Source of the DNA: Candidatus Chisholmbacteria bacterium
GTDB lineage: Bacteria > Patescibacteriota > Microgenomatia > UBA1400 > Chisholmbacteraceae
Reading direction: 5' to 3'
DNA: 64,000 nucleotides
Assembly: GCA_963704905.1 (NCBI GenBank)
Contig: CAVPHZ010000001.1
Span: 323,438 to 387,437, forward strand
The notes beneath the pieces were generated by a model. The model had not been told where the DNA came from and searched no databases. It saw only the letters and a program-made list of their open reading frames with translations. The position numbers and the translations under genes are program-made. Positions within the stretch are counted from its first letter, which is position 1. Each line of letters starts with the position of its first letter. Of this stretch, positions 1-64,000 are shown in pieces.

Positions 1-379
1 TGCCTTTTTCCATATGACGAATGGCTCTGCGCCTGATGAATGGCTCTGCTACTGATTTCATTTCTATGGCGGTCTGAACTCGTGTGTCTGTGCCATTTTT
101 TTCCATTGCATCCTGGAGGGCGAGCGCATTCATGACTGTTGCCAACATCCCCATATAGTCAGCTGTTGCGCGGCTGATCCCACTTTTCTCACCAGCAAGT
201 CCACGAAAAATATTTCCTGATCCAATGGTTACAGCAACTTGTACTCCAAGTTCGTGTACTGTTTTTATTTGCTGGGAAACGTTTTTAGCTGCATCTACTT
301 CTATTCCATATTCTCGTTTTCCGAGCAATGCTTCTCCGCCAATCTTTACAAGCACTCTTTTATATTTCGGTTTTTCCAT
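1..379 (-). CDS. pyrH: UMP kinase (uridylate kinase), 3' part truncated by window edge
   Basis: Reverse-strand translation from the ATG at 379 reads MEKPKYKRVLVKIGGEAL...VAVTIGSGNIFRG...ADYMGMLATVMNALALQDAL, the amino-acid-kinase / UMP-kinase signature. The ORF runs off the window start. Confidence 0.8.
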   Translation of the reverse strand, partial: MEKPKYKRVLVKIGGEALLGKREYGIEVDAAKNVSQQIKTVHELGVQVAVTIGSGNIFRGLAGEKSGISRATADYMGMLATVMNALALQDAMEKNGTDTRVQTAIEMKSVAEPFIRRRAIRHMEKG

Positions 380-398
380 ATTTTTTCCTTTTATTAAT

Positions 399-701
399 TT
401 ATATTGATTGCTGATATATTGGTGAAGATCTCGATCGTCTTCGTTCCAAATTTGCAAACAGCTTAATGAGTGTAAATGTCACCAGCCAGAACGGCATATA
501 GGCGATAAATGCGAGAAGAAAAGCTGAAGGGAGAGATTCAATTGTAGGCGTGCCTGCTTGTTCTATTGACAGAGCAATTTGTGGGTGGAGCTGTTGTTTA
601 GCTTTTTCGGTATTGAGAAGCACCCACCAGGATACTTGAGAAAATAGCGCTGAGATACAGATGACTAATATAATATCCTTGAATGAAAGATATTTGCTCA
701 T
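399..701 (-). CDS. small hydrophobic membrane protein, hypothetical
   Basis: 100-aa ORF with two predicted TM segments. No recognisable motif. Confidence 0.3.
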   Translation of the reverse strand: MSKYLSFKDIILVICISALFSQVSWWVLLNTEKAKQQLHPQIALSIEQAGTPTIESLPSAFLLAFIAYMPFWLVTFTLIKLFANLERRRSRSSPIYQQSI

Positions 702-729
702 GTTAGGAACTTATTATACCAGCTGTTTT

Positions 730-1209
730 TTAGTTCTTAAGGGGTATTTTCGAAAGATCTCCATGAATAAAAGTTGGTGTTAATCCTAGAACTTCTTCTT
801 TTATTGGCAATTTTTCCTCAATATCATTGAGGATATAAATCGGCTTGTTGAGATAGAATGCAATTGCCATTTCGATGAGTACATTTCCGCCAATGTAACC
901 CTTCAGACTATTTTTTTCATTATTTACCACAAGGATCGCATCTGCTTTTTCAATTTTTTTGAAATGATCGGATATAAAAGTTGTTTTTTGGGAGTAGTTG
1001 TTCGGATTTGTTAACCAAGTTTTGTGGTCCTGAACGTTATAATTCCCACTCTTTTTCATCGCTTCTACGGTGTTGGGTTTTAGCGTGTTGAAACCCATCA
1101 GTTTTAGTTGATTTTCAATATCTATCAAGTCTTCGTAGAATGAAACGCTTGAGCAGAGTGTAATTGTTTTCTTTTTCATGATCAGGTTTTTTCTTATTTT
1201 CTTTATCAT
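730..1209 (-). CDS. hypothetical protein, possibly nucleoside 2-deoxyribosyltransferase-like fold
   Basis: 159-aa ORF. A segment ILVVNNEKNSLKGYIGGNVLIEMAIAFYLNKPIYIL resembles the deoxyribosyltransferase / YtoQ family; weak. Confidence 0.3.
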   Translation of the reverse strand: MIKKIRKNLIMKKKTITLCSSVSFYEDLIDIENQLKLMGFNTLKPNTVEAMKKSGNYNVQDHKTWLTNPNNYSQKTTFISDHFKKIEKADAILVVNNEKNSLKGYIGGNVLIEMAIAFYLNKPIYILNDIEEKLPIKEEVLGLTPTFIHGDLSKIPLKN

Positions 1210-1342
1210 TTCAGAGTTTGAGTTTCAGTACCTTATTAATTCGGTTGCTCCATTCTTCCAAGGCTGTTCAGTTGATATGTTCCCGATATATGGAAGGTTT
1301 TGTAGTTCTTTTTATTGCTTATCAATTGTTTTATATTTCATA

Positions 1343-1876
1343 TCAAGTATCGGCATCTACTCTTTGACTTAGAACTTTAACTAGTTGGGCATCTTTCCAT
1401 TGACTGAAGTTGTAGAGAATCCCTGGTTTATTATTGAGAATGTGATCGAAATAGAACTTTGATGGGGGAAAGATGTTCTTCAGTGCTTTAAGTTCTTCAA
1501 TCTCGATCCACTGCGATTTTCCTTCGTGCGTTGATTGTATCTTTTGTGACTGAGGAATTGCGGCTCGGAACAGATATTCAATCCAGACTTCGTCTCTATC
1601 AATATGATGGTGAAATGCAAGCACTTTGAGTTTGATATTTTTTGGTTTAAGTTGTACGCCGGTTTCTTCCTTTACTTCTCGAATAGCTGTGGTTAATACA
1701 TCTTCGCCTTCTTCTACATGTCCTCCTGGACCAATCCAATATCCAGGAAACTTTTTCTTTGTACCACTTCGTTTATGCATTAATACTTTATTGTCATAGA
1801 CAATGTAGGTCTCACACGCAACGATGGGGTTTCCGAGTTCGTGTAGACGTCTGGTAATTCTATTTTTCATTGGCAC
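1343..1876 (-). CDS. Nudix hydrolase
   Basis: Near-perfect Nudix box GGHVEEGEDVLTTAIREVKEETGV (GX5EX7REUXEEXGU). Confidence 0.8.
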   Translation of the reverse strand: MPMKNRITRRLHELGNPIVACETYIVYDNKVLMHKRSGTKKKFPGYWIGPGGHVEEGEDVLTTAIREVKEETGVQLKPKNIKLKVLAFHHHIDRDEVWIEYLFRAAIPQSQKIQSTHEGKSQWIEIEELKALKNIFPPSKFYFDHILNNKPGILYNFSQWKDAQLVKVLSQRVDADT

Positions 1877-1930
1877 TATTCTATCAGGTATACTTTTTTT
1901 TAGTATTCTTGGTTTTGTATGATCTGCTGA

Positions 1931-2758
1931 GTGATGAAAACTTTAGAGTTATCAAATCTAACTCGATCTATTGATTTTCGCTATCCAACAAATCGCTGGA
2001 TTGTTATTGTATCGCTTATTGTATTGATGTTGTCTTCCGGGTTTAGTCTCTTTTCCACTGCAGATTTTCCAAACTCCCTATCGTTAGGGTTTCAGCTTGG
2101 AATGGCAACCTTTCTTGCATGGGTGTTGGCGCGAGAAGTTGACCCAGACCATAAGTATTCTGCGTTCGTTGCAGTTGGTTTCGCCTTGGTTGGGCTGCTT
2201 TATTGGGGAGAGATTAATCTGTCACATGTATTTTGGTTGATTTTGGCACTGCGCATTGTTAACCGTAGTGTTGGGTTACCAATTACCCATATTGATGCAA
2301 TTTCTATGACTGGCTTCTCTATTTGGCTTGCGCATTCATCGAGTTGGATATTTGCCATTTTTGCTGCACTTGTGTTTTTCCTCGATAGCCAGCTGCCGAA
2401 ACCAAATACATATAGTCTTCAATATTCAATCGGTTCACTTTCATTCGGCGTGGTATCGATCTTTTTCTTAAAGAATTATCAATTTCTCTCACTTCCTCTG
2501 GGTATAGCAGCTCCTTTGCTTGCAATTTCATTTCTTTTTTACCTTTTCATCACCCAGTCAAAGACTGTAAAAAGTGTGGGGGATAAAACTGGCAAGCCAC
2601 TTAAACTTTCTCGTGTTCGGGCAGCACAAGCTGTGATGTTTTTGTTTACCATTGTGATGTCGTTCTCAAATTACTTTTTGGAGTCGTTTTTGTTGTGGGG
2701 AGTAATGATTGGTGTGATTGCTTACCGATGTATTTTGTTTTTTAGAAGTAAACTATAA
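1931..2758 (+). CDS. polytopic integral membrane protein, hypothetical
   Basis: 275 aa with about 7-8 hydrophobic helices. No catalytic motif recognised. Confidence 0.4.
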   Translation: MMKTLELSNLTRSIDFRYPTNRWIVIVSLIVLMLSSGFSLFSTADFPNSLSLGFQLGMATFLAWVLAREVDPDHKYSAFVAVGFALVGLLYWGEINLSHVFWLILALRIVNRSVGLPITHIDAISMTGFSIWLAHSSSWIFAIFAALVFFLDSQLPKPNTYSLQYSIGSLSFGVVSIFFLKNYQFLSLPLGIAAPLLAISFLFYLFITQSKTVKSVGDKTGKPLKLSRVRAAQAVMFLFTIVMSFSNYFLESFLLWGVMIGVIAYRCILFFRSKL

Positions 2759-2790
2759 TCGATTTTCTTTGTTTGCAATTATCAGCGTCT

Positions 2791-3660
2791 CTACCAACTT
2801 CCAGATGCACCGCCACCGCCACTGCTTCCGCCACCGAAGCCGCCAAATCCACCACTACTTTTTCCTCCACCTGTCCAAAATCCACCTCTAGATGACCAAA
2901 ATCCGGTGGGTTGGTTGGCTGTTCTCAGTTTCTTATAGTTGGAAGAAAGAATTTTATCGAGTATTAGACCAATTATTCCAAATATGAATCCTGCAGTAAG
3001 GCTGGTAAATATTCCAATGAGAAAACCTATCATACCTCCAGCCCACCAACTTTTTGAGCGGGCTAGGAACGCTGCAAGATAACTGAGGATCGTGGCAAAG
3101 AATATGATCCTGATCAAGATATTTGGTCCTGATTCGTCTGCTGGTTGGGTGGTGCTCTCACCAATTTCTTCGCCTGTAACAGATGTAATTAGTTCTGCTG
3201 TGCCTTTTTCGATTCCTGCTTCATAATCTTGGTTTTTAAATTCTGGGGCTATGGTGTTGCGAATGATACGCCCAGCTTTTGCATCATTTAGACTTGCTTC
3301 TGCTCCATATCCCACTTCGATGCGCATTTCACGTTCGTCGATCGCAGCGAGGAAGAGTACACCGTTGTCCTGATCTTTTTTCCCAATACCCCACTCATTA
3401 AACAGTTCGACAGCGTAGTTTTCTATCGTGTCTCCTTCAAGACTTCTGATCGTTACGACTGCGATTTCTGGACCAAGTTGGGCGCTAACACTTGCCAGTT
3501 TTTCTTCAAGATTCTGTTCAAAATCCTCTGATAGTACATCAGCAAAGTCGTTAACATACCCAACTGGATCGGGAAGAGCAAAGGCTGGTTTTAGTAAAAA
3601 CAACTGAGCGAGAAGTACTACGGTCGGTAAGATTAATAATTTAGTTAATCGAAGTATCAT
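2791..3660 (-). CDS. TPM-domain (YgcG-like) membrane protein with Gly-rich C-terminal tail
   Basis: Signal peptide, then PDPVGYVNDFADVLS..LE..L (TPM/YgcG phosphatase-like domain), a TM segment and a GGFGGFGGG tail. Immediately downstream of lemA with a 4-bp overlap, the usual LemA-TPM pairing. Confidence 0.6.
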   Translation of the reverse strand: MILRLTKLLILPTVVLLAQLFLLKPAFALPDPVGYVNDFADVLSEDFEQNLEEKLASVSAQLGPEIAVVTIRSLEGDTIENYAVELFNEWGIGKKDQDNGVLFLAAIDEREMRIEVGYGAEASLNDAKAGRIIRNTIAPEFKNQDYEAGIEKGTAELITSVTGEEIGESTTQPADESGPNILIRIIFFATILSYLAAFLARSKSWWAGGMIGFLIGIFTSLTAGFIFGIIGLILDKILSSNYKKLRTANQPTGFWSSRGGFWTGGGKSSGGFGGFGGGSSGGGGASGSW

Positions 3661-4223
3661 TCATCAGTACTCAAGTCTACCTTTGGGGCTGTTTCTGCAG
3701 CATCAACTGACTCAAAATAGGCACGCTCGTTGAAGCCAAACATAGAGGCAATGAGGTTAGTAGGGAACCTTTTAACTTGAGTATTGAAGGTTTTTACTTG
3801 ATCGTTGTAGCGTTTACGCTCAACGCTGACCCGGTTTTCGGTTCCAGCAAGTTCATCCATCAGCCCAGTTACAGTCTCGCTTGATCTAAGTTGTGGATAA
3901 TTTTCAACGATTACCAACAAACGCCCTAACGCTGATTCTACTTGGGCGGCGGCTTCGGCTCGCTCGTCTGGTGTTTGCGCACCAGCATACCCCTGGCGAG
4001 CTTCGGCAATCTTTCCGAATACTTCCTGTTCTTGCTCAAAAATTCCTTTGGTGGCTTCGACGAGATTGGGGATAAGGTCGAAGCGTCTTTGGTATTGAGT
4101 TTCAACCTGAGCCCACTGGTTATCGACGTTTTGTGATTGGGTGACTAAGGAGTTATAGGTACCAACCAGCGAAAAGCCGATGAGTGCCGCTATGACAGCA
4201 AGGATAGCTAACGTCTTTTTCAT
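3657..4223 (-). CDS. lemA: LemA family protein
   Basis: N-terminal TM, then NVDNQWAQVETQYQRRFDLIPNLV...RKRYNDQVKTFNTQVKRFPTNLIASMFGF, the LemA signature. Confidence 0.75.
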   Translation of the reverse strand: MKKTLAILAVIAALIGFSLVGTYNSLVTQSQNVDNQWAQVETQYQRRFDLIPNLVEATKGIFEQEQEVFGKIAEARQGYAGAQTPDERAEAAAQVESALGRLLVIVENYPQLRSSETVTGLMDELAGTENRVSVERKRYNDQVKTFNTQVKRFPTNLIASMFGFNERAYFESVDAAETAPKVDLSTDE

Positions 4224-4285
4224 GTTGTTATTTAATCACACTCCTGTTTTCCAGTAAAGTTCACTTCTATGGTAGAGAAGGACTT

Positions 4286-5221
4286 TCATACTTGGCTGAA
4301 TTTTTCTGTATATTCGATGATCTTTTTGGTCATTCTTGGCTCAGAGGAACGATGACCAGTAGCTGATACAAATTCGAATTTTGCTTCCGGCCAAGCTTTG
4401 TGGAGATCCCAGGCAGTGAATGGGGGACACTGCATGTCATATCGGCCGTGGAGTATGACAGCTGGAATGTTTCTCACTTTATTAATATTTTTTATTAATT
4501 GTCCTTCTTTTAAAAATCCTTTGTTTTTTGTATAGTGAAAATACACTTTAAATGATGAAATTAACTTTTGATCTACCTGAATAGTTTCTGGATCACCGAT
4601 ATCTGAGATTAGATTCATTTTGAAGTCATCCCAATAGCTTATTGCCTTAAGGGCTTTTGTTTGAATATTCTTATCTTTGCTATAGAGCCGTTTGTAGAAG
4701 GCTTTGAACAGATCTTTTCTTTCGCTTTTTGGAATTGGACTTGTATAATATTCCCAGATATCTGGATAGAAATAAGAAGGTTTGTCATTAAATGACCAAT
4801 CAATTTCAATCTTTCTAAAAGTAAAAATACCTCGGAGGAGAAGGGCGCTAGCGTGTTGCGGATATACTTGAGCATAGGCAAGCGCTAGCGTGCTTCCCCA
4901 GCTTCCTCCTGAAACATGCCATTTTCTAATATCTAAATGGTTTCGAAATTTTTCCATATCTTCAACCAAATCCTGAGTGGTGTTTTCTCTTGTTTCTCCT
5001 AAAGGTGTGCTCTTGCCGCAGCCACGTTGGTCAAATTGAATGATTCGATATGATTTTGGATTGTAATACCTGCGGTAATTCGGTTTTGATTTACTCCCTG
5101 GACCACCATGAAGGTGGATTATTGGTTTTCCTTTCGGATTTCCAGATTCTTCGAAGTAGATTTTGTGAATATCTGATACTTTTAAGAATCCTTGGTTGTG
5201 TGGCTTTGTGGCTTTAAACAT
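4286..5221 (-). CDS. pip: prolyl aminopeptidase (proline iminopeptidase), alpha/beta hydrolase
   Basis: HGGPG...GGSWGSTLALAYAQ nucleophile elbow, about 310 aa, and overall similarity to the S33 proline iminopeptidase family. Confidence 0.65.
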   Translation of the reverse strand: MFKATKPHNQGFLKVSDIHKIYFEESGNPKGKPIIHLHGGPGSKSKPNYRRYYNPKSYRIIQFDQRGCGKSTPLGETRENTTQDLVEDMEKFRNHLDIRKWHVSGGSWGSTLALAYAQVYPQHASALLLRGIFTFRKIEIDWSFNDKPSYFYPDIWEYYTSPIPKSERKDLFKAFYKRLYSKDKNIQTKALKAISYWDDFKMNLISDIGDPETIQVDQKLISSFKVYFHYTKNKGFLKEGQLIKNINKVRNIPAVILHGRYDMQCPPFTAWDLHKAWPEAKFEFVSATGHRSSEPRMTKKIIEYTEKFSQV

Positions 5222-5223
5222 AT

Positions 5224-5997
5224 TTATATCCTCTCATTTTTCATTAGAAATTTACTCAGTAATGATTTTACTTTGTTGAGTTGTTCTTTACCTTTAAATA
5301 CATGTTCCGCGCCTTCGATAATATGGAGTTCTTTTTGATTTGTATCGAGTATATCGAAGAATTTCTTTTGATCTTTATACGGCGCTGCTTGGTCTTCGCT
5401 ACCCACAATCAGAAGGGTTGGAGTATTAATTCTCTTGGCAAGATTTATGAGTTCATATTTTAAAACATCTATCATGAACAGCCAGCTAATTTTTTTCTTA
5501 GCTCCTGGTTTGGATTTACTTATCTCAATTTTGTAGCCCTTCTCTTTCCAGTCCTTTAGTTCGTCTTTTTTAAATTCGTGATATGACCTGCCAGAGAGAA
5601 ATGCAGAAATTGGAGCGATTGAGCTGATTTTATCTGGGAATTTTTCAGTAAAGAGGATTGCGCAAGCACTTCCTAAGCTGTGGCCGGAAAGAGAAAATGG
5701 TTCAATGTACCAATCTTGTAATTTTGCCCAGTTGATCACATCTTCAAAATCCTCGTAGTAATCGGTTAAGGTTGCTAACTCTACGTTACCTTCGCTTTCG
5801 CCCATGGCATTGGCCGCGTCCCAGCGAACGACAGTAAAACCATTTTCCAGATAGGTTTCGGTAATTGTTTGTATCCAGGGTTGTTCTTTGTATCCACCTA
5901 GTCCATGGGCGATGAAGGTAAGTCTTTTTGTGGATTTTTCAGGGTCAATTTGAACAACGATTTTTTTGCCTTTGCGATTTTTGAAGCTGGTTTTCAT
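5224..5997 (-). CDS. alpha/beta-fold hydrolase (esterase/lipase-like)
   Basis: GHSLG nucleophile motif (SLSGHSLGS). 257 aa. Confidence 0.5.
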   Translation of the reverse strand: MKTSFKNRKGKKIVVQIDPEKSTKRLTFIAHGLGGYKEQPWIQTITETYLENGFTVVRWDAANAMGESEGNVELATLTDYYEDFEDVINWAKLQDWYIEPFSLSGHSLGSACAILFTEKFPDKISSIAPISAFLSGRSYHEFKKDELKDWKEKGYKIEISKSKPGAKKKISWLFMIDVLKYELINLAKRINTPTLLIVGSEDQAAPYKDQKKFFDILDTNQKELHIIEGAEHVFKGKEQLNKVKSLLSKFLMKNERI

Positions 5998-6017
5998 GAG
6001 CTGATTGTAGCAAACTA

Positions 6018-6060
6018 AGTAAAAAAGAACCGCTCCGGTAGGGGAGCGGTTCTTCGTTTA
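6018..6060 (-). terminator. rho-independent terminator after groEL
   Basis: Perfect hairpin GAACCGCTCC-ggtagg-GGAGCGGTTC (6027-6052). On the minus-strand transcript it is followed by a UUUUUU run, and it is flanked by A6 on the plus strand, so it could act bidirectionally. Confidence 0.75.
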
Positions 6061-6081
6061 AATAATATTTCTTACAATATT

Positions 6082-7728
<1,647 letters not shown>

Positions 7729-7735
7729 TTATTGT

Positions 7736-8050
7736 TTATGAAACTACTGCTAATATGTCTTCAAATTTGAGGAACTGGTATTCAATCGCGTCGAGCTTTA
7801 CCTCGTTACCGCCCCATTTTTTGTAGATGACTTTGTCACCCTTTTTACAGGGTGGATTGATCTTGGCTCCATACTCAGAGAGCCACACTGGGCCAACCGA
7901 TAAGACCTTTCCTTCTTGAGGTTTCTCATCGTGAGAATCGGGGAGATAGATTCCAGCTTTGGTTTTTTGCTCAGCCTCGTCTGGTTCAACTAATACGTAG
8001 CCTGGTGCAGGCTTCAGTTTACTCAATAAAGTTGCTTTGGATTTAGCCAT
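7736..8050 (-). CDS. groES: co-chaperonin GroES (Cpn10)
   Basis: 104 aa directly upstream of groEL, with a typical GroES mobile-loop and beta-barrel sequence. Confidence 0.93.
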   Translation of the reverse strand: MAKSKATLLSKLKPAPGYVLVEPDEAEQKTKAGIYLPDSHDEKPQEGKVLSVGPVWLSEYGAKINPPCKKGDKVIYKKWGGNEVKLDAIEYQFLKFEDILAVVS

Positions 8051-8099
8051 TTTATGATTCCTCCTTGACTATTTATATATATGATCCCAAACAAAAAAG

Positions 8100-8154
8100 T
8101 TATCAGTTATTGATAACGACTGCTATTTTACCTGTTGCGTAGTAGGGTTGTCAA
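8100..8154 (-). promoter_or_regulatory. putative sigma70-type groESL promoter with overlapping inverted-repeat operator
   Basis: On the minus strand: TTGACA (8149-8154), an 18-bp spacer and TAAAAT (8125-8130). Just downstream is the inverted repeat TTATCA-N5-TGATAA (8100-8116), overlapping the predicted transcription start. No CIRCE (TTAGCACTC-N9-GAGTGCTAA) is present. Confidence 0.5.
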
Positions 8155-8667
8155 GAAATACTGTAAAGTACTCACAAATCTCATTTCTACTGTTTTGTAT
8201 GATAAGACTGATGTATCGGTTATTAATCACTCATTTCACGGGCAGTAAGAGAAGGGGAGTGATGACTTTAGCTTCTCCTATCCGTGTTTTTTTAAGTTCT
8301 TTTCGCTATATATACGTTTCGTTCGTATTCTCTTCGTCAAAAATATTCGTTTTTTACCTGCGATTTAAATGGTTTTTTAATAGTGGTTGCCAAAGCCTAG
8401 TTTAGCGATTTGTTAGACATTTTACGTTTACTCGTTCGCCGTTGGTTGATCAGATTTTTATTTTTATGACAATCATCTGAGCACCCACTTCTCCGCTCTT
8501 TTTTCTTTGATATATTAGATTCATTCCCTGGAATAGCCTGGATTGTTATTTTCCGCAAGGCTTTCATTTTTTCTATTCAACAGATTACCTTCATTCATGC
8601 ATCTCTCCCCGACTTTGATATGTGGGGCATTAAAGCTGATGAGGTTTCGGTTCTGGTTATGAAGGCG

Positions 8668-9282
8668 TTAATTCGTTTGCGGTTTGGTGAAGAGGACTTC
8701 ACCATTTTCTTGAGGTTTTTTTTCTTCTCTGAGGAGTTTCACCTCGGAGAGCGGTGCTCCTTCGCAGACAAGACCTTTATCGCTAAAGTGTTTATTGAGT
8801 TCTTGAGTGAGGAGGTCCTCGATTTGGGTACGTTGGTTTTTGATCTGGGTGAGTGTTAGTCCCGCAAAAACGGCTGCAATTCGCGAGCGACTGATTGGAC
8901 GGATAACCTTTGATACAAAGTCTTCTCCAACATTCTCCCAGAGTTCGGGTGCGTCAGTCTTATCAATTCGAAAGAGGATAGAGCATTCTATTTGGACGTA
9001 GTTACCATCACTAGTTGAGGTACGGATGGGTTTATCTCCTAGGGCTTCTTTGTTTGCGAGATCAAATTCTTCACGGATTGTATATTCTACGATGCGCGCA
9101 TTGAAAAGTTTGGCAATTTGCCAAAATGGTATTTTGAGATGTAATCCAGGTCCCCATACCTTTTTTAATACCCCCCTACCCCGATCATATAAACAAGCTA
9201 TGTGGCCAGGTGGTACGGAGATGAAAAAACCACCTACAACTTCGTCAACTAAAAATGAAACAACTAATCGATCAAATTCCAT
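8668..9282 (-). CDS. SPFH/band-7 (prohibitin-like) domain protein
   Basis: GPGLHLKIPFWQIAKLFNARIVEY matches the band-7 PGLHFxIPF motif. 204 aa. Confidence 0.45.
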   Translation of the reverse strand: MEFDRLVVSFLVDEVVGGFFISVPPGHIACLYDRGRGVLKKVWGPGLHLKIPFWQIAKLFNARIVEYTIREEFDLANKEALGDKPIRTSTSDGNYVQIECSILFRIDKTDAPELWENVGEDFVSKVIRPISRSRIAAVFAGLTLTQIKNQRTQIEDLLTQELNKHFSDKGLVCEGAPLSEVKLLREEKKPQENGEVLFTKPQTN

Positions 9283-9308
9283 AGGATTGAATTATAAACA
9301 TCATTATT

Positions 9309-9797
9309 TTACTCGTTTTCTTTACTTTTTGCATTGAGCACAATAGAGGATGAAATGTGCGGGTTGTATTTATGAATCACTTTCAGCTTACCTCCAAACA
9401 ATTTCATGATCCGCTGCTTCTCTTTTAAATATGGTGTATGCTCGCTGACGGCGTAAATATCTGGTGCTATTTTGCTAATCAAACGCTCTCTCCCCTCTGG
9501 AGTTGAGAGATTATTGGGTAGTACAAACACATAATTTATGGATGAGAGTGATGCAAGCACTTCCAACCGATCGGCTTGTTTGTTAATTGGTCTGTTTGAG
9601 CCTTTGAGCTTTTTTACTCGCACGTCCGGTTCAATTCCAACTATAAGTATGTCCCCTTCTACTTTTGCTTTTTTTAGAAATCTCACATGCTCAACATGGA
9701 GAATATCAAAGACTCCAGTTGCAAGTACAGTTGTTGGTCTTCTTTGATCAGCCTCTTTGATTTTTACTAGCTTGCTTATTTCTATTATTTTATTCAT
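9309..9797 (-). CDS. cytidylyl/adenylyl-transferase-like nucleotidyltransferase (HIGH-type)
   Basis: LATGVFDILHVEHVRFLKKAK is a HxGH-type motif, as in TagD / RfaE domain II / NMNAT-family nucleotidyltransferases. 162 aa. Confidence 0.5.
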   Translation of the reverse strand: MNKIIEISKLVKIKEADQRRPTTVLATGVFDILHVEHVRFLKKAKVEGDILIVGIEPDVRVKKLKGSNRPINKQADRLEVLASLSSINYVFVLPNNLSTPEGRERLISKIAPDIYAVSEHTPYLKEKQRIMKLFGGKLKVIHKYNPHISSSIVLNAKSKENE

Positions 9798-9832
9798 TGG
9801 GGGTTATCGTCTCATTACGTGTTCAAAAATGC

Positions 9833-10759
9833 TTATTCGGTTATTCCATATCGAGATAATTTTGTATTATAACGCTTAAGAATGTGTTTTCCTGTGTCTC
9901 TGGGATGGAAGAAGGCAGAATGCTTAGTCACTCTTTCAGATGTGATTCGATTTCTCATATACCAGGTTTGCAGATTGAAAGAAGCAGCATTTAATTGATT
10001 AAGAATCAAGGTTCCAGGTATAATTTGTGTTTTGTTCGGGTATTTATTACTGGTGTTCTGGTATTGATTGATTCTTGCGTTTGGAAGGTATTTGTCACAC
10101 CATTTGTTTTCCTGTAAAAATACCATATCTGTATGTCCTCTCCTCCAGAGCGTTTTTGTTTGGATGACTTCGTGAGCGGTATAAAGATTTTGCTTGGCTT
10201 TGGGAACTTGAAGAGACGCCTCATCAAGAAACAGGTTAAGACAGAGGGAATTTTTCAGCTTTAAGGATTGATTGGTGTTTAGGTTACCAACATCTGGTGT
10301 TCGTCGTTTGGTTATTGTTGAAAGCAGCGGAATAACCAGCAATCGAGTGAGCCAGAGTCGATTTTCCGAGGTCACAATCATGAGATCAATGTCATCATCG
10401 TCTGATGCATTCTCCATTGCTACTGCTCCAGTGAGGGCGATCATTTGAATGCTGGGTATTAACTTGAGTATGCTGGCAATTTTTCTGGCTATCATGTTTT
10501 TATTCTGGGCTATGGCTTTTCTTTTTTTACGTAAGTTAACGATATCTTTTCGTTTATTTAAGTAAATGTAGCCATCTTGCTCCCCAATAGACTTTTTTTC
10601 TAAGAGCTTACCGATTTCCCGTTTGACACGCATCAGGTTTGTGGTTGAGTGATAAATGAGATAACGATGAAGTTCTTTGCGTGTCAGCGGGTAGTCAAAT
10701 ACATCTGCATAACAGAGAGTTCTGATGATTGCTTCCCCCACGCGATCCTTTTTTAGCAT
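9833..10759 (-). CDS. hypothetical protein
   Basis: 308 aa with an acidic DDDDIDLMIV segment, possibly nucleotidyltransferase-like. No confident family call. Confidence 0.3.
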   Translation of the reverse strand: MLKKDRVGEAIIRTLCYADVFDYPLTRKELHRYLIYHSTTNLMRVKREIGKLLEKKSIGEQDGYIYLNKRKDIVNLRKKRKAIAQNKNMIARKIASILKLIPSIQMIALTGAVAMENASDDDDIDLMIVTSENRLWLTRLLVIPLLSTITKRRTPDVGNLNTNQSLKLKNSLCLNLFLDEASLQVPKAKQNLYTAHEVIQTKTLWRRGHTDMVFLQENKWCDKYLPNARINQYQNTSNKYPNKTQIIPGTLILNQLNAASFNLQTWYMRNRITSERVTKHSAFFHPRDTGKHILKRYNTKLSRYGITE

Positions 10760-10844
10760 GGAGTTATCATAGCATCAGGAGTTTTTTACTGAATTTACTA
10801 GGTATGAAGAGTGTTTTAATACTAGAAAAGTGAAATGAGGGGAA

Positions 10845-12629
10845 TTATTTGACTCTATACTGCTCAAGTATTTGATTTACACCTTGAGAGGCTGTTTTAA
10901 GCGCAGACTCTGGATTTCCTCCAGAGTTTACACTGTTGACAGCATCTTCGAAGTATTTAATTATTCTGTCATTGATCCCATTATCGTGTGTGCTTGAACT
11001 CAGATACCAACTTTTTGCCGTTGGTGCCTGTGAGATATACGCCCCGACTAGCGGATCATCTTTGAGCAACTCGCTCATGTCGGTTCGGCTATATGGTTCA
11101 CCGATTGCTCTTTCGTTTGATGCCGCTTGGTACAACTTTTCAAGCGTTTCTTTTGATGAGAGGAATTTTAAAAATTTCCAGGCCTCAGGCTTATATTCAC
11201 TGCTGCTTGAAACACCTTCCACCCAGTACGATGCCCAAGTGACGTTTGAATTTGGAAGAAGTGGAACTGGTAAGACTCCAAATTCAAGCTGAGAGTTGAG
11301 TGCTTGAATTTCGAGAATGCGCCAGGAGGGTGCGAACATCATTGCAAGCTTTCCTGAAGCGAATGCCTGGGTTGAGTTTGGAAAGGTTGCATCCCAAACC
11401 TTGTCTGATCGAAAAAAGAGCGTATAGAACAAGAGCGCGTCAGCAGCCAGTTTATCGGTTGGATCATTTAGGTCAGCTCCATTTTGATACATCATGAGAG
11501 CCAGAATATCTGGCCAATGATCAATGTTGCCGGTGGTTCCAAGAGCAGCTCCTGCAGTTTGTATGCGACCACTTTGATCTCTCACTGTCAAATCGAAAGC
11601 TGTTTTTCTGAGTTCCTCCCAATTGGTTGGAGGAGATTTCCCAGCAGCTTGGAATATTTTCTTATTGTAGAGAAGTGCAAGTCCATCAACCTCCAATGGT
11701 ATGCCGACAAATGTGCCTCCGGAACGTAAATCATTGGCTGCAACTGGGTAGAAGGTGTCTTGAAAATCACCTGCACTGTAGACATCAGCAGGTACTTTAT
11801 CGAGTTCATCGCGAAACATCGGTACCCATGTATTATGAAATCGGAAGATGTCTGGTCCTTCACTACGGGCAATAGCTGATTGAAGTCTTTCTCTATATTC
11901 TTTGTGACTCTGTTGAGCATATTCTATTTTTATACCGGGATTTTGATCATGAAATTCATTAATGATCTCTTGCATTACCGATGACGGTTCCCATAATCCC
12001 CAATAGGTCAGTGTTACTTCTTTTCCTGGGAATCCAGGAAGACGTAATGATTGTAATCTGGGAAGCAATAAATTAAAGACAAGGAAAGCACCAGCAACTA
12101 ATGCAAGAATGAGTGCGATGATAAAGAATATCTTTTTCGTTCCCTTTCCCTTGTCTGGTTCTTTAACTTCTGGGTTTTCGGCCATTGGTGGCGGTGGTGC
12201 TTGAGTGGGTGGTGGAGGTGGGGGTGCTATTGGTTGTTCGAGGGAAAGGGCTTGCGGAGTTGGTGGTGGAGGTGTTGGAGGTGAAGAAGACTCCATTGGC
12301 GTGGATATTACTGGATCTTCGGAAGGCATCGGTGATTCTGTGGTTGATTGAGTTGTTACATTACCCTGAGCATCTTGAGAGGGTGTATTTATATTTTGCG
12401 GCTGCGCTTCTGTGAGTGGAAGAGAAGATTCTTGTTCTTGACTTAAAGAGTCACCCTCTGAAGCAGCAGGAGGCTGACTTAGTGTGGGTTCGGTTAAGCT
12501 TGGTTGGCCAAGTGGTTTTGGTTGCTGATTGTCTCCATCGTCCATAGCTAACACATCATAGCATCGAACTTTGTCCCCTTTCAAGCGTGGTATAGTTAGG
12601 GCTATGCGGTGGCTATCTTCCCTTGTCAA
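10845..12629 (-). CDS. ABC transporter substrate-binding protein (family 1, sugar-type) with Pro-rich N-terminal extension and TM anchor
   Basis: The C-terminal 400 aa resemble extracellular solute-binding proteins (YWGLWEP...DIFRFHNTW...). They are preceded by a TM helix and a 170-aa low-complexity Pro/Ser/Gln region (PPTPPPPTPQ..PPPPPPTQAPPPP). The true start is possibly the internal Met near 12545. Confidence 0.55.
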   Translation of the reverse strand: MTREDSHRIALTIPRLKGDKVRCYDVLAMDDGDNQQPKPLGQPSLTEPTLSQPPAASEGDSLSQEQESSLPLTEAQPQNINTPSQDAQGNVTTQSTTESPMPSEDPVISTPMESSSPPTPPPPTPQALSLEQPIAPPPPPPTQAPPPPMAENPEVKEPDKGKGTKKIFFIIALILALVAGAFLVFNLLLPRLQSLRLPGFPGKEVTLTYWGLWEPSSVMQEIINEFHDQNPGIKIEYAQQSHKEYRERLQSAIARSEGPDIFRFHNTWVPMFRDELDKVPADVYSAGDFQDTFYPVAANDLRSGGTFVGIPLEVDGLALLYNKKIFQAAGKSPPTNWEELRKTAFDLTVRDQSGRIQTAGAALGTTGNIDHWPDILALMMYQNGADLNDPTDKLAADALLFYTLFFRSDKVWDATFPNSTQAFASGKLAMMFAPSWRILEIQALNSQLEFGVLPVPLLPNSNVTWASYWVEGVSSSSEYKPEAWKFLKFLSSKETLEKLYQAASNERAIGEPYSRTDMSELLKDDPLVGAYISQAPTAKSWYLSSSTHDNGINDRIIKYFEDAVNSVNSGGNPESALKTASQGVNQILEQYRVK

Positions 12630-14433
12630 GTCAGTCTCTCAATTCCTACTGCGCATACGAAGATCGAGAAGACTGCGACAATCTTTTTTCATTTTGGGAT
12701 TGGTCGGAGGAGGCATTCTTCTCGTCTTGATTAGTTTTGGAGTATATTATCGAAACCGTGTTTTTCCTGGTATCTCTGTTGGTGGTGTATCAGTTTCATC
12801 TCAACTTATTGAAGATCTCAAACCACTCCTTACTCGTAGTGCCGAAGAGATAATCTCTACCCCTATCACGCTATTTTATGATGGTGAGGAGTGGACAATT
12901 CACCCAAAAGATATTGATCTCGACTATGAGATTCGACTTGCAGAAACACAAGCTTCCACACTAGGGAGAAACAGTATAAGATCTGGAATACCTTTGTTGC
13001 TGAAGTCTTTAACTTCCGGAGTCTCTCTTCCAATGCCATATACTATTAATGTTGACGTGCTTGAGGCCAGCCTATCTGCAATTGCAACTGATTTTGATAT
13101 CCCAACCATTCCACCTTCTTTAGAGATCTTACAAACACCTGATGAAGACAATTCAAGAGTAGCTGTGCATGAAGGCGAGAAGGGACGACGTATTGATCTC
13201 GATTCTGCTAGAAAAATATTACTTCAACAATTTTCGATATTTTCATCCGAACCGATTATTCTCATGCTTGCTGATGAGCCTGATACGTTTAATCACTATG
13301 ACCCTGAGCTGACAAAACTACGTGCGGATCACCTTCTCGATAAGCGGATGGTTCTTTCTTATGATGACAATTCGACGCAGCAGAACTCAGAATGGGAACT
13401 CGCTGGTGAAAACCTGATTGAGTTTCTTGATTTTGATGGCACTTTTAACGAGGAGAAGATCGCGTCATATTCCTCGACACTTGCCCAGAGTATCGATCGT
13501 GATCCTCAAGACGCTACATTTTTATATAAAGACGGACGAGTAACAGAGTTTGCTCCAGCAAAAGATGGATTGAAGCTTGATATTGAGAAAACCACACAAG
13601 AATTGGTGACGGCATTCGCTCAACTTGAACACTCAAGCGAAGAATACTATTCGGTTGCACTACAACCTCAAACTCAACCGCCAGAAATTACTATTGAGGA
13701 TGTCAACTCTCTTGGTATCAAGGAACTCCTTGGCCGTGGTGAGTCGACCTTCCATGGGTCGATCATTAATCGTGAGCATAATATTGCTCTCTCTTCTTCG
13801 CGTATGTCCGGTGTGCTTGTCCCCCCAGAAGAAATCTTTTCGTATAACGCATCGGTTGGTGACATTTCAGGAGCTACCGGTTACCGTCAAAGCTACATAA
13901 TTAAAGATGGACGAACTGTCCTCGATGATGGTGGAGGTGTATGTCAGTCTTCAACAACGCTCTTTCGAGCTGCATTGGATGCTGGACTCCCTATTGTTCA
14001 GCGTCATCCCCATAGTTACCGAGTTACTTATTATGAGCAAAATAGCAAACCTGGATTTGATGCGACTGTGTTTGCACCATCAGTTGACTTGAAGTTTAAA
14101 AATGATACACCAAGACACATTCTTGTTCAAACAGCAGCAGATCTGGTAGCAAATACCCTTGTTGTTGAAATTTACGGCACTAAAGATGGTCGTGAGTCTA
14201 CCATTGCAAATCATCGCATTTGGGATGTAACTCCCCCGCCACCTGATCTCTACGAAGATGACCCGACTCTTTCCTCAGGACAATTCAAGCAAGTTGACTG
14301 GAAAGCATGGGGAGCAAAGGTAAAATTTGATTACTCTGTTACCCGAAATGGTGAGACTCTATTTGAAAAAACGTTTTACAGCAATTATCAACCCTGGCAA
14401 AGTGTGTTTTTGAGGGGAACAGGCCCCATATAG
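12571..14433 (+). CDS. VanW-domain protein with N-terminal TM anchor
   Basis: GYRQSYIIKDGRTVLDDGGGVCQSSTTLFRAALDAGLPIVQRHPHSY is the VanW signature. N-terminal TM. The start may be the Met at 12604. Confidence 0.65.
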   Translation: MSPFKRGIVRAMRWLSSLVKSVSQFLLRIRRSRRLRQSFFILGLVGGGILLVLISFGVYYRNRVFPGISVGGVSVSSQLIEDLKPLLTRSAEEIISTPITLFYDGEEWTIHPKDIDLDYEIRLAETQASTLGRNSIRSGIPLLLKSLTSGVSLPMPYTINVDVLEASLSAIATDFDIPTIPPSLEILQTPDEDNSRVAVHEGEKGRRIDLDSARKILLQQFSIFSSEPIILMLADEPDTFNHYDPELTKLRADHLLDKRMVLSYDDNSTQQNSEWELAGENLIEFLDFDGTFNEEKIASYSSTLAQSIDRDPQDATFLYKDGRVTEFAPAKDGLKLDIEKTTQELVTAFAQLEHSSEEYYSVALQPQTQPPEITIEDVNSLGIKELLGRGESTFHGSIINREHNIALSSSRMSGVLVPPEEIFSYNASVGDISGATGYRQSYIIKDGRTVLDDGGGVCQSSTTLFRAALDAGLPIVQRHPHSYRVTYYEQNSKPGFDATVFAPSVDLKFKNDTPRHILVQTAADLVANTLVVEIYGTKDGRESTIANHRIWDVTPPPPDLYEDDPTLSSGQFKQVDWKAWGAKVKFDYSVTRNGETLFEKTFYSNYQPWQSVFLRGTGPI

Positions 14434-14469
14434 ACTTCATGATGTTTTACTGAGTGATACAATCTGGCA

Positions 14470-15480
14470 ATGAAGATACTTGGTATTGAAACTAGCTGCG
14501 ACGAGACAGCGATGGCTGTGGTCGAAGATGGCCAAGTCATTCTATCTAATGTTGTTGCATCTTCATCTGAAATGCATACAAAATATGGTGGTATCGTTCC
14601 GGAAGTTGCAGCGCGTAGGCAAATAGAGGTATTGATACCTGTGCTCGTTGAAGCTCTTCAAAATATTCCATTAAATGAGATTGATGCAATTGCTGTTACC
14701 GTTGGACCTGGTCTGGTTGGGAGTTTACTAGTTGGCATTGAAACAGCAAAGACTCTGGCATTTGCGTGGAATAAACCAATCGTTCCAGTCAATCATCTTA
14801 TTGGTCATTTGCATGCGACATGGTTAAACACCACAACTACACCTGAGTTTCCAATGCTGGGAATGGTTGTTAGTGGAGGACATACAGATTTGGTGTTGAT
14901 GCAAGACCATGGAAAGCTTAAATATCTCGGAAGCACGAGAGACGACGCAGCGGGAGAGGCTTTTGATAAGATTGCGAGGATGCTCGGATTAGGATACCCA
15001 GGAGGACCTGAAATTGCAGCTGAAGCTGCAAACTATTCAATAACCAAATCTAAAATAGCAATTAGATTGCCACGTCCTATGATAAATAGTGGTGATTATG
15101 ACTTTTCATTCAGTGGACTGAAGACGGCAGTTGTTAATGTTCTTCGAGAACATAAACTTACGTCAGCACTACGACAAATTATAGCTTACGAAACACAGGA
15201 AACAATTTGTGAAGTGTTAGTTTCCAAAGTAAGTAAAGCTGCTGAGGAATACAGACCTCATTCTATAGTCGTCGCTGGTGGAGTAGCAGCGAATACTAGA
15301 CTTCGGGAACTTATGACAGCAGATGTCAAGAATCTAGAATTAGGAATACAATTATTTATTCCAGCACCCGATCTCTGCACTGATAATGCAACATACATTG
15401 CTGGAGCTGCTTTTTTTAACTACTCGCCTTTACCCTGGAGCCAGATTCATGTTGATCCCGGACTTGAGATTGTCATGTAG
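14470..15480 (+). CDS. tsaD: tRNA N6-adenosine threonylcarbamoyltransferase
   Basis: MKILGIETSCDETAMAVV, HLIGHLHA and VSGGH motifs of Kae1/TsaD. Confidence 0.9.
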   Translation: MKILGIETSCDETAMAVVEDGQVILSNVVASSSEMHTKYGGIVPEVAARRQIEVLIPVLVEALQNIPLNEIDAIAVTVGPGLVGSLLVGIETAKTLAFAWNKPIVPVNHLIGHLHATWLNTTTTPEFPMLGMVVSGGHTDLVLMQDHGKLKYLGSTRDDAAGEAFDKIARMLGLGYPGGPEIAAEAANYSITKSKIAIRLPRPMINSGDYDFSFSGLKTAVVNVLREHKLTSALRQIIAYETQETICEVLVSKVSKAAEEYRPHSIVVAGGVAANTRLRELMTADVKNLELGIQLFIPAPDLCTDNATYIAGAAFFNYSPLPWSQIHVDPGLEIVM

Positions 15481-15499
15481 ATTGCGAATTCTGATAGGT

Positions 15500-15733
15500 T
15501 TTTGTACAATACTTGAGAATTAATAAAATGCGTTTAAGATAGGTTCGTCACCTGTCGATGTCTTAATAGTAGGCGCGCTGGAAAAAGAACGGTCGCATAA
15601 TGATTTCGGCTTAGTAGAATTTCCCGGGGAAGCCCGTGATAGCTGGAAGTAGCTCTCTGGGTAATTACGACAGAGAGAAAGAAAGGTGGTACCGTGGTCT
15701 TCGATCACCCTTGAGAGAAACCTCGGTTTTTTT
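15500..15733 (+). promoter_or_regulatory. putative T-box riboswitch leader upstream of the tRNA synthetase gene
   Basis: AGAAAGGTGGTACCGTGG at about 15676-15698 matches the conserved T-box antiterminator sequence (AANNNGGGTGGNACCGCG). It is followed by a GC-rich segment and a T7 run (CCTCGGTTTTTTT, 15721-15733) immediately before the valS ATG. Confidence 0.5.
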
Positions 15734-18019
15734 ATGGAAAAACAATATAAACATAACGATCATGAAGAACGAGTTTATTCTTTGTGGGAAAAAGGTGGAG
15801 CATTCCAACCAATTTCATCTTTGAAAGCAAAGCCTTTTTGTATCATCATGCCACCTCCTAATGCGAACGACCCCCTTCATGTTGGACACGCTATGTTTGT
15901 TACTCTTGAAGATATACTGATTCGTTATCATAGAATGCTTGGAGATGCCACGCTCTGGTTACCAGGATCCGATCATGCTGGTATTGAGACTCAGTTTGTT
16001 TTTGAAAAAAAACTTAAAAAACAAAGAAAGAGTCGGTTCGACTTTGATCGAGAAACACTTTATAAAAACATTTGGGATTATGTTCAAGACAATTCAGACG
16101 TTGCGGTTACACAACTTAAAAAAATTGGGGCTAGTGCCGACTGGAGTCGATTCAAGTTCATGCTTGATACAGAGATGGTACGCATAGTGATTGAGACATT
16201 TAAGGAACTAGCTGATCAGAACTTAGTTTACCGTGATCTCCGTTTGGTTAATTACTGCACACACTGTGGTACTGCTTTTTCGGAGCTGGAAGTGAAACAC
16301 ATTGAAAAAACTACTCCTCTTTACTACATGAAGTACGGACCGTTTTCGCTGGCGACCGTTCGACCTGAAACAAAATTTGGAGACACGGCTGTGGCAGTCA
16401 ATCCCAATGATAAAAGATATAAAAAGTGGATTGGAAAGGAAATCGAAGTAAAGGGTTTAGTAGGTAATTTTACAATGAAGGTTGTTGCTGATGATTTTGT
16501 TGACCCTACATTTGGGACCGGCGTGGTAAAAGTTACTCCAGCACATGACCCAAATGACTTTGAAATTTGGCAGAGACATAAAGATGAAATATCTGGCCCG
16601 AAACAAGTTGTTGAATTTGATGGAAAGCTTAACGAATTCGCAGGTAAATATGCTGGTCTCTATGTCGCAAAAGCGCGGCAGGTAGTCGCTGAGGACTTAG
16701 AATCAGCCGGACTCATGGAACGAGTTGATACTACCTACATGCATATGATTGGAGTGTGTTATCGCTGCGGAAACGAAATTGAACCGTTACCACTTCCACA
16801 GTTTTTCATCAAAGTAAAATCTCTGGCCAATAAAGCTTTAGAGGTGCTAGAAAATGAAAAAGTTATCGTGCATGGTGCCGGTCATGATAAAGTTTTGAAA
16901 CATTGGTTAGAGAACTTGAAGGACTGGAATATCAGCCGACAGATTATTTGGGGTATTCGAATACCAGTCTGGTATTCTGTAGAAAAGAATCCAGACATCT
17001 CGGTTGTATTCCTCGATAAGGCTGGAAAGAAATACAGCGGTGTTCTGAAAGACTTCATTAAGAAATATTCTCTCAGCGAAATTCGTAAGGGCTTGCAATC
17101 ACTACGAGCTCCATTACATGCTGAGTATGTCATTTCTCCAGGTTCCCCTGGTATGGACTTCATTCAAGAGACTGATACTTTTGATACTTGGTTTTCCTCC
17201 GCTCAGTTTCCCTTTACCAGTCTTATGACAGCAAAGAAAGGTGATTTTAAGCGGTTTTATCCAACCTCGGTTATGGAAACTGGGTACGATATACTCCCCT
17301 TTTGGGTTATGCGTATGCTCATGATAGGACTCTATAAAACGGGAGAAGTGCCGTTTAGAGATGTCTATCTTCATGGATTGATTCGAGATGAAAAAGGTCA
17401 AAAAATGAGTAAAAGTAAAGGAAACGTTATCAACCCACTCGATGTTGTCGAGCACTATGGTGCTGATGCATTGAGAATGGCATTGGTTATCCGATCAACA
17501 CCTGGGCAAGATAAAAATGTTGGTGAGCAAGATTTTCGAGCGATGAGAAATTTTACCAATAAAATCTGGAATGCGGCTCGATTTATTATTCTTAATTTCG
17601 AAAACTCGAAGCAACACCAAGTTTCTTCATCAGGACTTGAAGTTAACGACAGCGTTTTTCAAAAAAAACTCAATTCCATCAGTGAACAGATAACTCGACA
17701 AATATCAGAATTTCGCATCGGATTAGCTGCCGAAACTGTTTATAATGAATTTTGGCATTGGTTTTGTGATGAGTGTATAGAGAAAAACAAACACAAAGAA
17801 ATTAGTGATCCTGCGCTTCTTGATGGATTAGTTGTCTTTTTAAAATTACTCCATCCATTTGTCCCGTTTGTCACTGAAGCTGTATATATGGAGCTCAGAC
17901 AACAGTTCACTGATACTAAACGACCTACAATACTTTCATCAAAACAGCTTATCTCGGCACCTTGGCCTCTTAAAATAAGCTCAGAGAAAATAGATACATC
18001 TACTAGTTCTTTAAGTTAA
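15734..18019 (+). CDS. valS: class I aminoacyl-tRNA synthetase, most likely valyl-tRNA synthetase (short form)
   Basis: HIGH-type motif PPPNANDPLHVGHA. Editing-domain signature TVRPETKFGDTAVAVNPNDKRYKKWIGK, typical of ValRS CP1. KMSKSKGNVINPLDV. Start set to the internal Met MEKQYKHND (15734), since the 16 codons upstream fall within the T-box terminator. Confidence 0.65.
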   Translation: MEKQYKHNDHEERVYSLWEKGGAFQPISSLKAKPFCIIMPPPNANDPLHVGHAMFVTLEDILIRYHRMLGDATLWLPGSDHAGIETQFVFEKKLKKQRKSRFDFDRETLYKNIWDYVQDNSDVAVTQLKKIGASADWSRFKFMLDTEMVRIVIETFKELADQNLVYRDLRLVNYCTHCGTAFSELEVKHIEKTTPLYYMKYGPFSLATVRPETKFGDTAVAVNPNDKRYKKWIGKEIEVKGLVGNFTMKVVADDFVDPTFGTGVVKVTPAHDPNDFEIWQRHKDEISGPKQVVEFDGKLNEFAGKYAGLYVAKARQVVAEDLESAGLMERVDTTYMHMIGVCYRCGNEIEPLPLPQFFIKVKSLANKALEVLENEKVIVHGAGHDKVLKHWLENLKDWNISRQIIWGIRIPVWYSVEKNPDISVVFLDKAGKKYSGVLKDFIKKYSLSEIRKGLQSLRAPLHAEYVISPGSPGMDFIQETDTFDTWFSSAQFPFTSLMTAKKGDFKRFYPTSVMETGYDILPFWVMRMLMIGLYKTGEVPFRDVYLHGLIRDEKGQKMSKSKGNVINPLDVVEHYGADALRMALVIRSTPGQDKNVGEQDFRAMRNFTNKIWNAARFIILNFENSKQHQVSSSGLEVNDSVFQKKLNSISEQITRQISEFRIGLAAETVYNEFWHWFCDECIEKNKHKEISDPALLDGLVVFLKLLHPFVPFVTEAVYMELRQQFTDTKRPTILSSKQLISAPWPLKISSEKIDTSTSSLS

Positions 18020-18055
18020 TGATCTGACTTACACACCTACGATAAATGACGATAT

Positions 18056-18520
18056 TTAAAACTTGGGAGATAAATTGTCGCAGAGACCATCTTGGATAAC
18101 GTACCAGTCAACTTCTAGATTGGCGCAGGCCTTGCAGGTAGTACAGTAAGACTTCCCATCTGATCCACAGATAAATGGTGGATTTGCTAGACACTCTTCT
18201 GTACAAAAATCTGGACGCACAGATGAGCAATATTGCTGGTTATTATTAATCTTATCAGCCGAATTTAGTACCGCGCTTGGTGATGACTGTGTGTTTTGAA
18301 TTTCTTCTAACGATGAATGTGTACTTTCCTGTGAAGATACTAATGGGAATGTTGGTTGCTTCTGATTTTGATTACGTACTTCTGTTTGTTTCTGCAGTCC
18401 TTGTATTTGATCTCCAGTGTCTATTTTATCGCTCCAAAGAGATTTAAATTGAAGAAAGACAAGGATTATCACTGATCCTACAAGGATAAGTAAATCGGAT
18501 TTAGCTAGACCGTTTAACAT
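18056..18520 (-). CDS. secreted/membrane-anchored protein with C-terminal Kazal-like Cys-rich domain
   Basis: N-terminal TM/signal. C-terminal CTEECLANPPFICGSDGKSYCTTCKACAN fits the Kazal serine-protease-inhibitor pattern (CGSDGKTY...C..C). Confidence 0.5.
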   Translation of the reverse strand: MLNGLAKSDLLILVGSVIILVFLQFKSLWSDKIDTGDQIQGLQKQTEVRNQNQKQPTFPLVSSQESTHSSLEEIQNTQSSPSAVLNSADKINNNQQYCSSVRPDFCTEECLANPPFICGSDGKSYCTTCKACANLEVDWYVIQDGLCDNLSPKF

Positions 18521-18581
18521 GTTGTTTCTTTAGATCATTTTCTTCTTGATCCTGTTTAACTTAACGGTATCATAGGAGGAT

Positions 18582-19136
18582 ATGAATTTAAAGCTCTTTG
18601 CGAGTAAAAAGATGTCTCGTCGATTCTCTTTTCAGGTTGTTATCGGTATCTTGCTGGTTGGACTCATTATATTTCAAATAAGTTTTTTTTCCGAATCTCC
18701 TTTTGATCATTTAAAATTTACTGCGTTGCAAGACTTCAACAATCCTCAACAGCATCTGAGGCTGGCTCAATATGCTGCTGGTAGAAGTGATTGGAAATTA
18801 GCGCAGCAAATGTTGGAAAAAGCTACTTCCCTACTAATTGCTGATAATCAAAAACGAGTTGCTGGAATTGACTCTGATTTTGAACAAATAACCAGAGAGA
18901 TTTTTCCTGAAAGCGTCATCCAGAGTAAAATTGATTACTGGGAAGAGATTGTTGAACAGTATCCAACTTACCGAGATGGGTATCTTCGACTCGCACTATT
19001 GAATCTGCGGCTCAATAAAAATGAAATTGCACAGCGACACTTTTATTCGGCGTATACTATTGATCCAAATAACGGAGCAGTTGCAGCAGTGGGAAGATTG
19101 TTTCAAGGTCTTACAACTGGTGGTGAGAAGAACTAA
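18582..19136 (+). CDS. membrane-anchored TPR-like repeat protein, hypothetical
   Basis: N-terminal TM, then helical repeats (AQYAAGRSDWKLAQQMLEKA...YSAYTIDPNNG). Confidence 0.35.
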   Translation: MNLKLFASKKMSRRFSFQVVIGILLVGLIIFQISFFSESPFDHLKFTALQDFNNPQQHLRLAQYAAGRSDWKLAQQMLEKATSLLIADNQKRVAGIDSDFEQITREIFPESVIQSKIDYWEEIVEQYPTYRDGYLRLALLNLRLNKNEIAQRHFYSAYTIDPNNGAVAAVGRLFQGLTTGGEKN

Positions 19137-19843
19137 TTTTCTTTATTCTTGTCTTGCTTTTTTGTTTGTTCGTCTTCTTTCTTTTCGTCAGAAGTTTCGA
19201 CTGGCTGTTTTTGATCATCTCCATCCTGTGCATCAGCTTCTTCGGTTTCCTCGGTTGGAGCAAGGGTTTCTTCCTCTTCCTTTTTTGGCTCTTGAACAAC
19301 AACTATAGCCTCATCATCACCTACAAGTATACTCACTTTATTTTTATCTACTTTTAAATCTCCTACAACAACAGAGTCGTTGAAATCATGAAGATTGCTT
19401 ATATCCAATTTAAACTCGTCGGGAAGATCCTTGGGAAGCGCTTCAACCCTTATTTCATCAAGTAGTGTAATTAAGACTCCACCCTTTTCTTTCTCAGCTG
19501 GAGATTCTCCTTCTACGACAACAGGAATAGAAACGGTAACTTTCTGGGTTAAATCCACTTGGTGAAAATCAATATGAAGTGGAGCATCGGTTACAGGATC
19601 TTTCTGAACGTTCGTAATCAAAACTGGTCTAGAAACTTTATCTTTATCTACTTTCAGGTCGATGATGTTTGTCTCTCCTTCGCTGGCAAATACTTTTGCA
19701 AAATCACCTGTGTCTACTTTCACTGAAAGAGATTTGATCTTTTTCCCATAAATGTTTGCAGGCAAATGTCCTTGCTTTCTTAACGCTTTTACTTTTCTTC
19801 CCAAGACTTTCCGTTTTTGTGCTAGTAGAGAAACTGTTGCCAT
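19133..19843 (-). CDS. rplY: 50S ribosomal protein L25 / general stress protein Ctc
   Basis: N-terminus LLAQKRKVLGRKVKALRKQGHLPANIYGK is typical of L25/Ctc. Acidic/Lys-rich C-terminal tail. Confidence 0.85.
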   Translation of the reverse strand: MATVSLLAQKRKVLGRKVKALRKQGHLPANIYGKKIKSLSVKVDTGDFAKVFASEGETNIIDLKVDKDKVSRPVLITNVQKDPVTDAPLHIDFHQVDLTQKVTVSIPVVVEGESPAEKEKGGVLITLLDEIRVEALPKDLPDEFKLDISNLHDFNDSVVVGDLKVDKNKVSILVGDDEAIVVVQEPKKEEEETLAPTEETEEADAQDGDDQKQPVETSDEKKEDEQTKKQDKNKEN

Positions 19844-19884
19844 ATTTCTTTCGTCTTTTATTATTTTCAGAACTTATAAGGCAG

Positions 19885-22758
19885 CTATTGTACCATTTGT
19901 GATTTTTGTAAATCAAGGCCAACGGAGATGTCTTCTGTAAACAAATCTTTCCATAAAGTATGGACGTTCTGTTGACTCGAATTCATATTTTCAGAAGAAA
20001 GATTGAAATTATCCGGTAGTATGAGTGAGAGTGACAATGGTTGCTCACCTATCCCAGGCTGTTTCTGAACTAAAATTTCTAGATGACTACTGCTCGATTC
20101 TGACACATCGCTACGAACCAATGTAATTTCTGCTGTGCTTTTCTGTTTTATAGGAACCTTTAATAAAAAACCAATTGAAAGAAGATCATGTTGGGACTTT
20201 AAGTCAATTTCATGAGAATTCAACTCTTTTCCATCGACTATCACACTTTGAAGCGAATTATTTTTGTCAACATATATTCTTAAATAATTCTTATATTCCC
20301 CACCAGGCCAATTTTCATTTTGTCCACTATTTTCGTATTGAATATTTATCGTGGTTTTGAGATTGTTATCCACTTCCATGCGTATATCAGTTTCTCTGCT
20401 TGTATATTGATTGGCATGATTGATTCCCACATTTGCCTCTGTAACAGCAATTGATTGACTTATGCAAGAGTAAATGTCTTTAACTTTATCGCACTTCGAT
20501 CTGTTGAGCCTACCGTCCCATCCTAAGTCATTTATCATTTTCTGTTCTTTTGGTCTGTCTAAATAAATAAGAGTTTCTCCTTTTTGTAATGAATCATAGA
20601 TAACTTTCAGTACTTCAAATTTTTGAGACGGACTAGAGCTCTCTACTTCTCCCCAGAGACTTGTTACTAGACTAGCTAAAAAATCTTGCCTTTGAGATGA
20701 ACCTGGGAAAAAATTTACTTCACTATAATAATCAGCAACACTGGTGAGATTATCGTATGAGACTTTTATTTCATAGTCCTCGAGGTGTATTGGTCCCAAA
20801 ATACGAAGTAGATCTTGTATTACAAGTGTATTAATAGCAATTATTCCATCAATCATCTCCCCTTCTTCTTTCTCTACAAACCACTCAACCTGCTGCGCGG
20901 TAGTTGGAAAATCAGGATCCCAGTTACTATCTCGCAGATACCACCCTGATTCACCTAGATATTCTTTTATTTCCTGGGGAGGTTCGACAAAACCTTTTAA
21001 CTTACTATCGGAGGAATACACATCCTTGACTATGAACTCACTAATTACAGCGTCTTTAATTTTGGTTTTAATATACGATCCAATAAAACCACCTGTTGGT
21101 CGTAGTTCGCGATTGTTCTGTAAGAGTATGAAATAGGTCCTCTCCTGCTTGCTGGTAAACAACCCATTGAATTCTTCAGCTGAAAGAAGCGCACTAGAAA
21201 TTATTTCTTTTGACTTGACCAGCTCATTTATCTGCTCTGACAAATATTTAAATAAACCTTCTGAGATTGAAGAGCTATTTTCTGATGTAATTTTCATCTG
21301 TACTAATTCTAACTGAGACAAGGATGTGTTTAAGTTTCTCATTTCTCTTCCAAGCGACTTTGACAACACTTCAATATTTCTATTTTTATCTGAAATTATT
21401 CCTTCAAATATATCGTTTGATAGCATTGCAATAGAAAGTTTATATTTTAATGAACTCGATATAAGCTCAGCTGTCTCTAAGAGAAGAATTACTTCCCTAA
21501 ACCAATCACTAGTTGGAAGGATGTTTGATGTCGTCTTTGAAAGCACACTCAGTTGATGGAATGCAAAGCGGAAGGTGTTATTCGATAGAACGGCTATTTT
21601 TTCAGCCTTTTCAAGCTCTCCCTGTTCAATCATTTCAATGGACTGATTTAAATTTAAACCCGCAAAAAAAATCATCACGAAAAAGACGAGTGGATAAATA
21701 AGAGGTAAAAGAAGCACTCCAAACTTTGTTCTCTTCCAACGTATACTCGAAAATTTCTTATTCGTTTCTTTGGTATATTTTACTTCTGGTAATTCTATTC
21801 TATTTGAGCTGGACTGCTTTAGTGACTTTACCTGCTTAGGATTCTCAGATAAACCAGCCAACCATTGAAGAGTTTGTTGTAATCCTTCTTCGAGTGATGT
21901 CTCTTCTCTTACTCTCCAAGGAACCTTTTTATCCCCCGATACGATAAGCTCATTTTTCTGTTCTTTCTCACTCTCAAAATCTCCATTAGAAGGTTGGGTA
22001 AAACGAAGTTCAAGCAGTTTACCTGCTTGTTTGAGAGCAATTTCTCTGACCTTATATACCAAATTAAGCTGAGTAATCTCCCTTTCACCGGAGAGCATCA
22101 AAACATCACTCTCGGATGATTCAGAAAACATGATTTTAGCAATCTCTTTTACCGAGTCTGTAATAAAGATCGGACGGATAGTGCTTAAACCTTCCCCTTC
22201 AATGCTGATTGGAATCTCATTTCTGAGTTCACGCAAGAGATTGGCTAGCAACCAATCTTCTTCCAATGACATCTCGGGACCATACAGGTTTTCTAGAAAT
22301 ATTTTCTTGTCCAAACCTCGTGACTTTGAAGCGAGTTGAGGGATTAATTCATTATACTGAAAAGTATTGTTAAGCCGGAAGATTGTTAAAAGCTTGGCGT
22401 CATTACTCCCGATCCATTTGGATAAGACATCTTCAAGCTTGGATTTCCTGGATGTTCCATTTCCTTTTTCTAGATTTGCTGCATGAAATATGTATGTTGG
22501 TTTTTTTTCAAGAATACTCTCTAAATCAGAGGCATTATTAATAATCAACGAATTATTATCACCTCTTGAGAAATCAGTTTTATTATTTGTTGCATGATTT
22601 TCAACAATGCAGGTGATGTTTATAGGTAGCTTACTTAGATAATTTGATAGTTCTCGGATTAAAAAACCATCGTTACCAAGAAGAAACGCTGAAGGATGTT
22701 CTCCCAAGTTTTCAACTGATATTTTTCTAATTGACATGAATTTGCCTTTGATACTCAA
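19885..22758 (-). CDS. large bitopic membrane protein: degenerate Rossmann/epimerase-like N-domain, TM, large extracytoplasmic domain (DUF4012-like)
   Basis: 957 aa. N-terminal 330 aa have Rossmann-like spacing but a degenerate glycine motif (LLGNDGFLIRELSNYL). Single TM (FGVLLLPLIYPLVFFVMIFF), then a roughly 590-aa extracellular region. Sits next to Wzx/Wzy-like genes. Confidence 0.4.
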   Translation of the reverse strand: MSIKGKFMSIRKISVENLGEHPSAFLLGNDGFLIRELSNYLSKLPINITCIVENHATNNKTDFSRGDNNSLIINNASDLESILEKKPTYIFHAANLEKGNGTSRKSKLEDVLSKWIGSNDAKLLTIFRLNNTFQYNELIPQLASKSRGLDKKIFLENLYGPEMSLEEDWLLANLLRELRNEIPISIEGEGLSTIRPIFITDSVKEIAKIMFSESSESDVLMLSGEREITQLNLVYKVREIALKQAGKLLELRFTQPSNGDFESEKEQKNELIVSGDKKVPWRVREETSLEEGLQQTLQWLAGLSENPKQVKSLKQSSSNRIELPEVKYTKETNKKFSSIRWKRTKFGVLLLPLIYPLVFFVMIFFAGLNLNQSIEMIEQGELEKAEKIAVLSNNTFRFAFHQLSVLSKTTSNILPTSDWFREVILLLETAELISSSLKYKLSIAMLSNDIFEGIISDKNRNIEVLSKSLGREMRNLNTSLSQLELVQMKITSENSSSISEGLFKYLSEQINELVKSKEIISSALLSAEEFNGLFTSKQERTYFILLQNNRELRPTGGFIGSYIKTKIKDAVISEFIVKDVYSSDSKLKGFVEPPQEIKEYLGESGWYLRDSNWDPDFPTTAQQVEWFVEKEEGEMIDGIIAINTLVIQDLLRILGPIHLEDYEIKVSYDNLTSVADYYSEVNFFPGSSQRQDFLASLVTSLWGEVESSSPSQKFEVLKVIYDSLQKGETLIYLDRPKEQKMINDLGWDGRLNRSKCDKVKDIYSCISQSIAVTEANVGINHANQYTSRETDIRMEVDNNLKTTINIQYENSGQNENWPGGEYKNYLRIYVDKNNSLQSVIVDGKELNSHEIDLKSQHDLLSIGFLLKVPIKQKSTAEITLVRSDVSESSSSHLEILVQKQPGIGEQPLSLSLILPDNFNLSSENMNSSQQNVHTLWKDLFTEDISVGLDLQKSQMVQ

Positions 22759-23061
22759 CCGCTTTCATGTTACTTAATTGCGAACTATGAAGCAATGATG
22801 TTTCGGGATATATAGACCTGTAACCATCTGCTTATTGCATTATTATTCGTTCTTACCTTTTTCTTTCTTGTTTTTATTATTATTCTCTTCTGGTGTGCAT
22901 AGCTTTAATCAAACTTTCTTGTGCTTACTCTTTTCATGTGCTGTTTTCTGAGTACATATATCTTCACTAGAATATTAACAGCATAACCTATATATTATTC
23001 TGAGTTAGAATCTTACATTTATGGAAATTGTTGACTTAGACACGACGAAGAACGTACCAAT

Positions 23062-23550
23062 TTACTTAAAGTAACCCATACTTTCAAGCACTTTATTTAC
23101 TAAAGCGTCCGCTTTGGAGTTGTGTTCTCTGGGAACATATTCATAGACAATCGTATTGTTGAGCAACGACAAAGACTGAGAAGAATGATGTATATTCATG
23201 AGACTAAGCTCATCTTCAAGTCGTTTTACCTGGCTGAATAGTTTTCGAAGATTTTCATTTTTAACCTTAAATACACCATTTAATTGACTGGCAATTAAGT
23301 TTGAATCTACATGGATTCTGATCGTTAAATGATTTCCCGAATTTCTGTTTTGTTTAATCCATTGCAATGCTTCAATTACGGCTGAATATTCAGCGACATT
23401 GTTAGTCGTTTCACCAATATAACCTGATATGTTATCTAGGAATTCTCCCTTTTCATTTTCAATCACCACACCAATAGCCGCAGGGCCTGGATTTCCTCTG
23501 GCTCCCCCATCACAATAGATTGATAATTTAGAACTGTCTGCCTTAGTCAT
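23062..23550 (-). CDS. rnhA: ribonuclease HI
   Basis: IYCDGGARGNPGPAAIGVVI...AEYSAVIEALQ...IHVDSNLIASQ, the RNase H catalytic DEDD arrangement. Confidence 0.85.
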   Translation of the reverse strand: MTKADSSKLSIYCDGGARGNPGPAAIGVVIENEKGEFLDNISGYIGETTNNVAEYSAVIEALQWIKQNRNSGNHLTIRIHVDSNLIASQLNGVFKVKNENLRKLFSQVKRLEDELSLMNIHHSSQSLSLLNNTIVYEYVPREHNSKADALVNKVLESMGYFK

Positions 23551-23551
23551 T

Positions 23552-24802
23552 CTACGATTCTTGTCGAAGTGATTGTAACACGTACCTCATTGACAGAATG
23601 AGCACCATACATTCTGTTGCTCCGGTATTAATCGCAGCAGCTACCATTCCGTATTTTGGAATTAGCACCAGATTAAGAGAAAGATTTACACAGACTGCCA
23701 GAAAGTAAATGATTAGCAACTTATGTTCTTTCTTTACTGTTACTAATATCCATTGCATGAGTGCTGACAAGAAAAAGAAGGGCAGCGAAAGAGAAAGCAA
23801 TATCAGTGGATTTTCGGAAAAAATATAATCTTCTTTAATCCAAACCAAAAAAGGACTTATTACTACTAATCCAAATGTCACTATTACTGATAAAATAAAC
23901 AGCGTTATTGACAGTGTTTTTACTGTTTTTTTAAGCTTTACCATACCTATGTTTAGATGTTCTATGAGTACTGGGTATGATGCGTTCATAAGGAACGTTG
24001 GAATTACAAGAGCCACATCAAATACGCGGTAAGCTAAGCCATAATACCCAACTACTTCTGTCGTACGCATGGCGCTTAGTAGAAATATATCCAACCTCGT
24101 GGACAGCACATTTAGTATTAATACGAATCCTATAGGGCTGGATTCTTTAATTAATGCTTTCATTTGGATTAGTGAGATGGTTCTCAAATTCATTGAAAAG
24201 TATTGTCTTACGAAGATAAAACTTATCAGTGCCATTGTGAATGAACCAACTACATAGGAAAGGATGATTGTTGTCAGACTTGCTCCGAGAACTGTAAATA
24301 TCCCAACAAGGATAAGGATCACTATACTTCCTACAGTCGTAGCAATTGCTTGATATTTATATGCCATTCTGCTTTGAAAAATGGCATTAGCTGTTGTTGT
24401 GATACTTTGACTAAATAGTGTTATTAAAAATAGGTACACTGCATTCTTTACTTCATCTGAAAAACCGAAATTTGTTGCCGTTGGAACAAGCGTTACAGCC
24501 AGAGAAATAATGACTGAAAATATGAACGCAAAACATATTCTCACTGCAAGTGCATTTTTAAATTCAATCGGTTCACTAGATGTTGAATTTTTTAACCTTC
24601 TTACAAGAATCGCGTTCATTCCAAAATCAATTCCGATATAAAACATTGTTACGGTAACAAATACTTTGGTGAAATCACCATAAAAACCTGCACCCAAAGC
24701 TCTGGCAATAATTATGGTTATTAGAAGCGAGCTTATGGTATTAACTACTTTTCCAAGAAGCTGAAAGGTGGTGTTGCTGATAATATTTATTTTTTTACTC
24801 AT
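23552..24802 (-). CDS. polysaccharide/O-antigen flippase (Wzx / MOP superfamily)
   Basis: 416 aa with about 12 TM helices. An N-terminal LLGKVVNTISSLLITIIIARALG-type motif is typical of Wzx/MATE-like exporters. Confidence 0.55.
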   Translation of the reverse strand: MSKKINIISNTTFQLLGKVVNTISSLLITIIIARALGAGFYGDFTKVFVTVTMFYIGIDFGMNAILVRRLKNSTSSEPIEFKNALAVRICFAFIFSVIISLAVTLVPTATNFGFSDEVKNAVYLFLITLFSQSITTTANAIFQSRMAYKYQAIATTVGSIVILILVGIFTVLGASLTTIILSYVVGSFTMALISFIFVRQYFSMNLRTISLIQMKALIKESSPIGFVLILNVLSTRLDIFLLSAMRTTEVVGYYGLAYRVFDVALVIPTFLMNASYPVLIEHLNIGMVKLKKTVKTLSITLFILSVIVTFGLVVISPFLVWIKEDYIFSENPLILLSLSLPFFFLSALMQWILVTVKKEHKLLIIYFLAVCVNLSLNLVLIPKYGMVAAAINTGATECMVLILSMRYVLQSLRQES

Positions 24803-26142
24803 CTCAGGGCATTATCTTTACCTGAAGGTTCATTCCAGATCGCCGCAAGAATAAAGAGCACCATTAATTGATTTTGGTAAAGGGTCAACCAGTAATGATC
24901 CAGCATACCTGTAAATATAATTACTAACAAAGCAGTTAATAATGTCCATTTATTCTCTACCTTCGCTTTACGAAATGATTTTACAATTACCCAAACACCT
25001 ACCATAAACAAAACTATCCCGCCTTCAGATAAGACTAACATTGCAATATTATGTGTTGGCTGAAACTGAGATAAACGAGTACTTGTATATAAAAGATTGT
25101 TTTTTGTTCCTTCCATATCAAGCAGGCCCACACCTAGTCCAACACCTATTAGTGGTCTTTGAGAAAACAATTCAATTGATTTCTCCAACAACATCCTTCT
25201 CACAACAACTGACTCTTGCTCTGCAGGAATTTGTTTTAGCAACACCACTCCCAACATCACCATTGAGAGAGCTACATACTTCACCATACCCACTTTAGTC
25301 CTCCATGCTTTAACTATCCAGGCAGCTAAAAGTATCAATCCTATCACCCAACTCGCCTGGGAAAATGTAAGAATGAGTGTTATTAATGAAAGTGCTATTA
25401 CCACAATGTCAAACTTTCTCTTTTTCCTCTTACCAACCAAGATGATGAGACCTAGCAGCAAGAAACCGGCAAGCGCGTTTGGATGAGGAAAGGTTGCATA
25501 CGGTCTTAAGAACAACTGTCCATGTATATCAAGTTTTGCTATTCCGGGAGTGGTAAGAGAAAACCTTCTCTCACCTAGCCAGTAGAGTAGACCGCCAACT
25601 GATTGCTGTTTAAACCACTGTGTAATTGCTATTACTGATGAGTAGAAAAGCGGGATTGAAATCATATTTTTTAATTCTTCCACTATTAGGACTTGGGATT
25701 TTATTAACACGATACCTATTGCGGTCAGCTCTACTACCCTCAGCCAGTACAACGTAGAGACTGATGGTGAATTGGATAGAATTATATTCGTGAGAATAAA
25801 CATTGCCAAAGCAATAAGCATCACTGTGTTTTTTTTTGTGATCTTACATCTCATCCAATTATTATTTTCTCTAAACTTAAGAAAATAGTTCACAACTAGA
25901 GCAAAAACAATAAAGTCTGTAAGATATATTTTTGGCGACAGATAATCACTTCGAATGCCAGCAATATAGGCAAAGTCCGGCCAAAAGTGCTTCGCAAGTT
26001 GTACTGGAATTAATAGTATTAGCACAACTATTAAGTTTTTTTCGGTGTTTATTTTTTGGAAATGATCAATAAAACTCGGAAGAGAAATGAGTTTGTTAAT
26101 TTTACCTTTGCGGTTGTTGTTTTGATTGCCGCCGGGCTTCAC
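24799..26142 (-). CDS. O-antigen ligase / polymerase-like (Wzy/WaaL family) membrane protein
   Basis: 447 aa polytopic, with a large extracytoplasmic loop near the C-terminal third. 4-bp overlap with the upstream flippase gene. Confidence 0.5.
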   Translation of the reverse strand: MKPGGNQNNNRKGKINKLISLPSFIDHFQKINTEKNLIVVLILLIPVQLAKHFWPDFAYIAGIRSDYLSPKIYLTDFIVFALVVNYFLKFRENNNWMRCKITKKNTVMLIALAMFILTNIILSNSPSVSTLYWLRVVELTAIGIVLIKSQVLIVEELKNMISIPLFYSSVIAITQWFKQQSVGGLLYWLGERRFSLTTPGIAKLDIHGQLFLRPYATFPHPNALAGFLLLGLIILVGKRKKRKFDIVVIALSLITLILTFSQASWVIGLILLAAWIVKAWRTKVGMVKYVALSMVMLGVVLLKQIPAEQESVVVRRMLLEKSIELFSQRPLIGVGLGVGLLDMEGTKNNLLYTSTRLSQFQPTHNIAMLVLSEGGIVLFMVGVWVIVKSFRKAKVENKWTLLTALLVIIFTGMLDHYWLTLYQNQLMVLFILAAIWNEPSGKDNALR

Positions 26143-26618
26143 GTATCTTTGTTTTTTTTGAGATCAATGATCAATCTTCTATCTCTACCTGTTCCTTCTG
26201 AGAAGGTTTCGATTTCATTATCCTGGGAAAGCATGAGGTGTACAATTCTTCTTTCGTTACTACTTAAGTAGGGGAGCGTCACCGACTGTTGGGTCAGCTT
26301 CACTCTTTGAGCTGCATTCGATGCCATTGATTCAAGAGACTCTTTTCGCTTCTCCCTGTAATCTCCAATGTTTACACTTATTGGATTCCATTCATTGCTA
26401 CCTTTATTAATCATATATCCAAGTATCAGCTGTAAGGCTTGGATGTTTTCTCCATGAAATCCAATAAGCAGTCCTGAATTGTCAGGTGAGGTATCAATAT
26501 TCAAGTGAATCACACCATCATCGTCTTTGGTTGTGCTTATCGTGACATCATCAAAGCCTAGTTGGTTCAGTAGACTTGAAGCCGATTCTTCAGCTTTTTT
26601 AAGATAGTTTTTTTTCAT
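26139..26618 (-). CDS. jag: Jag (SpoIIIJ-associated) KH/R3H RNA-binding protein
   Basis: Position downstream of yidC, Jag-N-like N-terminus, and a C-terminal R3H-like segment (ERRIVHLMLSQDNEIETFSEGTG). Confidence 0.7.
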   Translation of the reverse strand: MKKNYLKKAEESASSLLNQLGFDDVTISTTKDDDGVIHLNIDTSPDNSGLLIGFHGENIQALQLILGYMINKGSNEWNPISVNIGDYREKRKESLESMASNAAQRVKLTQQSVTLPYLSSNERRIVHLMLSQDNEIETFSEGTGRDRRLIIDLKKNKDT

Positions 26619-27367
26619 AATTTCTCCTTGATACCTTTGATTTTAGCAGCTAATTGAATAAGACCCCCAGGTCCACTAATAACATATTGCTGAACTATTG
26701 AAAAAATCGTCGTGGTAACCCAATAGACTGCCAAACCGGATGGGAAGCTTAAGGCAATCACTCCGGTCATCACTGGCATAACGTATAACATTTGTTGTTG
26801 AATTGTCTCAGCCATTTCCTGAGATGATTCTTCTTTTTCTTTGTTCTTTATTGCTTTGAGCTCTTCAGTTTTGTGATGTTCTTTTCCAACCATAAGCATT
26901 TGAGACATAAGAAGCTGAGAACCAGCTGCTAGCACAGGAAGAATATAAAATGGATCAGGTTTTGATAAATCAAACCAGAGAAAGCTCATGTTGGCAGAAA
27001 ATGTCTCACCGTTTCCATTTTGAATAAAGTCAATAAATACCCGATATAATGCAATGAGTACTGCAAACTGTGCAATTGTTGGTAAACATCCAGCCGCTGG
27101 GTTTACTCCATGTTCTTTATATAAATTCAATTGCTCTTGTTGAAGGCGTTTTGCATCTTTTGCGTGTTTTTTCTTTAAATTATCAAGGTGAGGTTTTAAA
27201 TCTTTTAATTTTTTTGCTGATTTTAATGCTGGTAGAGAAAGTGGAATTAGTACAGTTCTTATGAGAATTGTTAATGCTATGATTGCAAAACCCAAGCTGC
27301 CACCAAAAATTGTGGTGAGAAAGGTTAGTATTGATAATAGTGGTTGATACAGTATTGTGTTAAACAT
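26615..27367 (-). CDS. yidC: membrane protein insertase YidC (short Gram-positive/Oxa1-like form)
   Basis: 250 aa. AQFAVLIALYRVF...LWF.DLSKPDPFYILPVL...LAVYWVTTTIFSIVQQY matches the YidC/Oxa1 core. Confidence 0.8.
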   Translation of the reverse strand: MFNTILYQPLLSILTFLTTIFGGSLGFAIIALTILIRTVLIPLSLPALKSAKKLKDLKPHLDNLKKKHAKDAKRLQQEQLNLYKEHGVNPAAGCLPTIAQFAVLIALYRVFIDFIQNGNGETFSANMSFLWFDLSKPDPFYILPVLAAGSQLLMSQMLMVGKEHHKTEELKAIKNKEKEESSQEMAETIQQQMLYVMPVMTGVIALSFPSGLAVYWVTTTIFSIVQQYVISGPGGLIQLAAKIKGIKEKL

Positions 27368-27410
27368 TTAATATCTTCATTGAAACTTTTTTAGGTCTTG
27401 ATACCATGCA

Positions 27411-27665
27411 TTACCGTGTGTCTATTGATACAGGGTCGTGCCCTCCCTTTGACCATGGATGACATCTTGCCATTCGTTTTCCCCCCAACAGAATGCCTTT
27501 TACTATACCATACCTCTCGACTGCTTCGTATGTATATTGAGAGCATGTTGGGGAGAACCGGCACGATCCACTTTGGTGTGTACTAGAGAAACTTTGGAAA
27601 ATACTTGATTTGATGGTAGACCATTTTTGATATTGACGAATAGTTTTCAATAGTATTACCTTCAT
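27411..27665 (-). CDS. yidD: membrane protein insertion efficiency factor YidD
   Basis: [45 protein letters not shown] is the YidD signature. Confidence 0.85.
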
Positions 27666-28012
27666 AATTTCCTACCCCTGAATACAGATGCCTTGTTTAG
27701 TGCTTCGCAAACATCTTTTGCTGCTTCAACGTATGACACTTTTCCTGCTGAAGTCGTTAGTTTAATCATTATCTTGTTTCCGGGTTTGGCAAAGGTGAGA
27801 TGAGTTATTAGTATCCCTTGTATTTTTCTTCTTAGCCTGTTTCTTTTGACTGCTTGGTTATATACATTTTTGCCCACCACAATAGTGAATTGGGGTGGTT
27901 TTTTATCTTGAGAAGATTCTATCCATACCAATGTATGTTTTCCTCTGATAATTAACTTATCGCTTAATTGTTTGTTTTTTGAAATCTTAAGACGATTGAT
28001 CTTTGGAAGCAT
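27662..28012 (-). CDS. rnpA: ribonuclease P protein component
   Basis: 116 aa basic protein ([15 protein letters not shown]...RNRLRRKIQ) between rpmH and yidD, the canonical order. Confidence 0.85.
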
Positions 28013-28053
28013 TTTTCTTGTTTCTTCTACCCGAAGCTATTATGCTGTTTGTA

Positions 28054-28203
28054 TTAGGAAGAGACTTTTACTGCTAATATTTTTCTGCCTTTTTTCATTC
28101 GGTTTTTTATGGTTTTAATTCCAGACGAAGAGCTCATCCGTTTAAGAAATCCGTGTTTCCTTACTCTCTTTTTTTTCTTCGGCTGCCAGGTTCTTTTTGA
28201 CAT
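28054..28203 (-). CDS. rpmH: 50S ribosomal protein L34
   Basis: Not in the ORF track because it is under 60 aa. Manual minus-strand translation from the ATG at 28203 gives [49 protein letters not shown] (49 aa), matching L34 consensus MKRTFQPSxxKRKRTHGFRARM..KNGRKVL..RRAKGR. Stop TAA at 28054-28056. Canonical position upstream of rnpA. Confidence 0.85.
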
Positions 28204-28421
28204 TATTACCTCCCTTATATTTTTTCAATTTCCCTATTTTATCATTTCTTAAATTATTTTTATCCACTTTTTTCTACTCCCTCCATTTTTTGGGGAAATT
28301 GTGGGTTGACTAATTGTGGAAAAGTTGATTTGATCTTAATCACTGCCATTCCTCTGTTTTTCAAAAAACCAGAGAAATTCATAGAACTTCTGTTATTTTT
28401 TAGACTATTTCTGCCCATCAT
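28204..28421. promoter_or_regulatory. rpmH/dnaA divergent intergenic region with DnaA-box-like sites (candidate oriC part 1 / dnaA promoter)
   Basis: TTATCCACT at 28260-28268. Reverse-orientation variants TGTGGGTT (about 28301) and TGTGGAAAA (28315-28323, complement TTTTCCACA). AT-rich. Confidence 0.45.
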
Positions 28422-29795
28422 ATGAAGGCGGATGAATTGTGGAAAACCATATTAAGCGATCTTGAGCTTTCTATGTCTCGAGGGAATTTTATGACATGGA
28501 TACGACCAGCAAGAATAAACCGTGTACAGCAGTTAGATGTAAATAAACAAATGGTTGAAATTGCCGTCCCCAGTGCATACCACAAGCAATACATTGAAGG
28601 AAAGTATATCGACGCTGTTCAAGAAGCACTTGATCGTATTACTCAAAAAAATAACACCATTCATCTGATTGTTGGTGAATCTTCGGAACAACCTCAAGAA
28701 AGCGAACCTGGTCCTTTATTTACCTCATCTCCTGCTTCAAATCAAGAACTTTACCGAGAGGCAATTTTTAAAGCGCGGTTAAGAGAAGATTTTATTTTTG
28801 ATACCTATGCTGTCTCATCTTCAAATGAAATGGCTCATGCAGCAGCCCAAGCAATTGCAACATCACCAGGTACTGCATACAACCCTCTTTTTTTATATGG
28901 AGGGGTTGGAGTGGGGAAGACCCACCTTACTCAGGCAATTGGACATTTTTTATTGAAAAGAAACCCTGAGTCAACTATCATATACTGCACCGGTGAAGAA
29001 TTTACCAATGAAATTATCGAAGCTATTCGTAGAAAACAAACACATCCATTTAAAAAACGATATCGTAGCGCAAAGATTCTTCTCATTGATGATATTCAAT
29101 TTATTGCTGGTAAAACTGCTGTTCAAGAAGAGTTTTTTCATACATTTAACGCTATTCAACAAGAAGGGGGTCAAATTATTCTTGTGAGCGATCAACCTCC
29201 TAATGAAATTGACGGTTTGGAGGATAGGCTTCGGAGTCGTTTTGAAGGAGGTTTAACCATTGATATTCAGCAACCTGATTTTGAATTACGAACTGCTATT
29301 CTCCTTATAAAAGCTCGTCGGTTGAATGTCTCTCTTCCCATGGACATTGCACAGCTTATTTCAGCAAATATTGAAAGTGCTCGTCGTCTTGAAGGGTTTT
29401 TAACTCGACTTGCTACAGAATCTAAACTTCGCAATCAACCCATCTCTGACACATTAGTTAAGGGTCTTCTGGGAAATGTTGCTGATACAGAAGTTGATAT
29501 GCATTCAAACGTGCGACCAAGAGAAATCATTAAAACTGTTGCTTCTCACTTCAACCTAAAACCAACACTCCTTTTCGGTCCACGTCGTTTGAAATCGTTG
29601 GTATTGCCGCGACATCTAGCTATGTATGTTCTTCGCACTGAACTCCAACTTCCTCTTGAGGAAATTGGAGATCTTTTTGGAGGCCGCGATCACACAACGG
29701 TAATGCATGCAGTTGAAAAAATAACAAATACTTTGTCAACTAATGAAGGGATTCGAGTAGATTTAGCAACTATACGAAAAAAACTATATTATTAA
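28422..29795 (+). CDS. dnaA: chromosomal replication initiator protein DnaA
   Basis: N-terminal ELWKTILSDLE, AAA+ Walker A GGVGVGKTHLTQAIG, Walker B ILLIDDIQF, and the C-terminal DnaA signature GGRDHTTVMHAVEKI. Confidence 0.95.
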   Translation: MKADELWKTILSDLELSMSRGNFMTWIRPARINRVQQLDVNKQMVEIAVPSAYHKQYIEGKYIDAVQEALDRITQKNNTIHLIVGESSEQPQESEPGPLFTSSPASNQELYREAIFKARLREDFIFDTYAVSSSNEMAHAAAQAIATSPGTAYNPLFLYGGVGVGKTHLTQAIGHFLLKRNPESTIIYCTGEEFTNEIIEAIRRKQTHPFKKRYRSAKILLIDDIQFIAGKTAVQEEFFHTFNAIQQEGGQIILVSDQPPNEIDGLEDRLRSRFEGGLTIDIQQPDFELRTAILLIKARRLNVSLPMDIAQLISANIESARRLEGFLTRLATESKLRNQPISDTLVKGLLGNVADTEVDMHSNVRPREIIKTVASHFNLKPTLLFGPRRLKSLVLPRHLAMYVLRTELQLPLEEIGDLFGGRDHTTVMHAVEKITNTLSTNEGIRVDLATIRKKLYY

Positions 29796-29854
29796 CAATT
29801 TTACAGAATAATGAATATTTACCAAATTTCAATTTTTAAAAATCTTCTATTTAT

Positions 29855-29925
29855 CCTCTTATCCACAAAATGATGACACTTATCCACAGTTTTATCCACA
29901 GGTTTACTCTTGACTATTCACAGTA
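29855..29925 (+). promoter_or_regulatory. DnaA-box cluster (candidate oriC part 2, dnaA-dnaN spacer)
   Basis: Three perfect TTATCCACA boxes in direct orientation at 29859-29867, 29880-29888 and 29892-29900, plus a degenerate CTATTCACA at 29914-29922, followed by an AT-rich stretch (29930-29990). Confidence 0.7.
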
Positions 29926-30033
29926 TTTTTATCAGTTGAACTTGATAAATAAATATTTTGTTGTCAACATATCCTCATTACCTACTACTAATGCTGCTAA
30001 TATTATAAATATAGTAGTTTTACGAAGGAGCAT

Positions 30034-31185
30034 ATGAAAGTAAATATCCTACAAGATAAACTCTCTAAGGGTCTGTCGTCTGTTATTCGAGTAGTGTCTT
30101 CAAGGCCTACACTTCCAATTCTCTCAAACGTTCTGATAGAGGCGAAGAGTGGAAGAGTGCTTTTATCAACAACAGATCTGAATTTAGGAATTCGATTGTG
30201 GCTAGGAGCAAAGGTTGAAGAGGAGGGAGCTGTTACTGTGCCAGCTAAAGTTATTAGCGATCTTGTTTCTTCCTTTTCACCATCAACTATTACTCTGTCT
30301 AGCGATGAATCATCTTTGAGAGTATCTGGATCTGGTCATCAAGCTCGATTAGCTGGCATACCTGCAAGTGAGTTTCCTTCACTCGGGAAAGTATCTTCAA
30401 AGAAAGGATTAAAAATTGAAACAAAGACTTTCAAACATGTTATAGAGAGAGTGGTTCTTTCTGCTTCTACGGACGAAACCCGTCCGGTGCTTTCAGGAGT
30501 GCTATGGAAATTTTCTGAAAAGCAGTTGCAATTAGTAGCTACAGATGGTTACCGTTTGAGTTTAGTGAACGTTCCTTATACAGGGAAGAGCTCACCCTCA
30601 ACGTGGCAAAAGATGGTAAAAGAAGTAGTAGGAGGAGGAGTTATCATACCTGCTAGAGCATTGAGAGACGTTGAAAAGCTGGCAGAGGAAGTTCAGGTTA
30701 AGGAAGTCGAACTAAGTCTTGCAAAGCAACAAAATCTGGCAGTTTTTTCTCTAGGAGATGCAGAGTTAACAACACGACTTATTGAAGGCACTTTCCCGAA
30801 TTTTACTCAAGTTATTCCAAAAGAAAAAGTAGGAGAGTCTACGATTGAAGTAGAGCTGCTTGAAAAGGCTGTGAAGACGGCGTCTATCTTTGCTCGTGAT
30901 AGTGCTAATATTATTCATTGGAAGATCGGCAATGATGCTTTGGTTGTCTCAGCGAACGCCCCAAGTTATGGGGAGAGCGAGAGCACTGTTGAAATTTCTT
31001 TAAAAGGAGAAGGAGGAAATATTGCATTTAATAGCCGCTATTTGATTGACTTTTTTTCAATATTTCCTTCTAAGAAAGTTTTGTTTCGAATGAAAGGAAG
31101 CTTGGATCCAGGAGTATTTCAGCCTGCTGGGAAAGAAAGAGAAGATTTTTTATATCTCATTATGCCTGTAAGAGTTCAAAAATAA
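30034..31185 (+). CDS. dnaN: DNA polymerase III beta sliding clamp
   Basis: 383 aa. MKVNILQDKLSKGLSSVIRVV...LPILSNVLIEA, and a three-domain clamp length. Confidence 0.9.
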   Translation: MKVNILQDKLSKGLSSVIRVVSSRPTLPILSNVLIEAKSGRVLLSTTDLNLGIRLWLGAKVEEEGAVTVPAKVISDLVSSFSPSTITLSSDESSLRVSGSGHQARLAGIPASEFPSLGKVSSKKGLKIETKTFKHVIERVVLSASTDETRPVLSGVLWKFSEKQLQLVATDGYRLSLVNVPYTGKSSPSTWQKMVKEVVGGGVIIPARALRDVEKLAEEVQVKEVELSLAKQQNLAVFSLGDAELTTRLIEGTFPNFTQVIPKEKVGESTIEVELLEKAVKTASIFARDSANIIHWKIGNDALVVSANAPSYGESESTVEISLKGEGGNIAFNSRYLIDFFSIFPSKKVLFRMKGSLDPGVFQPAGKEREDFLYLIMPVRVQK

Positions 31186-31219
31186 GCATATCGGTAAATG
31201 TTGACAAAGAAAAAAATGA

Positions 31220-33118
31220 TTAAAGGGGTTTTTGAGACTGTTGTTTTGGAACGGTGGCAGTTTGCATGGGTAGTTCTTCTTCCTGTTTCTTTTCAATTTC
31301 AAGAATTTCTTGGGGCTTAGTTGTAATGAGTTTGTGTTCTTCGCTTGAGGCAACAACCCTCATTGCTACGTGATTTTGACCAGCAAAAAAGAGTCCTTCG
31401 CCAATGTCAGCTGCCAAGAGAAGGTGTCTTTCTCCTTCAGAAAGGAAGAATGTTTCAGAGAGTTGTTCAATAGCTGCTGTTGATTGTTTGAAAAGAACTT
31501 GGATTGATGAGTTGGTTACTATTGCTTTTCCGTAGTCGGAATTGAGAAAATCTTCTACGTCTTGAGAAATGGTGGTCAGACCAAGATAATATTTTCTCGC
31601 CCGCTTGGCAATGGAGTAGAGAAATGTAGCAGAATCCTGGTTTTTCATTAAGTACCAAGCCTCATCAACAACAACCAACCTTCTTTTCATGTCTCTCTTC
31701 ACTTTTGTCCAGATATAATCAAGAATTATATACATAATTGTTGGTCTGGTTTCGTCTTCAACTTCTTTTAACGAGAACACTGTAAAAGAGTTTTTTAAGT
31801 CAACATTGCTTTGCTGGTCGAAGAAGCTTCGAAGTGATCCTTTTACAAACTTCTCAAGCCTATCTGCTAATCCTTTTGCAACTTGCTCTTCCATACCTAT
31901 AAGCGTTTTATAGAGATCTTCCATAAGCGGTGGTTCATTTCTTTGTGTAGAAGGATCTGGGGTGATACCCCTGGCTTTGTAGGTTGCAATCAGCGCCCGG
32001 TCAAGTATGGCTTCTTCTGAGGGGTTGACATCCCCAAGCATCACCTTTAACAACCCATGAAGAGAGAGAATTTTTAACCCCAGCTCATTTTCACCTTCTT
32101 CATAAACAGCAGATAAATCAAATGGGTTGAGTTTAGTTTGGGTGTTCAAGCTCAAGTTAATATAAGTGCCTCCTAGTGTTTCACACATCCTTTTGTATTC
32201 TTCTTCTGGATCGATGACAATTACCTCTGTTTCAAACATGAGAGACCGTAGTATTTCGAGTTTTTCAAAAAAACTTTTTCCAGATCCGCTTTTTCCAAAA
32301 ATTGCCATGTTTGCGTTTTCCATAGTGAAACGGTCAAAAATGATTAGTGAGTCGTTGTGTTCATTGATCCCATACATAATCCCTTCGTTGGCTGTTAATT
32401 CCGAAGAAGTGAAGGGAAAGGTTGTGGCGAGAGAGGTTGTATCCATGTTTCTGGTAACCACAAGCCGATCTTGGCCAAGAGGGAGTGTGGTTTTTAGACC
32501 TGCTTCCATCTGAAGAGTTGCTGCTTTTGAGATAATTAAGAGAGATCCAAGGGTGGATTGAACTTTTTTTGTCGTAGAATTTAATATTTCAAGAGAACTT
32601 GCACTTACTGTGATGTACAAACCAAACTGAAAGAAACGCTCTGCACCTTTAGCTAATTCTTGTTGGAGCCCTTTTGCATCTTCTAGTTTGATTTCTGTAT
32701 CTACGCTAGCGATATGACCGCGCTTGATGTCTGTTTCAATTTCAGCTTCCATTTCTCCAATTTTTCTTCGTAACTCGTCGAGAACTTCCCGACCTTCAAC
32801 GGGGTAGATAAACATAGAGATATCAAGAGAGTTTTCAAAGTTGATGAGGGGAGCCAGCCAGTTGGCGCTCACATACCTAGGATATCCAGCTACAAATAAC
32901 GTTCGGAGGAACATGTTTCCAACCTTGAGGTGATTGAAGTCAACGTCAATTGATTCCGGAGCAATGATGTCTTGAATTGAAACCATTCCGGATCCAAGTT
33001 GGTCTGCGGGATTTCCGGCATGTGCTTGTGGGGGGGTTGGATTTTGTAGAGTCTGTTCGCCGGCCTGCGTTTCCCTTTTTTTGTTTCTTTTTAGTGCATC
33101 TAAGATGTTTAAAGCCAT
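31220..33118 (-). CDS. VirB4/TrbE/CagE-family type IV secretion ATPase
   Basis: Walker A IFGKSGSGKSF, Walker B with the family-typical RLVVVDEAWYLM (DEAW), and a VirB4-like N-domain (LRTLFVAGYPRYV..WL). 632 aa. Confidence 0.6.
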   Translation of the reverse strand: MALNILDALKRNKKRETQAGEQTLQNPTPPQAHAGNPADQLGSGMVSIQDIIAPESIDVDFNHLKVGNMFLRTLFVAGYPRYVSANWLAPLINFENSLDISMFIYPVEGREVLDELRRKIGEMEAEIETDIKRGHIASVDTEIKLEDAKGLQQELAKGAERFFQFGLYITVSASSLEILNSTTKKVQSTLGSLLIISKAATLQMEAGLKTTLPLGQDRLVVTRNMDTTSLATTFPFTSSELTANEGIMYGINEHNDSLIIFDRFTMENANMAIFGKSGSGKSFFEKLEILRSLMFETEVIVIDPEEEYKRMCETLGGTYINLSLNTQTKLNPFDLSAVYEEGENELGLKILSLHGLLKVMLGDVNPSEEAILDRALIATYKARGITPDPSTQRNEPPLMEDLYKTLIGMEEQVAKGLADRLEKFVKGSLRSFFDQQSNVDLKNSFTVFSLKEVEDETRPTIMYIILDYIWTKVKRDMKRRLVVVDEAWYLMKNQDSATFLYSIAKRARKYYLGLTTISQDVEDFLNSDYGKAIVTNSSIQVLFKQSTAAIEQLSETFFLSEGERHLLLAADIGEGLFFAGQNHVAMRVVASSEEHKLITTKPQEILEIEKKQEEELPMQTATVPKQQSQKPL

Positions 33119-33132
33119 AATTGTTAACTCCC

Positions 33133-34107
33133 TTATTGCTCTTTAAGAGCGCTGTCTATTGTTGCTTGTATATTGTCTGTGGCTTTTGGTTGTTGAGCAG
33201 GATCTTGAGATACTATATGAGATTCACCTGATGTGGGTTGAGAAATAGCTGGCGTTTCATTGATAATTGATGACGTTTCAGGCTGGGGGGTAGGGAGTGG
33301 TGTGGGTTGGTTTGCGGGCGTAGATGTGCTTATTGGGTTTGGCGGAGGTGGTTGAGTTTTTGGTTGGCTCTCCTGGGGTAGTGGGGGTTGTTGTTGAGTG
33401 TTTATTTGAGGAACTTCTTGAAAGGCTACTGCAGGTTGAACGATAGGTGTTTCATATTCTTGGGGAGAAACTAATGTTTGACCTTGGGAGCTGTCTGGAT
33501 TGTATATTTCAAAAAGAAGCTGAATGAGCTCTTTAGTAGTGAGTTGTCTGGCTCGCAAACCAAGACGGGCAAGCTGATGTTCAACATGATCTCTTTTTGG
33601 TTCCAATGTCATTTTAGCTCGACCAATAATGTATTCTTTTGGGAAAGGAAGTCCGGTGTGACCGCCTTTTGCGATTGCTGTTGCCGACTTTGTAACTCCC
33701 AGCTCGAGAACAAAAAAAGGTATAACAATATAGAATTTTTTATCTAAAACATTTCTTTGACGGACTGTTTCCTCAATAAATTCCCTGTATTTTCTAATGC
33801 GTTCTTTGTTTTCTGGTTTTGCAGAGCGTAATTCCTGTTCCTCGAGCAACCTTTCATATCCAGTAATATCTTTTCTATTGCTTCTAATAAAAATCTGGAT
33901 AGGAAAGGTGAGTGAGTTAAGCAGAGCTGCGTAGGCATAAATTGTTGCGTCTTGCTCGGACTCAGATAAAAGACCAAAGTTCACCGCTGTGGTGGTGATT
34001 ATCATTGCAGCAGAACCATCTTTTAAAAGAATAAGATTCTCTGCAATTTCCTCGACATCGAGGTGTTGTTGAGTTGTAGATTTAATGACTTGTTTTGGGG
34101 CAGCCAT
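33133..34107 (-). CDS. hypothetical T4SS-associated protein with Pro/Gln-rich C-terminal tail
   Basis: 324 aa, immediately upstream of the VirB4-like gene. C-terminal 110 aa are low-complexity P/Q/T-rich. No motif recognised. Confidence 0.3.
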   Translation of the reverse strand: MAAPKQVIKSTTQQHLDVEEIAENLILLKDGSAAMIITTTAVNFGLLSESEQDATIYAYAALLNSLTFPIQIFIRSNRKDITGYERLLEEQELRSAKPENKERIRKYREFIEETVRQRNVLDKKFYIVIPFFVLELGVTKSATAIAKGGHTGLPFPKEYIIGRAKMTLEPKRDHVEHQLARLGLRARQLTTKELIQLLFEIYNPDSSQGQTLVSPQEYETPIVQPAVAFQEVPQINTQQQPPLPQESQPKTQPPPPNPISTSTPANQPTPLPTPQPETSSIINETPAISQPTSGESHIVSQDPAQQPKATDNIQATIDSALKEQ

Positions 34108-34119
34108 GCGTATTCTTTC

Positions 34120-35235
34120 TCAGGTTGCTTTAATTTCTATTGGTGGAACGAGATTCCCTACTAGATCGATTTTGATTATATCAAAGCTTTGTCCTTCGTG
34201 TTCAACTTCAATTTCATACATCCCGCTGGTTAGGGGGGTGGCGATAAAAAATTGTCCAAGCTTATTTGTCTTTAGTGCTCTGGCGACATTATTATCTTGA
34301 TCTCTTATGGTGAGAATGGCACCTTCAACAATACTACCAAGTTTGTCGACAACCATCCCAACCAATACATTTGGGGTGATTGGAGGAGTAGGAATGGGGA
34401 GTTTTGGTTTGATGGTTGCCTGGGTTGTTTTGTAGGGTTCTCTATCAATTTTTATAACCCCGGTAGGTGATAGTTTTCCAATATCATATTGTTTATCTTC
34501 CTCATTTTGACCATTAGCGATTATGACGGGCGGAACTGGTATTTTTTCAGCTTTTACAATATTAAGAGGTTCGGCAATGGGCATGTCCAGCTTTTTCAAT
34601 CCCGCTCTTGACCTCTTGGGAAGTATCACCTCTCCCCGCATAATTGCTTTCGGATTCAGAGGGGGGGATTTTAGTTTTCTTACCTTCACCTTCACATCTG
34701 CTGCTTGTTCAAGATCTTCAGCCACTTGTCGCTGAGGTTTCACTTTAGTTATGTGTGTCGGTTGGACTTCTGTATACATTTTCATGATGTCACTAACAAA
34801 ATGATTTTCCTTGTTGTCAAGGTTAGTTTGCGGTCCCAGGCTCGGTAGTGTTTCTAAATAGGCCTTAAGTTTTTTTCTATCACTTTGCTCAGTCTCAGTT
34901 TCTTCATATTTTTTTATTTTTACTGTTTCGAAAAATCTCGGCATGATTGTTTGTTTTCTCCAGACGAATTTGGTTGGAGAGTAGATGGCTTTAATGAAGG
35001 CCACCAACCATCTATCTAGCGGGCGTTCCTCGAGGGGTAGAAACGCAAACGCTACTCCCAAAAAAACAGAAAATATTATTAATGGCCAGCGGATGATGCT
35101 TGACACCGGAAGGGAATAAATAATCCAAGCGACAATGATGCCAGCGATAAGTTCGAGAAATTGCTTGATGGTCATGTCGCCAATCAAGCGAAAGTGGTAT
35201 GAGGAGATTTGTTGTGGAACTGGGTGTTGTTCCAT
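34120..35235 (-). CDS. membrane protein with two N-terminal TM helices and C-terminal beta-sandwich-like domain (possible VirB3-like anchor)
   Basis: The N-terminus has two TM helices separated by a short loop (IIVAWIIYSLPV...LIIFSVFLGVAFAFLPL) followed by PLDRWL, reminiscent of VirB3/PrgI-type proteins next to VirB4. C-terminal about 90 aa resemble a carboxypeptidase-regulatory-like beta-sandwich. Confidence 0.35.
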   Translation of the reverse strand: MEQHPVPQQISSYHFRLIGDMTIKQFLELIAGIIVAWIIYSLPVSSIIRWPLIIFSVFLGVAFAFLPLEERPLDRWLVAFIKAIYSPTKFVWRKQTIMPRFFETVKIKKYEETETEQSDRKKLKAYLETLPSLGPQTNLDNKENHFVSDIMKMYTEVQPTHITKVKPQRQVAEDLEQAADVKVKVRKLKSPPLNPKAIMRGEVILPKRSRAGLKKLDMPIAEPLNIVKAEKIPVPPVIIANGQNEEDKQYDIGKLSPTGVIKIDREPYKTTQATIKPKLPIPTPPITPNVLVGMVVDKLGSIVEGAILTIRDQDNNVARALKTNKLGQFFIATPLTSGMYEIEVEHEGQSFDIIKIDLVGNLVPPIEIKAT

Positions 35236-35331
35236 GATTATTGGTTTTGTACTTTCAATCTGTTCTACTTGTTTATCAAGTTCATTTCATTATAACAAGG
35301 GAGGAAGGGGTGGGCTAGGGCTGGTGGATGG

Positions 35332-36372
35332 CTACTCTGAATAGAGAAGCGGGGAATCAATGGCAGGCAGATAAAGCGTTGCATCCAACTCATCGGGGTA
35401 GGTTGTAGTTTTAATTTTTCCGGTAAAGAGAAACACTGGCTGGTAAATATTGTTTTTCAACTCGTCTGAAAAATAAGCAATTTCAACCCTCTCTATACTT
35501 ACATAGACTATATCATTGCTTTGCGGTTCATAATATTCTACGCTGGTTGAAATTAAACTTGCTACAGGTAAGGCAAGCCGCATTGCTTCAAAGGATTTAA
35601 TGGGATATTTTTTGTCGCTTACTTCATAGTTAATATCTTTTTTTAGCTTTATTTCTAAGGGGGTTCCATCCGGAAATATTGACACCGTGGTGAGTGAAAG
35701 ATTTGGTTCCAACCCAATTAATTTATATGGCTGATTACCAGATTTAAAATTAACGGTTGCGATGTTGGCATTTTCCTTTGAGGATCGTTTTAGGTCGTCG
35801 CTATTCTCAGAGAAAATATAACTTATATCGATGGGATTCGTTTCTTCGTCTGGATCAATGAAACCCTTTTTTATCATTGCATCTTTTGCGGTAGCGATGA
35901 TTTCTGTATCACGCTTCTTGTCAAACAAACCTTTAATTGGATATCCACCACCCAACGTGTAGTGTATTTCGTTGGTGATGCCAGAGATTGTTAGCGCATC
36001 TGAGAGCTGGACCCAAATATAAACATTTTCTCCTTGAGGACTTTGGATAATTCTTGGAGCTTCTATGAACCCTGCTCTTTTTGCAATGTCAACGGCTTGT
36101 TCTTGGGTTATGTTTGAAGAGTTACTCACCATTAGAAGTGGAAGCTCTTTTGGGAGATTAACATCTTTTTCGGTGAGAGCAAGCTGTATGGGGAAGAACC
36201 CACCAGTGAAGGCTGGAATGGTCGGTACTGCCTGAAGAAGCGGATCTTGTTGTAGGGGCTCTCCTGACGCTGGTTTATTAGATTGGGTGAATATCCACAG
36301 TAATATAGCAATGGTTGCGAGAAAAACGACGAGGAGGACGGTTAAAATGAATTTTCGATTAAATTTCATCAT
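35332..36372 (-). CDS. bitopic membrane-anchored extracytoplasmic protein, hypothetical (VirB8-like topology?)
   Basis: 346 aa. N-terminal TM (FILTVLLVVFLATIAILLWIF), rest predicted outside. No motif. Confidence 0.3.
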   Translation of the reverse strand: MMKFNRKFILTVLLVVFLATIAILLWIFTQSNKPASGEPLQQDPLLQAVPTIPAFTGGFFPIQLALTEKDVNLPKELPLLMVSNSSNITQEQAVDIAKRAGFIEAPRIIQSPQGENVYIWVQLSDALTISGITNEIHYTLGGGYPIKGLFDKKRDTEIIATAKDAMIKKGFIDPDEETNPIDISYIFSENSDDLKRSSKENANIATVNFKSGNQPYKLIGLEPNLSLTTVSIFPDGTPLEIKLKKDINYEVSDKKYPIKSFEAMRLALPVASLISTSVEYYEPQSNDIVYVSIERVEIAYFSDELKNNIYQPVFLFTGKIKTTTYPDELDATLYLPAIDSPLLYSE

Positions 36373-36384
36373 GTTGATTATAAA

Positions 36385-39300
36385 CTACGGGATTCTACTG
36401 GGATTTCCCGACGTATCTATGCAGGCAATTCCTCGATAATTGCAACACCCTCTTGGGAGTACAAATTCTGGAATATTTGGAGGTTCCATGGGCAGAACTC
36501 CCCCACGAACTTCATAATGCAAGTGGTTGTTTTCTGGACCCGTGCCGGTGTTTGACGTGTGTCCTACGGTGGTGCCGTAGTTTACAGGACCATTAGGCAC
36601 TCTAGTATCTGATCTAAGATGGGCATATCTGGTTGTAAATGGTTGTCCGTTGCATACCCCCGTTACATCGACATACGAACCATAATTACCACTGGAACCC
36701 TGAGCTGCAGTGCCTTGATGGGTGGCAATAACTGCGGCGCCGACAAGTTGTTGTGACGGTGTTTGTCCGAAAATATCGAGAGCAGATTCGAGGGCTCCGT
36801 GAGTGCAGATGCCTCGGTTCCCTTGGGTTATGCGGAGGAATGACATGCCAGCTGGAGGTAAAACCGGCCAACCAAACGGACAGTCATCAGGAGGGTTTCC
36901 AATCATGACACAGGCAACAGAGGTAGATGAATCCCTTCCCGCCACCGTATCGGCGGTGACTGTGAAATTATCACAGACAAAAGAGTCAGCGTATTGGGTT
37001 CCAAGATCGACAGCGTACGTCAGTGAATATGTGCTTCCATCAAGAATAGGAGTGAGTGGCGGGCTTGGTATGGTGGTAGATGGAGGTCCGGCGAGCAGAG
37101 GGTCCTGGCGGATGGTATAGGTGTTGTTGAAGGCGATGTTTGCAAGGTCGCTACCCTGGGCAGTAATGGTGACGGTGTAGGTTATTGTTGCTGGAAGATT
37201 GCTATTGCTTACAATTCTGTCTGGATTTGCATTTTTTACTACACCGATATACTGCGACTGCTCGGTTCCATACCCAGAACCTAGCCCGTACCCTAAATAG
37301 GGAATGACCTCTGTGGGTGGAACGTGAAACACCCCCAGCATTACCGTATAGACAAATAGAGCCATAACAATGACATAGCCAATAGAGCCAACGGAGGTAA
37401 GGTACAGCCAGCGGGGGGTGGTGTTTGATGTGGCCTCAAGCATTACCTGCTCGGCTTTGGCGAGGGATTTGGTGGAGGTTTTGAGGGTTTCACCGGCTAA
37501 TGCATTAACTGCACGAACTGCATTTGAGAATGCATTTTTGATGAGGTTGGAGGTTCCATTAATAAGGTTTGCAACCGGCCCTTCAATGAAGGTGTAATGT
37601 CTTGCAATATAGATGAGCTGCTTGCCGGTGGTTATTGGTTGGAGGATGAGATTTTTTGCTCCTGCGACAATGTTGGTGGCGAAATTTACAACTCCAGCTA
37701 CAACCGATCCAACCCACCCCAGTGCCGCTGATTTGATGGCTGTCCAAATTACTCTTCCTAAGCTTTTCCAAAACAACCTCATAACCAGCCAGCGCTTGAA
37801 TTTCTTGATGAGCTTTCTGCGGAATTCATAGCCGGCTTTTGCGCCAAACCCTCCCCCAGCTACACCACCAACTATTCCACCCAAAACGGCACCAATTGCG
37901 GTACCGATAACCGGGACCACAGAGCCAATCAGTCCGCCAACCAATGCTCCAACGGCTGCTCCTCCCGTTGCCCCAACAGCTGCTCCAGCTACAGTCATGC
38001 CGGTGTCGGCAACTGTTCCCATAAGACGAAGGCTGCCCTTTATCGGATCCCGAAGACCTTCTTTGATTGCCTCTTTATAATCCTTGGCAAGACCTTTTAT
38101 GGCTTGGAACATCTTCCCCAAACCTCTTTCAATTAGCTCTTGAGCAATAACAATTAGAATTCCAACGCCGGTTCCGGCTAGCGCGAGCTGCTCGATTTTT
38201 TTAACAAGTCCGCCAAGACCAACCTTAATGAGAGCTTTGGCTGCAAGTTGACCTAACTTGAGCATGAGTTTTTTGACGAGGCGTTTGATTGGATCGGTGA
38301 CTTTGCTGACTACCTTTTTTACTGCTGTTTTAGCCTTGCCATATACCTGCTTTATGGGAGTTGTTACCTTAGAAACAAGCTTTCTTACCGGGGAAGTTAG
38401 TCGTCTGGCTGCGGCAGACACCTTTGATCTGACTTGACGCACCTGTCTTCTGATTGGTGCGGTTAGTTTGCGAACCGCTTTGCGGACAGGTGCGGTTGCT
38501 TTCCGGTAAGCCATTTTAGTTGGATTGTTTATCCAGTCTCTGGCTTCACGGAATGACTTGATGTTCTTTTCGTCGAAGAGAAAGCCGTACTTTTGGGCGG
38601 CTTTACTATCAATTTTTCTAAGCGCCCGGGTGTCGATTTGGTCTTTATTGATATAGACGCGTTTTTTGGTTTTGGGATCGTAGACAGTGAAGGACTCGAT
38701 GGAGTCCAGTTTTACATCTTTTGGCCGTTGAATGCGGGTTCCATACTGGAAGGTTGGCATGGCGGCGTTGTCTGGCAGGTTGGGATCAGATTCTTTGGTG
38801 CGATTGTGAACTACAATTTTGATGTGTTTTTCACCGTTTATCTCAATCGGTTGTTTAAGATGAATGGTGGTTGGCTGACGGTCGTTTGATTCATCCGCCA
38901 CCGAGACTTCGACATCTTTTTCAATTTCATTTTTTACATGCTCTGAAAATCGCTCATATTTATCTAACACACTGTTGATCTCACCCGAAAGTCCTCCAAC
39001 TGATTGGGCTCTGCTTTTCAGTGATCCGCTTTCCATCACGCCGTCGGTTAGTTGTTCTTGCTGCTGACTTGAAAGATCATCGGTGTTTCTATCGATGGCT
39101 GTTTGGACCATGGCCCGCTGGGCTTCCGGTGATGGTTCGGCTCCGTTTCTTAGGGCTTCTTGGTCAACTTTGCTTCTTATGTCTCTGGCAATTTGCCGGC
39201 TGGTTTCCCGATCAATATCGTGTTGGTGCAACCTATCACGAATGTCTTTTTCCACGGTTTTGGTAGATGGAAGAGAGAGATCAAGGTCTTTGAGGTAGCC

Positions 39301-39729
39301 GGGTATTTCACCGAGAGCTGCTTGAAGGCTTCTTTGTTCTGCGGCGAGATCGAATGAGCCGGCTACGGCGGAGGCAACCTGTGCCCGACGGTTTTTTGGG
39401 AGGATCTCGTCGAATTCGACATTGTTTTGCGCATATTCATTGGCCGCTTTTAATACCGCTTCGCTTATACTTTCTCTGGTTAGGTTTTCTTTGGGGAGAA
39501 ATAAAGGAGTTCGTTGGGCTATCACATAGGCCGCTTTATGCGCATGGGAATCTCTGAATTCTTGGAGGAATACGGTCGAGATGTATGGTGTGGCAGCTTT
39601 GGCGTAGCCCGTTCTAATTTTCTCACCTATTCTGGTGAGGTTCTGATGCTTTTTTTTTAGCAGAGCACCTTGGTCTGCAGAAGCGTTTTGAGATGGTGAT
39701 GATGTTGTTGAGCTAGTGCTGTCCGGCAT
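36385..39729 (-). CDS. giant multidomain membrane protein: basic amphipathic tandem repeats, Gly-rich polytopic region, C-terminal M23-family peptidase-like domain
   Basis: 1114 aa. Residues 400-490 carry degenerate 11-residue-period repeats (TAPVRKAVRKL / TAPIRRQVRQV / TSPVRKLVSKV / TTPIKQVYGKA / TDPIKRLVKKL). A central region has many Gly/Ala-rich TM helices (VirB6/TrbL-like). C-terminus has ...HTSNTGTGPENNHLHYEVRGG, resembling the M23 (LytM) HxH zinc motif. Confidence 0.45.
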   Translation of the reverse strand: MPDSTSSTTSSPSQNASADQGALLKKKHQNLTRIGEKIRTGYAKAATPYISTVFLQEFRDSHAHKAAYVIAQRTPLFLPKENLTRESISEAVLKAANEYAQNNVEFDEILPKNRRAQVASAVAGSFDLAAEQRSLQAALGEIPGYLKDLDLSLPSTKTVEKDIRDRLHQHDIDRETSRQIARDIRSKVDQEALRNGAEPSPEAQRAMVQTAIDRNTDDLSSQQQEQLTDGVMESGSLKSRAQSVGGLSGEINSVLDKYERFSEHVKNEIEKDVEVSVADESNDRQPTTIHLKQPIEINGEKHIKIVVHNRTKESDPNLPDNAAMPTFQYGTRIQRPKDVKLDSIESFTVYDPKTKKRVYINKDQIDTRALRKIDSKAAQKYGFLFDEKNIKSFREARDWINNPTKMAYRKATAPVRKAVRKLTAPIRRQVRQVRSKVSAAARRLTSPVRKLVSKVTTPIKQVYGKAKTAVKKVVSKVTDPIKRLVKKLMLKLGQLAAKALIKVGLGGLVKKIEQLALAGTGVGILIVIAQELIERGLGKMFQAIKGLAKDYKEAIKEGLRDPIKGSLRLMGTVADTGMTVAGAAVGATGGAAVGALVGGLIGSVVPVIGTAIGAVLGGIVGGVAGGGFGAKAGYEFRRKLIKKFKRWLVMRLFWKSLGRVIWTAIKSAALGWVGSVVAGVVNFATNIVAGAKNLILQPITTGKQLIYIARHYTFIEGPVANLINGTSNLIKNAFSNAVRAVNALAGETLKTSTKSLAKAEQVMLEATSNTTPRWLYLTSVGSIGYVIVMALFVYTVMLGVFHVPPTEVIPYLGYGLGSGYGTEQSQYIGVVKNANPDRIVSNSNLPATITYTVTITAQGSDLANIAFNNTYTIRQDPLLAGPPSTTIPSPPLTPILDGSTYSLTYAVDLGTQYADSFVCDNFTVTADTVAGRDSSTSVACVMIGNPPDDCPFGWPVLPPAGMSFLRITQGNRGICTHGALESALDIFGQTPSQQLVGAAVIATHQGTAAQGSSGNYGSYVDVTGVCNGQPFTTRYAHLRSDTRVPNGPVNYGTTVGHTSNTGTGPENNHLHYEVRGGVLPMEPPNIPEFVLPRGCCNYRGIACIDTSGNPSRIP

Positions 39730-39816
39730 GCGTTGGGTTAATTTTGATCATCATAGCAAACTTCTTTGAGTGGTGGCTAGAGGTTGTCTGGTATACTAGC
39801 GGAAAGGAGCGGATAT

Positions 39817-40143
39817 ATGGACGAGCAAGGAACAGGTTACGTACCAGAATCAGCAGCTATCCCAGAATCGGAGCGGTGGAAATCATATGAGTTCATCGCC
39901 GAGAAGTTGGGTTTGTCGGCTGATCGGTTGCGAAGACTACTTAACACAAAGAAGGTTGATGGAAGGAAGATTCGAAAGACCCAACGCAATCCCGGGTTTC
40001 CGTTCCGATGGGTGACTACGGAGCGCAACGTGGCGAAATATCTTTCCAGCAAGCTGACGCCATCTGAATATGGGAAAAAAGGCGGTCGGCCGAGAAAGAC
40101 AGAGATCGGACGTCGGGGAGTGGTTTTTCAAGCAAGTTCGTAG
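39817..40143 (+). CDS. small basic protein with HTH-like segment (putative DNA-binding regulator)
   Basis: Start at the internal Met (MDEQGT), preceded by GGAAAGGAG. ERWKSYEFIAEKLGLSADRLRRLLNT resembles a helix-turn-helix. Very basic C-terminus. Divergent from the island operon. Confidence 0.3.
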   Translation: MDEQGTGYVPESAAIPESERWKSYEFIAEKLGLSADRLRRLLNTKKVDGRKIRKTQRNPGFPFRWVTTERNVAKYLSSKLTPSEYGKKGGRPRKTEIGRRGVVFQASS

Positions 40144-40225
40144 TATTTTCACGGTTGTAGTATCAAAAAAAGAAGTGTAACCTTGGTTGAAGAAAGTAAG
40201 TAATACTCTTGGGATTTATTAGTGG

Positions 40226-40254
40226 TTGACCCTTTCAGGAATTTATGGTAGAAT
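40226..40254 (+). promoter_or_regulatory. putative sigma70 promoter for the 1283-aa gene
   Basis: TTGACC (40226-40231), 17-bp spacer, TAGAAT (40249-40254). Confidence 0.4.
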
Positions 40255-40338
40255 TCGGTTCTTGTTAGGGTAATACAATTGTTTGCAGGTTTCGTAGAAA
40301 GTGGATAGTAATTGGTGTAGCATTTAGATAGGAGCAGT

Positions 40339-43300
40339 ATGAGCGAAGAAAAAGAACGATCTGAAGAAAAAGGCAAAACAGAAAGAGGGAAGAAACCTTC
40401 TGGATCTCAAGAAAAGGAAAAGAAGGAAAGCTCTGTGCGCAGAAGAGGGAAACAGCAAAAAGAAACGAGCGCTCCACAGCCTCCATCAACGCAGCCAGAA
40501 CAAACAGTTTATGAGCGAGGCGACAAATTCCAGGGTGTAAATGAGAAAGACCGGAAGAATGCCGGTCAGCTTACCGAGAAGATGCTTCAGAGCGCAGTCG
40601 GCGAAGCTATGAAGGCAGGCGTTGAGGTTAACGGCAAGAAGATTCAGGCTGAAGATTTTGATCGGCTCAAAGCACTGCTTTTCAGAAAAAAAGAGGTGGA
40701 TGAAGAGGAAGAGAAATCACTGCTTGAATTGCTCCTGGCACTGCTTCAATTTCTTTATGAACAGATCAAACAAGCGATTTTTGGCGATAAAGACGACCAC
40801 AAGGCAATAGTTGAGACAGCGAAGGCGTTTGGAATCGGAGATGATTCCAAAGAAATCATGAAATGGGTTACCAGCATATTTACCTTTTCCGAGGAGGGTG
40901 AGGCAGAGCTACAGAAAAACGTTGACCGTTACCTTGCCGATGAGCAAGACGTTCCAGTTCCTGATGAACAGATGTTGGAAGCGTGGAGAAAGAGAGGGTG
41001 GACTGAAGGTGATATCCAGCGTGTCCTTAAAGAAGGAAAACGAGGAGGAACTTCAGGTCCAGCGGACGGTGAGGATATTGATGTAATGATTGATGCAATG
41101 AGTGATGATGAAGTAGCCCGTATTGCAGCCCGGGGAGATCGGACACTTGCCACTGCTGATATCTGGCAGCAGTATTTTGCCCAATCCAGACAAGGAGACC
41201 AAGCTGTAAGCTTAAATCCTTTGCAAGCGACGCTTGACGAACAAGTAAAACGACTCAAACAAGCCCAGGAGATTGGTGACCAAGCTCGGGAAAAACACCT
41301 ACAAAGAGAAGTTGCCAAGTCAATTCTTCTGCTGGAGCGGATGGCACCAGCCAGGAAAAGTAATAATGGAGAAGATGTTGAGCGACAAATGGGATTGTAT
41401 GGACCGCGGGCGGTTGATTTGATGAGGAGAATTACTGAACTTCGCAAAGTAGGTGTTTATGCTGCGCTGACTGCACGTGAGGCTGATATTCGTGCGATAC
41501 AGATTGAGGGAGATACGGGTGATTCATTAAAAGTTCAAACAGGACATGGAGAAGAAATATTTCAGTCTGGAGAGAGCGAGGTTGGTAAAAAATTGCTTCG
41601 AGATGTAGCTTTGGTGCAGGCCGGTAACCTGAGCGTAGATGAGTTTAGGGAGTCGTTACGAGTGAATTATATTAAACCTGTTTATGAGGAAGTTATTGGT
41701 GATGCCGAAGAGGATCCAAGGCAGGGATTCAAGATGGAGTCTTGGGGGCATATCCTAATGGGAGAGCTGTTTGAGTCGGTTAAAGAAGCTGGCTACTATG
41801 GTGATCGCGAGAAACAACGCCTGAGCAGCTCTTTGTATGCTCGGCAAATCAGCTCACTGCTTAATGCTGATGCAAATAAAGGTGCGAGCATCACCGATAT
41901 GCACAAGAAGGCTGACCAGCTGTTTTTATCTGAAGATTACGACACGATGATGCGTACAGAGCCGGGGTTGGGGGCAGCACGCAGGCGTCTTGAAGCAGTC
42001 TTCAGCCTAGTACAAATGGATCCCAACAACCGCTACCGAATGCCATATAAAGAATTTATTGCTGATCCAGAAGGAAACTTCGAGGCACCACACATACAAC
42101 GAATGGTATCGGAAACACTCTTGCAACAGCAAGGTGAAGGGATTTTGAGGAACTCGCTTGACCAGAAGGTTTCAATTAAACGGAAAGAGGCTGCGCGGAT
42201 TGCCGGACAGGCGATGAGCGTTTCCAACTCTATGCTGCGGACGACTGAACGGATGTCGACGAGCTTGCTTGCACCTCGAGAAGGTGGGGAGTTTTTAATC
42301 AGCACACCGCATGATAAAGCCAGATATGACACGCTGCGCATGTCCGGAGAACGGTTTGAGACGTATGGCCGTGGCCGGGAGGCAATCAAGCCATTGGTTG
42401 ACCGAATGCGACAAGCTGTTCAGCCAGGGGTGTATGAGCCATTACCCGGTAATGGCGGGTTTGGCGTTGACCGATGGGAGTTGAACCCGGAAAACTTGTT
42501 TAAAATCGGAGGGAATTATAGTGCCTCTCATTGGAGAGCACATAAGGCAACTGAACAACAGCGAGCACGTGGATTGGCTTTGGGATTGAAACTCTATGAG
42601 CCGGATGCAAACAAAGCTGATTTATGGAGACAGGTTGGGGAGCGACTGCCGACAGTGGTTGCGCGATATTTTCCCACATTAGCGCTTGAGAATGCGAAGG
42701 ATAAAATTCACTATTTTGATTTTGAAGCACGGCTCCGCAGCGATGTCATTTCAGGAGGGGAAAAGGAAAGTTTTTTGAGGTATGTACAAACCAGAAGAGA
42801 CGCGCTCTTGAAAGACAAAAAAGAAGATCATCTCGGTGAAATTTCTAGTGAAATAACAAAAGATATTGAATCCCGAATTCTGCGGGGTGTATCCAAGGAC
42901 ACAGCAAAGAATAAAGAGGATCTCAAAAAAGCAGTGGCTGGTTTTAGAGCCAGTGGAGAATATACGTTGGATGGCAAGCTTGGGCGGGTTTTTCAAGAAA
43001 AAGTGGAGCAACGCCAAAGAGAACTGTACCTTCAAGAAGGCGCGCGGATTAGTTTTCTATGGATGGTAGCTAAAGAAACAGGCACAGAGATGAATTTGAA
43101 TACACCTGAATGGGAGGGGAAAGCCTGGGAGCGATGGGTTGAGATTGAGAACAAATTGGCGATTTTGCAGGAAAAGAAACTACAAGAATTTTTATTTGAG
43201 CGGAAAGAAGAGTACCAGGATGCAGATGGAATAGCGCAAAGTGCCTACGATGCAGGGCATGATGCTAGTTGGAGGATTTTAGACGATCCTACTTTAACTG

Positions 43301-44190
43301 AGGGAGTGAAAAACGTTGTCCGTCGGCTGACTTTCCTTGGAAATAATGACATTTCTGAGCGTGATTACACCACTTTTCACCAACAAGTATTAGGTTTATC
43401 CGATGAAGAGATTAATACAGAATTGGATTTGCACGATGATTATCAGGTTTCAAGTAGCAACAGGGAGGCAAAACGAAACGCTGTTCTTTGGAAAAGACTT
43501 GATAAAGAGAAGAAAAGAGGAGCGGAGCGGCTGGCGAGCGTGGAGTTTAGCTTTACGCCGTTTTTAGATGATGTTGCGCACGAGAAAGAGGAGTGGAAGG
43601 AGATCGGACCGAGGGGTGTATCTCGAAGATATGCTGACAATGAGATGTACCAAAACGCCCAATCGGCGTTCTGGAAGATTTCTAATAACCTGATGGTTGG
43701 TGACGACCGGGCCCCGCAAGACCGAGCTGAATTGGTGAAAAATTTGACTGAGTTTCAAAACATCATGCAGTATCTTTCTGAGTCTGATCGGCAGAAGATA
43801 ACCGCTTCGCTTGCGTACAATGTGGTTAATAATCTTTATAAGGCAGATAAATGGACGAACATTCCCTTTTTTGGCCCAGTGATCGACTGGGGAGGACCTT
43901 GGGGATTGTGGAAGTTTGCTGGAGTGTCTTCTCCTGCACAGCGGAAGTTTGGATACGATGCAATGAGCATGACTGCTTTAGAACGCTACCAATTCATAAA
44001 TGATTTACGCCCACTGATAGGTAATGAGTGGGCAGATAAGCTGATGAAAGATACTAAATCACGGTTTCGAAATGTGGTTTACGAGTTAGTTAACCAATAT
44101 TCGCTTCCAGGTGCAATAGCATCAGCTTGGTACCTGGCGAAACCATTTTTTACGGAATTAGCGGCGTATATGAAGCAGGATTTTCAGTAG
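40339..44190 (+). CDS. very large, highly charged soluble protein of unknown function
   Basis: 1283 aa, Lys/Glu/Arg-rich, with a low-complexity N-terminus (EEKERSEEKGKTERGKK). No TM, no nucleotide-binding or relaxase HUH motif seen. Confidence 0.35.
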   Translation: MSEEKERSEEKGKTERGKKPSGSQEKEKKESSVRRRGKQQKETSAPQPPSTQPEQTVYERGDKFQGVNEKDRKNAGQLTEKMLQSAVGEAMKAGVEVNGKKIQAEDFDRLKALLFRKKEVDEEEEKSLLELLLALLQFLYEQIKQAIFGDKDDHKAIVETAKAFGIGDDSKEIMKWVTSIFTFSEEGEAELQKNVDRYLADEQDVPVPDEQMLEAWRKRGWTEGDIQRVLKEGKRGGTSGPADGEDIDVMIDAMSDDEVARIAARGDRTLATADIWQQYFAQSRQGDQAVSLNPLQATLDEQVKRLKQAQEIGDQAREKHLQREVAKSILLLERMAPARKSNNGEDVERQMGLYGPRAVDLMRRITELRKVGVYAALTAREADIRAIQIEGDTGDSLKVQTGHGEEIFQSGESEVGKKLLRDVALVQAGNLSVDEFRESLRVNYIKPVYEEVIGDAEEDPRQGFKMESWGHILMGELFESVKEAGYYGDREKQRLSSSLYARQISSLLNADANKGASITDMHKKADQLFLSEDYDTMMRTEPGLGAARRRLEAVFSLVQMDPNNRYRMPYKEFIADPEGNFEAPHIQRMVSETLLQQQGEGILRNSLDQKVSIKRKEAARIAGQAMSVSNSMLRTTERMSTSLLAPREGGEFLISTPHDKARYDTLRMSGERFETYGRGREAIKPLVDRMRQAVQPGVYEPLPGNGGFGVDRWELNPENLFKIGGNYSASHWRAHKATEQQRARGLALGLKLYEPDANKADLWRQVGERLPTVVARYFPTLALENAKDKIHYFDFEARLRSDVISGGEKESFLRYVQTRRDALLKDKKEDHLGEISSEITKDIESRILRGVSKDTAKNKEDLKKAVAGFRASGEYTLDGKLGRVFQEKVEQRQRELYLQEGARISFLWMVAKETGTEMNLNTPEWEGKAWERWVEIENKLAILQEKKLQEFLFERKEEYQDADGIAQSAYDAGHDASWRILDDPTLTEGVKNVVRRLTFLGNNDISERDYTTFHQQVLGLSDEEINTELDLHDDYQVSSSNREAKRNAVLWKRLDKEKKRGAERLASVEFSFTPFLDDVAHEKEEWKEIGPRGVSRRYADNEMYQNAQSAFWKISNNLMVGDDRAPQDRAELVKNLTEFQNIMQYLSESDRQKITASLAYNVVNNLYKADKWTNIPFFGPVIDWGGPWGLWKFAGVSSPAQRKFGYDAMSMTALERYQFINDLRPLIGNEWADKLMKDTKSRFRNVVYELVNQYSLPGAIASAWYLAKPFFTELAAYMKQDFQ

Positions 44191-44201
44191 TACTTCTTTT
44201 C

Positions 44202-45695
44202 TTATTTTCTTCGAGTTTCACCGGCGAGTGATTCAATCTTCTGGGCAACGTAGGTTCTGGCTCCGGAGGAGATTCCACCCGCCACACCTCGTACCGGGGC
44301 TGTGGCTACCCTAGCTCCAGCGGCAATTGGAGCAAAGATGCCGGCGGCCGGTATTCCTTTGGCTTTCAGCGCTTGCTGGAGCGTGGTTACCAGCTGGGGG
44401 GTAAAGAGGATGAAACCATATCCTATTAAAGCGAGGACAGATTCGACGTCTGTGGTAAAGCCGATGAAAGGCGGAAGCCAACCTTCACCACTATCTCTAA
44501 TGACTGAACTGGTTATTCCCCACTCATCTCTTCCTAAAGAACAACGGTCTGGATCACTTGAAGTACATGGACCCATGAGAATAGCTCCAATGAGGAGGAG
44601 GGCTGCAGCGGCAGGAAAGACAAGAACATTGGCGAGGAAATTTCGAGCCCAACTGCTGAAGCTGTCTGATCCAGGCAGAGCATTGGGAAGGATCATCAAC
44701 GGAGAGAAGATGGTCAGCATGATGATTTTTACATAGGACATGAGCAACTGGAAAAAGAGACGGAAGGCGGCAAACAGAAGTGCAACCGACATGATGACGG
44801 TGACAAATGCGTCTCCGACGATTCCGACGATAAAGCCAATGGTGTCGTTGTCAAACACGTTCTCAATGATATTTCTGATTTGATCTCCTGCGGTGTCCCC
44901 GGAAACCGTGTCAAAGCCTTTAAAGAGAATGGTAAAGATGTTTTCACCGATGAATACCTGGCGCGGTGCGGAGGCACTCGTTAGGAGCCCTTGAGTGTAT
45001 AGTGTTGAGATGACGAGATAGATGCCGAGGTAGATGAGGTCGACGAAAAAGCCTGCTATCGCAAAGGAAAAAGTGATGAGCAGCAAAGTGACCACAAGTT
45101 TTGGGAGCGAGTTTTGAAGGTTGACCACGGTTTGAGGGTCAAGCTGAGCGCGAAACATGATCATAAATCCAATGAAGATAAAGATGATCACGTAGGCAAG
45201 ATAGGCGATGTTTCTAAACGCAGCCCAGAGATCTGTCAAAGGAAGGAGGGCACGATAGCCGGTGCTCTGCGCATAGGCAGGTTCAACCGGGTTTATTTTG
45301 CGAGCGACGTATTGAATATATTGTCCTGAAGAAACAGGCCGTTCGGCGATAAGTCCGGCGATGAAGCCTCCGGCGAATTGTACTGCACCTGGCCGTCTAT
45401 AGCTGAATGGAGTCGGGTCTGCTGTGGGATGCTCAGTGGTTCTGAATGTCGAGGTACTGGTGGTGTTTAAGATTGCATTTACGATAGCAGTAACTGTGCA
45501 CTCAAGACCCACGTTTCCGTCAGCACATTCTTGCAGCGCCAAGTCGTGTTCGGCTGAGCTGGGCTGAAACCATAGGCTTTGGGCAAATATTGGTATGGAA
45601 AAGAGGGTGAATAACACGATGAGAACAGCAACGATTTTCCAGAGTGGTTTGTTGAGAACATTTCTGAGCCAGCGCAGGTGTTTCATCAGCGTCAT
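44202..45695 (-). CDS. polytopic membrane protein (VirB6/TrbL-like candidate)
   Basis: 497 aa with an N-terminal signal/TM and at least six further hydrophobic helices, in a T4SS-like context. Confidence 0.35.
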   Translation of the reverse strand: MTLMKHLRWLRNVLNKPLWKIVAVLIVLFTLFSIPIFAQSLWFQPSSAEHDLALQECADGNVGLECTVTAIVNAILNTTSTSTFRTTEHPTADPTPFSYRRPGAVQFAGGFIAGLIAERPVSSGQYIQYVARKINPVEPAYAQSTGYRALLPLTDLWAAFRNIAYLAYVIIFIFIGFMIMFRAQLDPQTVVNLQNSLPKLVVTLLLITFSFAIAGFFVDLIYLGIYLVISTLYTQGLLTSASAPRQVFIGENIFTILFKGFDTVSGDTAGDQIRNIIENVFDNDTIGFIVGIVGDAFVTVIMSVALLFAAFRLFFQLLMSYVKIIMLTIFSPLMILPNALPGSDSFSSWARNFLANVLVFPAAAALLLIGAILMGPCTSSDPDRCSLGRDEWGITSSVIRDSGEGWLPPFIGFTTDVESVLALIGYGFILFTPQLVTTLQQALKAKGIPAAGIFAPIAAGARVATAPVRGVAGGISSGARTYVAQKIESLAGETRRK

Positions 45696-45746
45696 TGTAG
45701 ATCACAGCATTCGTATGAGTCAAATGTTGAGACTCTGTTTATTGTA

Positions 45747-46877
45747 CTACAGACCCTTTCTGACCCAAATCTGTTGGTTGCAGCGCTCATCATAATATAT
45801 ATACGGTTGAGATCCCGGGATGCGGGAAGAAATAGACTCCAATAGATTTTCTTTAGCACAGTGAATATAGCCAAGATAGCGGAAGTAGGTACGCGCATCA
45901 CTACCGGGATTGATATCAAGCGGAGAGCCGGCTTCTGCGTAGTCGTCGGTGAAGCGGTAACTCAGGCGTGACTCACCAGGCCAGTCAAAGGTTGGTTCGC
46001 TGAGGGCAGTGCGGAACATGGTGAAGATCGACTGAGTGTTATTTACGGTGTTGTTCCAAATCTCGTATAAGTACGGGGTGTATGTGTGAATGTACCCCGG
46101 GGTCATGGCAACTTTGATTTCTTCGTATAAGTCCTCACAAGCTCCTTGTTCGAAATCAAATGGGCTGGGGAACCAATTTCCATTGTATGGATCATTCGGT
46201 TGACCGCCTGATTGGCTAGAGTCCCAAACACATTCCATCCAAGGAGCGAAGGGGTCGCTGCGGCAAGATCCTGTTGAGCTCGATCCTCCCGGAACCCATG
46301 ACCCACCTATGCATTGGTGCCATCCATATCTGTATGGCTGGTTGCAAAATCTGGTGACTGTTGGTTCGGTTAAGTACCAATCATCGTCACAATATTGTCC
46401 TCCCTGACAACCAAAACCGCCAGTACAACAGTCTGAAAGACTGCAAGGTGAGGCAAAGTCAGGACATTGCTGAATCCGATTAACTTGCGTTCCAGGAGGA
46501 TGACCTGCTGGGACACCAACAACTGGAGCAGTGCAATACCAAGCAGGGCCAGTCAGATCGTTGGTTGGCATGCTTGCCGAATTACATTCGGCTCCCGGGC
46601 AAATATACTCGAAGTAATCTGCATAGTAGGGTTGGGGAATGTATTTGAGTTCGGCAGCCTGGAAATTGATTTCGCTGTTGAAGACATAATCACCAGGAGA
46701 ATAGTATTGATCTCCGAGATCGCACATCGGGCCAATTGAACAGGCGTTGTAGTAACAATCGAAACCTTGGGCAAAGATCGGTTTTTCCATTTTTGACAGC
46801 AGGAATAGTCCAATGATTGAGAAGAGAATGAGTGTAAGTGTGGCGTGAATTAATAGTTGCAGTCTTATACTGTTCAT
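45747..46877 (-). CDS. secreted Cys/aromatic-rich protein, hypothetical
   Basis: 376 aa. N-terminal signal/TM (LTLILFSIIGLFLLS), then over 30 Cys with many W/Y/G/P (CYYNACSIGPMCDLGDQYY...). Confidence 0.4.
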   Translation of the reverse strand: MNSIRLQLLIHATLTLILFSIIGLFLLSKMEKPIFAQGFDCYYNACSIGPMCDLGDQYYSPGDYVFNSEINFQAAELKYIPQPYYADYFEYICPGAECNSASMPTNDLTGPAWYCTAPVVGVPAGHPPGTQVNRIQQCPDFASPCSLSDCCTGGFGCQGGQYCDDDWYLTEPTVTRFCNQPYRYGWHQCIGGSWVPGGSSSTGSCRSDPFAPWMECVWDSSQSGGQPNDPYNGNWFPSPFDFEQGACEDLYEEIKVAMTPGYIHTYTPYLYEIWNNTVNNTQSIFTMFRTALSEPTFDWPGESRLSYRFTDDYAEAGSPLDINPGSDARTYFRYLGYIHCAKENLLESISSRIPGSQPYIYYDERCNQQIWVRKGL

Positions 46878-46880
46878 TTG

Positions 46881-48719
46881 TTAGCCTTCTGGTCTGTCAA
46901 TTAAAGCACAGGTAGAAACCCACCTCCATCGAGATTGAATGTTGCAAGCATATTGTCTTCCAGTTGACGAGTCGCAGCTTCCACTGCGATAGATAGCCAG
47001 GAATACTTCCAGGTCGTTCATCGGTCGGGCTGGTCCAGTTCCGCAGCTGGCAGTGGATAAGTTTGGATAGAGTGTCGTGAGCGGAGGATTACTGAAACAG
47101 CTTGAATAATTGGAGCGGTATACAGATGGCAATTGGATGTGACCGCTCAACCCGGTTCCACCGCCATTATTTTGACGCTCGAAACTACACTCCAGAGCTG
47201 GGTTGTTTACTCCGAAATCTTGCCGTGAGATGCTGTAGTTGCTGGCGTTGCTTTCATTTAGCCAGATGAGCATGGACAGGGCTGGGTGAATATTGCCGCT
47301 AGCATGGGCAATGACATCTCCATAGCATGCGGCAACATTGTTTCCTGGTCGGCCACTTACCCATGCTAGGGCAAGATTTTCAATATCTGATTGTGATCGA
47401 ACACAAGAATGTGTATTGGAGACGTTGTGGCAATCAACCACTGTTGTAGGATCGCATCCGGCTGAACCGCCACCGGCTAGACAGGCTGCTCCTGACATAG
47501 CCCAAGGACCAGCAGGACACATTTCACCCATATCTGCTTCGGTTTCTTCTTCAGGAGGTACAGGCACGGGGAGCAGGTTTGATGCAAGCATGTCTTGCAA
47601 GTAAGTGCTGACCTGGTTTAGGCGGGGAAGGTGAGGAATGCTTACCCTTTCTTCAATAGTTGAGAAGGGCTGTCCCGGCTCTGGATTGACTTGAATGAAG
47701 CCAATGGCATCTTCCCGGGTGACTGTGGGAATATTTGACCAGAGTTTGCCGTAAATTGTATCAGCCCACTGAGTGCGGTCTGCAATGTAGGTGGCAATAC
47801 AACTATTTCTGGCAACTGAACTGGCGATAGCACTACAGGTGTATTCTGGTGGAAGGTGGCTGGAAAAGTCTGATAGCCGAACTGGATTTCCTTGGTTCCA
47901 GTTTGCTGGTTCTCCATTATCTTCAAAACCAACGATATAGTCGTGATGTTCATCTCCAGCGTTATCTATCATGCTGATCTTTCTACCTCTTTGCGTTGAC
48001 AGATCTTCGTTAAATGGCAAGGCTGAAAGTAGCTTCCGATAAACACCGGCACGATTCCAAAGTTCGGGACGCTGATCAATATACACCAGACTATTGATGT
48101 CCGGTTCAAGCACTCCTTCGTAGAAGGCCCGGCCTTCAAGGTAATCGGCTAGATGTTCCTGAGCCCGGTTAAAGAAGGTGAGGTAGTCGTATCCAGCACG
48201 ATTGACGGATACCAGCGGAAGCTCGTAGGCGCGAGCATCCACGGTGTAGGTGCCTGCAATGCAAGGAAGATTATTTGGATTTGCGTCTATGCCGCAGGGG
48301 TTGTCTTGCGGCTGGACAGCGGCAACACAAGGAAAGTTCGGATCATTAAGCTCACATCCTTGTGTATGGCGAAGATAACCAACATTTTTGGCTGCCCAGG
48401 GACGCATGGCACAGTAGGGTTCGTTGGTGTCTTCTATTTCTCGGTCTGCTTCGGGACCACAAATCTCGCAGGGATACGGACGAAGCGGATGGCCTTCGCT
48501 ATCCCACGGGTCGCAGCGCTCAGCTTCTAACCCTGCAGTTCTCGGGCAGGAATCGACATCCGCTTGGGCAAGAGTTTGAGAGGGGGATGTGACTGTTGAT
48601 ATTACAACTACAATCAGTACTACTATCAACTGAAGTGATGTTTTTCTTTTATCTTGTTGTTGGTCAAAACGTTGCGTCATATTGACTAGGAAGAAGCCAA
48701 GATACCTCATAATTATCAT
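46881..48719 (-). CDS. secreted Cys-rich protein, hypothetical
   Basis: 612 aa. N-terminal TM/signal, about 30 Cys, 4-bp spacing from the downstream paralog-like gene. Confidence 0.4.
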   Translation of the reverse strand: MIIMRYLGFFLVNMTQRFDQQQDKRKTSLQLIVVLIVVVISTVTSPSQTLAQADVDSCPRTAGLEAERCDPWDSEGHPLRPYPCEICGPEADREIEDTNEPYCAMRPWAAKNVGYLRHTQGCELNDPNFPCVAAVQPQDNPCGIDANPNNLPCIAGTYTVDARAYELPLVSVNRAGYDYLTFFNRAQEHLADYLEGRAFYEGVLEPDINSLVYIDQRPELWNRAGVYRKLLSALPFNEDLSTQRGRKISMIDNAGDEHHDYIVGFEDNGEPANWNQGNPVRLSDFSSHLPPEYTCSAIASSVARNSCIATYIADRTQWADTIYGKLWSNIPTVTREDAIGFIQVNPEPGQPFSTIEERVSIPHLPRLNQVSTYLQDMLASNLLPVPVPPEEETEADMGEMCPAGPWAMSGAACLAGGGSAGCDPTTVVDCHNVSNTHSCVRSQSDIENLALAWVSGRPGNNVAACYGDVIAHASGNIHPALSMLIWLNESNASNYSISRQDFGVNNPALECSFERQNNGGGTGLSGHIQLPSVYRSNYSSCFSNPPLTTLYPNLSTASCGTGPARPMNDLEVFLAIYRSGSCDSSTGRQYACNIQSRWRWVSTCALIDRPEG

Positions 48720-48819
48720 AGAAAGTTCACTTCCTTATTGCAAGAATAGAGAATTATGATTTTGAGAGAAAGCTTTTTTGGAAGCTGAGGGTTGGGAGAT
48801 TGGGGATATTAAATAAAGA

Positions 48820-49290
48820 CTACAACCCTGTTGTGTCTGGGCAAGGTATATTGAACTCCAGTAGCGTGAAGGTGACACCGAAGATGAAATCGTCAATAAA
48901 TTTGAGAATAAACCAGGCAAGTATCATTAGTGCAATTCCTGCGATTGCATAGGTCATGGTATTTTTGGCGTCTTGTACCGCTTTTTGATCACCACCACTG
49001 GTAAGATAGCGGAAGCCTCCAAATATTAACATTACAAAGAGAAGTATTCCGGCAATTGAGACCGCGGCTGACAGGATATTGGCAAAAATATAGTTAAAAT
49101 CACATAGGGGATTTACTGCCGAAGGTTGAACTATTCCAGCGTAGATAGTCCTAGGTTTTAGTATGCCCAATACAGCCGTGAAGAGCGCAACTACCCACGT
49201 TCGCTTCAAGTTCATTATCAGATGATTAAAAACAATCGGAACGTTCTTGGTGAGGCTCCGATTGTTTTTTCTTTTTTCCATTATGATCAT
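48820..49290 (-). CDS. T4SS pilin-like two-helix membrane protein (paralog 1 of 7)
   Basis: Signal/TM1, loop LFVMLIFGGFRYLTSGGDQKAVQDAKNTMTYAIAGIAL, then TM2. Shares the W/Y-[LI]-[TS]-[AS]-G-[GN]-[DP]...K...A..G[LI] motif with the neighbouring ORFs. Confidence 0.5.
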   Translation of the reverse strand: MIIMEKRKNNRSLTKNVPIVFNHLIMNLKRTWVVALFTAVLGILKPRTIYAGIVQPSAVNPLCDFNYIFANILSAAVSIAGILLFVMLIFGGFRYLTSGGDQKAVQDAKNTMTYAIAGIALMILAWFILKFIDDFIFGVTFTLLEFNIPCPDTTGL

Positions 49291-49335
49291 TGCTCTGATT
49301 CACAACTTAAATTCTATCTTGTGTGTACTATCTGA

Positions 49336-49683
49336 TTAATAGAATGTTGGGAGTGAAAGGGTGCTCGTGAAATTGACTCCAAAGAAGAAGTTGATCAGTT
49401 GCATGATGGCCCAGGCTGCTGCGATGACAGCAAGTCCGACCAATGCGTTTGAAATTCTTCCGCGAGCTGCTTCAATGTTGGCCTTATCACCTCCGGCAGT
49501 AATCCATTGGATTCCACCCCAAACCAGATATGCAAAGACAAGAACTCCTGCAATGAGGAAGGCTGCTCCAATGGCCCCAGAAATGAGCGTTCCAATATCA
49601 GTAATCTGGAATCCTGATGGTCTGCCAACGTTGACGCTAGCGTATGCTTGTGGTGCGAGTTGCATATCTTCACCTCCTCTCAA
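49336..49683 (-). CDS. T4SS pilin-like protein (paralog 2)
   Basis: LVWGGIQWITAGGDKANIEAARGRISNALVGLAVIAAAWAIM. Confidence 0.5.
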   Translation of the reverse strand: MRGGEDMQLAPQAYASVNVGRPSGFQITDIGTLISGAIGAAFLIAGVLVFAYLVWGGIQWITAGGDKANIEAARGRISNALVGLAVIAAAWAIMQLINFFFGVNFTSTLSLPTFY

Positions 49684-49817
49684 TGCAGTGATGATTATGG
49701 TTTTATGTACTTTCCTTGTTTATTTTGATCAATATTCGACGAACTGTCAACTTCAGTATTTGAAAATTTCTAGTCTTTGCTGAAAACTTGCTCCATTTTT
49801 TAACCTTTATATTCTAT

Positions 49818-50132
49818 CTATATTGGGTTGATTGGAAGCCCAAGAACATAGATGGCGATAAGATAGACTGCCCATGCAGCTGCAACTAAGACTAGCCCAG
49901 TTGCTGCGTTGGTCATCCGTTGTTTGGCTGCTTCTACGTGGGTTTTGTCACCTCCAGCTGTTAACCATTGGAGTGCTGACATGACGAAGAAGAGGATGAA
50001 CGCGAGACCACCGAAGATGAGTGCGAGTGCCAATACATTACTTACCACATCACCAATCGATGTGATTTTAAAGAATGTTCCAATGTCTAGTTGAGAACTG
50101 ACGTTTACAGGTATTGGTGTAAAAAGTGTCAT
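49818..50132 (-). CDS. T4SS pilin-like protein (paralog 3)
   Basis: ALQWLTAGGDKTHVEAAKQRMTNAATGLVLVAAAWAVY. Confidence 0.5.
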   Translation of the reverse strand: MTLFTPIPVNVSSQLDIGTFFKITSIGDVVSNVLALALIFGGLAFILFFVMSALQWLTAGGDKTHVEAAKQRMTNAATGLVLVAAAWAVYLIAIYVLGLPINPI

Positions 50133-50146
50133 AGGTATCTATTGAA

Positions 50147-50533
50147 TTACGGTCCAGGAAAGTCAAACGACAAATCTTCTAGGAATTGGATATTTAAGAC
50201 AGAACCGAGAAACTGAATAATAGCCACAGAGGCCACGAGTATGACGAGACCGATAGCCCCGTTGGCAATTTTGTCTCTACCTTCTTCAAATTTGGATTTG
50301 TCACCCTGAGCAGTTACCCAACGAACCGCTCCCCATGCGAAGTATAAAACAAAGAAGATACTTCCAACAATGACGAGGGTTTTCCAGATGTTAGCGATCA
50401 TCATTGCTAACGCTTCACCGGGTGCTCCGGTGCTGTATGTGGGAGCAACGGGGTTAGAGATTCTTGCATAGCTAGGAGTTGAGCTAAGCAGTGTTAGGAG
50501 GGAGCTGGTAATTATTTTCAGCTTTTTTTTCAT
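50147..50533 (-). CDS. T4SS pilin-like protein (paralog 4)
   Basis: AVRWVTAQGDKSKFEEGRDKIANGAIGLVILVASVAII. N-terminal signal peptide. Confidence 0.5.
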   Translation of the reverse strand: MKKKLKIITSSLLTLLSSTPSYARISNPVAPTYSTGAPGEALAMMIANIWKTLVIVGSIFFVLYFAWGAVRWVTAQGDKSKFEEGRDKIANGAIGLVILVASVAIIQFLGSVLNIQFLEDLSFDFPGP

Positions 50534-50544
50534 GACATCAGGTA

Positions 50545-50904
50545 TTAAGGTGTTAGTTCACCAATTCTGGCTGCTAAATCTAGAATATCAAATCCGAGCA
50601 GTAAACCAAGTATTCCGGTAATTGCCCAAGTCATGACAATGATCACCAAACCAATAGCTGCATTCGATAAATACCTCTGGGCTTTTTTTACTTTTTCTTG
50701 GTCACCTTGGGCGGTGAGATAATTCAGCGCTCCAAGCAGAAAATAGATGATGAATGCCAAACCTCCTATTACCGTGAATGTTCCCAAGAGAACGCTGAAG
50801 AAATTTTCAAGAGTGCCCCCAACATCAGTTGCAGTTACTTGGAAGGGGCTGTCTCCTGTGATTGGCTGGAAGTCTAGTGCATAGATTGGCTTGATGTTAG
50901 TCAT
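50545..50904 (-). CDS. T4SS pilin-like protein (paralog 5)
   Basis: ALNYLTAQGDQEKVKKAQRYLSNAAIGLVIIVMTWAI. Confidence 0.5.
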   Translation of the reverse strand: MTNIKPIYALDFQPITGDSPFQVTATDVGGTLENFFSVLLGTFTVIGGLAFIIYFLLGALNYLTAQGDQEKVKKAQRYLSNAAIGLVIIVMTWAITGILGLLLGFDILDLAARIGELTP

Positions 50905-50905
50905 A

Positions 50906-51346
50906 TTATGGACCAGGCCCAGTTATAGACGGTTGTAAAATGGCGGTCGCGTCTCCAAAAAGTAAAAGTCCCATCAGCGCTGCAAAGGCAAAAGCCAAAA
51001 CGACTACTATCAACCCGATGATCGATTGATAGATTTTTTGCCAGGCACTGGAGATTTTTTCCGGATTACCGGCAGAGCTGATAAATGAAACCCCACCGAG
51101 TACAAAGTTGATAAAGGCGTACAGTCCAGCAGCTATAGTAATCAGGCGAATAACATTTGAGAGAAACACTGTGGCGTAAGGGAGATCTCCATAGGCTGTG
51201 ATGGGATTGGTAATTGTTCCAATCAATCCAGCATGCGCAATTTTTACCTGAAATATAGCGTTATACACTAGAGCGAGAAGAACAATTGAAATAGTTCTCA
51301 AACTACTTACTTTTGGCAAAAGATGATGATTATTGTTCATGACCAT
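50906..51346 (-). CDS. T4SS pilin-like protein (paralog 6, divergent)
   Basis: GVSFISSAGNPEKISSAWQKIYQSIIGLIVVVLAFAFA (GNPE variant of the loop). Confidence 0.45.
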   Translation of the reverse strand: MVMNNNHHLLPKVSSLRTISIVLLALVYNAIFQVKIAHAGLIGTITNPITAYGDLPYATVFLSNVIRLITIAAGLYAFINFVLGGVSFISSAGNPEKISSAWQKIYQSIIGLIVVVLAFAFAALMGLLLFGDATAILQPSITGPGP

Positions 51347-51364
51347 GTTTGCTGTTTCTTAATT

Positions 51365-51802
51365 TTAGAGTCCGGAGGTCAGGATAGCAATACCGGTTAG
51401 CACTTCGATAATTCGGATGATCCAAAATGCTCCAAAGACAAGTCCAAGCCCCATGACACCTGCGGTCGCTGCATTTTTGCCTTTCTCGTTTTGCTGCGGG
51501 TTTCCTGCTGAAGAGATCATGGCAATCCCAGCTCCGATGATGAGTAGAAATGAAATTAACCCAGCGCCTACCATGGCCGTAGTGAGTAAGGGAGAGATAT
51601 AGTCTCCAAGTGTTCTGGTCCCACCGAATGCAAGTGGATAGGCAGTTGCAATATCAACAGGAGGAGGTTGCGCATAAACGGCTGAGGTAATTCGGAAGAA
51701 TATGCCTGTTGAGAGGATTGTGATGATTGCTATTTGGCGATTGAGGGTGGGCTTCATGCTTGAGAATAGCATACCATTATTGTGATTATCATAGCCGGTC
51801 AT
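51365..51802 (-). CDS. T4SS pilin-like protein (paralog 7, divergent)
   Basis: GIAMISSAGNPQQNEKGKNAATAGVMGLGLVFGAFWII. Confidence 0.45.
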   Translation of the reverse strand: MTGYDNHNNGMLFSSMKPTLNRQIAIITILSTGIFFRITSAVYAQPPPVDIATAYPLAFGGTRTLGDYISPLLTTAMVGAGLISFLLIIGAGIAMISSAGNPQQNEKGKNAATAGVMGLGLVFGAFWIIRIIEVLTGIAILTSGL

Positions 51803-51833
51803 TGATGTTGGTACAATACATTATAATCATCCT

Positions 51834-52397
51834 ATGAAGTCGAAGTCTTCTGATATTGATGAGCGGTTACTTGTCGAAGGTTTGCTTAAGGGTTCAGAGC
51901 GTTGGTTAGGTTTGTATTACCGAACCTATTCATCTCCAGTTCGACGGTTTATCACTAGTCGAGTGAGGTTGCCTGATGATGCTGAGGAAATTCTCCAAGA
52001 TACTCTCTTATCTTCATTGGACTCTCTGGCACTCTTTTCGCGGAGATCGAGTTTGTTTACCTGGCTGTGCAGCATTGCGAGACATGAGATTGCGGATTAT
52101 TACCGGCGACGTACGATTAAGACGATTGTTTTTTCCAAGGTACCGTTTGTTGAGCGATTCGTGAGTCGGGCGCTTGAACCAGACGCCGGTTTTATGCGTC
52201 GTGAATATGAGCAGCGAGTTAAACAGGCGTTGTCTATGATTTTGCCTCATTATCGTACAGCGCTGGAGCTTAAATATATGGATGGGTTATCGGTGGCTGA
52301 AATCAGTGAACAACTGGGGATGAGTTTAAAAGCTTGTGAGTCGGTGCTTACCCGAGCGCGAAAGGCATTTGAGCTGGCGTATGAGCAGACAGCGTAG
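51834..52397 (+). CDS. ECF-type RNA polymerase sigma-70 family factor
   Basis: Region 2 (RFITSRVRLPDDAEEILQDTLL..L) and region 4 HTH (LSVAEISEQLGMSLKACESVLTRARKAF). 187 aa. Confidence 0.75.
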   Translation: MKSKSSDIDERLLVEGLLKGSERWLGLYYRTYSSPVRRFITSRVRLPDDAEEILQDTLLSSLDSLALFSRRSSLFTWLCSIARHEIADYYRRRTIKTIVFSKVPFVERFVSRALEPDAGFMRREYEQRVKQALSMILPHYRTALELKYMDGLSVAEISEQLGMSLKACESVLTRARKAFELAYEQTA

Positions 52398-52635
52398 TGA
52401 GAAAGAGTTTTATAGAGAACTTCAACGCAGGATTGGTGAAAACAAACAATTATATAGTGAGTCTTCCTTTCATCTTCCAGATTCGAGTTGTATGCGGTTT
52501 GTGGCTACCTACTTAGGTGTTAATCCATGGAAAGTGATCATTCCGGTGGCGGGTATTATAGTTTTGCTATTTCGAGTTGTGCTGGGAACGTCTTTTGCTG
52601 AGTTTATCTTAGATATTTTAGGAGGTGGATTATAG
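52381..52635 (+). CDS. putative single-pass anti-sigma factor
   Basis: Start (ATG at 52381) overlaps the sigma-factor stop by 17 nt. Short cytoplasmic part, one TM (VIIPVAGIIVLLFRVVLG). Classic ECF sigma/anti-sigma coupling; function inferred from context only. Confidence 0.35.
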   Translation: MSRQRSEKEFYRELQRRIGENKQLYSESSFHLPDSSCMRFVATYLGVNPWKVIIPVAGIIVLLFRVVLGTSFAEFILDILGGGL

Positions 52636-52721
52636 CTATTGATATATCATTTTCCAATAATCGCTATCGACAGTTCGGTACATTTCTTGTCTGGGTATTT
52701 TATCAAGTATCTCGGTTAAGT

Positions 52722-52985
52722 TTGGGTTTGGTGCTGCATCCATACCGAACGACACGGGAGATCATGCGGGGGCGTTGGTTTGTGCCGCTTGTCTTTCTTC
52801 CAAGCGTGATATTGGCTTGGATTTTTGTTTCAGGGAGAATTGCTGCCTGGGTTGTTGATGTGCCTCAACACTCGAGGGATGGAATCGGTTTGGTTTATGC
52901 GACGTTTGTATTCAGTCTGATTTTGTGGCAAATGCTTCTGGTCTATCTTGGTTTTCGATTTTGGTACGGTTTTCGTAAAAAGTAA
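52722..52985 (+). CDS. small two-TM membrane protein, hypothetical
   Basis: 87 aa, two hydrophobic helices, co-directional with the sigma/anti-sigma pair. Confidence 0.25.
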   Translation: MGLVLHPYRTTREIMRGRWFVPLVFLPSVILAWIFVSGRIAAWVVDVPQHSRDGIGLVYATFVFSLILWQMLLVYLGFRFWYGFRKK

Positions 52986-53119
52986 CACTTCTTTTTTCTC
53001 ACATTTTCTCGGGATAAGATTTGCATTGATTGACGCTTAGCGAAGGATTTTTCTCTTATTGTGCGACTAATATAGTGTAGGCGATTTATTCGCTTTTATT
53101 ATTTTGGCATGTTTTTGTT

Positions 53120-54400
53120 ATGACTACTGATGAATGGGTGAAAAAAAGTGTGCGGCAGGGAAAGTTGCTGGTTGAAGTTCCAGACCATTGGAGTGAGAAG
53201 AAGCGGGTGTTGGCTCGTCGGAAGGTGCTTGAGCAACTCACCGGTGTTCGCTTGTCTTCACTATCTTTGAATGAGGAGTTACTGAATGCAGCCTCCTCGA
53301 GAAATATTGAACAGGCAATTGGTGCGACTTCTGTTCCAGTTGGAATTGTTGGCCCGCTGCGCGTTCGCTCGGGGCAAGCACTTCAAATTTTCTCAAAACA
53401 AGACCTACGCATGCGTTCCCGCCATCAGGGTGGGCAAGCAAAAGAGGAGAAGGAATATTTTATACCAGTAGCGACAACTGAAGGAGCGCTGGTTGCGAGC
53501 ATCAATCGAGGGTGTAAGTCAATTACGCAGGCTGGTGGAGCTGCTGTGGTATCTGAAAAAATTGGGATTACACGGGCTCCTGTTTTTCGAGTACAAAGCC
53601 TCTCAGAGGGGAAGACATTTATTGCATATATCCGACAGCATTTGTCTGAACTGCGTACCATTGCACATGATACTGATCGACATCTGAAGCTTGTTCACAT
53701 AGAACCAAAGATGGTTGGACGGAGTGTTTTTTTACGATTTCGGTTTAATACCGAAGAAGCGATGGGAATGAATATGGCAACGATTGCTACTGATGCTCTT
53801 TCGCAGCATTTAGAAAAGGTTTGTAATGTTTCCTGTGTCAGTCTGTCGTCCAACTACTGTATTGATAAAAAGCCAGCATCGTTGAACTTTCAGTCTGGGC
53901 GAGGTTATCAAGTTTGGGCGGAAATTGTTTTACCGCCGTCTTCTGTAGCCAATTTACTTAAGACAACAGTTGAAAAAATTGCTGAAGTATCTTATCGAAA
54001 ACTGTTTGTCGGATCGGCACTTTCGAATTCACTGGGATTTAACGCACAATATGCCAATATTGTTGCGGCTTTGTTTCTGGCAACCGGGCAAGACATTGCT
54101 CATGTGGTGGAGGGATCGATGGGGATTACAACAGTTGAGCAGGTGAAGAAAGGACTCTATGTGAGTGTTTTCTTACCCTCGCTGGTTCTGGGAACGGTGG
54201 GTGGTGGAACTGGATTACCGGCTCAGAACGAAGCGCTACAGATCATGGGACTTGGTGGTGCTAAAACCGGAGATAGTGAAACATTGGCTGAGATTGTGGG
54301 TGCGACTGTGTTGGCTGGGGAGATTTCTCTTTTAGCATCTTTAGCGGAAGGGTCGCTGGCTCGGTCACACCAAAGACTGGGGAGGAACCATACAGCATGA
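53120..54400 (+). CDS. hmgA: HMG-CoA reductase, class I (archaeal/eukaryotic-type)
   Basis: EEAMGMNMATIATDA and LGTVGGGTGLPAQ match the class I DAMGMN / GTVGG motifs. 426 aa. Confidence 0.85.
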   Translation: MTTDEWVKKSVRQGKLLVEVPDHWSEKKRVLARRKVLEQLTGVRLSSLSLNEELLNAASSRNIEQAIGATSVPVGIVGPLRVRSGQALQIFSKQDLRMRSRHQGGQAKEEKEYFIPVATTEGALVASINRGCKSITQAGGAAVVSEKIGITRAPVFRVQSLSEGKTFIAYIRQHLSELRTIAHDTDRHLKLVHIEPKMVGRSVFLRFRFNTEEAMGMNMATIATDALSQHLEKVCNVSCVSLSSNYCIDKKPASLNFQSGRGYQVWAEIVLPPSSVANLLKTTVEKIAEVSYRKLFVGSALSNSLGFNAQYANIVAALFLATGQDIAHVVEGSMGITTVEQVKKGLYVSVFLPSLVLGTVGGGTGLPAQNEALQIMGLGGAKTGDSETLAEIVGATVLAGEISLLASLAEGSLARSHQRLGRNHTA

Positions 54401-55437
54401 TTCATCATAAAAAACTCACTGGAATTGGGATCGTTGGATATGGATCGTACGTTCCACGACTACGAATACGTATTTCGGAAATCGCCTCCTCGTATGGAGT
54501 CGACGGGAAACAAGTAGAACAGAATTTATGCGTCAAGCAAAAATCAGTGGCTCAGTGGGATGAAGATGTGGTGACGTTGGCGTACATGGCGAGTTCTGGT
54601 GCTCTTAGCATGGCAAATATTGATGCTACAAAAATTGGAGCACTCTATATTGGTAGTGAAAGCCATCCCTATGCGGTGAAGACTACGAGTACCATTGTTG
54701 GAGAAGCGCTCGGAGTTGGACATGAATACATGGCTGCTGACTTAGAATTTGCGTGTAAAGCAGGTACTTCGGGAGTGCAACTGATTGCTTCACATCTGCT
54801 CAGTGGTGTTATCTCATATGGTTTGGCTGTTGGGGCTGATGTGGCGCAGGCAGAGCCAGGAGATTTACTTGAATACACTGCCGCTGCCGGAGGAGCAGCT
54901 CTGCTTTTGGGAAAACGGAGAATACTAGCCCGATTAACTGGATTTTTTTCCTATTGCAGTGATACCAGCGATTTTTGGAGAAGGAGTGAGCAGAAGCTTC
55001 CACAGCATGCAGGACGTTTTACTGGGGAACCAGCATATTTCCGACACATTATTGCTGCAACTGAAGCTTTTTTTAAGGCTTCGAAAACCAATGCTTCTAC
55101 CTATGATCATGTGGTGTTTCATATGCCAAATGGAAAGTTTCCTGTACGAGCGGCTCAACGACTTGGTTTTGGCGAGAAACAATTAAAGCACGGCTTCATT
55201 GTTAGTGAGATCGGCAATCCGTATAGTGCTTCAACGCTTCTTGGTTTGTGCCGGGTGCTTGATAATGCAGATAACCAACAGCGCATACTTCTAGTTTCGT
55301 ACGGCTCAGGTGCAGGATCAGATGTGCTTTCTTTTTTTACAACACCGCTACTGGCAAGATACCGAAGAAGACTGTCGCAAGCAGCGCATCAACCAACCTA
55401 TCTTTCATATGGAGCATATCGGGCAATGGTGGGGTAA
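54397..55437 (+). CDS. hydroxymethylglutaryl-CoA synthase (archaeal-type, thiolase-fold)
   Basis: 346 aa, condensing-enzyme fold with active-site Cys context (LEFACKAGTSG). Translationally coupled to hmgA (ATGA overlap). Adjacent to the thiolase and DUF35 genes, as in archaeal HMGCS/thiolase/DUF35 complexes. Confidence 0.7.
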   Translation: MIHHKKLTGIGIVGYGSYVPRLRIRISEIASSYGVDGKQVEQNLCVKQKSVAQWDEDVVTLAYMASSGALSMANIDATKIGALYIGSESHPYAVKTTSTIVGEALGVGHEYMAADLEFACKAGTSGVQLIASHLLSGVISYGLAVGADVAQAEPGDLLEYTAAAGGAALLLGKRRILARLTGFFSYCSDTSDFWRRSEQKLPQHAGRFTGEPAYFRHIIAATEAFFKASKTNASTYDHVVFHMPNGKFPVRAAQRLGFGEKQLKHGFIVSEIGNPYSASTLLGLCRVLDNADNQQRILLVSYGSGAGSDVLSFFTTPLLARYRRRLSQAAHQPTYLSYGAYRAMVG

Positions 55438-55443
55438 TCAATT

Positions 55444-56622
55444 ATGGATAGAAGGCAACACATAGCTAGTCATGGGAAATTAGATATTGCCGTCCTTGGT
55501 GTAGGTCAGACGAAGTTTGGCGAGCTTTGGGACGCATCTCTTTTAGATCTGGCAACCGAGGCTTCTGCAGAAGCACTTCAGGATGCGAGCCTTGATTTTC
55601 GGCGGATAGACGCGGTGGTTGTGGGTAACATGCTTTCAAATACACTGCAAAATCAAGCACATTTAGGAGCGCTGGTTGCATCTCGACTCGGAATACAAGC
55701 CCCATCCTTACGAGTTGAAGGCGCTTGTGCATCTGGTGGGCTAGCAATTCGAACAGGCATTGAGAAGCTTTTGTCAGGAACTGCTGGGAACGTACTTGTG
55801 GTTGGAGTGGAAAAAATGACTGATCATTCCACTGACCTTTCAACCCAGGCTCTTATGGGTGCTTCGGATGCCCTAGAACAGTTTGCTGGAGTAACTTTTC
55901 CTGGTTTATATGCATTGGTTACCCGTGCGTATATGGAGGAGTTTGACGTTTCAGACCATAGTCTGGCAGGTGTTCCGGTTAAGAATCATGATCATGGAAT
56001 TTTGAACCCTAAGGCGCATTTTCGCTTTCGGATTAATACTGATCAGGTACTTGCGAGTCCATGTGTTGCTTCTCCTTTAAAACTTCTTGATTGTTCACCG
56101 CTGTCAGATGGTGCAGCTGCGGTTGTGCTGAGCCTTTCTAATGGATTTAAAAAACGATCGGTTCGGATTGTTGGTGCTGGGCAGGCGAGTGATGTCGTAC
56201 CTTTGGCTGATCGGCTTTCGCTCACGGAATTCAACGCAGCTCGCAAGGCTGCAGATGAAGTATTTGAAATGGCTTCTCTTGAACCTGCTGATGTTGATCT
56301 CATGGAAGTGCATGATTGTTTTACTATTGGAGAGATTTTAGCCCTTGAGGATATGGGGTTTTCAAAAAAAGGTGAGGGTTGGGTGATCGCATCGAATGGG
56401 GAGTGCCGTTTAGGTGGAAAAAGACCCGTCAATACATCTGGAGGACTTAAGTCGTGCGGGCACCCAGTTGCCGCAACGGGAGTTAAGCAAATTGTTGAGT
56501 TAACTCTCCAGCTTCGTGAAGCAGCAGGAAAGCGGCAAGTATCTGGCGCTCGGGTTGGGTTAGCTCATAATGTTGGTGGTGTTGGTGGAACTGCCGTTGT
56601 CCATTTACTTCAGTCAGCTTAG
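55444..56622 (+). CDS. acetyl-CoA C-acetyltransferase (archaeal-type thiolase)
   Basis: VEGACASGGLAIRTG (active-site Cys), ...CGHPVAATGV (C-terminal catalytic His/Cys region). 392 aa. Confidence 0.8.
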   Translation: MDRRQHIASHGKLDIAVLGVGQTKFGELWDASLLDLATEASAEALQDASLDFRRIDAVVVGNMLSNTLQNQAHLGALVASRLGIQAPSLRVEGACASGGLAIRTGIEKLLSGTAGNVLVVGVEKMTDHSTDLSTQALMGASDALEQFAGVTFPGLYALVTRAYMEEFDVSDHSLAGVPVKNHDHGILNPKAHFRFRINTDQVLASPCVASPLKLLDCSPLSDGAAAVVLSLSNGFKKRSVRIVGAGQASDVVPLADRLSLTEFNAARKAADEVFEMASLEPADVDLMEVHDCFTIGEILALEDMGFSKKGEGWVIASNGECRLGGKRPVNTSGGLKSCGHPVAATGVKQIVELTLQLREAAGKRQVSGARVGLAHNVGGVGGTAVVHLLQSA

Positions 56623-56627
56623 CTGTT

Positions 56628-56972
56628 ATGACTCAAACGACTCCAGTTTCCTTATCTCGATCAAAAGAAACACGCTACCGACTTCTGGGAAAGGTGGGAT
56701 CTGTTGTCTCATATACTTCCATTGCGGTTGGGCCAAATGGCCTTAAGAAACGAACACCGTATTTGATAGCAATTGTTGATTTCGGTGCCATGCGAGCAAC
56801 TCTGCCGCTGGCTGATGTTTCTGCTGGTGAAGTAAAAAATGGAATGAAGGTTGTGGGTGTGATGCGAAGGATGTCTGATCCTAGTGAAGATGGGATTATT
56901 TCTTATGGTGTGAAGTGTGTGCCAGTAGTCATGAATATCCGGAAGAGCTCAAAGAACAAAAACAATGAATAA
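56628..56972 (+). CDS. DUF35-like OB-fold protein (thiolase/HMGCS scaffold), lacking Zn-ribbon cysteines
   Basis: 114-aa ORF immediately after the thiolase. OB-fold-like composition. Assigned mainly by the conserved three-gene arrangement known from archaea. Confidence 0.45.
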   Translation: MTQTTPVSLSRSKETRYRLLGKVGSVVSYTSIAVGPNGLKKRTPYLIAIVDFGAMRATLPLADVSAGEVKNGMKVVGVMRRMSDPSEDGIISYGVKCVPVVMNIRKSSKNKNNE

Positions 56973-57507
56973 CATGCAACGAATGCACATCGATCAACAG
57001 GTTGTCTTGGTGGATGAGATGGACAGACCAATTGGCACGGCAGCCAAGAATGAGGTTCATACTGCTCATACACCTCTTCATCGAGGTTTGTCTGTGTTTC
57101 TTTTTGATAACAATGGCAAGGTTTTGGTGCAACAGCGGGCGCTTCGTAAGCAGACTTGGCCAGGGGTGTGGAGCAATTCTTGTTGTGGTCATCCTCAGCC
57201 TGGAGAAACATATGATCAGGCAGTATTACGAGAGGTGAAAGAGGAATTAGGCTTAGAGATACAGGATCTGAAAAAAGTGTCAGATTATCGATACCTATTT
57301 GAACGTGACGGGATGGTTGAAAATGAAATTTGCCCTGTTTTCATGGGAACGGCTGTGGGTGAAGTTACACTGGACCCAAGTGAAGTTGCTGATTATAAGT
57401 GGATGAAGTGGGAGGATTTCAAGCAGGCATTGAAAGATGATAGCGATGGAACATGGAGTGAGTGGTGTAAAGAGGAAGCTACGTTAGTGGACAAATTACT
57501 GCAGTAA
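56965..57507 (+). CDS. idi: isopentenyl-diphosphate delta-isomerase, type 1 (Nudix-fold)
   Basis: LHRGLSVFLFDNNGKVLVQQRALRKQTWPGVWSNSCCGHPQPGE...REVKEELG is the IDI-1 signature including the catalytic CC. Confidence 0.88.
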   Translation: MNNMQRMHIDQQVVLVDEMDRPIGTAAKNEVHTAHTPLHRGLSVFLFDNNGKVLVQQRALRKQTWPGVWSNSCCGHPQPGETYDQAVLREVKEELGLEIQDLKKVSDYRYLFERDGMVENEICPVFMGTAVGEVTLDPSEVADYKWMKWEDFKQALKDDSDGTWSEWCKEEATLVDKLLQ

Positions 57508-57510
57508 TGT

Positions 57511-58392
57511 ATGAAACCTGTAACGAGTAGATTTTCAGGAAAAGTGTTACTCAGCGGAGAACACAGCGTGGTTTACGGTCAGCCAGCACTTGTGGCAAGT
57601 GTTGATCGGAACATGACAGTTACCCTGCGACCTTCTAACGGTTTTCATTTACAGAGCGCTGTTGAGGATAAAATAGGTTTGGTTAGATATGCGCTTGAGT
57701 TGGCTGAGGTTGACCCTGATGTTTATAGCGTATCTATTGATTCAAATATTCCCTCTGGTTTAGGGACTTCGGCTGCGGTGTGTGCTGGTGTTATTCAAGC
57801 AGCTTATGAGTCGGTTGGAAATAAATTGGAGCGGGATGCGTTATTTCGACTGGCTTGGCAATGTGAGAAGAGAGCACATGGAAATTCTTCTGGTGTTGAT
57901 CCCGCAGCCGTCGTGTATGGAGGATTAATCTGGTATGTCCGGGATAAGGAGAGAACGACACTTCCACTCAAAACACACTACTCTTTTCTTTTGGTTGATA
58001 GCGGGACTCCTAAAGAATCTACTGGAGAGATGGTTTCATTGGTTGGTTCTCGCCTCAAACACAAGAAAGCAACATTCAAGAAACATATTACAGAAATCGG
58101 AGAAGTGACAAGATTATTTCGGAGACAGCTTTTGAAAGGACAGAGAGTTACAAAAGTAATTAATGATAACGGTTTGTTACTTGAGAAATTGGGGATCGTT
58201 AGTAAACAGACTCGAGAATTAAGCGAACACTTACGGGCAATGGGTTGCGGGGTGAAAGTAACCGGTGCAGGTGGTGTGAAAACAGGTTCTGGAATGCTTC
58301 TGGTTGACCATCCTGAGTTTGATACTATTTCAAGGAAATTAACATCTATGAGACTCAATTTGTTTGAGATTATCATTGGAGATGATCTATGA
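57511..58392 (+). CDS. GHMP kinase, mevalonate kinase family (mevalonate or phosphomevalonate kinase)
   Basis: N-terminal GKVLLSGEHSVVYGQPALVASV, and a GHMP ATP-binding loop PSGLGTSAAV. Confidence 0.6.
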   Translation: MKPVTSRFSGKVLLSGEHSVVYGQPALVASVDRNMTVTLRPSNGFHLQSAVEDKIGLVRYALELAEVDPDVYSVSIDSNIPSGLGTSAAVCAGVIQAAYESVGNKLERDALFRLAWQCEKRAHGNSSGVDPAAVVYGGLIWYVRDKERTTLPLKTHYSFLLVDSGTPKESTGEMVSLVGSRLKHKKATFKKHITEIGEVTRLFRRQLLKGQRVTKVINDNGLLLEKLGIVSKQTRELSEHLRAMGCGVKVTGAGGVKTGSGMLLVDHPEFDTISRKLTSMRLNLFEIIIGDDL

Positions 58393-59369
58393 ACACAGTT
58401 GTTTCTTCTGCGCCGGGAAAGCTGATGCTCTTTGGCGAACATGCGGTCGTGTATGGTCATCCATGCATTGTGACCGCAGTTGATCAGCGAATGCGTGTTT
58501 CTGTTTCATTCAACGGAAAAGGTGAGATTGTTGTCCGGGCTCCGCAGGTCGGGTTGGAGAGATATTCAAAAAAAATCGCGCTTTTGGGAAAACACGATGT
58601 TCCAAAACCAGTTCGTTTTATTGAATTGTTAGTGAAGAATTATCAGGATCAGTATGGTTTGGAGCGAGGGTTGGATATAATAACTGAGAGTGAATTTTCA
58701 GCCGATTATGGATTTGGTTCCTCGGCTGCTGTTACCGTTGCTCTTGCATATGGATTAGCTCAACTTCATTCTCTTCGGTTATCAAATCAGCAATTGTTTG
58801 AGCTTTGCTTCAAAGCGGTATTGGATGTCCAAGGTGTCGGTTCTGGTTTTGATATTGCAGCATCTATATATGGGGGCACGCTTTATTATATTAAAGGAGG
58901 TAGTAGCATTCAGTCGATATCTTGGGATGGCGATTGTCCAATAGTTGTTGGATACACAGGTATTAAAGCTGATACACCAACGCTTATTCGGCAGGTGGCG
59001 GAATATCGTGTGCATCAACTAGAAAAAACTACATCGACTTTTGAGCACATTTCAGAGATTGTTCATTCAGCTGAAGTTGCTTTTAGTAAACAACAGTATA
59101 AGGTTTTAGGAAAACTTGCGACTAAGAATCAAAAACTTCTTCATTCATTAGGAATTAGCAGTGTAGAGTTGGATCGACTTATCAGCGCCGCTCAACAAGC
59201 AGGAGCACTTGGATCTAAGCTCTCCGGAGCCGGTGGAGGGGATTGTATGATTTCCTTTGTGAGTGATAAGAAGAGAGAAGATGTTGAGGCGGTAATTTCA
59301 AATGCAGGTGGAGAAGTTGTCGATGTTCGTCTTCATGCTCAAGGAGTTCGAAAGGAGAAGATGTCATGA
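58389..59369 (+). CDS. GHMP kinase, mevalonate kinase family (second kinase of pathway)
   Basis: APGKLMLFGEHAVVYGHPCIV, and GFGSSAAVTVA. Translationally coupled on both sides. Confidence 0.6.
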   Translation: MNTVVSSAPGKLMLFGEHAVVYGHPCIVTAVDQRMRVSVSFNGKGEIVVRAPQVGLERYSKKIALLGKHDVPKPVRFIELLVKNYQDQYGLERGLDIITESEFSADYGFGSSAAVTVALAYGLAQLHSLRLSNQQLFELCFKAVLDVQGVGSGFDIAASIYGGTLYYIKGGSSIQSISWDGDCPIVVGYTGIKADTPTLIRQVAEYRVHQLEKTTSTFEHISEIVHSAEVAFSKQQYKVLGKLATKNQKLLHSLGISSVELDRLISAAQQAGALGSKLSGAGGGDCMISFVSDKKREDVEAVISNAGGEVVDVRLHAQGVRKEKMS

Positions 59370-60346
59370 AAGCGACAGCTTGGGCACCAGTAAATGTTGC
59401 ACTGATCAAGTATTGGGGAAAAGATGACCTACGGTTTCGTTTACCCTCAAACTCTAGTTTTTCCGTTTGCCTTAAGAGGCTAGGGACGCTGACAACTGTA
59501 GAATTCTCGCAAGATTTTATTAAGGATAAGGTAGGTATTGATGGATCTATCGCTGAAGAACGTGATCTCGATAGAGTTGTAGGACATGTTGATCATATGC
59601 GTAAGTTGAGAGGTGTTCAGTATCCCGTTCAAATTGAGTCGAAGAATAATTTTCCTATGAGTGTTGGTTTGTCTTCTTCAGCCTCGGGGTTTGCTGCGTT
59701 GAGCAAGGCAACTGATTCTGCTCTGGAATTGGGATTATCACCTCGCCAGTTATCTCGTATTGCACGCATGGGTTCGGGATCAGCTAGCAGAAGTGTTCCT
59801 GATGGTTGGGTTGAGTGGCGAGCTGGAACTTCTGATGTTTCTTCATATTCTGAGTCAATTTTTCCTGCCGATCATTGGGATTTACGTGTTTTGGTTATAT
59901 TACTCAGTCAAGATGAAAAACGGGTGAGTTCTACTGATGGACATGCAGCTGCTCAAACGAGTCCTTTTTTTAAAGTTAGAAAACGGGAGATTCGCAAGAA
60001 ATTGGTAAACATGAAGACGTTTGTTCAGGAGAGAAATTTTTCTCTATTTGGTGAGCTTTTGGAGGATGAAGCTCTGAACATGCATGCGGTGATGCTGACG
60101 AGTAAACCAAATTTAATTTATTGGTTGCCTGAGACAGTAAGAGTTATGCAAGCAATACAAGATTGGCGAGCTCAAGGTTTAGAGAGTTACTTTACGATTA
60201 ACACAGGGCAGAATGTGTTTGTGTTTTGTAAACCTAAAGATGAGAACCGATTAGTTAGAAAATTATCAAGGCTTGAAGGAGTAATTGAGATAAGGAGAGA
60301 TAGCATTGGGCGCGGGGCGAAAATTATAAAGAAGCATTTGTTTTAG
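59366..60346 (+). CDS. mvaD: diphosphomevalonate decarboxylase (MVD family)
   Basis: N-terminal AWAPVNVALIKYWGK and a GHMP-like SVGLSSSASGFAAL are typical of mevalonate diphosphate decarboxylase. Confidence 0.78.
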   Translation: MKATAWAPVNVALIKYWGKDDLRFRLPSNSSFSVCLKRLGTLTTVEFSQDFIKDKVGIDGSIAEERDLDRVVGHVDHMRKLRGVQYPVQIESKNNFPMSVGLSSSASGFAALSKATDSALELGLSPRQLSRIARMGSGSASRSVPDGWVEWRAGTSDVSSYSESIFPADHWDLRVLVILLSQDEKRVSSTDGHAAAQTSPFFKVRKREIRKKLVNMKTFVQERNFSLFGELLEDEALNMHAVMLTSKPNLIYWLPETVRVMQAIQDWRAQGLESYFTINTGQNVFVFCKPKDENRLVRKLSRLEGVIEIRRDSIGRGAKIIKKHLF

Positions 60347-60352
60347 AGCACT

Positions 60353-61066
60353 ATGACAATTGAAACTGAGAATTTACCCAAGCATATCGCAATCATCATG
60401 GACGGTAATCGGCGATGGGCGAGGAACAAGGGATTGCCGGCCGTGGCAGGACATGATTATGTGGCGGAAAAACTACTTGAACCTTTGGTTGACCGGTGCA
60501 TTGAGCTGGGAATACCGTTTATAACGTTCTGGGCATTTTCAACCGAGAATTGGCAGAGAAATCAGCGAGAAGTTAAAGGGATGATGCGGATATTCCGTAA
60601 AGGGTTAAAGCGGAATGCACGGCGGTTATTTGAGAAGGGTGCGCGGCTTACCATCATCGGAGATATTGAAAAGTTTCCAGAAGATATTTCCTTGCAAACG
60701 AAAGAGTGGGTTGAGAAGAGCAGAGAGAATAAGAATATTACCGTGAGTTTCGCTTTGAATTATGGTGGAAGAGATGAACTGCTTCGTGCTATTGCAAAGA
60801 TTGAAGCAGCAATTATTACTAATAAATTTTCAATTTCTAAATTGAATGAAAAAACGTTTGCTCAATACTTGGATACAGAGGGGATACCGGATCCTGACTT
60901 AATCATTCGCACCGGAGGAGAACAGCGACTTTCAGGGTTTATGAGCTGGCAGAGTGCTTATAGTGAGCTTTATTTTACTCAGACACTTATGCCTGACTTT
61001 GACGCGGAATGTCTTAGTGAAGCGGTTCAGTGGTATCAGCAGAGGAACCGACGGTTTGGCAGATAA
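60353..61066 (+). CDS. uppS: isoprenyl transferase (undecaprenyl-diphosphate synthase family)
   Basis: HIAIIMDGNRRWA...FSTENWQR...RTGGEQRLSGF is the cis-prenyltransferase signature. Confidence 0.9.
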   Translation: MTIETENLPKHIAIIMDGNRRWARNKGLPAVAGHDYVAEKLLEPLVDRCIELGIPFITFWAFSTENWQRNQREVKGMMRIFRKGLKRNARRLFEKGARLTIIGDIEKFPEDISLQTKEWVEKSRENKNITVSFALNYGGRDELLRAIAKIEAAIITNKFSISKLNEKTFAQYLDTEGIPDPDLIIRTGGEQRLSGFMSWQSAYSELYFTQTLMPDFDAECLSEAVQWYQQRNRRFGR

Positions 61067-61072
61067 TTGTGA

Positions 61073-61435
61073 TTATGGTGTGAATTGAAATCCAATTAAT
61101 ACTTCGACGAGTCTCCAAATCCAGAACGCAGCGAATATCAATATAAAGCCAACGAGCGATGCGGTGAGTCGTTTCTTCCCTTTTTCTAATCCTTCTGGAT
61201 TTCCTGCAGACATGAGGAGCTGATAACCAGAGACAATAATCATGAAGATCAGTATTACCCCAGCGATTGCAAATGCGTAGGTAGTGAGTCCTATTCCACT
61301 GCCGCTTCCGGTCAGTATTGTGCCTAGATTTGTAAGATCTCCGGTTCCGCTTCCGTACTCTGTGCCTCCAGGAGGTGAGGAACAGTACCAGCCACCTCCC
61401 CAGGGATAACAATAGGCTTGTGCAAGCAATTCCAT
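61073..61435 (-). CDS. T4SS pilin-like protein (second cluster, member A)
   Basis: Loop QLLMSAGNPEGLEKGKKRLTASLVGFILIFAAFWIW between two TM helices, related to the 48.8-51.8 kb paralogs. Confidence 0.45.
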   Translation of the reverse strand: MELLAQAYCYPWGGGWYCSSPPGGTEYGSGTGDLTNLGTILTGSGSGIGLTTYAFAIAGVILIFMIIVSGYQLLMSAGNPEGLEKGKKRLTASLVGFILIFAAFWIWRLVEVLIGFQFTP

Positions 61436-61444
61436 TATTTGGTT

Positions 61445-62239
61445 TTAAATAAATAAGTCTAGAAACTCTCTTGTAATGAGGTTGAGTATTAACCAGGCAA
61501 AAATCATTATAATCACACCGGTGATACCACGACTAAATACTTCTCTGCCGCGTTTAATCTGCTCGACATCACCCCGTGAAGTAAGCACGAAAAACGCACC
61601 TATCACCATGGTCAACAAGGCAACCCCTCCGATTGCTCCGACGAATAATCTTCGTACCCCAGCCAGGAAGTACAGCGGATGGGTGGGAAAGCATCCTAGA
61701 GCGGTGTCTAGGGGTGGATGATCAGTACAAAAGTCAGCCGTGAAATTAGAAGGCTGCCATGGAAGAGGGCAACTACACTCAGTTGGTTGCATTGGCTGTT
61801 CACAGCTGTTTCCGTTGTCGGTGTCAATGGTACAGCCCGCGTCTTCTGAGAGGTTGAGAGAAGAAAGTGAACACCAGGTTAATCCGATGGCGGTTCTCAG
61901 TCTTACCTTCAGAGATAAATTTTTATCCTGACATGATGGAATGACATGGTAGGTGGAGCAGGTGTACCAGAAGCCTGCTCCATCCTGAGCAGTGGCGTCG
62001 GTGCTGAAAGAGTGCCAGTTGTCGCAACTTCCTTCTCCCGAAGTATGGAGGCCATGTACTTGAAGCTCTTCCTCGGTTTCAAACTCACCTGCACAGAGAT
62101 CAAAACTCGATGAGGTGATGTTGAACGCTTCACAACGGGCTGCATAGATATTTTTTGTCGAAAATACGGTGGCAACTATCAGTATAAATAGGGTAATAGC
62201 GAATTTTCTTTTCATATTTCTTTTAACCATTGCATGCAA
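61445..62239 (-). CDS. chimeric protein: signal peptide, Cys-rich ectodomain and C-terminal pilin-like two-helix domain
   Basis: The N-terminal 190 aa have about 14 Cys (CEAFNITSSSFDLCAGE...CSCPLPW). The C-terminus LLTMVIGAFFVLTSRGDVEQIKRGREVFSRGITGVIIMIFAWLIL is pilin-like. Start may be the Met at 62215 (MKRKFAITLF). Confidence 0.45.
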   Translation of the reverse strand: MHAMVKRNMKRKFAITLFILIVATVFSTKNIYAARCEAFNITSSSFDLCAGEFETEEELQVHGLHTSGEGSCDNWHSFSTDATAQDGAGFWYTCSTYHVIPSCQDKNLSLKVRLRTAIGLTWCSLSSLNLSEDAGCTIDTDNGNSCEQPMQPTECSCPLPWQPSNFTADFCTDHPPLDTALGCFPTHPLYFLAGVRRLFVGAIGGVALLTMVIGAFFVLTSRGDVEQIKRGREVFSRGITGVIIMIFAWLILNLITREFLDLFI

Positions 62240-62421
62240 ACGGTGGTGATAATTATCACCATTCTAGCGGATTTATTTAAGGCATGTATCTATGAGTGTA
62301 ACAAAGCACGTTTACCTCCAGCAACTTAACGATTCCAGCGATTATCAAAAGATAAATAAACTTCGGCGAAGATCCAGATGATTTGTGGTAATGAAAAGGT
62401 TTTAACTCCCCATTCTTGTTC

Positions 62422-62808
62422 TCAGCTGGTGAACTGGTAGTAGCCGATGAGGACTTGGATGAGTTGAAAAATCCAGAATGCGGCAAATATGAGAATGAAA
62501 CCTACGAGCGAGGCAGTTAAGCGTTTTTTTCCAGTCTCTATCCCTTCTGGATTTCCTACAGAGGTGAGGAGTTGATAGCCAGAAGCAATGATCATGAGCA
62601 GTAAAATAAGGCCAGCGACTGCAAGGATATACGGCATGAGACTGCCAATCATTGCGCCTAGGCTGGAAAGATTCCCTATACTAAAACCATAACTTTGCGG
62701 ATTTGGGACGACCCGCCAGCTCCCAGCCCACGGTATTTGTAAATACATAAAAATCATCTTCTTACCCCTCCGATTGTTACTGCAGTATATTGAGCACGTC
62801 AACCCCAA
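62422..62808 (-). CDS. T4SS pilin-like protein (second cluster, member B)
   Basis: QLLTSVGNPEGIETGKKRLTASLVGFILIFAAFWIF, almost identical in its loop/TM2 to member A. Recent duplicate. Confidence 0.45.
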   Translation of the reverse strand: MGLTCSIYCSNNRRGKKMIFMYLQIPWAGSWRVVPNPQSYGFSIGNLSSLGAMIGSLMPYILAVAGLILLLMIIASGYQLLTSVGNPEGIETGKKRLTASLVGFILIFAAFWIFQLIQVLIGYYQFTS

Positions 62809-63500
62809 TCAATTCGAGCAGGAAGGTTGAGAAAATCAAAAACAATAAGCCAACTATTCCACCGGTCATGATCTCCTTTCCCCGCTTCATTCTTTCAGGC
62901 TGGCCCTGAGAAGTGAGCGTAAAGAAGGCGCCGATTATCATGATGAGAAGGGCGAGTCCTCCGCCTAATGCCAAGCAAGATGCCTCTGAAGGTGTTGAGA
63001 AATGAAATGGGGTGGGTGGGAATGCAGCCAACGGCGGTGTCAATGCTTGGATATTCGGTGATATAGGCAATACAATCATCGTATCCAGGTCCGGGGAGGC
63101 ACGTGTCGCATTCGGTGGGCAGGAAGGAGTCTACGCAGGTAGGGGAGGAGCTGAGGGGTCGACACAGCAGTCACTCCAAAATCCGCACCCACCATCGCCA
63201 TCGAAATTGCAGCGGAGCTGAGCAGGCTGGGGTAAACCACTCACAGGTGCCCGCAATGCCAGTACTTTCCCCAATGCACGCACCACCGGCGAGCGGTTCA
63301 CATTCGCAGGCTCTCAGATTGCAGGCAACTGATAGCGGAGCACACGCTACTGTGGGATCGGTGTCTGGGGGACAATTGCATAAACAACTGCCTGAATAAA
63401 ACTGGCAGACTCCGGGAACAGCAAATGTGTCTTTCGGCAACACTGCTGTGAATATTAGAAGCGTAAAGAGTATGAAAATCGAGGAAAGGTACTTTCTCAT
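62777..63500 (-). pseudogene. probable frameshift-split gene: Cys-rich secreted N-part (63171-63500) plus pilin-like C-part (62777-63079)
   Basis: 63171..63500 encodes a signal peptide plus Cys-rich module (CQFYSGSCLCNCPPDTDP...). 62777..63079, in a different frame, encodes a pilin-like domain (LLIMIIGAFFTLTSQGQPERMKRGKEIMTGGIVGLLFLIF). Together they mirror the intact chimeric architecture of 61445..62239. Confidence 0.4.
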
Positions 63501-63600
63501 TTAAGTTGAGTTTATCAGAAGGAGGTTCGTTGAGGCAACTCAATTCTTTCAGGAGGCTTGCATGTGTCGAAAATGTAGGAGAAGGTATAATGAGGGAGAG

Positions 63601-64000
63601 ATGGGAAGATTCAATTTTCGAGTTACACTTTTCAAGTTTGCGCTGATTAAGAAGTCGGCTTTGGTTTTTTGCCTGTTGCTTCTGCTGATCATTCCAGGAA
63701 GTTCGCCCATCTCTGCGGATGAGCTGATGGATATCCAGAAGCAGCTGGAAGATATAACGCGGGCGAGAGAATTGTCGGTGGCGGCGACGACACCACTTGA
63801 AGCGGAGGTGGATCGGCTGGAAGGGCAGATTACCAGTATCAGCAGACAGATTTCTGCTTATGAGCTCAAGCTGACCCAGCTTGAAGACGATATCTCCGTG
63901 CGGGAAGATGACTTGGCAATTCAGTTTGCTCTGCTGTCAGCACGGATACGCAGTTATTACAAACGGACGAAGCACCTCTCACCATTTCTTACTTTTTTCT
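63601..64000 (+). CDS. secreted coiled-coil protein, N-terminal part only (possibly peptidoglycan hydrolase/activator); truncated by window end
   Basis: Signal peptide (ALVFCLLLLLIIPGSS), then a heptad-rich segment (DELMDIQKQLEDITRARE...LEGQITSISRQISAYELKLTQLEDDI), as in the N-termini of M23/EnvC-like proteins. Confidence 0.35.
   Translation, partial: MGRFNFRVTLFKFALIKKSALVFCLLLLLIIPGSSPISADELMDIQKQLEDITRARELSVAATTPLEAEVDRLEGQITSISRQISAYELKLTQLEDDISVREDDLAIQFALLSARIRSYYKRTKHLSPFLTFF

Follow-up and report, generated by a model that had tools for sequence, protein, structure and literature searches.

Seven consecutive genes in the window (the whole 64,000-nucleotide stretch of DNA analysed) probably encode VirB2-like pilins (PF18895) of a chromosomal, monoderm-type (MPF-FATA-like) Patescibacteria T4SS. 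The parts of this explanation differ in strength: the identity of the products as T4SS pilins is very likely, a role as non-redundant specialised subunits is somewhat favoured, and the existence of a real extracellular fibre is finely balanced, leaning slightly towards the negative. Arrays of this type have already been published and are normal for the clade, and the pilin identity is agreed by PMC12102498, PMC12857230 and PMC10633639. The window holds no new kind of object and is a clean Microgenomatia example, with pilins, Cys-rich proteins, VirB6 and VirB4 encoded on one strand beside the origin. What is new here, as judged by sequence comparison, is that the arrays are collinear sets of positional orthologs, clear at window positions 1, 2, 6 and 7, and that the pilin family also matches the pilin-like protein of Mycoplasma ICEs.

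Family membership and architecture of the tandem genes

The locations of the pilin genes and their neighbors are shown in Table 1. The seven minus-strand ORFs (104–156 aa) occupy positions 48820–51802, exactly where the sequence-only reading had placed them, with intergenic gaps of 1–152 bp. That reading likened them to a VirB2/TrbC-like or Gram-positive T4SS pilin family, which is supported, and their resemblance is more than one of hydrophobicity. First, the Pfam profile PF18895 (T4SS_pilin) matches all seven proteins (E 2.5e-12 to 7.1e-06); six pass its curated gathering score of 26.6 bits (30.1–47.1 bits), and pil7, at 26.4 bits, is 0.2 bits short. The same family is present in the precomputed database annotation of window proteins P0001, P0004, P0005 and P0006, and is matched by all 42 aligned relatives. 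Second, an HMM built from the seven retrieves, among 567 window ORFs, the seven themselves and four ORFs at 61073–63079 (E ≤ 2e-11); the next-best ORF scores E 4.5e-4, which leaves a gap of seven orders of magnitude between it and the 11 paralogs. Third, BLASTP reports 20 of the 21 array pairs, with core identity averaging 27% (range 15–41%) and divergence greatest in the N-terminal region before helix 1. In the published Patescibacteria definition, an array consists of two or more PF18895/PF04956 genes that are adjacent or have one gene between them; the seven genes form such an array, as do the four at 61073–63079.

Table 1. Pilin genes and associated features of the window.
Feature	Position	Strand	Characteristics
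pil7	51365..51802	-	First gene, 145 aa; GNPQ loop; signal-like N-terminus ending VYA↓Q; PF18895 26.4 bits, E 7.1e-06
pil6	50906..51346	-	Second gene, 146 aa; GNPE loop; signal-like N-terminus ending AHA↓G; PF18895 30.1 bits, weak PF04956 TrbC match
pil5	50545..50904	-	Third gene, 119 aa; QGDQ loop; short leader MTNIKPIYA↓L without hydrophobic signal core; PF18895 37.8 bits
pil4	50147..50533	-	Fourth gene, 128 aa; QGDK loop; canonical signal peptide MKKKLKII...SYA↓R; PF18895 31.7 bits
pil3	49818..50132	-	Fifth gene, 104 aa; GGDK loop; no signal peptide, two helices only; PF18895 37.5 bits
pil2	49336..49683	-	Sixth gene; start probably ATG 49665 (109 aa); PF18895 40.5 bits
pil1	48820..49290	-	Last gene, 156 aa; GGFRYLTSGGD loop type; signal-like N-terminus ending IYA↓G; PF18895 47.1 bits
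Second array, four PF18895 paralogs	61073..63079	-	100, 128/111, 264, 120 aa; PF18895 25.1–38.5 bits
ECF-type sigma factor	51834..52397	+	Sigma70_r2/r4_2/ECF domains; divergent, 31 bp from first pilin gene
Two Cys-rich secreted or anchored proteins	45747..48719	-	612 aa with 23 Cys; 376 aa with 19 Cys; between array and VirB6-like gene
VirB6-like polytopic membrane protein	44202..45695	-	497 aa; TrbL_4 E 7.4e-4; NCBIfam MMCAP2_0566 family E 2e-06
Protein with C-terminal M23 peptidase domain	36385..39729	-	1114 aa; PF01551, 32.4 bits
PrgI/VirB3-like protein	34120..35235	-	371 aa; PF12666 PrgI, 31.9 bits
TrsD-like protein, resembling VirB4 N-terminal region	33133..34107	-	324 aa; NCBIfam VirB4_plasma N-terminal region E 2e-08, TrsD E 1.8e-05
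VirB4-type ATPase	31220..33118	-	632 aa; P-loop_TraG 103 bits and AAA_10
dnaA and dnaN	28422..31185	+	Bac_DnaA, DNA_pol3_beta domains; T4SS locus adjoins replication-origin gene set

The comparison with TrbC/VirB2 and T4SS_pilin profiles that the sequence-only reading had suggested comes out differently for the two. Whereas PF18895 is found throughout, none of the seven reaches the 27.9-bit gathering threshold of PF04956 (TrbC/VirB2), the best being pil6 (11.5 bits, E 0.37), and 10 of the 42 relatives cross-match it (best E 7.2e-06); the window pilins are therefore related to PF04956 rather than members of it. The Mycoplasma ICE pilin-like family NF045849 is matched by 41 of the 42 relatives at E ≤ 0.01 (best 1.2e-11). 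Here too the window proteins are relatives and not members, because pil1 (23.0 bits) and pil2 (19.9 bits) miss its 40-bit equivalog cut-off. The pilin family as a whole is large, with 111,629 representative clusters at E ≤ 1e-3, and it includes fusions in which as many as 17 pilin domains are joined.

The core of each of the 11 paralogs consists, by hydropathy, of two long hydrophobic helices with a short polar loop between them, and an AF2 model of pil2 is a helical hairpin (H30–62 and H67–101, mean pLDDT 69.5). Comparison with solved pilin structures gave no sequence or fold match. Four of the seven (pil7, pil6, pil4 and pil1) also have a signal-like hydrophobic segment at the N-terminus. 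The remaining three (pil5, pil3 and pil2) have a short leader, in-frame stops excluding a longer one. There are three hydrophobic segments in pil7 and just the two helices in pil5, with at most about six more codons available upstream of the latter. The motif h-x-A↓Q is present in 25% of pre-helix regions as against 12% in shuffled sequences, and resembles the Ala/Gln site at which the VirB2 propilin is cleaved. The loop consensus and its division into GGDK and GNPE/GNPQ subfamilies hold more loosely than had been proposed. Among the 11 paralogs the Lys position and the [WY] and [GQ] positions vary, and only one Pro and two Gly are invariant; clustering weakly recovers a GGD/QGD versus GNP split, which separates pil1–5 from pil6, pil7 and the second array.

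The sixth gene, pil2, is set apart by a 152-bp gap and a strong Shine-Dalgarno sequence, GAGGAGGTG, ahead of it. Its start is most likely the ATG at 49665, five bases past this sequence, rather than the TTG at 49683. A GGAGGTG/GGGGGTG site is common to the pil2 orthologs in three related loci (L001, L008 and L009), the strong Shine-Dalgarno being limited to the closest relatives. With its strong Shine-Dalgarno, pil2 is a candidate major subunit, the one translated at the highest level.

T4SS genes surrounding the array

Genes for VirB6-, M23-, PrgI-, TrsD- and VirB4-like proteins lie downstream of the array on the same strand, beside dnaN and dnaA, and an origin-proximal T4SS layout has also been reported for Microgenomatia (PMC12102498). 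GroEL, 86% identical to a Candidatus Chisholmbacteria protein, places this genome in Microgenomatia, and the nearest pilin loci are almost all from Patescibacteria MAGs. The association recurs in related loci: tblastn matches to the VirB6-like protein (which also gives a weak TrbC match) adjoin arrays in eight, the PrgI/VirB3-like gene is kept near arrays in 11, and within 10 kb of arrays there are TrsD-like matches in 39 of 80 loci and VirB4 matches in 33 of 80, the two adjoining each other in the loci with listed coordinates. The VirB4 protein is 69% identical to that of L001 (a Patescibacteria MAG) and 47–50% identical to those of Saccharimonadia loci. The 1114-aa M23 protein is a candidate cell-wall hydrolase in the role of VirB1. 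Neither a coupling protein nor a relaxase turned up among the window's large ORFs, and no VirB5, VirB7, VirB9, VirB10 or VirB11 was found.

The two Cys-rich proteins have no match in Pfam or NCBIfam. The corresponding slot in L001, L004 and L009 holds a single protein (815, 892 and 716 aa, respectively) weakly similar to the window pair. The Cys-rich proteins evolve fast. Homologs of the divergent ECF-type sigma factor are found upstream of arrays in four related loci (L002, L003, L005 and L007), and it is a possible regulator.

Conserved order of the pilin genes

Seven tandem copies had been considered unusual, which is accurate for bacteria in general but not within Patescibacteria, where 441 arrays of 2–11 pilins have been described (PMC12102498). 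Arrays of this size are conserved throughout the phylum: runs of 6–8 pilin genes are the norm among our 80 related loci (mode 6–7), a sample chosen through a motif of the last-position pilin and thus composed of arrays having that motif. Collinearity with the window array is seen in L001, L003, L008 and L009, and at positions 1, 2, 6 and 7 the orthologs score above the best paralog. Position-1 orthologs of pil7 (in L001, L002, L003, L008 and L009) score 48–66 bits as against no more than 39 for the best within-array paralog, position-2 orthologs of pil6 score 78–100 bits as against no more than 52 for paralogs, and last-position orthologs of pil1 score 72–92 bits. The three middle genes are not clearly nearer to orthologs than to paralogs.

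The same pattern is apparent on a larger scale. Among 30 six-gene arrays, 57% of comparisons give a best match on the diagonal, where 17% is expected, and in all 59 Saccharimonadia-type arrays three orthogroups are present in exactly one copy, at relative positions 0.00, 0.17 and 0.35; the orthogroup at the 3′ end averages about 1.8 copies per array. One-to-one correspondence of the window pilins with Saccharimonadia orthogroups is resolved for the last gene alone, pil1 matching the 3′-end orthogroup OG6 best. Single-copy orthogroups at fixed positions imply that the pilin copies long predate speciation and have been kept individually, and collinear positional orthology favors specialised, non-redundant subunits over interchangeable antigenic variants.

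Possible roles and relation to known systems

Each propilin would sit in the membrane with both termini outside and its basic loop inside, the leader would be removed, often at an h-x-A↓Q site, and a VirB4-powered machine would extract the subunits and build from them a polymer associated with the T4SS, in the form of a pilus or of a short wall-crossing conduit. The paralogs would have distinct, non-interchangeable roles like those of minor and major pilins, with pil2, given its strong ribosome-binding site, as candidate bulk subunit, and the structure might serve contact or exchange with the host bacterium that carries the epibiont. We suggest, tentatively and with the balance of expectation against so specific a proposal, that the array is no collection of variants but an ancient kit of non-interchangeable subunits in fixed order, in which 'minor' pilins, each in single copy, occupy the 5′ end and one to four 'major-type' pilins the 3′ end. 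The T4SS fibre or conduit that they build in the monoderm cell would be heteromeric, and the kit, as its relative in Mycoplasma ICEs indicates, would have been inherited with the monoderm MPF-FATA machinery and not borrowed from diderm VirB2 systems, an origin still open in the literature.

It seems rather unlikely, yet deserves serious weight, that these are VirB2-related proteins without any extracellular fibre, acting instead as membrane-embedded two-helix channel parts, as perhaps in wall-less Mycoplasma ICEs and other monoderm T4SSs. The matches of nearly all relatives to NF045849 and of the neighboring VirB6-like protein to the adjacent Mycoplasma family MMCAP2_0566 point this way, as does the general absence of pili from monoderm (Gram-positive) T4SSs (PMC12102498). 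A pilus built of PF18895-type proteins is not known from any Patescibacterium; the filaments characterised to date comprise type IV pili and unrelated Ig-fold Pam pili, and filament preparations of a cultured Patescibacterium gave Pam pilins and no VirB2-like proteins. Fusions of up to 17 pilin domains are also hard to square with subunit-by-subunit extraction into a helical pilus. However, the signal-peptide-like leaders with conserved A↓Q-type sites suggest processing like that of true pilins, seven specialised copies exceed the apparent need of a simple channel lining, and a thick-walled monoderm epibiont needs a wall-spanning structure to reach its host, although none of these points is decisive. 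Far less credible is a likeness by composition between otherwise unrelated small hydrophobic products, for example holins or bacteriocin immunity proteins. Two hydrophobic helices make up most of each short product, and weak spurious matches to many membrane families do appear; nonetheless the PF18895 matches are specific and above threshold, profile comparison of the array proteins with holin and immunity-protein families gave no match, and the isolation of the 11 paralogs by the seven-gene HMM and the conserved T4SS gene context complete the refutation of a holin or immunity-protein identity. Similarity beyond hydrophobicity, whose absence the sequence-only reading had named as a refutation, is likewise supported by HMM, PF18895 and BLASTP, with no match to an unrelated family apart from those spurious ones.

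We consider it improbable, too, that the paralogs could replace one another, having arisen by amplification and diversification of a single pilin for surface variation or matching to host strains, as proposed for Bartonella and Anaplasma VirB2; PMC12102498 puts forward this reading and cites the VirB2 paralogs as an analogy. The strong N-terminal divergence and low core identity are compatible with it, and recent local duplications do occur, as in the three near-equal copies of the pil2 type in L002, the several copies of the 3′-end orthogroup, and the second array of the window, a duplicated two-gene unit with core identities of 73% (62422 versus 61073) and 45% (62777 versus 61445). Against this stand the greater similarity of positional orthologs than of within-genome paralogs at four positions and the three orthogroups fixed in all 59 arrays. 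Moreover, PMC10633639 describes the series of six S. epibionticum pilins as essential, with a Tn-seq score of essential for each of SEML1_0014, 0017, 0018 and 0019, the stand-alone pilin SEML1_0024 being non-essential, though operon polarity and the few insertion sites in small genes could explain the per-pilin scores. A requirement of the array in epibiotic growth is known, by Tn-seq, for S. epibionticum only. Of the options raised by the sequence-only reading, antigenic or functional variation or a heteropolymeric fibre, specialised subunits of a heteropolymer appear to fit positional orthology better than antigenic variation does. If the fixed-position orthology is true, a heteromeric assembly of defined stoichiometry would be expected, not phase or antigenic variation.

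Among known systems, the Bartonella and Anaplasma phagocytophilum VirB2 families resemble the window in having several divergent tandem copies in a chromosomal host-interaction T4SS, but those copies are thought to be antigenic or host-range variants, in contrast to the conserved positional orthogroups here and the essential scores of the S. epibionticum pilins. TrbC/VirB2 proteins of diderm T4SSs (PF04956; T-pilin, RP4 TrbC) share the helix-loop-helix hairpin and leader peptide, although these systems have a diderm host and one pilin gene, where the window has a monoderm host and many paralogs. The Mycoplasma ICE protein (Mbov_0395/MMCAP2_0565) is likewise a small two-helix protein, aligned over 62–69 residues of the 80-position NF045849 model, and belongs to a monoderm T4SS with a shared VirB6-like partner; it is a single gene and is not known to form an array. 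This link suggests that a VirB2-type component may have been in monoderm T4SSs all along, the pilin array being the feature that distinguishes the Patescibacteria T4SS from every other monoderm T4SS.

The closest counterparts are other Patescibacteria T4SS arrays, such as SEML1_0014-0019 of Southlakia epibionticum ML1 and the 'Sec-secreted array' of Nanosynbacter lyticus TM7x. Few machines of Patescibacteria have a demonstrated essential role in epibiotic life, and the T4SS is one of them (PMC11665869). The window has in common with these arrays PF18895, 6–8 divergent tandem paralogs of about 25% identity, the association with VirB4, TrsD, PrgI and VirB6, and, among its large ORFs, the absence of a coupling protein or relaxase. 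The array of S. epibionticum is divergent from the VirB6-to-VirB4 genes, whereas that of the window is upstream and co-directional. The window also differs in the two Cys-rich proteins between array and VirB6, and in having a second, four-gene array 9 kb from the first.

Seven tandem pilin genes

The seven consecutive minus-strand ORFs described in the sequence-only reading are all present, encode proteins of 104–156 aa, and lie at exactly the coordinates listed in the table; they are referred to here as pil7 to pil1 in transcription order, such that pil7 occupies position 1 and pil1 position 7. The gaps between them are 1–18 bp, with the exception of 152 bp ahead of the sixth gene, pil2 (49665–49683 and 49684–49817), and 45 bp ahead of the seventh, and the G+C of the array resembles that of the adjoining DNA. 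The proposed two-helix architecture, with a short polar loop between two long hydrophobic helices, is evident in all seven proteins; four have a signal-like N-terminal hydrophobic segment, and three have a short leader only, in-frame stops ruling out a longer one.

The identification of these proteins as type IV secretion system (T4SS) pilins is correct, as judged by their T4SS neighbors and by matches of all seven to Pfam PF18895 (T4SS_pilin), six of them scoring over the curated threshold and the remaining one 0.2 bits short of it. Their likeness extends beyond composition, and an HMM of the seven proteins recovers from 567 window ORFs only its own members and the four paralogs of the second array (E≤2e-11); the HMM results exclude an unrelated family such as holins or immunity proteins. 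Core identity among the array pilins averages 27% (range 15–41%). The loop motif that had been proposed is only approximate, since one Pro and two Gly alone are invariant across the 11 paralogs of both arrays, and the division into GGD/QGD and GNP loop subfamilies is recovered, but weakly. GroEL of this genome shares 86% identity with a protein from Candidatus Chisholmbacteria, and the source contig is 772,908 bp long; the organism is therefore a Microgenomatia-type Patescibacterium. There is no tRNA and no Rfam element within the window, and scans for promoter and terminator consensus sequences were no better than shuffles.

Coordinates of the pilin arrays and neighboring genes in the window
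Feature	Coordinates	Strand	Remarks
VirB4, 632-aa ATPase ORF	31220-33118	-	adjoins dnaN and dnaA
TrsD-like protein, 324 aa	33133-34107	-	downstream of array; resembles VirB4 N-terminus
PrgI/VirB3-like protein	34120-35235	-	downstream of array
346-aa protein	35332-36372	-	within T4SS cluster
1114-aa protein with M23 peptidase domain	36385-39729	-	downstream of array
1283-aa protein without any Cys	40339-44190	+	opposite strand, interrupts T4SS cluster
VirB6-like protein	44202-45695	-	downstream of array
Cys-rich secreted protein, 376 aa, 19 Cys	45747-46877	-	no family match
Cys-rich secreted protein, 612 aa, 23 Cys	46881-48719	-	no family match
pil1 (gene 7)	48820-49290	-	ORF
pil2 (gene 6)	49336-49683	-	ORF
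pil3 (gene 5)	49818-50132	-	ORF
pil4 (gene 4)	50147-50533	-	ORF
pil5 (gene 3)	50545-50904	-	ORF
pil6 (gene 2)	50906-51346	-	ORF
pil7 (gene 1)	51365-51802	-	ORF
ECF-type sigma factor and overlapping downstream 99-aa ORF	51834-52635	+	divergent from array
Mevalonate operon	53120-61066	+	directly between both pilin arrays
Second pilin array	61073-63079	-	A-B-A'-B' duplication of a two-gene unit

The start of pil2 is most likely the ATG at 49665, preceded by GAGGAGGTG, and not the TTG at 49683. This strong Shine-Dalgarno sequence lies 5 nt ahead of the ATG, and pil2 is the sole array gene to have one. The pil2 orthologs in three related loci (L001 gene 5, L008 gene 6 and L009 gene 5) have a strong Shine-Dalgarno sequence too; it is common only to these orthologs and the pattern fails across Saccharimonadia arrays, and we reject it as a phylum-wide marker of a fixed array position.

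Within the second array, core identity is 73% between the ORFs at 62422 and 61073 and 45% between those at 62777 and 61445. In the 264-aa member a Cys-rich extension, about 190 residues long, precedes the pilin domain, and the GNPE members resemble pil7.

Fixed order of the array copies

Such arrays have already been described. In the account of Quiñonero-Coronel et al. (PMC12102498), 383 Patescibacteria assemblies contain 441 arrays, each of 2–11 PF04956/PF18895 genes. These arrays are commonest in Microgenomatia and Saccharimonadia, their pilins average about 25% identity, and dnaA and dnaN often adjoin the T4SS genes. For comparison, related loci were collected with a closer alignment around GGFRYLTSGG, the 11-paralog alignment being too divergent to seed the search; this motif of the last pilin was scanned for in one genome per species, and the best 80 of 207 confirmed matches were kept (L001–L080), a sample that is consequently biased to arrays with a last-position pilin of this type. 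Nearly all of these 80 are Patescibacteria metagenome-assembled genomes (MAGs). Their longest tandem runs of ORFs matching the pilin HMM number six (32 loci), seven (25), eight (8) or nine (2), and shorter runs are mostly on truncated contigs. The suggestion that seven tandem copies is unusual thus fails within the clade, where seven is the ordinary number. At E≤1e-3 the family profile itself matches 111,629 representative clusters.

Several comparisons show that the order of the copies is conserved. First, comparison of the window array with L003 gives row maxima that are all diagonal, as are six of seven with L008, and the order is essentially monotonic with the six-gene arrays of L001 and L009. 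Second, orthologs outscore the best paralog at position 1 (48–66 versus 39 bits), position 2 (78–100 versus 52), position 6 (76–89 versus 66) and position 7 (72–92 versus 64), a separation not obtained for the three middle genes. Third, when 30 six-gene arrays are compared with one another, the best match between arrays is diagonal in 57% of cases, with 17% expected. Finally, reciprocal-best-hit clustering of 59 Saccharimonadia-type arrays yields three orthogroups with exactly one member per array (relative positions 0.00, 0.17 and 0.35) and two that are nearly single-copy, together with a 3′-end orthogroup at about 1.8 copies per array. Only the last window gene could be assigned to a Saccharimonadia orthogroup; one-to-one orthology between Microgenomatia and Saccharimonadia positions was not otherwise obtained, and the placement of the window genes by an earlier Louvain clustering warrants caution. 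These positional orthologs and single-copy orthogroups argue for old copies, each maintained individually and in a fixed order. Some recent local duplication is seen too, in L002, which has three near-equal pil2-type copies, and in the second array of the window with its duplicated two-gene unit.

The surrounding T4SS locus

The VirB4 gene adjoins dnaN and dnaA, with rnpA, yidC and a Jag-like gene lying further on, placing the locus at the replication-origin gene set. The VirB4 function is split over two ORFs (31220–34107, minus strand), the TrsD-like protein and the ATPase. Among the best 80 of 207 loci, a TrsD-like match lies within 10 kb of the array in 39, beside a VirB4 match in those with listed coordinates, and a VirB4 match lies within that distance in 33. 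No coupling protein or relaxase was matched among the large window ORFs scanned, and the 1283-aa and 346-aa proteins have no Pfam or NCBIfam match and no homolog in the fetched loci.

Only 31 bp separate the start of the ECF-type sigma factor gene from pil7, and L002, L003, L005 and L007 have sigma homologs upstream of their arrays. The 99-aa ORF has a C-terminal hydrophobic stretch and could encode an anti-sigma factor. Although the genome is reduced, to about 0.77 Mb, the mevalonate operon appears complete, with HMG-CoA reductase (HMGR), an HMG-CoA synthase-like protein, a thiolase, a pair of GHMP kinases and diphosphomevalonate decarboxylase; undecaprenyl-diphosphate synthase comes after these. 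HMGR also adjoins the array in L002 and L003.

The slot between array and VirB6 is filled by fast-evolving Cys-rich secreted proteins, with 22–35 Cys in relatives (L001 3694–6138, L004 9969–12644, L009 10673–12820); no gene occupies it in L002 or L003. In relatives the counterpart is a single protein of 716–892 aa, to separate parts of which the 612-aa and 376-aa window proteins show weak alignments, and this suggests a split gene. Proteins of this slot could be an adhesin or tip factor.

A proposed polymer and its relatives

We propose that the propilins would be inserted so that the N- and C-termini are outside and the basic loop is inside, that their leaders would be removed, and that a VirB4-driven machine would assemble a T4SS-associated polymer in which each paralog has a distinct role. 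In the pilins of the window and of L001–L080, the region preceding helix 1 is enriched in an h-x-A↓Q site (25%, versus 12% in shuffles), in leaders either of normal signal-peptide length or of only 5–14 residues. The short form occurs in 30 proteins (e.g. MEKQLLA↓Q and MNKVWA↓Q) and is shorter than a Sec signal peptide can be, which hints at a dedicated processing step. In this lineage pil2, the sole array gene with a strong ribosome-binding site, common to the L001, L008 and L009 orthologs, is the candidate bulk subunit, and a fibre-associated adhesin may be supplied by the Cys-rich protein or proteins of the slot.

As the main rival reading, the array proteins may instead stay membrane-embedded as parts of the channel, with no fibre being made. 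The literature reports no structure or filament for these array pilins, and the newly solved 'Pam' pili of CPR bacteria are an unrelated Ig-fold system that we reject as a counterpart. Wang et al. (PMC10633639) found the pilin series of the Southlakia epibionticum T4SS cluster to be essential; in their supplement SEML1_0014, 0017, 0018 and 0019 are each scored as growth-defective or essential, and the stand-alone pilin SEML1_0024 is not. The sequence-only reading offered antigenic or functional variation or a heteropolymer, and antigenic or host-range variation is also what Quiñonero-Coronel et al. propose. Specialised subunits would fit copies in a fixed order better than interchangeable variants would; positional orthology therefore favors the former, and antigenic variation is the less likely reading.

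Outside the phylum, the family is linked to NCBIfam NF045849, a pilin-like conjugal transfer family of Mycoplasma integrative and conjugative elements (ICEs), matched by 41 of 42 aligned family members (best E 1.2e-11); PF04956 (TrbC/VirB2) is matched by just 10 of the 42 (best E 7.2e-06), and a tblastn search of plasmids with a relative matching both PF18895 and PF04956 gave no match. The window pilins fall below the NF045849 cut-off, so that this represents homology and not membership. The window VirB6-like protein matches a Mycoplasma family neighboring NF045849, and on these matches vertical inheritance with monoderm machinery seems no less likely than co-option from diderm systems. The NF045849 link weakens the view that MPF-FATA systems are without a VirB2-type component, and it and positional orthology are the only elements here that go beyond the published accounts consulted.

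Two minor observations concern the collected relatives. Six loci (L002, L003, L004, L007, L008 and L028) are in MAGs titled 'uncultured Gammaproteobacteria' or 'Pseudomonadales' and have Patescibacteria-type arrays; the sigma-HMGR-array-VirB6 synteny of the window is complete in L002 and L003, with the sigma and VirB6 parts in L007, and the titles look like taxonomic mislabels. Many database proteins (P0044–P0193, P0002, P0003 and P0008) are fusions with 2–17 pilin domains per chain, and P0053 (1775 aa) has 17 matched stretches; these may be real polyproteins, or array read-through in lineages with recoded stop codons.

Follow-up and report, generated by a model that had tools for sequence, protein, structure and literature searches.

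A mevalonate gene set in synteny with a cis-prenyltransferase gene (cis-IPPS) was described in CPR bacteria by Hoshino and Gaucher (2018, Mol Biol Evol 35:2185; PMC6107057), who inferred that the CPR ancestor already possessed it. In archaea the thiolase, the HMG-CoA synthase (HMGCS) and a DUF35 protein form a complex of solved structure, and every solved DUF35-containing complex described in the portions of the literature consulted retains a zinc ribbon. The classical lower pathway, which consists of MVK, PMK and DMD, is that of Gram-positive cocci, Sulfolobales and some DPANN, whereas the Chloroflexi/haloarchaea-type pathway consists of MVK, a phosphomevalonate decarboxylase (PMD) such as that of Anaerolinea thermophila (6N0X), and isopentenyl-phosphate kinase (IPK).

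A mevalonate and UppS operon in a Patescibacteria chromosome

The window, by which we mean the whole 64,000-nucleotide stretch analysed, contains yidC, jag, dnaA and dnaN, which are genes of the replication origin, along with a T4SS cluster of CPR type and arrays of T4SS_pilin genes, and is part of a Patescibacteria/CPR (Microgenomates-like) chromosome, the genome being roughly 773 kb. The operon at 53120-61066 has exactly the gene set of the CPR cluster of PMC6107057, including the linkage to the cis-prenyltransferase. The first-pass annotation had proposed nine co-directional genes here, and every ORF was confirmed, all on the plus strand (Table 1), as were the start/stop overlaps at 54397 (4 bp), 56965 (8 bp), 58389 (4 bp) and 59366 (4 bp). 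Its gene identifications were correct as judged by family profile scores: all nine families were identified with Pfam and NCBIfam profiles, most of them above curated cutoffs, and the catalytic motifs of HMGR, HMGCS, thiolase, IDI, UppS and both kinases are intact. This is very probably a conserved, vertically inherited mevalonate and UppS operon of a Patescibacteria (Microgenomates-type) bacterium. As the mevalonate cluster is already known to be typical of CPR, this main finding is an ordinary one; two of the operon's proteins, the short DUF35 protein and the Asn-type decarboxylase, carry lineage-wide oddities.

Table 1. Genes of the operon, with coordinates in the window
Feature	Coordinates	Strand	Length	Basis
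Class I (NADPH-type) HMG-CoA reductase (HMGR)	53120..54400	+	426 aa	PF00368, TIGR00533
Archaeal-type HMG-CoA synthase (HMGCS)	54397..55437	+	346 aa	NF003274, TIGR00748
Archaeal-type acetoacetyl-CoA thiolase (AACT)	55444..56622	+	392 aa	NF004720
Short DUF35 protein, zinc ribbon deleted, presumed thiolase/HMGCS scaffold	56628..56972	+	114 aa	PF01796
Type 1 isopentenyl-diphosphate isomerase (IDI-1)	56965..57507	+	180 aa	NF002995, TIGR02150
GHMP kinase A, divergent MVK-type, probable mevalonate kinase	57511..58392	+	293 aa	motifs, tree
GHMP kinase B, PMK-type, probable phosphomevalonate kinase	58389..59369	+	326 aa	motifs, tree
MVD-family ATP-dependent decarboxylase, mixed DMD/PMD markers, Asn279	59366..60346	+	326 aa	TIGR01240
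Undecaprenyl/polyprenyl diphosphate synthase (cis-IPPS, UppS)	60353..61066	+	237 aa	PF01255, TIGR00055

The upper pathway and its ribbon-less DUF35 protein

The archaeal character that had been ascribed to the HMGR/HMGCS/thiolase/DUF35 module was borne out by profile scores and PDB matches. HMGR (PF00368, E 8.5e-111) scores 399 bits with the class I model TIGR00533 as compared to 28 bits with the class II model TIGR00532, its best PDB match is 6HR7, a class I enzyme from archaea (320 bits), and all six PDB matches at E<=1e-10 bear the label HMG-CoA reductase; those identified further by alignment or entry, 6HR7 and the human 1DQ8 and 2Q1L, are class I. The earlier assignment to class I thus holds, and so does the GTVGG motif (358), whereas the motif read as DAMGMN is in fact EAMGMN (213). 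TTEG (119), DKKP (249), GQD (323) and RSH (415) are also found, and compared with 6HR7 the protein has about 22 additional residues (85-110). HMGCS scores 438 bits with NF003274 (cutoff 244) and 389 with the archaeal model TIGR00748 (cutoff 353), but just 128 with the bacterial model TIGR01835, below its cutoff of 360; its catalytic tetrad E88/C120/H242/N274, invariant in 32 homologues, agrees with the E-C-H-N tetrad described in PMC12960953. The thiolase (NF004720, 469 bits; cutoff 420) carries the archaeal ACAT motifs CxS (C95), HDxF (290) and GHx (339), and its alignment with archaeal sequences revealed no CPR-specific indels longer than one residue.

The 114-aa ORF had been described as an OB-fold protein that lacks the Zn-ribbon Cys pairs, and both parts of this description proved accurate. 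It scores 37.9 bits with PF01796, the DUF35 C-terminal OB domain (cutoff 27.1), does not match the zinc-ribbon domain profile and has a sole Cys, at residue 97. Its best PDB sequence match (E 2.6e-10, residues 15-101 to chain residues 44-129) is 6ESQ_E, the DUF35 chain in the thiolase/HMGCS complex from M. thermolithotrophicus, and its AlphaFold model (pLDDT 87.5) has 6ESQ_F as top Foldseek match, with an rmsd of 1.8 A over 83 columns. In the alignment, a clean 34-column deletion takes out exactly the CxxC...CxxC ribbon (~34 residues), leaving the N-terminal helical segment, which in the PhlABC complex is buried, and the OB fold. Of the 150 best database clusters 94 have the short form, as do six of six CPR-type loci; the deletion is CPR-specific, and none of the 56 archaeal loci has it. 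Each of the three components has its homologue in the solved archaeal complex, with the catalytic motifs and superposable OB fold given above, and their gene order is the one seen in about 56 archaeal loci. By this analogy the short DUF35 protein is presumed to be the thiolase/HMGCS scaffold, albeit one entirely without the Cys4 rubredoxin-like ribbon; unlike in the archaeal system, the genes of the putative complex are joined here with those of HMGR, the lower pathway and UppS in one operon.

Inheritance of the operon

The first-pass annotation took the archaeal-type module, in view of the patchiness of mevalonate pathways in bacteria and of the pilin arrays on both sides, as a sign of horizontal acquisition. 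Accordingly, a MEP-using bacterium would have recently acquired the upper module or the whole pilin-flanked island, for which the archaeal type of the module, the patchy occurrence of the pathway across bacteria overall and the HMGCS identities speak, those to DPANN and methanogen homologues (48-53%) being about equal to those to named CPR homologues (50-55%). Yet this explanation is very improbable and has already failed the tests run here. Recent acquisition is not supported, because relatives share the gene order and because HMGCS, thiolase, HMGR and the decarboxylase group with CPR. The phylogenies of the first three, proposed earlier as a check, and that of the decarboxylase, all built by neighbour joining (NJ) with a simple distance correction and not by ML, each place the enzyme in a CPR clade apart from archaea, with bootstrap values of 175/200 for HMGCS, 198/200 for thiolase, 182/200 for HMGR and 197/200 for the decarboxylase (MVD).

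Clustered at 90% identity, the operon proteins remain singletons; their closest named homologues belong to Gottesman-, Woese-, Davies-, Roizman- and Beckwithbacteria, the 'Microgenomates group' and the 'Patescibacteria group'. The whole operon order recurs in the CPR relatives L081, L002, L005, L069 and L083; Daviesbacteria and Roizmanbacteria share the core order, as does a distant CPR contig (L083). In L081, whose HMGCS is the nearest (65% identical), the operon keeps the same order, is preceded by the ECF sigma factor gene and is flanked by pilin arrays on either side, which speaks against the module and its flanks as marks of acquisition. The flanking arrays themselves were correctly noted; their products, however, are pilins of a type IV secretion system (PF18895) and not of type IV pili. 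The operon's GC of 0.446 is like that of the surrounding DNA, and the CPR-specific scaffold deletion and the ancestral presence inferred in PMC6107057 likewise argue against acquisition and for vertical inheritance.

Two GHMP kinases and an unusual decarboxylase

IDI-1 is identified by NF002995 (209.5 bits; cutoff 127) and TIGR02150 (144.5; cutoff 105.8) and by the motifs CCGHP (73) and ENE (119). The assignment of the two kinases is ambiguous. Kinase A scores 158 bits with the MVK model TIGR00549, slightly below its cutoff of 163, whereas kinase B scores 208 with this model and 107.7 with the PMK model TIGR01220 (cutoff 165.7). Neither kinase reaches a PMK equivalog cutoff; the best PDB match of kinase B is the M. 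mazei MVK (137 bits), and the PDB matches of kinase A are MVKs only, at no more than 69 bits. Motifs and tree point the opposite way to the NCBIfam scores. Kinase A has the MVK-type motifs HGNSSGVD and GAGGxxxGSG, and its CPR clade (261/300 bootstraps) is placed on the MVK side in the tree, while the QGVGSGFD and GAGGGDC motifs of kinase B are common to canonical PMKs, not MVKs, and kinase B groups with canonical DPANN PMKs (246/300 NJ bootstraps). On these grounds kinase A is probably MVK-type and kinase B probably PMK-type, although unlike the PMK of the classical pathway kinase B fails the PMK models and scores as an MVK.

The decarboxylase scores 273 bits with TIGR01240 (cutoff 171), and its best PDB match, at 258.6 bits as compared to at most 203 for DMDs, is 6N0X, the A. 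thermophila PMD of Chloroflexi (PMC9254496). Its markers are mixed, K19 being DMD-like and R25 and H193 PMD-like. Arg25 corresponds to Arg83 in Roseiflexus MPD, for which a clash with the beta-phosphate has been proposed (PMC3857490, Table 4). His193 is what PMC11052028 describes as the 'conserved histidine of PMD', and in 6N0Z the equivalent residue is mutated to Met, together with an N to K change. Among the 120 closest homologues, 110 have Arg at the first of these positions and 118 have His or Gln, not the DMD Met, at the second; the YWGK Lys, a DMD marker, is K in 96 and R in 23. In addition, N279 (codon AAC, 60200-60202) occupies the DAGPN Asp position, and 85 of the 120 have Asn for the catalytic Asp, in the conserved motif FT[IVL]NTGQ[ND]. 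In DPANN loci with a canonical PMK, the decarboxylase signature is the canonical K/I-or-K/M/D. Since the protein is nearer to a characterised PMD than to any DMD, with a PMD-like Arg25 and His193 and an Asn in the place of the catalytic Asp, neither its substrate nor even its full activity is certain.

It is conceivable that the enzyme decarboxylates mevalonate-5-phosphate, or both the mono- and the diphosphate, and that a GHMP kinase or an IPK encoded elsewhere phosphorylates isopentenyl phosphate. Apart from the PMD-like features, this would be in line with IPK being common and MVA-linked in other Microgenomates and with the current placement of CPR beside Chloroflexota. We nevertheless consider it unlikely, as the operon, unlike the Chloroflexi/haloarchaea-type pathway, has the DMD-type Lys and a PMK-type kinase gene directly upstream of, and translationally coupled to, that of the decarboxylase, and isopentenyl phosphate is not a known substrate of any GHMP kinase. 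The claim that IPK is missing also stood: none was found by the Pfam scan among window ORFs of at least 150 aa, by blastp of all window ORFs of at least 60 aa with an M. jannaschii IPK sequence (a query which finds an archaeal-locus IPK at E 1.7e-43) or within 10 kb of the operon in six CPR loci. With two GHMP kinases, one MVD-family decarboxylase, IDI and no IPK nearby, the operon resembles the classical pathway, and the classical lower route is the most likely one. The earlier view of the lower pathway as classical is probably correct, though its decarboxylase is atypical.

Could the operon be partly decayed or repurposed, with a DUF35 protein that no longer scaffolds, or with an Asn279 enzyme that decarboxylates poorly or not at all, acting for instance as a 3-kinase? 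The ribbon kept in the described DUF35 complexes would fit such a loss, and so would the description of the Asp as conserved in all DMD, PMD and MBD, D309N killing the Picrophilus MBD (PMC9254496). This is improbable, however, as the D281N mutant of the Sulfolobus DMD kept DMD activity, both oddities are not sporadic but shared by many divergent lineages, the genes remain in tightly coupled operons and the segment buried in PhlABC is preserved.

Proposed route and meaning

What looked new to us is the deletion that leaves DUF35 ribbon-less, the assignment of kinases A and B, and the mixture of DMD and PMD markers with Asn in the decarboxylase. DUF35 has 0 occurrences in the text of PMC6107057, and the available portions of that paper mention neither the active-site substitutions of the decarboxylase nor the ambiguity of the two kinases.

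We propose that the archaeal-type thiolase and HMGCS, probably held in a channelling complex by the small ribbon-less DUF35 protein, would convert three acetyl-CoA to HMG-CoA, which the class I HMGR would reduce to mevalonate. The MVK-type kinase would then form mevalonate-5-phosphate and the PMK-type kinase mevalonate-5-diphosphate, which the MVD-family enzyme would phosphorylate and decarboxylate to IPP, with DMAPP supplied by IDI-1. UppS is identified by PF01255 (E 1.4e-74), TIGR00055 (235.9 bits; cutoff 109.55) and the motifs DGNRR (17) and RTGGE (186), and it is linked to mevalonate genes also in L081, L002, L005 and L083. The Pfam scan of the window ORFs found no trans-prenyltransferase that could make its primer, which must come from such an enzyme encoded outside the window. 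The link to carrier-lipid synthesis that had been suggested is borne out by the presence of UppS in the operon: from an allylic primer the enzyme would form a long cis-polyprenyl diphosphate, which may serve these bacteria as the carrier lipid for cell-wall or glycan synthesis.

Genomic setting and organization of the operon

The window is part of a Patescibacteria (CPR) chromosome of Microgenomates type. The named closest homologues of its HMG-CoA synthase (HMGCS) and decarboxylase belong to Gottesman-, Woese-, Davies-, Roizman- and Beckwithbacteria or are filed as 'Microgenomates group' or 'Patescibacteria group', and the proteins of the window occur a single time in the public collection. 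A chromosomal replication-origin region lies upstream of the operon, the plus-strand GC skew reaching up to 0.25 downstream of it, and GroEL, LeuRS, TsaD and ribosomal protein L25 are encoded in the window as well.

Features of the window, with the profile scores (bits) on which the operon assignments rest
Feature	Position	Strand	Evidence or remark
Replication-origin region	26139-31185		cumulative GC skew minimum at ~28-30 kb
jag/khpB-like	26139-26618	-	
yidC	26615-27367	-	
dnaA	28422-29795	+	
dnaN	30034-31185	+	
CPR-type T4SS-like cluster (31-50 kb) and T4SS_pilin arrays	31220-51802 and 61073-63500		
TraG/VirB4-like ATPase	31220-33118		
PrgI-like protein	34120-35235		
1114-aa protein	36385-39729		M23 peptidase domain
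1283-aa protein	40339-44190		no Pfam match
TrbL-like protein	44202-45695		
ECF sigma factor	51834-52397		
Small overlapping ORF	52336-52635		
Mevalonate operon	53120-61066	+	nine ORFs
Class I HMG-CoA reductase (HMGR)	53120-54400	+	TIGR00533 399 vs 28 for class II TIGR00532
Charged insertion in HMGR	53372-53449		~22 residues, within residues ~85-110
Archaeal-type HMGCS	54397-55437	+	NF003274 438 (cutoff 244)
Archaeal-type thiolase	55444-56622	+	NF004720 469 (cutoff 420)
DUF35 C-terminal OB domain only, 114 aa	56628-56972	+	PF01796 37.9 (cutoff 27.1)
Type 1 IDI	56965-57507	+	Pfam/NCBIfam
GHMP kinase A	57511-58392	+	Pfam/NCBIfam
GHMP kinase B	58389-59369	+	Pfam/NCBIfam
MVD-family decarboxylase	59366-60346	+	TIGR01240 273 (cutoff 171)
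Asn279 codon (AAC)	60200-60202		
UppS	60353-61066	+	starts 6 bp past decarboxylase gene
Cysteine-rich secreted/membrane protein	61445-62239		ends in T4SS_pilin domain
Cysteine-rich secreted/membrane protein	63171-63500		no assignment

The first-pass annotation had described nine co-directional, mostly coupled genes, a class I HMGR and pilin arrays on both flanks, and all of this was borne out. An ORF check returned the nine genes at exactly the coordinates claimed, with start/stop overlaps at 54397, 56965, 58389 and 59366 and other intergenic gaps of 3-6 bp. HMGR scores as class I and not as class II; its best PDB match, 6HR7, is an archaeal enzyme of class I, and each of the six matches at E<=1e-10 bears the label HMG-CoA reductase, in an output that carries no class annotation. 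Relative to 6HR7 it has a charged insertion, which includes SKQDLRMRSRHQGGQAKEEKE and splits the profile match in two. The motifs that define the upper enzymes (PMC12960953) are in place, the E-C-H-N tetrad of HMGCS being invariant (E88, C120, H242, N274) and the CxS, HDxF and GHx motifs of the thiolase reading C95-A-S, H290-D-C-F and G339-H-P.

Small PF18895 'T4SS_pilin' genes are arrayed on either side of the operon, and the two cysteine-rich proteins are encoded within the downstream array. The ECF sigma factor gene and the small ORF that overlaps it immediately precede the operon. This sigma factor occupies the same position in L081, a metagenomic relative in which the flanking layout is also conserved, and might place isoprenoid supply under envelope-stress control. 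Rfam and tRNA scans of the window gave no matches, and promoter and terminator scans of the window did not rise above shuffled sequence.

Relation to the CPR mevalonate cluster

The mevalonate (MVA) genes of CPR bacteria were reported in 2018 to be clustered and typically syntenic with a cis-prenyltransferase (cis-IPPS), and the gene set was placed as probably already present in the CPR ancestor (Hoshino and Gaucher 2018, PMC6107057). The operon is an instance of this published cluster and as such adds nothing new; the cis-prenyltransferase synteny is shared, UppS being linked here and in L081, in L002 and L005 (Daviesbacteria) and in L083 (a distant CPR contig). L081, whose HMGCS is 65% identical, runs in the order pilin array, ECF sigma factor, HMGR, HMGCS, thiolase, 100-aa DUF35, IDI, two kinases, decarboxylase, UppS and pilin array, and the core order is common to L002, L005, L069 (Roizmanbacteria) and L083.

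Horizontal acquisition, the part of the earlier interpretation that did not stand while other parts of it did, is unsupported by these data. In distance-based neighbor-joining (NJ) trees of 81 loci among the matches listed, a mostly archaeal set that contains no non-CPR bacterial sequences, the proposed phylogenies of HMGR (182/200 bootstraps), HMGCS (175/200) and thiolase (198/200) each separate CPR from archaea, as does that of the decarboxylase (197/200). Gene order is kept across the five CPR-type relatives, and the GC content of the operon, 0.446, is similar to that of neighbouring DNA. We conclude that the operon is most likely vertically inherited and that recent transfer is not supported.

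Some public records (L015, L017, L014 and L054) have genes that do not fit their labels. CPR-type genes for HMGCS, thiolase and short DUF35 are found on two contigs filed as Nevskiaceae and Methanoperedens, and genes of Methanomethylophilaceae type on contigs filed as Dialister hominis and Bacteroides ovatus. Such contigs probably entered public metagenome-assembled genomes through binning errors.

A DUF35 protein without the zinc ribbon

The 114-aa DUF35 protein was initially noted as an OB-fold ORF without the paired cysteines of a Zn ribbon, and comparison with DUF35 profiles agrees. It exceeds the PF01796 cutoff and resembles the archaeal scaffold of 6ESQ, the thiolase/HMGCS/DUF35 complex of M. 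thermolithotrophicus; its sole Cys is residue 97 and no CxxC is present. The alignment shows a single clean 34-column deletion that takes out the CxxC...CxxC ribbon and spares both the OB fold and the N-terminal segment, whose consensus is SPxxxWR. The AlphaFold model (pLDDT 87.5) finds its best structural match in 6ESQ_F, at an rmsd of 1.8 A and 34% identity, and the DUF35 chain of the same complex is also the top match in the sequence search.

The short form is not confined to this window. A search of 1.84 billion representatives yielded 205 relatives, and among the best 150 of these, 94 are 93-118 aa long, have no CxxC near the N terminus and begin to align at residue 3-5, while 30 are at least 125 aa long and have the ribbon; the other 26 comprise 5 long proteins without CxxC, 17 fragments below 93 aa and 4 others. 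Among the matches listed, the short form is found in five of five CPR-type loci and in L081, and the full-length form in all 56 archaeal-type loci.

The operon shares with the archaeal complex the HMGCS-thiolase-DUF35 gene order and the E-C-H-N, CxS, HDxF and GHx residues, and differs from it in that the archaeal DUF35 has a zinc ribbon. In archaea the three proteins assemble into a heterododecamer that shares a CoA site and channels acetoacetyl-CoA; the comparison here covers genes and single-chain models. Every catalytic motif is kept in the thiolase and HMGCS partners of the short DUF35, and no insertion of more than 2 residues that could compensate for ribbon loss was found in CPR thiolase or HMGCS. 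In the related PhlABC complex, the parts of DUF35 buried between the partners are its N-terminal tail and its OB loops, and we infer by analogy that the short DUF35 may still bridge thiolase and HMGCS. No relevant paper that links DUF35 to Patescibacteria or CPR was found in the literature searched.

In DPANN archaea, three full-length DUF35 proteins (L001:12566-12970, L028:5260-5661 and L064:12808-13209; two Iainarchaeum and one Micrarchaeota) have all four ribbon cysteines replaced. Losing the Cys while keeping the length is a second path to a scaffold free of metal, independent of the first.

Assignment of the two GHMP kinases

By HMM and PDB scores both kinases resemble mevalonate kinase (MVK), kinase B more so than kinase A. 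Kinase B passes the MVK model TIGR00549 (208, cutoff 163) and falls below TIGR01220 (107.7, cutoff 165.7) and NF040957 (76, cutoff 500); kinase A reaches 158 against the same TIGR00549 cutoff of 163, which its orthologues in L081, L005 and L069 exceed. Such scores would make kinase B the MVK and kinase A the phosphomevalonate kinase (PMK), an assignment that tree and motifs reverse. In an alignment with canonical MVKs and PMKs of DPANN loci, one of these PMKs lying above the PMK equivalog cutoff, the PMK-type motifs QGVGSGFD and GAGGGDC recur in kinase B and in its orthologues from CPR, and kinase A and its orthologues carry the MVK-type HGxPSGxD with a modified glycine loop. Kinase B joins canonical PMKs in 246/300 NJ bootstraps and the kinase A clade (261/300) lies on the MVK side, in a tree whose distances were saturated in one run and which is therefore supported mainly by the motif alignment. 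Because motifs and NJ place A as MVK and B as PMK, the order of the lower pathway is likely MVK, PMK, decarboxylase. Under automated annotation these genomes would probably seem to have two mevalonate kinases and to lack a PMK.

Woesearchaeota and Iainarchaeum loci (L003:6875-8820 and 13520-14542; L001:13651-18908) combine an archaeal upper module with MVK, a PMK-type kinase and a decarboxylase of diphosphomevalonate decarboxylase (DMD) signature, so that the lower pathway of these DPANN archaea is of the classical kind. In the Woesearchaeota locus, the PMK-type kinase falls in the same clade as CPR kinase B.

The decarboxylase and the route of the lower pathway

The best PDB match of the decarboxylase is 6N0X (258.6 bits, versus at most 203 for DMDs), the phosphomevalonate decarboxylase (PMD) of Anaerolinea thermophila (PMC9254496). 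From their sequence difference, the engineered 6N0Z departs from 6N0X by N to K in YWGN and H to M in GH; the Lys at the YWGN site is described as conserved in DMD, and the His at the GH site as conserved in PMD (PMC11052028). The window's enzyme has both, K19 and H193, together with Arg25, which aligns with Arg83 of Roseiflexus MPD, a residue proposed to exclude the beta-phosphate (PMC3857490). It passes TIGR01240 and matches the DMD signature (Lys21, non-Arg 27, Met196, catalytic Asp) at the Lys only, with Arg, His and Asn elsewhere; of the PMD signature (no Lys21, Arg 27, His for Met196) it has the Arg and the His, yet keeps the Lys.

The Asp of the DAGPN site, described as conserved across DMD, PMD and MBD enzymes (PMC9254496), is here Asn279 (motif TINTGQN). 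Among the 120 closest cluster representatives, the site is Asn in 85, within FT[IVL]NTGQ[ND], and Asp in 35; Arg is present in 110, and His or Gln, not Met, in 118. All named Asn-bearing homologues in this set are Patescibacteria. Yeast and DPANN homologues have the canonical K/non-Arg/M/D pattern. Since Sulfolobus DMD D281N retains DMD activity, whereas Picrophilus MBD D309N is dead (PMC9254496), Asn279 appears, by analogy, compatible with function but unusual. No published description was found of the ribbon-less scaffold, the mislabelled PMK-type kinase or the Asn-type PMD/DMD-intermediate decarboxylase, three features that recur across the lineage.

We raise, as a doubtful reading, that Patescibacteria may run a biochemically uncharacterised mevalonate variant, in which a metal-free DUF35 (helix and OB fold) would assemble a thiolase/HMGCS channelling complex and a PMD/DMD-intermediate, Asn-type MVD enzyme could accept both mevalonate monophosphate and mevalonate diphosphate. 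Within the overall explanation of a conserved CPR operon we consider it fairly probable that the classical route (MVK, PMK, DMD) is followed, because a PMK-type kinase is coupled to the decarboxylase and no isopentenyl phosphate kinase (IPK) was found in the 64-kb window, in agreement with the first-pass annotation, or up to 10 kb from the operon in six CPR loci. Alternatively the decarboxylase may be a PMD or dual-specific, and the Arg and His speak for a PMD; the retained DMD-type Lys speaks against it, and the lack of a neighbouring IPK against a route through PMD and IPK. The classical lower pathway, as first proposed, is probably right, but the decarboxylase is atypical, with its single DMD-signature match. 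UppS requires an allylic primer, and no trans-prenyltransferase was found in the window.

Implications

The CPR MVA cluster has been a basis since 2018 for arguments on the antiquity of the mevalonate pathway, and the naming of kinase B indicates that pathways assigned automatically to such genomes may be wrong. The ribbon-less scaffold offers a natural test of whether thiolase/HMGCS channelling depends on the zinc ribbon of DUF35. The mixed PMD/DMD markers and the Asn of the decarboxylase bear on the evolution of the classical pathway from a phosphomevalonate route. Both also bear on whether IPP is really made by these organisms themselves, about whose supply of lipids and cell-wall material little is understood. 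The classical pathway has been proposed to originate through transitions from PMD to DMD and from MVK to PMK, and the variant pathway, if real, would be an intermediate of these transitions that is still alive.

Follow-up and report, generated by a model that had tools for sequence, protein, structure and literature searches.

The window, by which we mean the whole 64,000-nt stretch of DNA analysed here, from the ultra-small CPR/Patescibacteria member Candidatus Chisholmbacteria, carries between positions 61073 and 63500 a cluster of four pilin ORFs, all encoded on the minus strand, which ORF and domain analysis resolves into two tandem modules, A and B, each made up of one J-type and one S-type pilin (Table 1). 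S-type pilins are Cys-free proteins of about 110-120 aa, and J-type pilins consist of a signal peptide, a variable disulfide-rich ectodomain and a conserved C-x(10-12)-TAxGC loop, followed by a two-helix hairpin. The sequence-only reading of this DNA had recognised four pilin-domain genes, and PF18895 (T4SS_pilin, VirB2-like; gathering score 26.6 bits) indeed matches all four ORFs. The S-type ORFs (61073-61435 and 62422-62808) score above the cut-off and the J-type hairpins (ORFs 61445-62239 and 62777-63079) fall marginally below it, the domain being detected at 25.5 bits in the last of these. Many homologues of both J hairpins have precomputed PF18895 hits, and an HMM made from the pilins of the window finds the J hairpins at E values of 1e-11 to 1e-25. 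Two hydrophobic helices with a short basic loop are seen both in the AF2 model of the 261-aa J protein and in an alignment of all 11 pilins of the window. Membership of the type IV pilins was considered and rejected, as the translations lack a class III signal peptide (G|FTLxE) and carry their hydrophobic hairpin at the C-terminus; a Pfam scan of the cluster ORFs likewise gave no match to the pilin N-methylation motif. The cluster pilins are thus VirB2-like pilins of a type IV secretion system (T4SS), not type IV pilins.

Table 1. Coordinates of the genes, sequence elements and lesions discussed in the text.
Feature	Position	Strand	Basis or remark
VirB4-like ATPase	31220-33118		
PrgI	34120-35235		
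M23 hydrolase	36385-39729		
TrbL/VirB6-like protein	44202-45695		19.4 bits, below the Pfam cut-off of 27
Seven-gene pilin array	48820-51802		PF18895 matches
S-type pilin, module A, 120 aa	61073-61435	-	PF18895, 38.5 bits
J-type pilin, module A, 261 aa (P0001)	61445-62230	-	PF18895, 25.1 bits; identical database protein
Perfect 16-nt palindrome GGTGATAATTATCACC	62245-62260		Just upstream of the module A J gene
S-type pilin, module B, 111 aa, intact	62422-62757	-	PF18895, 33.0 bits; start and Shine-Dalgarno analysis
Disrupted J-type pilin, module B, conceptually 240 aa	62777-63500	-	tblastn frames; composition log-odds per frame
Lesion 3, 1-nt insertion, GGCA in place of one codon before LGGG of TM1	62969-62972	-	Spacing; tblastn
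Candidate lesion 2, two C4 runs (63158-63155, 63145-63142); one C added leads to frame A	63142-63158	-	Position inferred
TGA stop ending translation from ATG 63500 after 109 codons	63171-63173	-	Reading frame
Candidate lesion 1, C4 run; one C removed leads to frame B (CNFDGDGGCGFWSDCCVDPSAPP)	63229-63232	-	Position inferred
Sigma-70-like promoter match, TCGACA-16-AAGAAT with TG	63543-63570	-	Consensus match only

A monoderm-type T4SS is encoded in the same window, and no relaxase was seen among the window ORFs scanned. Some 9-12 kb separate the J/S pair from the main pilin array and about 28 kb separate it from virB4, and the link of the pair to the T4SS is suggested by family and neighbourhood only. 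One might suppose that these proteins are not pilins at all, the hairpin being merely the membrane anchor of surface proteins that act independently of the T4SS. The literature examined contains no experimental evidence of pili formed by members of the PF18895 family, a mevalonate operon separates the pair from the T4SS genes, the sequences of solved pilins give no significant match, a profile search of PDB sequences returning chance hits alone, and the best match to the TrbC/VirB2 family (PF04956) reaches just 13.9 bits (E 0.067) against a cut-off of 27.9. However, the J hairpins are homologous to the S-type and array pilins, with blastp E values down to 5e-10 and a single HMM finding all of them. 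Moreover, in loci L011 and L021 the main arrays end with J-type genes that encode giant ectodomains, fused J+S+S polypeptides exist (P0088, P0147), and the distance between the J+S pair of L082 and the main array is about 3.6 kb. We consequently regard an independent surface anchor as unlikely and treat the hairpins as pilin domains.

The J gene of module A is intact. Its ORF, 61445-62239, has a database twin, P0001, that begins at ATG 62230; an exact look-up of the 264-aa product of the whole ORF found no database record, and the 261-aa form is recorded. In P0001, a signal peptide (...NIYA|A) is followed by a predicted beta-sandwich ectodomain (residues ~32-126), a linker, an F-x-P-x-EC-x-C module, a C-x11-TALGC loop and finally the helical hairpin (185-216 and 222-260), the mature protein containing 12 Cys. 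This agrees with the earlier description of the ORF as a signal peptide and Cys-rich module fused to a pilin-like C-terminus, and the suggestion made at the same time, that the product is a candidate tip adhesin or minor pilin, is a reasonable hypothesis. In the AF2 model of P0001, built on a 15-sequence alignment, a signal helix precedes a beta-sandwich and a helical hairpin; the mean pLDDT of the model is 77, and values of 84-90 are reached over most of the length of the hairpin. Foldseek searches with this model gave weak Ig-like matches at E about 2e-3 and none at E<=1e-3.

The S-type pilin of module A is composed of a short N-terminal tail, TM1, the loop GNPEGLEKGKKR and TM2, with no cleavable signal peptide evident, and the exact protein is also present on a Logan contig from ERR12037370. 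Its counterpart in module B most likely starts at ATG 62757 rather than at TTG 62808: GGAGG is found 7 nt before this ATG, and the resulting N-terminus, MIFMYLQIPW, matches that of the orthologue (MIYLTIPW). With this start the gene does not overlap the broken J gene. The near-identity of the two small pilins in loop and TM2, noticed in the first reading, is real, as 27 of the 30 residues of the peptide GNPEG[LI]E[KT]GKKRLTASLVGFILIFAAFWI are the same in both ORFs; the recent duplication deduced from it did not hold up. The same peptide is encoded by DNA identical at 67 of 90 nucleotides and at only 12 of 30 third codon positions, the two S pilins are 59% identical overall, and the peptide is kept in orthologues from genomes whose UppS is just 54% identical to that of the window. 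The low third-position match, together with conservation of the peptide in distant genomes, thus indicates purifying selection acting on old paralogues. A repeat search likewise revealed an old module duplication, with 73-74% nucleotide identity, and neither recombination repeats nor slippage tracts. The two S pilins, besides, have their orthologues next to different fusion types, one in L082 and the other in L084.

The relatives show how these two fusion types are distributed. The J+S pair adjoins uppS in most related Microgenomates loci examined, and in most Microgenomates-type uppS-adjacent pilin loci a small pilin without Cys comes after a TAxGC-type pilin of 112-507 aa with 2-22 Cys; in other loci (e.g., L014 and L017-L019) it is the main array that adjoins uppS instead. 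Locus L082 has a single pair, P0004 and its small pilin, and loci L084-L086 have a single pair made up of P0002 and a small pilin, in each case between a SpoIID protein and uppS. The window carries both. Module A is orthologous to the L082 pair (46% identity of P0001 to P0004, 60% between the S pilins) and module B to the L084 pair (43% for the J protein after repair of its gene, see below, and 59% for the S pilins); the closest UppS among GTDB representatives is 57% identical to that of the window. The J family comprises 5043 cluster representatives at E<=1e-3 and forms hundreds of 50%-identity clusters. In 131 of the 141 best hits examined the TAxGC motif is found about 89 aa from the C-terminus, and the N-terminal region of the J-type best hits has a median length of 251 aa and a median of 9 Cys, the total number of Cys being even in 112 of the 131 TAxGC-bearing relatives (85%). 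The two parts of these proteins have separate histories: P0004 and P0002 have hairpins that are 71% identical and unrelated ectodomains, whereas P0004 and P0055 share 58% identity in their ectodomains and just 50% in their hairpins.

The J gene of module B is broken. In tblastn searches with 70 family members, the signal peptide, the Cys-rich part and the IDTAVGCIPTHP junction align in the frame of ATG 63500 (frame A), and the TM1-loop-TM2 hairpin aligns in the +1 frame (frame B). Alignments that cover the junction end in frame A at about 62961-62973, and most hairpin-only alignments start in frame B at 62959-62983. Frames were placed by composition log-odds trained on family ectodomains, a codon-usage frame plot being too noisy. 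The signal peptide and the Cys-rich part lie in frame A from 63500 to about 63232, the segment from about 63231 to 63134 is probably in frame B, frame A resumes from about 63133 to 62970 (SFLPTECDTC...IDTAVGCIPTHPISFLNTF), and the hairpin and the stop follow in frame B from 62968 to 62777. The frame break proposed from the sequence alone is thus borne out by the tblastn frame switch at the junction. A single frameshift is not sufficient, since the TGA at 63171-63173 also blocks the ATG frame; two or, more probably, three lesions are present.

The best mapped of these is lesion 3. In alignment A3, 12 homologues carry T[HYQ]P-13 aa-[VLAMI]GGG, and 11 of them, including the window's own J gene, keep this spacing without change (the exception, P0008, has LGAG); at the same place the module B gene has 12 codons plus 4 nt. 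The additional GGCA precedes TTA GGC GGA GGA, a context with no homopolymer or repeat. As to the TGA, we consider it more likely that a +1 indel further upstream brought an out-of-frame stop into the reading than that a nonsense change turned TGY into TGA, so that the early stop is probably due to an upstream +1/-1 indel pair. Three 1-nt edits give back one 240-aa ORF. Over 99% of its length the product shares 43% identity with the intact P0002. It contains 18, 19 or 20 Cys depending on the repair, and the simplest repair gives 19, an odd number at variance with the even counts of 85% of relatives; as the count shifts with the repair, Cys parity is compatible with either the nonsense change or the indel pair. 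Recoding of TGA (genetic code 25) was also considered and rejected, because TGA is the stop codon of 9 of the 35 intact ORFs and ORFs called with table 11 tile the window. Scans of metagenomes in which the repaired protein and the junction plus hairpin served as queries turned up no relative.

Homology that continues across the frame breaks and the stop marks the gene as most likely a pseudogene. A different possibility is that the remnants form a functional split pair, in which 63171-63500 would encode a secreted, Cys-rich protein of 109 aa and 62777-63079 a separate pilin of 100 aa. Both ORFs have an ATG start, the former has a signal peptide and the latter the size of S-type pilins without one, and Shine-Dalgarno sequences are rare in this genome (10 of 39 genes), so their absence means little. 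However, neither ORF includes the conserved F-x-P-x-EC-x-C module or the C-x-TAVGC loop, which lie in frame A at 63131-62973, the 100-aa ORF reads this very region off-frame over its first 35 residues, each homologue is a single polypeptide, and exact look-ups found no record of either product, whereas the 261-aa and 120-aa products are recorded. A split pair is therefore, in our judgement, quite improbable.

The same holds, more strongly, for a reversible switch controlling the expression of the second ectodomain, be it a phase-variation site, which the sequence-only reading had offered among its explanations, or a programmed ribosomal frameshift. Genes that act at the surface or in host interaction are typical contingency loci, C4 runs are found near two of the inferred sites, and AGG CGG AGG follows the break in frame A. 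Nevertheless, expression is blocked independently at two or more points, as ribosomes already halt at the 63171 TGA, 200 nt ahead of the mapped frameshift, and 62969-62972 contains no repeat and no tract of slippage length, the longest runs nearby being C4. At least two lesions and the lack of a repeat at the mapped site thus make both phase variation and programmed frameshifting unlikely, and the gene does not behave as a contingency gene. Moreover, AGG CGG AGG is what the conserved LGGG motif gives when read out of frame, AGG accounts for 66 of 758 Arg codons and is thus not particularly rare, and all homologues retrieved are single-frame ORFs. Taken together, we consider a switch very improbable.

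More weight must be given to an assembly or sequencing artefact, in which the gene would be intact in the organism and the indels would be consensus errors at C homopolymers or merged strain variants. Two of the three inferred lesion sites can be placed in C4 runs, the local GC content is 0.56-0.61 (0.42 for the window), and the gene is otherwise undecayed, with almost all hairpin invariants kept and 43-66% identity to relatives; three indels in about 260 nt of a well-preserved gene are what a local consensus error resembles. Note also that the independent Logan contig ends at about 62875, about 100 nt before the lesions, and so provides no confirmation. Against this, no frame break occurs in the 35 intact ORFs that served as control, which cover 46.9 kb and contain 129 G/C runs of at least 4 and 255 A/T runs of at least 5, the best-mapped lesion (62969-62972) lies outside any homopolymer, and three errors within 260 nt would require a strongly local cause. 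In our judgement an artefact is rather unlikely, the lesions are probably genuine and the J gene of module B is most likely a pseudogene.

Two elements may be connected with the regulation of the cluster. The palindrome of Table 1, located in the 182-nt gap between the modules (ORF-list coordinates), occurs once in the window, 0.2 occurrences being expected by chance, and is a possible operator. The sigma-70-like match lies 43 nt upstream of ATG 63500 and could be the promoter of a four-gene unit, a weak match given that 5 such sites were found and 3.7 are expected.

The interpretation that we favour, with moderate confidence, is that the cluster represents two anciently diverged J+S modules of T4SS pilins, in which J would be a surface or pilus recognition subunit, and that the J gene of module B is being lost. 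S-type proteins are plain VirB2-like two-helix pilins. In J-type proteins the same hairpin would serve as a C-terminal anchor in the membrane or pilus, preceded on its N-terminal side by a Sec signal peptide and a fast-evolving, swappable, disulfide-bonded ectodomain, with the conserved disulfide loop C-x10-12-TAxGC immediately before TM1. The predicted topology places the ectodomain outside, the K/R-rich loop in the cytoplasm and the C-terminus outside. Alongside its cognate S pilin, J may be displayed at the surface or, in few copies, within the T4SS pilus, be it at the tip, at the base or as a minor subunit, and would provide the recognition of target or host that has been reported missing from these systems. 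Module A (61073-62230) is intact, as is the S pilin of module B, whereas two or more small lesions, probably three, are likely to have inactivated the J gene of module B. The window appears to show the loss of one of two alternative ectodomain cassettes, of which relatives keep one or the other. A broken copy is ordinary in itself, and useful as evidence of cassette turnover. More tentatively, J proteins could be the missing host-recognition part of the Patescibacterial T4SS, with hairpin and loop acting as a universal adaptor that, along with a dedicated S pilin as partner, inserts interchangeable, disulfide-rich binding domains into the pilus or into the envelope at the pilus base, and with the gain, swap or loss of cassettes setting the hosts to which an epibiont can attach; we consider this generalisation possible, if doubtful. 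Pilin-anchored variable ectodomains nevertheless offer concrete candidates for host recognition in a large and easily recognised class, and the J+S pair beside uppS provides a simple genomic marker in Microgenomates.

Pilin arrays as such are known from Patescibacteria. Microgenomatia are rich in arrays of 2-11 genes, and the survey that describes them detected no PrgB-like adhesin (Quinonero-Coronel et al., 2025; PMC12102498); Southlakia depends on its pilin array (Wang et al., 2023; PMC10633639), and both the T4SS and its array are essential in the only Patescibacterium examined by genetics. The cluster resembles these systems in its Pfam family, its occurrence in Microgenomatia, its tandem divergent paralogues and the monoderm-type T4SS with VirB4, PrgI and VirB6-like proteins in the same genome, and differs from them in that the published arrays consist of small pilins (PMC12102498; PMC10633639). 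Text searches of these two papers brought up neither pilins whose large, Cys-rich ectodomains follow a signal peptide nor the TAxGC loop nor the J+S pair at uppS, and a search of the literature for Patescibacterial pilins that are Cys-rich or fused gave no papers other than those already known. Ectodomain-pilin fusions are common in databases, and we found no description of them.

Among better studied systems, the VirB2 paralogue families of Bartonella, Anaplasma and Rickettsia are, in the passages of the survey that deal with them, similar in their many divergent copies, which are thought to vary the surface or host range, and in the common decay of paralogues; as described there, they differ in being small pilins without fused ectodomains, the variation residing within the pilin itself (PMC12102498). 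The Mbov_0395 family of Mycoplasma ICEs (NF045849) matches the S-type pilins over 56-69 hairpin residues at E 1e-6 to 1e-7, which suggests a relative from monoderm conjugation, although at 28-31 bits, below the cut-off of 40, the S pilins are distant relatives and not members. With classical VirB2/TrbC/TraA pilins (PF04956) the proteins share small size, two hydrophobic helices with a short basic loop, genes that accompany a T4SS and membrane insertion that depends on a signal peptide or N-tail; differently from the present case, where the host is monoderm and sequence similarity stays below threshold, those pilins belong to diderm systems and lack a large N-terminal domain, adhesion being supplied by a separate protein, VirB5. 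The chaperone-usher adhesins FimH and PapG and the minor type IV pilins CofB and TcpB combine a conserved polymerisation or anchor module with a variable binding domain, are encoded beside the major subunit and are found in low copy at the tip. Although folds and assembly machines are unrelated and the order of the modules differs, so that the comparison is one of analogy only, J-type pilins would follow the same logic.

Five ORFs, all on the minus strand, span 61073-63500 (see table), and the pilin-domain cluster that the sequence-only reading had seen here is real: the T4SS_pilin profile PF18895 matches both small pilin ORFs, the intact long ORF and the hairpin-bearing ORF of the broken gene, two of them passing the gathering score of 26.6 bits and two narrowly missing it. 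The TrbC/VirB2 Pfam model scored far under threshold against the ORFs of this region and none of them resembles a type IV prepilin, so that "pilin-like" denotes here the VirB2-like pilin family of Patescibacteria. The database twin of the intact long ORF, P0001, starts at ATG 62230 and has 261 aa. The proposed chimeras of signal peptide, Cys-rich ectodomain and pilin were likewise borne out, as this architecture is common to the 261-aa protein and the broken gene; we call it J-type, the small Cys-free pilins being S-type. J-type proteins comprise, in order, a Sec-type signal peptide, a Cys-rich ectodomain, an F-x-P-x-EC-x-C module, a C-x(10-12)-TA[LV]GC[IF]PTHP loop, exactly 13 residues, a [VLAMI]GGG motif opening TM1, a basic loop (TSxGxPExxKRGKE) and TM2. 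By sequence homology they are assigned to the PF18895 family, the profile score being marginal for J hairpins.

Features of the pilin and secretion loci in the window
Feature	Coordinates	Strand	Remarks
VirB4-like ATPase	31220-33118		T4SS
PrgI	34120-35235		T4SS
Protein with M23 peptidase domain			T4SS; 1114 aa
TrbL/VirB6-like protein	44202-45695		T4SS
Main pilin array	48820-51802		seven PF18895 genes
ECF-type sigma factor	51834-52397		divergent from the seven-gene array
S-type pilin ORF, module A	61073-61435	minus	120 aa
J-type ORF, module A	61445-62239	minus	264 aa counted from TTG start
S-type pilin ORF, module B	62422-62808	minus	
Hairpin-bearing ORF of broken J gene, module B	62777-63079	minus	100 aa
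N-terminal ORF of broken J gene, module B	63171-63500	minus	109 aa

Scanned in full with HMMER, 1.84 billion representatives yielded 5043 relatives with E<=1e-3, of which 332 reach E<=1e-10. In the best hits examined, TAxGC lies about 89 residues from the C-terminus (131 of 141) and the N-terminal region has a median length of 251 aa (range 15-588). The median Cys count is nine, and the total is even in 112 of 131, which fits an oxidised, extracytoplasmic domain with a paired loop cysteine. Note also that ...IPG[FWLI] occurs in the last 20 residues, after TM2, in 94 of the 141 best J-type representatives; both J genes of the window, like the relatives closest to them, are without it and end in ...LFI or ...ILQ. 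The homologues P0004 and P0002 have hairpins 71% identical but unrelated ectodomains, and P0004 and P0055 have ectodomains 58% identical but hairpins only 50%; ectodomains were thus exchanged on a conserved anchor. P0088 (487 aa) and P0147 (483 aa), both metagenomic, unite in a single polypeptide a J-type unit and, after it, two further pilin hairpins. An AxA-Q-like motif (AYAQ, HAAQ) precedes each later pilin unit, which suggests that each TM2 may serve as signal sequence for the next. Giant-ectodomain J genes close the main pilin arrays of two Microgenomates genomes (L011, 353-3223; L021, 1319-3958), encoding proteins of 956 and 879 aa with 24-26 cysteines, whose extreme C-terminus bears the TALGC loop and hairpin of the other J proteins. 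Such fusions and array-closing genes point to a functional link between J proteins and the small pilins.

According to an HMM search built from the window's own pilins, most Microgenomates-type loci with pilin genes next to uppS have there a J gene and then an S gene, the J proteins ranging from 112 aa with only the two loop cysteines up to 507 aa with 14-22 cysteines; in some other loci (e.g. L014, L017-L019) it is the main array that abuts uppS. Between a SpoIID-domain gene and uppS, in two closer relatives, the loci L081/L082 (GCA_022564195.1) carry one pair, P0004 with a 128-aa S pilin, and L084-L086 another, P0002 with a 113-aa S pilin. Both pair types are present in the window: the orthologue of module A (61073-62230) is the L082 pair (S 60%, J 46% identity) and that of module B (62422-63500) the L084 pair (S 59%, J 43%). 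Just upstream of the intact J gene (62245-62260) stands a perfect 16-nt palindrome, GGTGATAATTATCACC, single-copy in the window (0.2 expected by chance), which may be an operator or belong to a promoter.

The S pilins had been taken for a recent duplication, a view that did not hold. They are 59% identical overall, and their shared stretch agrees at 27 of 30 residues versus 67 of 90 nt and 12 of 30 third positions; the shared peptide is also kept in the L082 and L084 orthologues, where UppS is only 54% identical to that of the window. This third-position divergence and peptide conservation, with a DNA identity between modules of 73-74% over the best 181 nt, indicate old paralogues under purifying selection. 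Either each one-pair relative lost a pair or the window genome gained one; the GC3 of the broken gene's 3' half (0.60-0.62 versus about 0.43-0.48 nearby) hints weakly at acquisition. The GC content of 62900-63400 (0.53-0.61, versus 0.42 for the window) may reflect amino-acid composition or a foreign origin of module B.

In the broken J gene, tblastn with 70 family members places the signal peptide, Cys-rich part and junction motif (SFLPTECDTC...IDTAVGCIPTHPISFLNTF) in frame A, that of ATG 63500, and the hairpin in frame B, with the switch at about 62961-62983 in junction-covering alignments. Of the 12 aligned homologues that carry it, 11 keep the 13-residue spacing ahead of [VLAMI]GGG, which allows a 1-nt insertion to be placed in non-repetitive sequence at GGCA (62972-62969), four bases in place of one codon. 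The frameshift suspected from sequence is thus real; independently of it, frame A runs into a TGA (63173-63171), a further block; recoding of this TGA was ruled out, as TGA is the normal stop of nine of 35 intact ORFs in this genome. A composition log-odds score, with in-frame and off-frame translations of 20 family ectodomains as training sets, favours frame A between 63446 and about 63235, frame B between about 63229 and 63175, and frame A once more from 63158 on; in the disputed span the scores are +13.4 for frame B and -9.9 for frame A, the stop being left out of scoring. Three edits restore one 240-aa ORF: one C fewer in the C4 run 63232-63229, one C more in one of two other C4 runs (63158-63155 or 63145-63142), and loss of the A at 62969. 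Alternatively, a simple TGY-to-TGA nonsense change may accompany one frameshift, cysteine parity being compatible with both models. The gene thus carries at least two small lesions within about 260 nt, and probably three.

We consider it fairly probable that this gene is a pseudogene, in itself an ordinary thing. That the indels are instead local assembly or sequencing errors is rather unlikely, even if the gene is otherwise well preserved, the region GC-rich and two candidate lesion sites C4 runs; error of a generalised kind is disfavoured by 46.9 kb of intact ORFs unbroken across 129 G/C runs of at least 4 and 255 A/T runs of at least 5. The only independent assembly traced, a 2.2-kb Logan contig from ERR12037370, reproduces the neighbouring genes exactly and ends about 100 nt short of the lesions; the databases hold the neighbours' products and none of the broken gene. 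The remaining probability is shared by other readings, among them a phase-variable switch, as first suggested, and two functional genes. The former is opposed by more than one block to translation, a mapped site without slippage-prone tract and homologues that are all single-frame ORFs; as to the latter, neither ORF encodes the conserved EC-x-C module and TAVGC loop, and the 100-aa ORF opens with an off-frame reading of that motif.

In the AlphaFold2 model of the 261-aa protein (mean pLDDT 77), residues 32-126 form a seven-strand beta-sandwich between the signal helix and a disordered linker, and a long helical hairpin follows. Foldseek found no PDB match at E<=1e-3, only weak Ig-domain matches (best E 2e-3, target-normalised TM up to 0.58), and we read the predicted ectodomain as a generic beta-sandwich and no more. 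For known conjugative pili the general view is that both pilin termini point outwards and the inter-helix loop faces the lumen; with this topology the J hairpin would anchor an N-terminal ectodomain displayed on the filament or cell surface, which makes J proteins plausible as minor subunits, tip subunits or adhesins of the surface.

The window genome is of CPR/Microgenomates type, with UppS at most 57% identical to those of Collierbacteria, Woesebacteria, Shapirobacteria and similar groups; the source contig measures 772,908 bp. The window encodes a monoderm-type T4SS and the main pilin array, with the mevalonate operon and then uppS completing the gene order. The ECF sigma factor, kept at the equivalent position in L082 (14799-15416, 71% identity), is a possible regulator of the array. 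The mevalonate operon (53120-61066), complete in this CPR genome, comprises HMG-CoA reductase and an archaeal-style trio (HMG-CoA-synthase-like protein, thiolase, small OB-fold protein of ChsH2_C/DUF35 type), after which come a NUDIX protein (possibly IPP isomerase), two GHMP kinases, diphosphomevalonate decarboxylase and UppS.

This T4SS/pilin arrangement is that described for Patescibacteria, where Microgenomatia are especially rich in VirB2-like arrays of 2-11 genes and no PrgB-like adhesin was found (PMC12102498), and where the array is essential in Southlakia (PMC10633639; review PMC12857230). The PF18895 family and its arrays are already known, and the ectodomain-pilin fusions abound in databases as "hypothetical" or "pilin"; in these papers and in targeted searches we found no description of members with ectodomains, of the TAxGC loop, of the J+S pair conserved next to uppS or of mosaicism between ectodomain and anchor. 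The S-type pilins (61073-61435, 62422-62757) match, below cut-off (E 1e-6 to 1e-7), NCBIfam NF045849, the 'Mbov_0395 family pilin-like conjugal transfer protein' of Mycoplasma ICEs, which suggests that conjugation systems of monoderms (MPF-FATA type) do include VirB2-like proteins. The interest of J proteins lies in a putative host-recognition role; as to their mode of working, we infer a likeness to two-domain adhesin-pilins.
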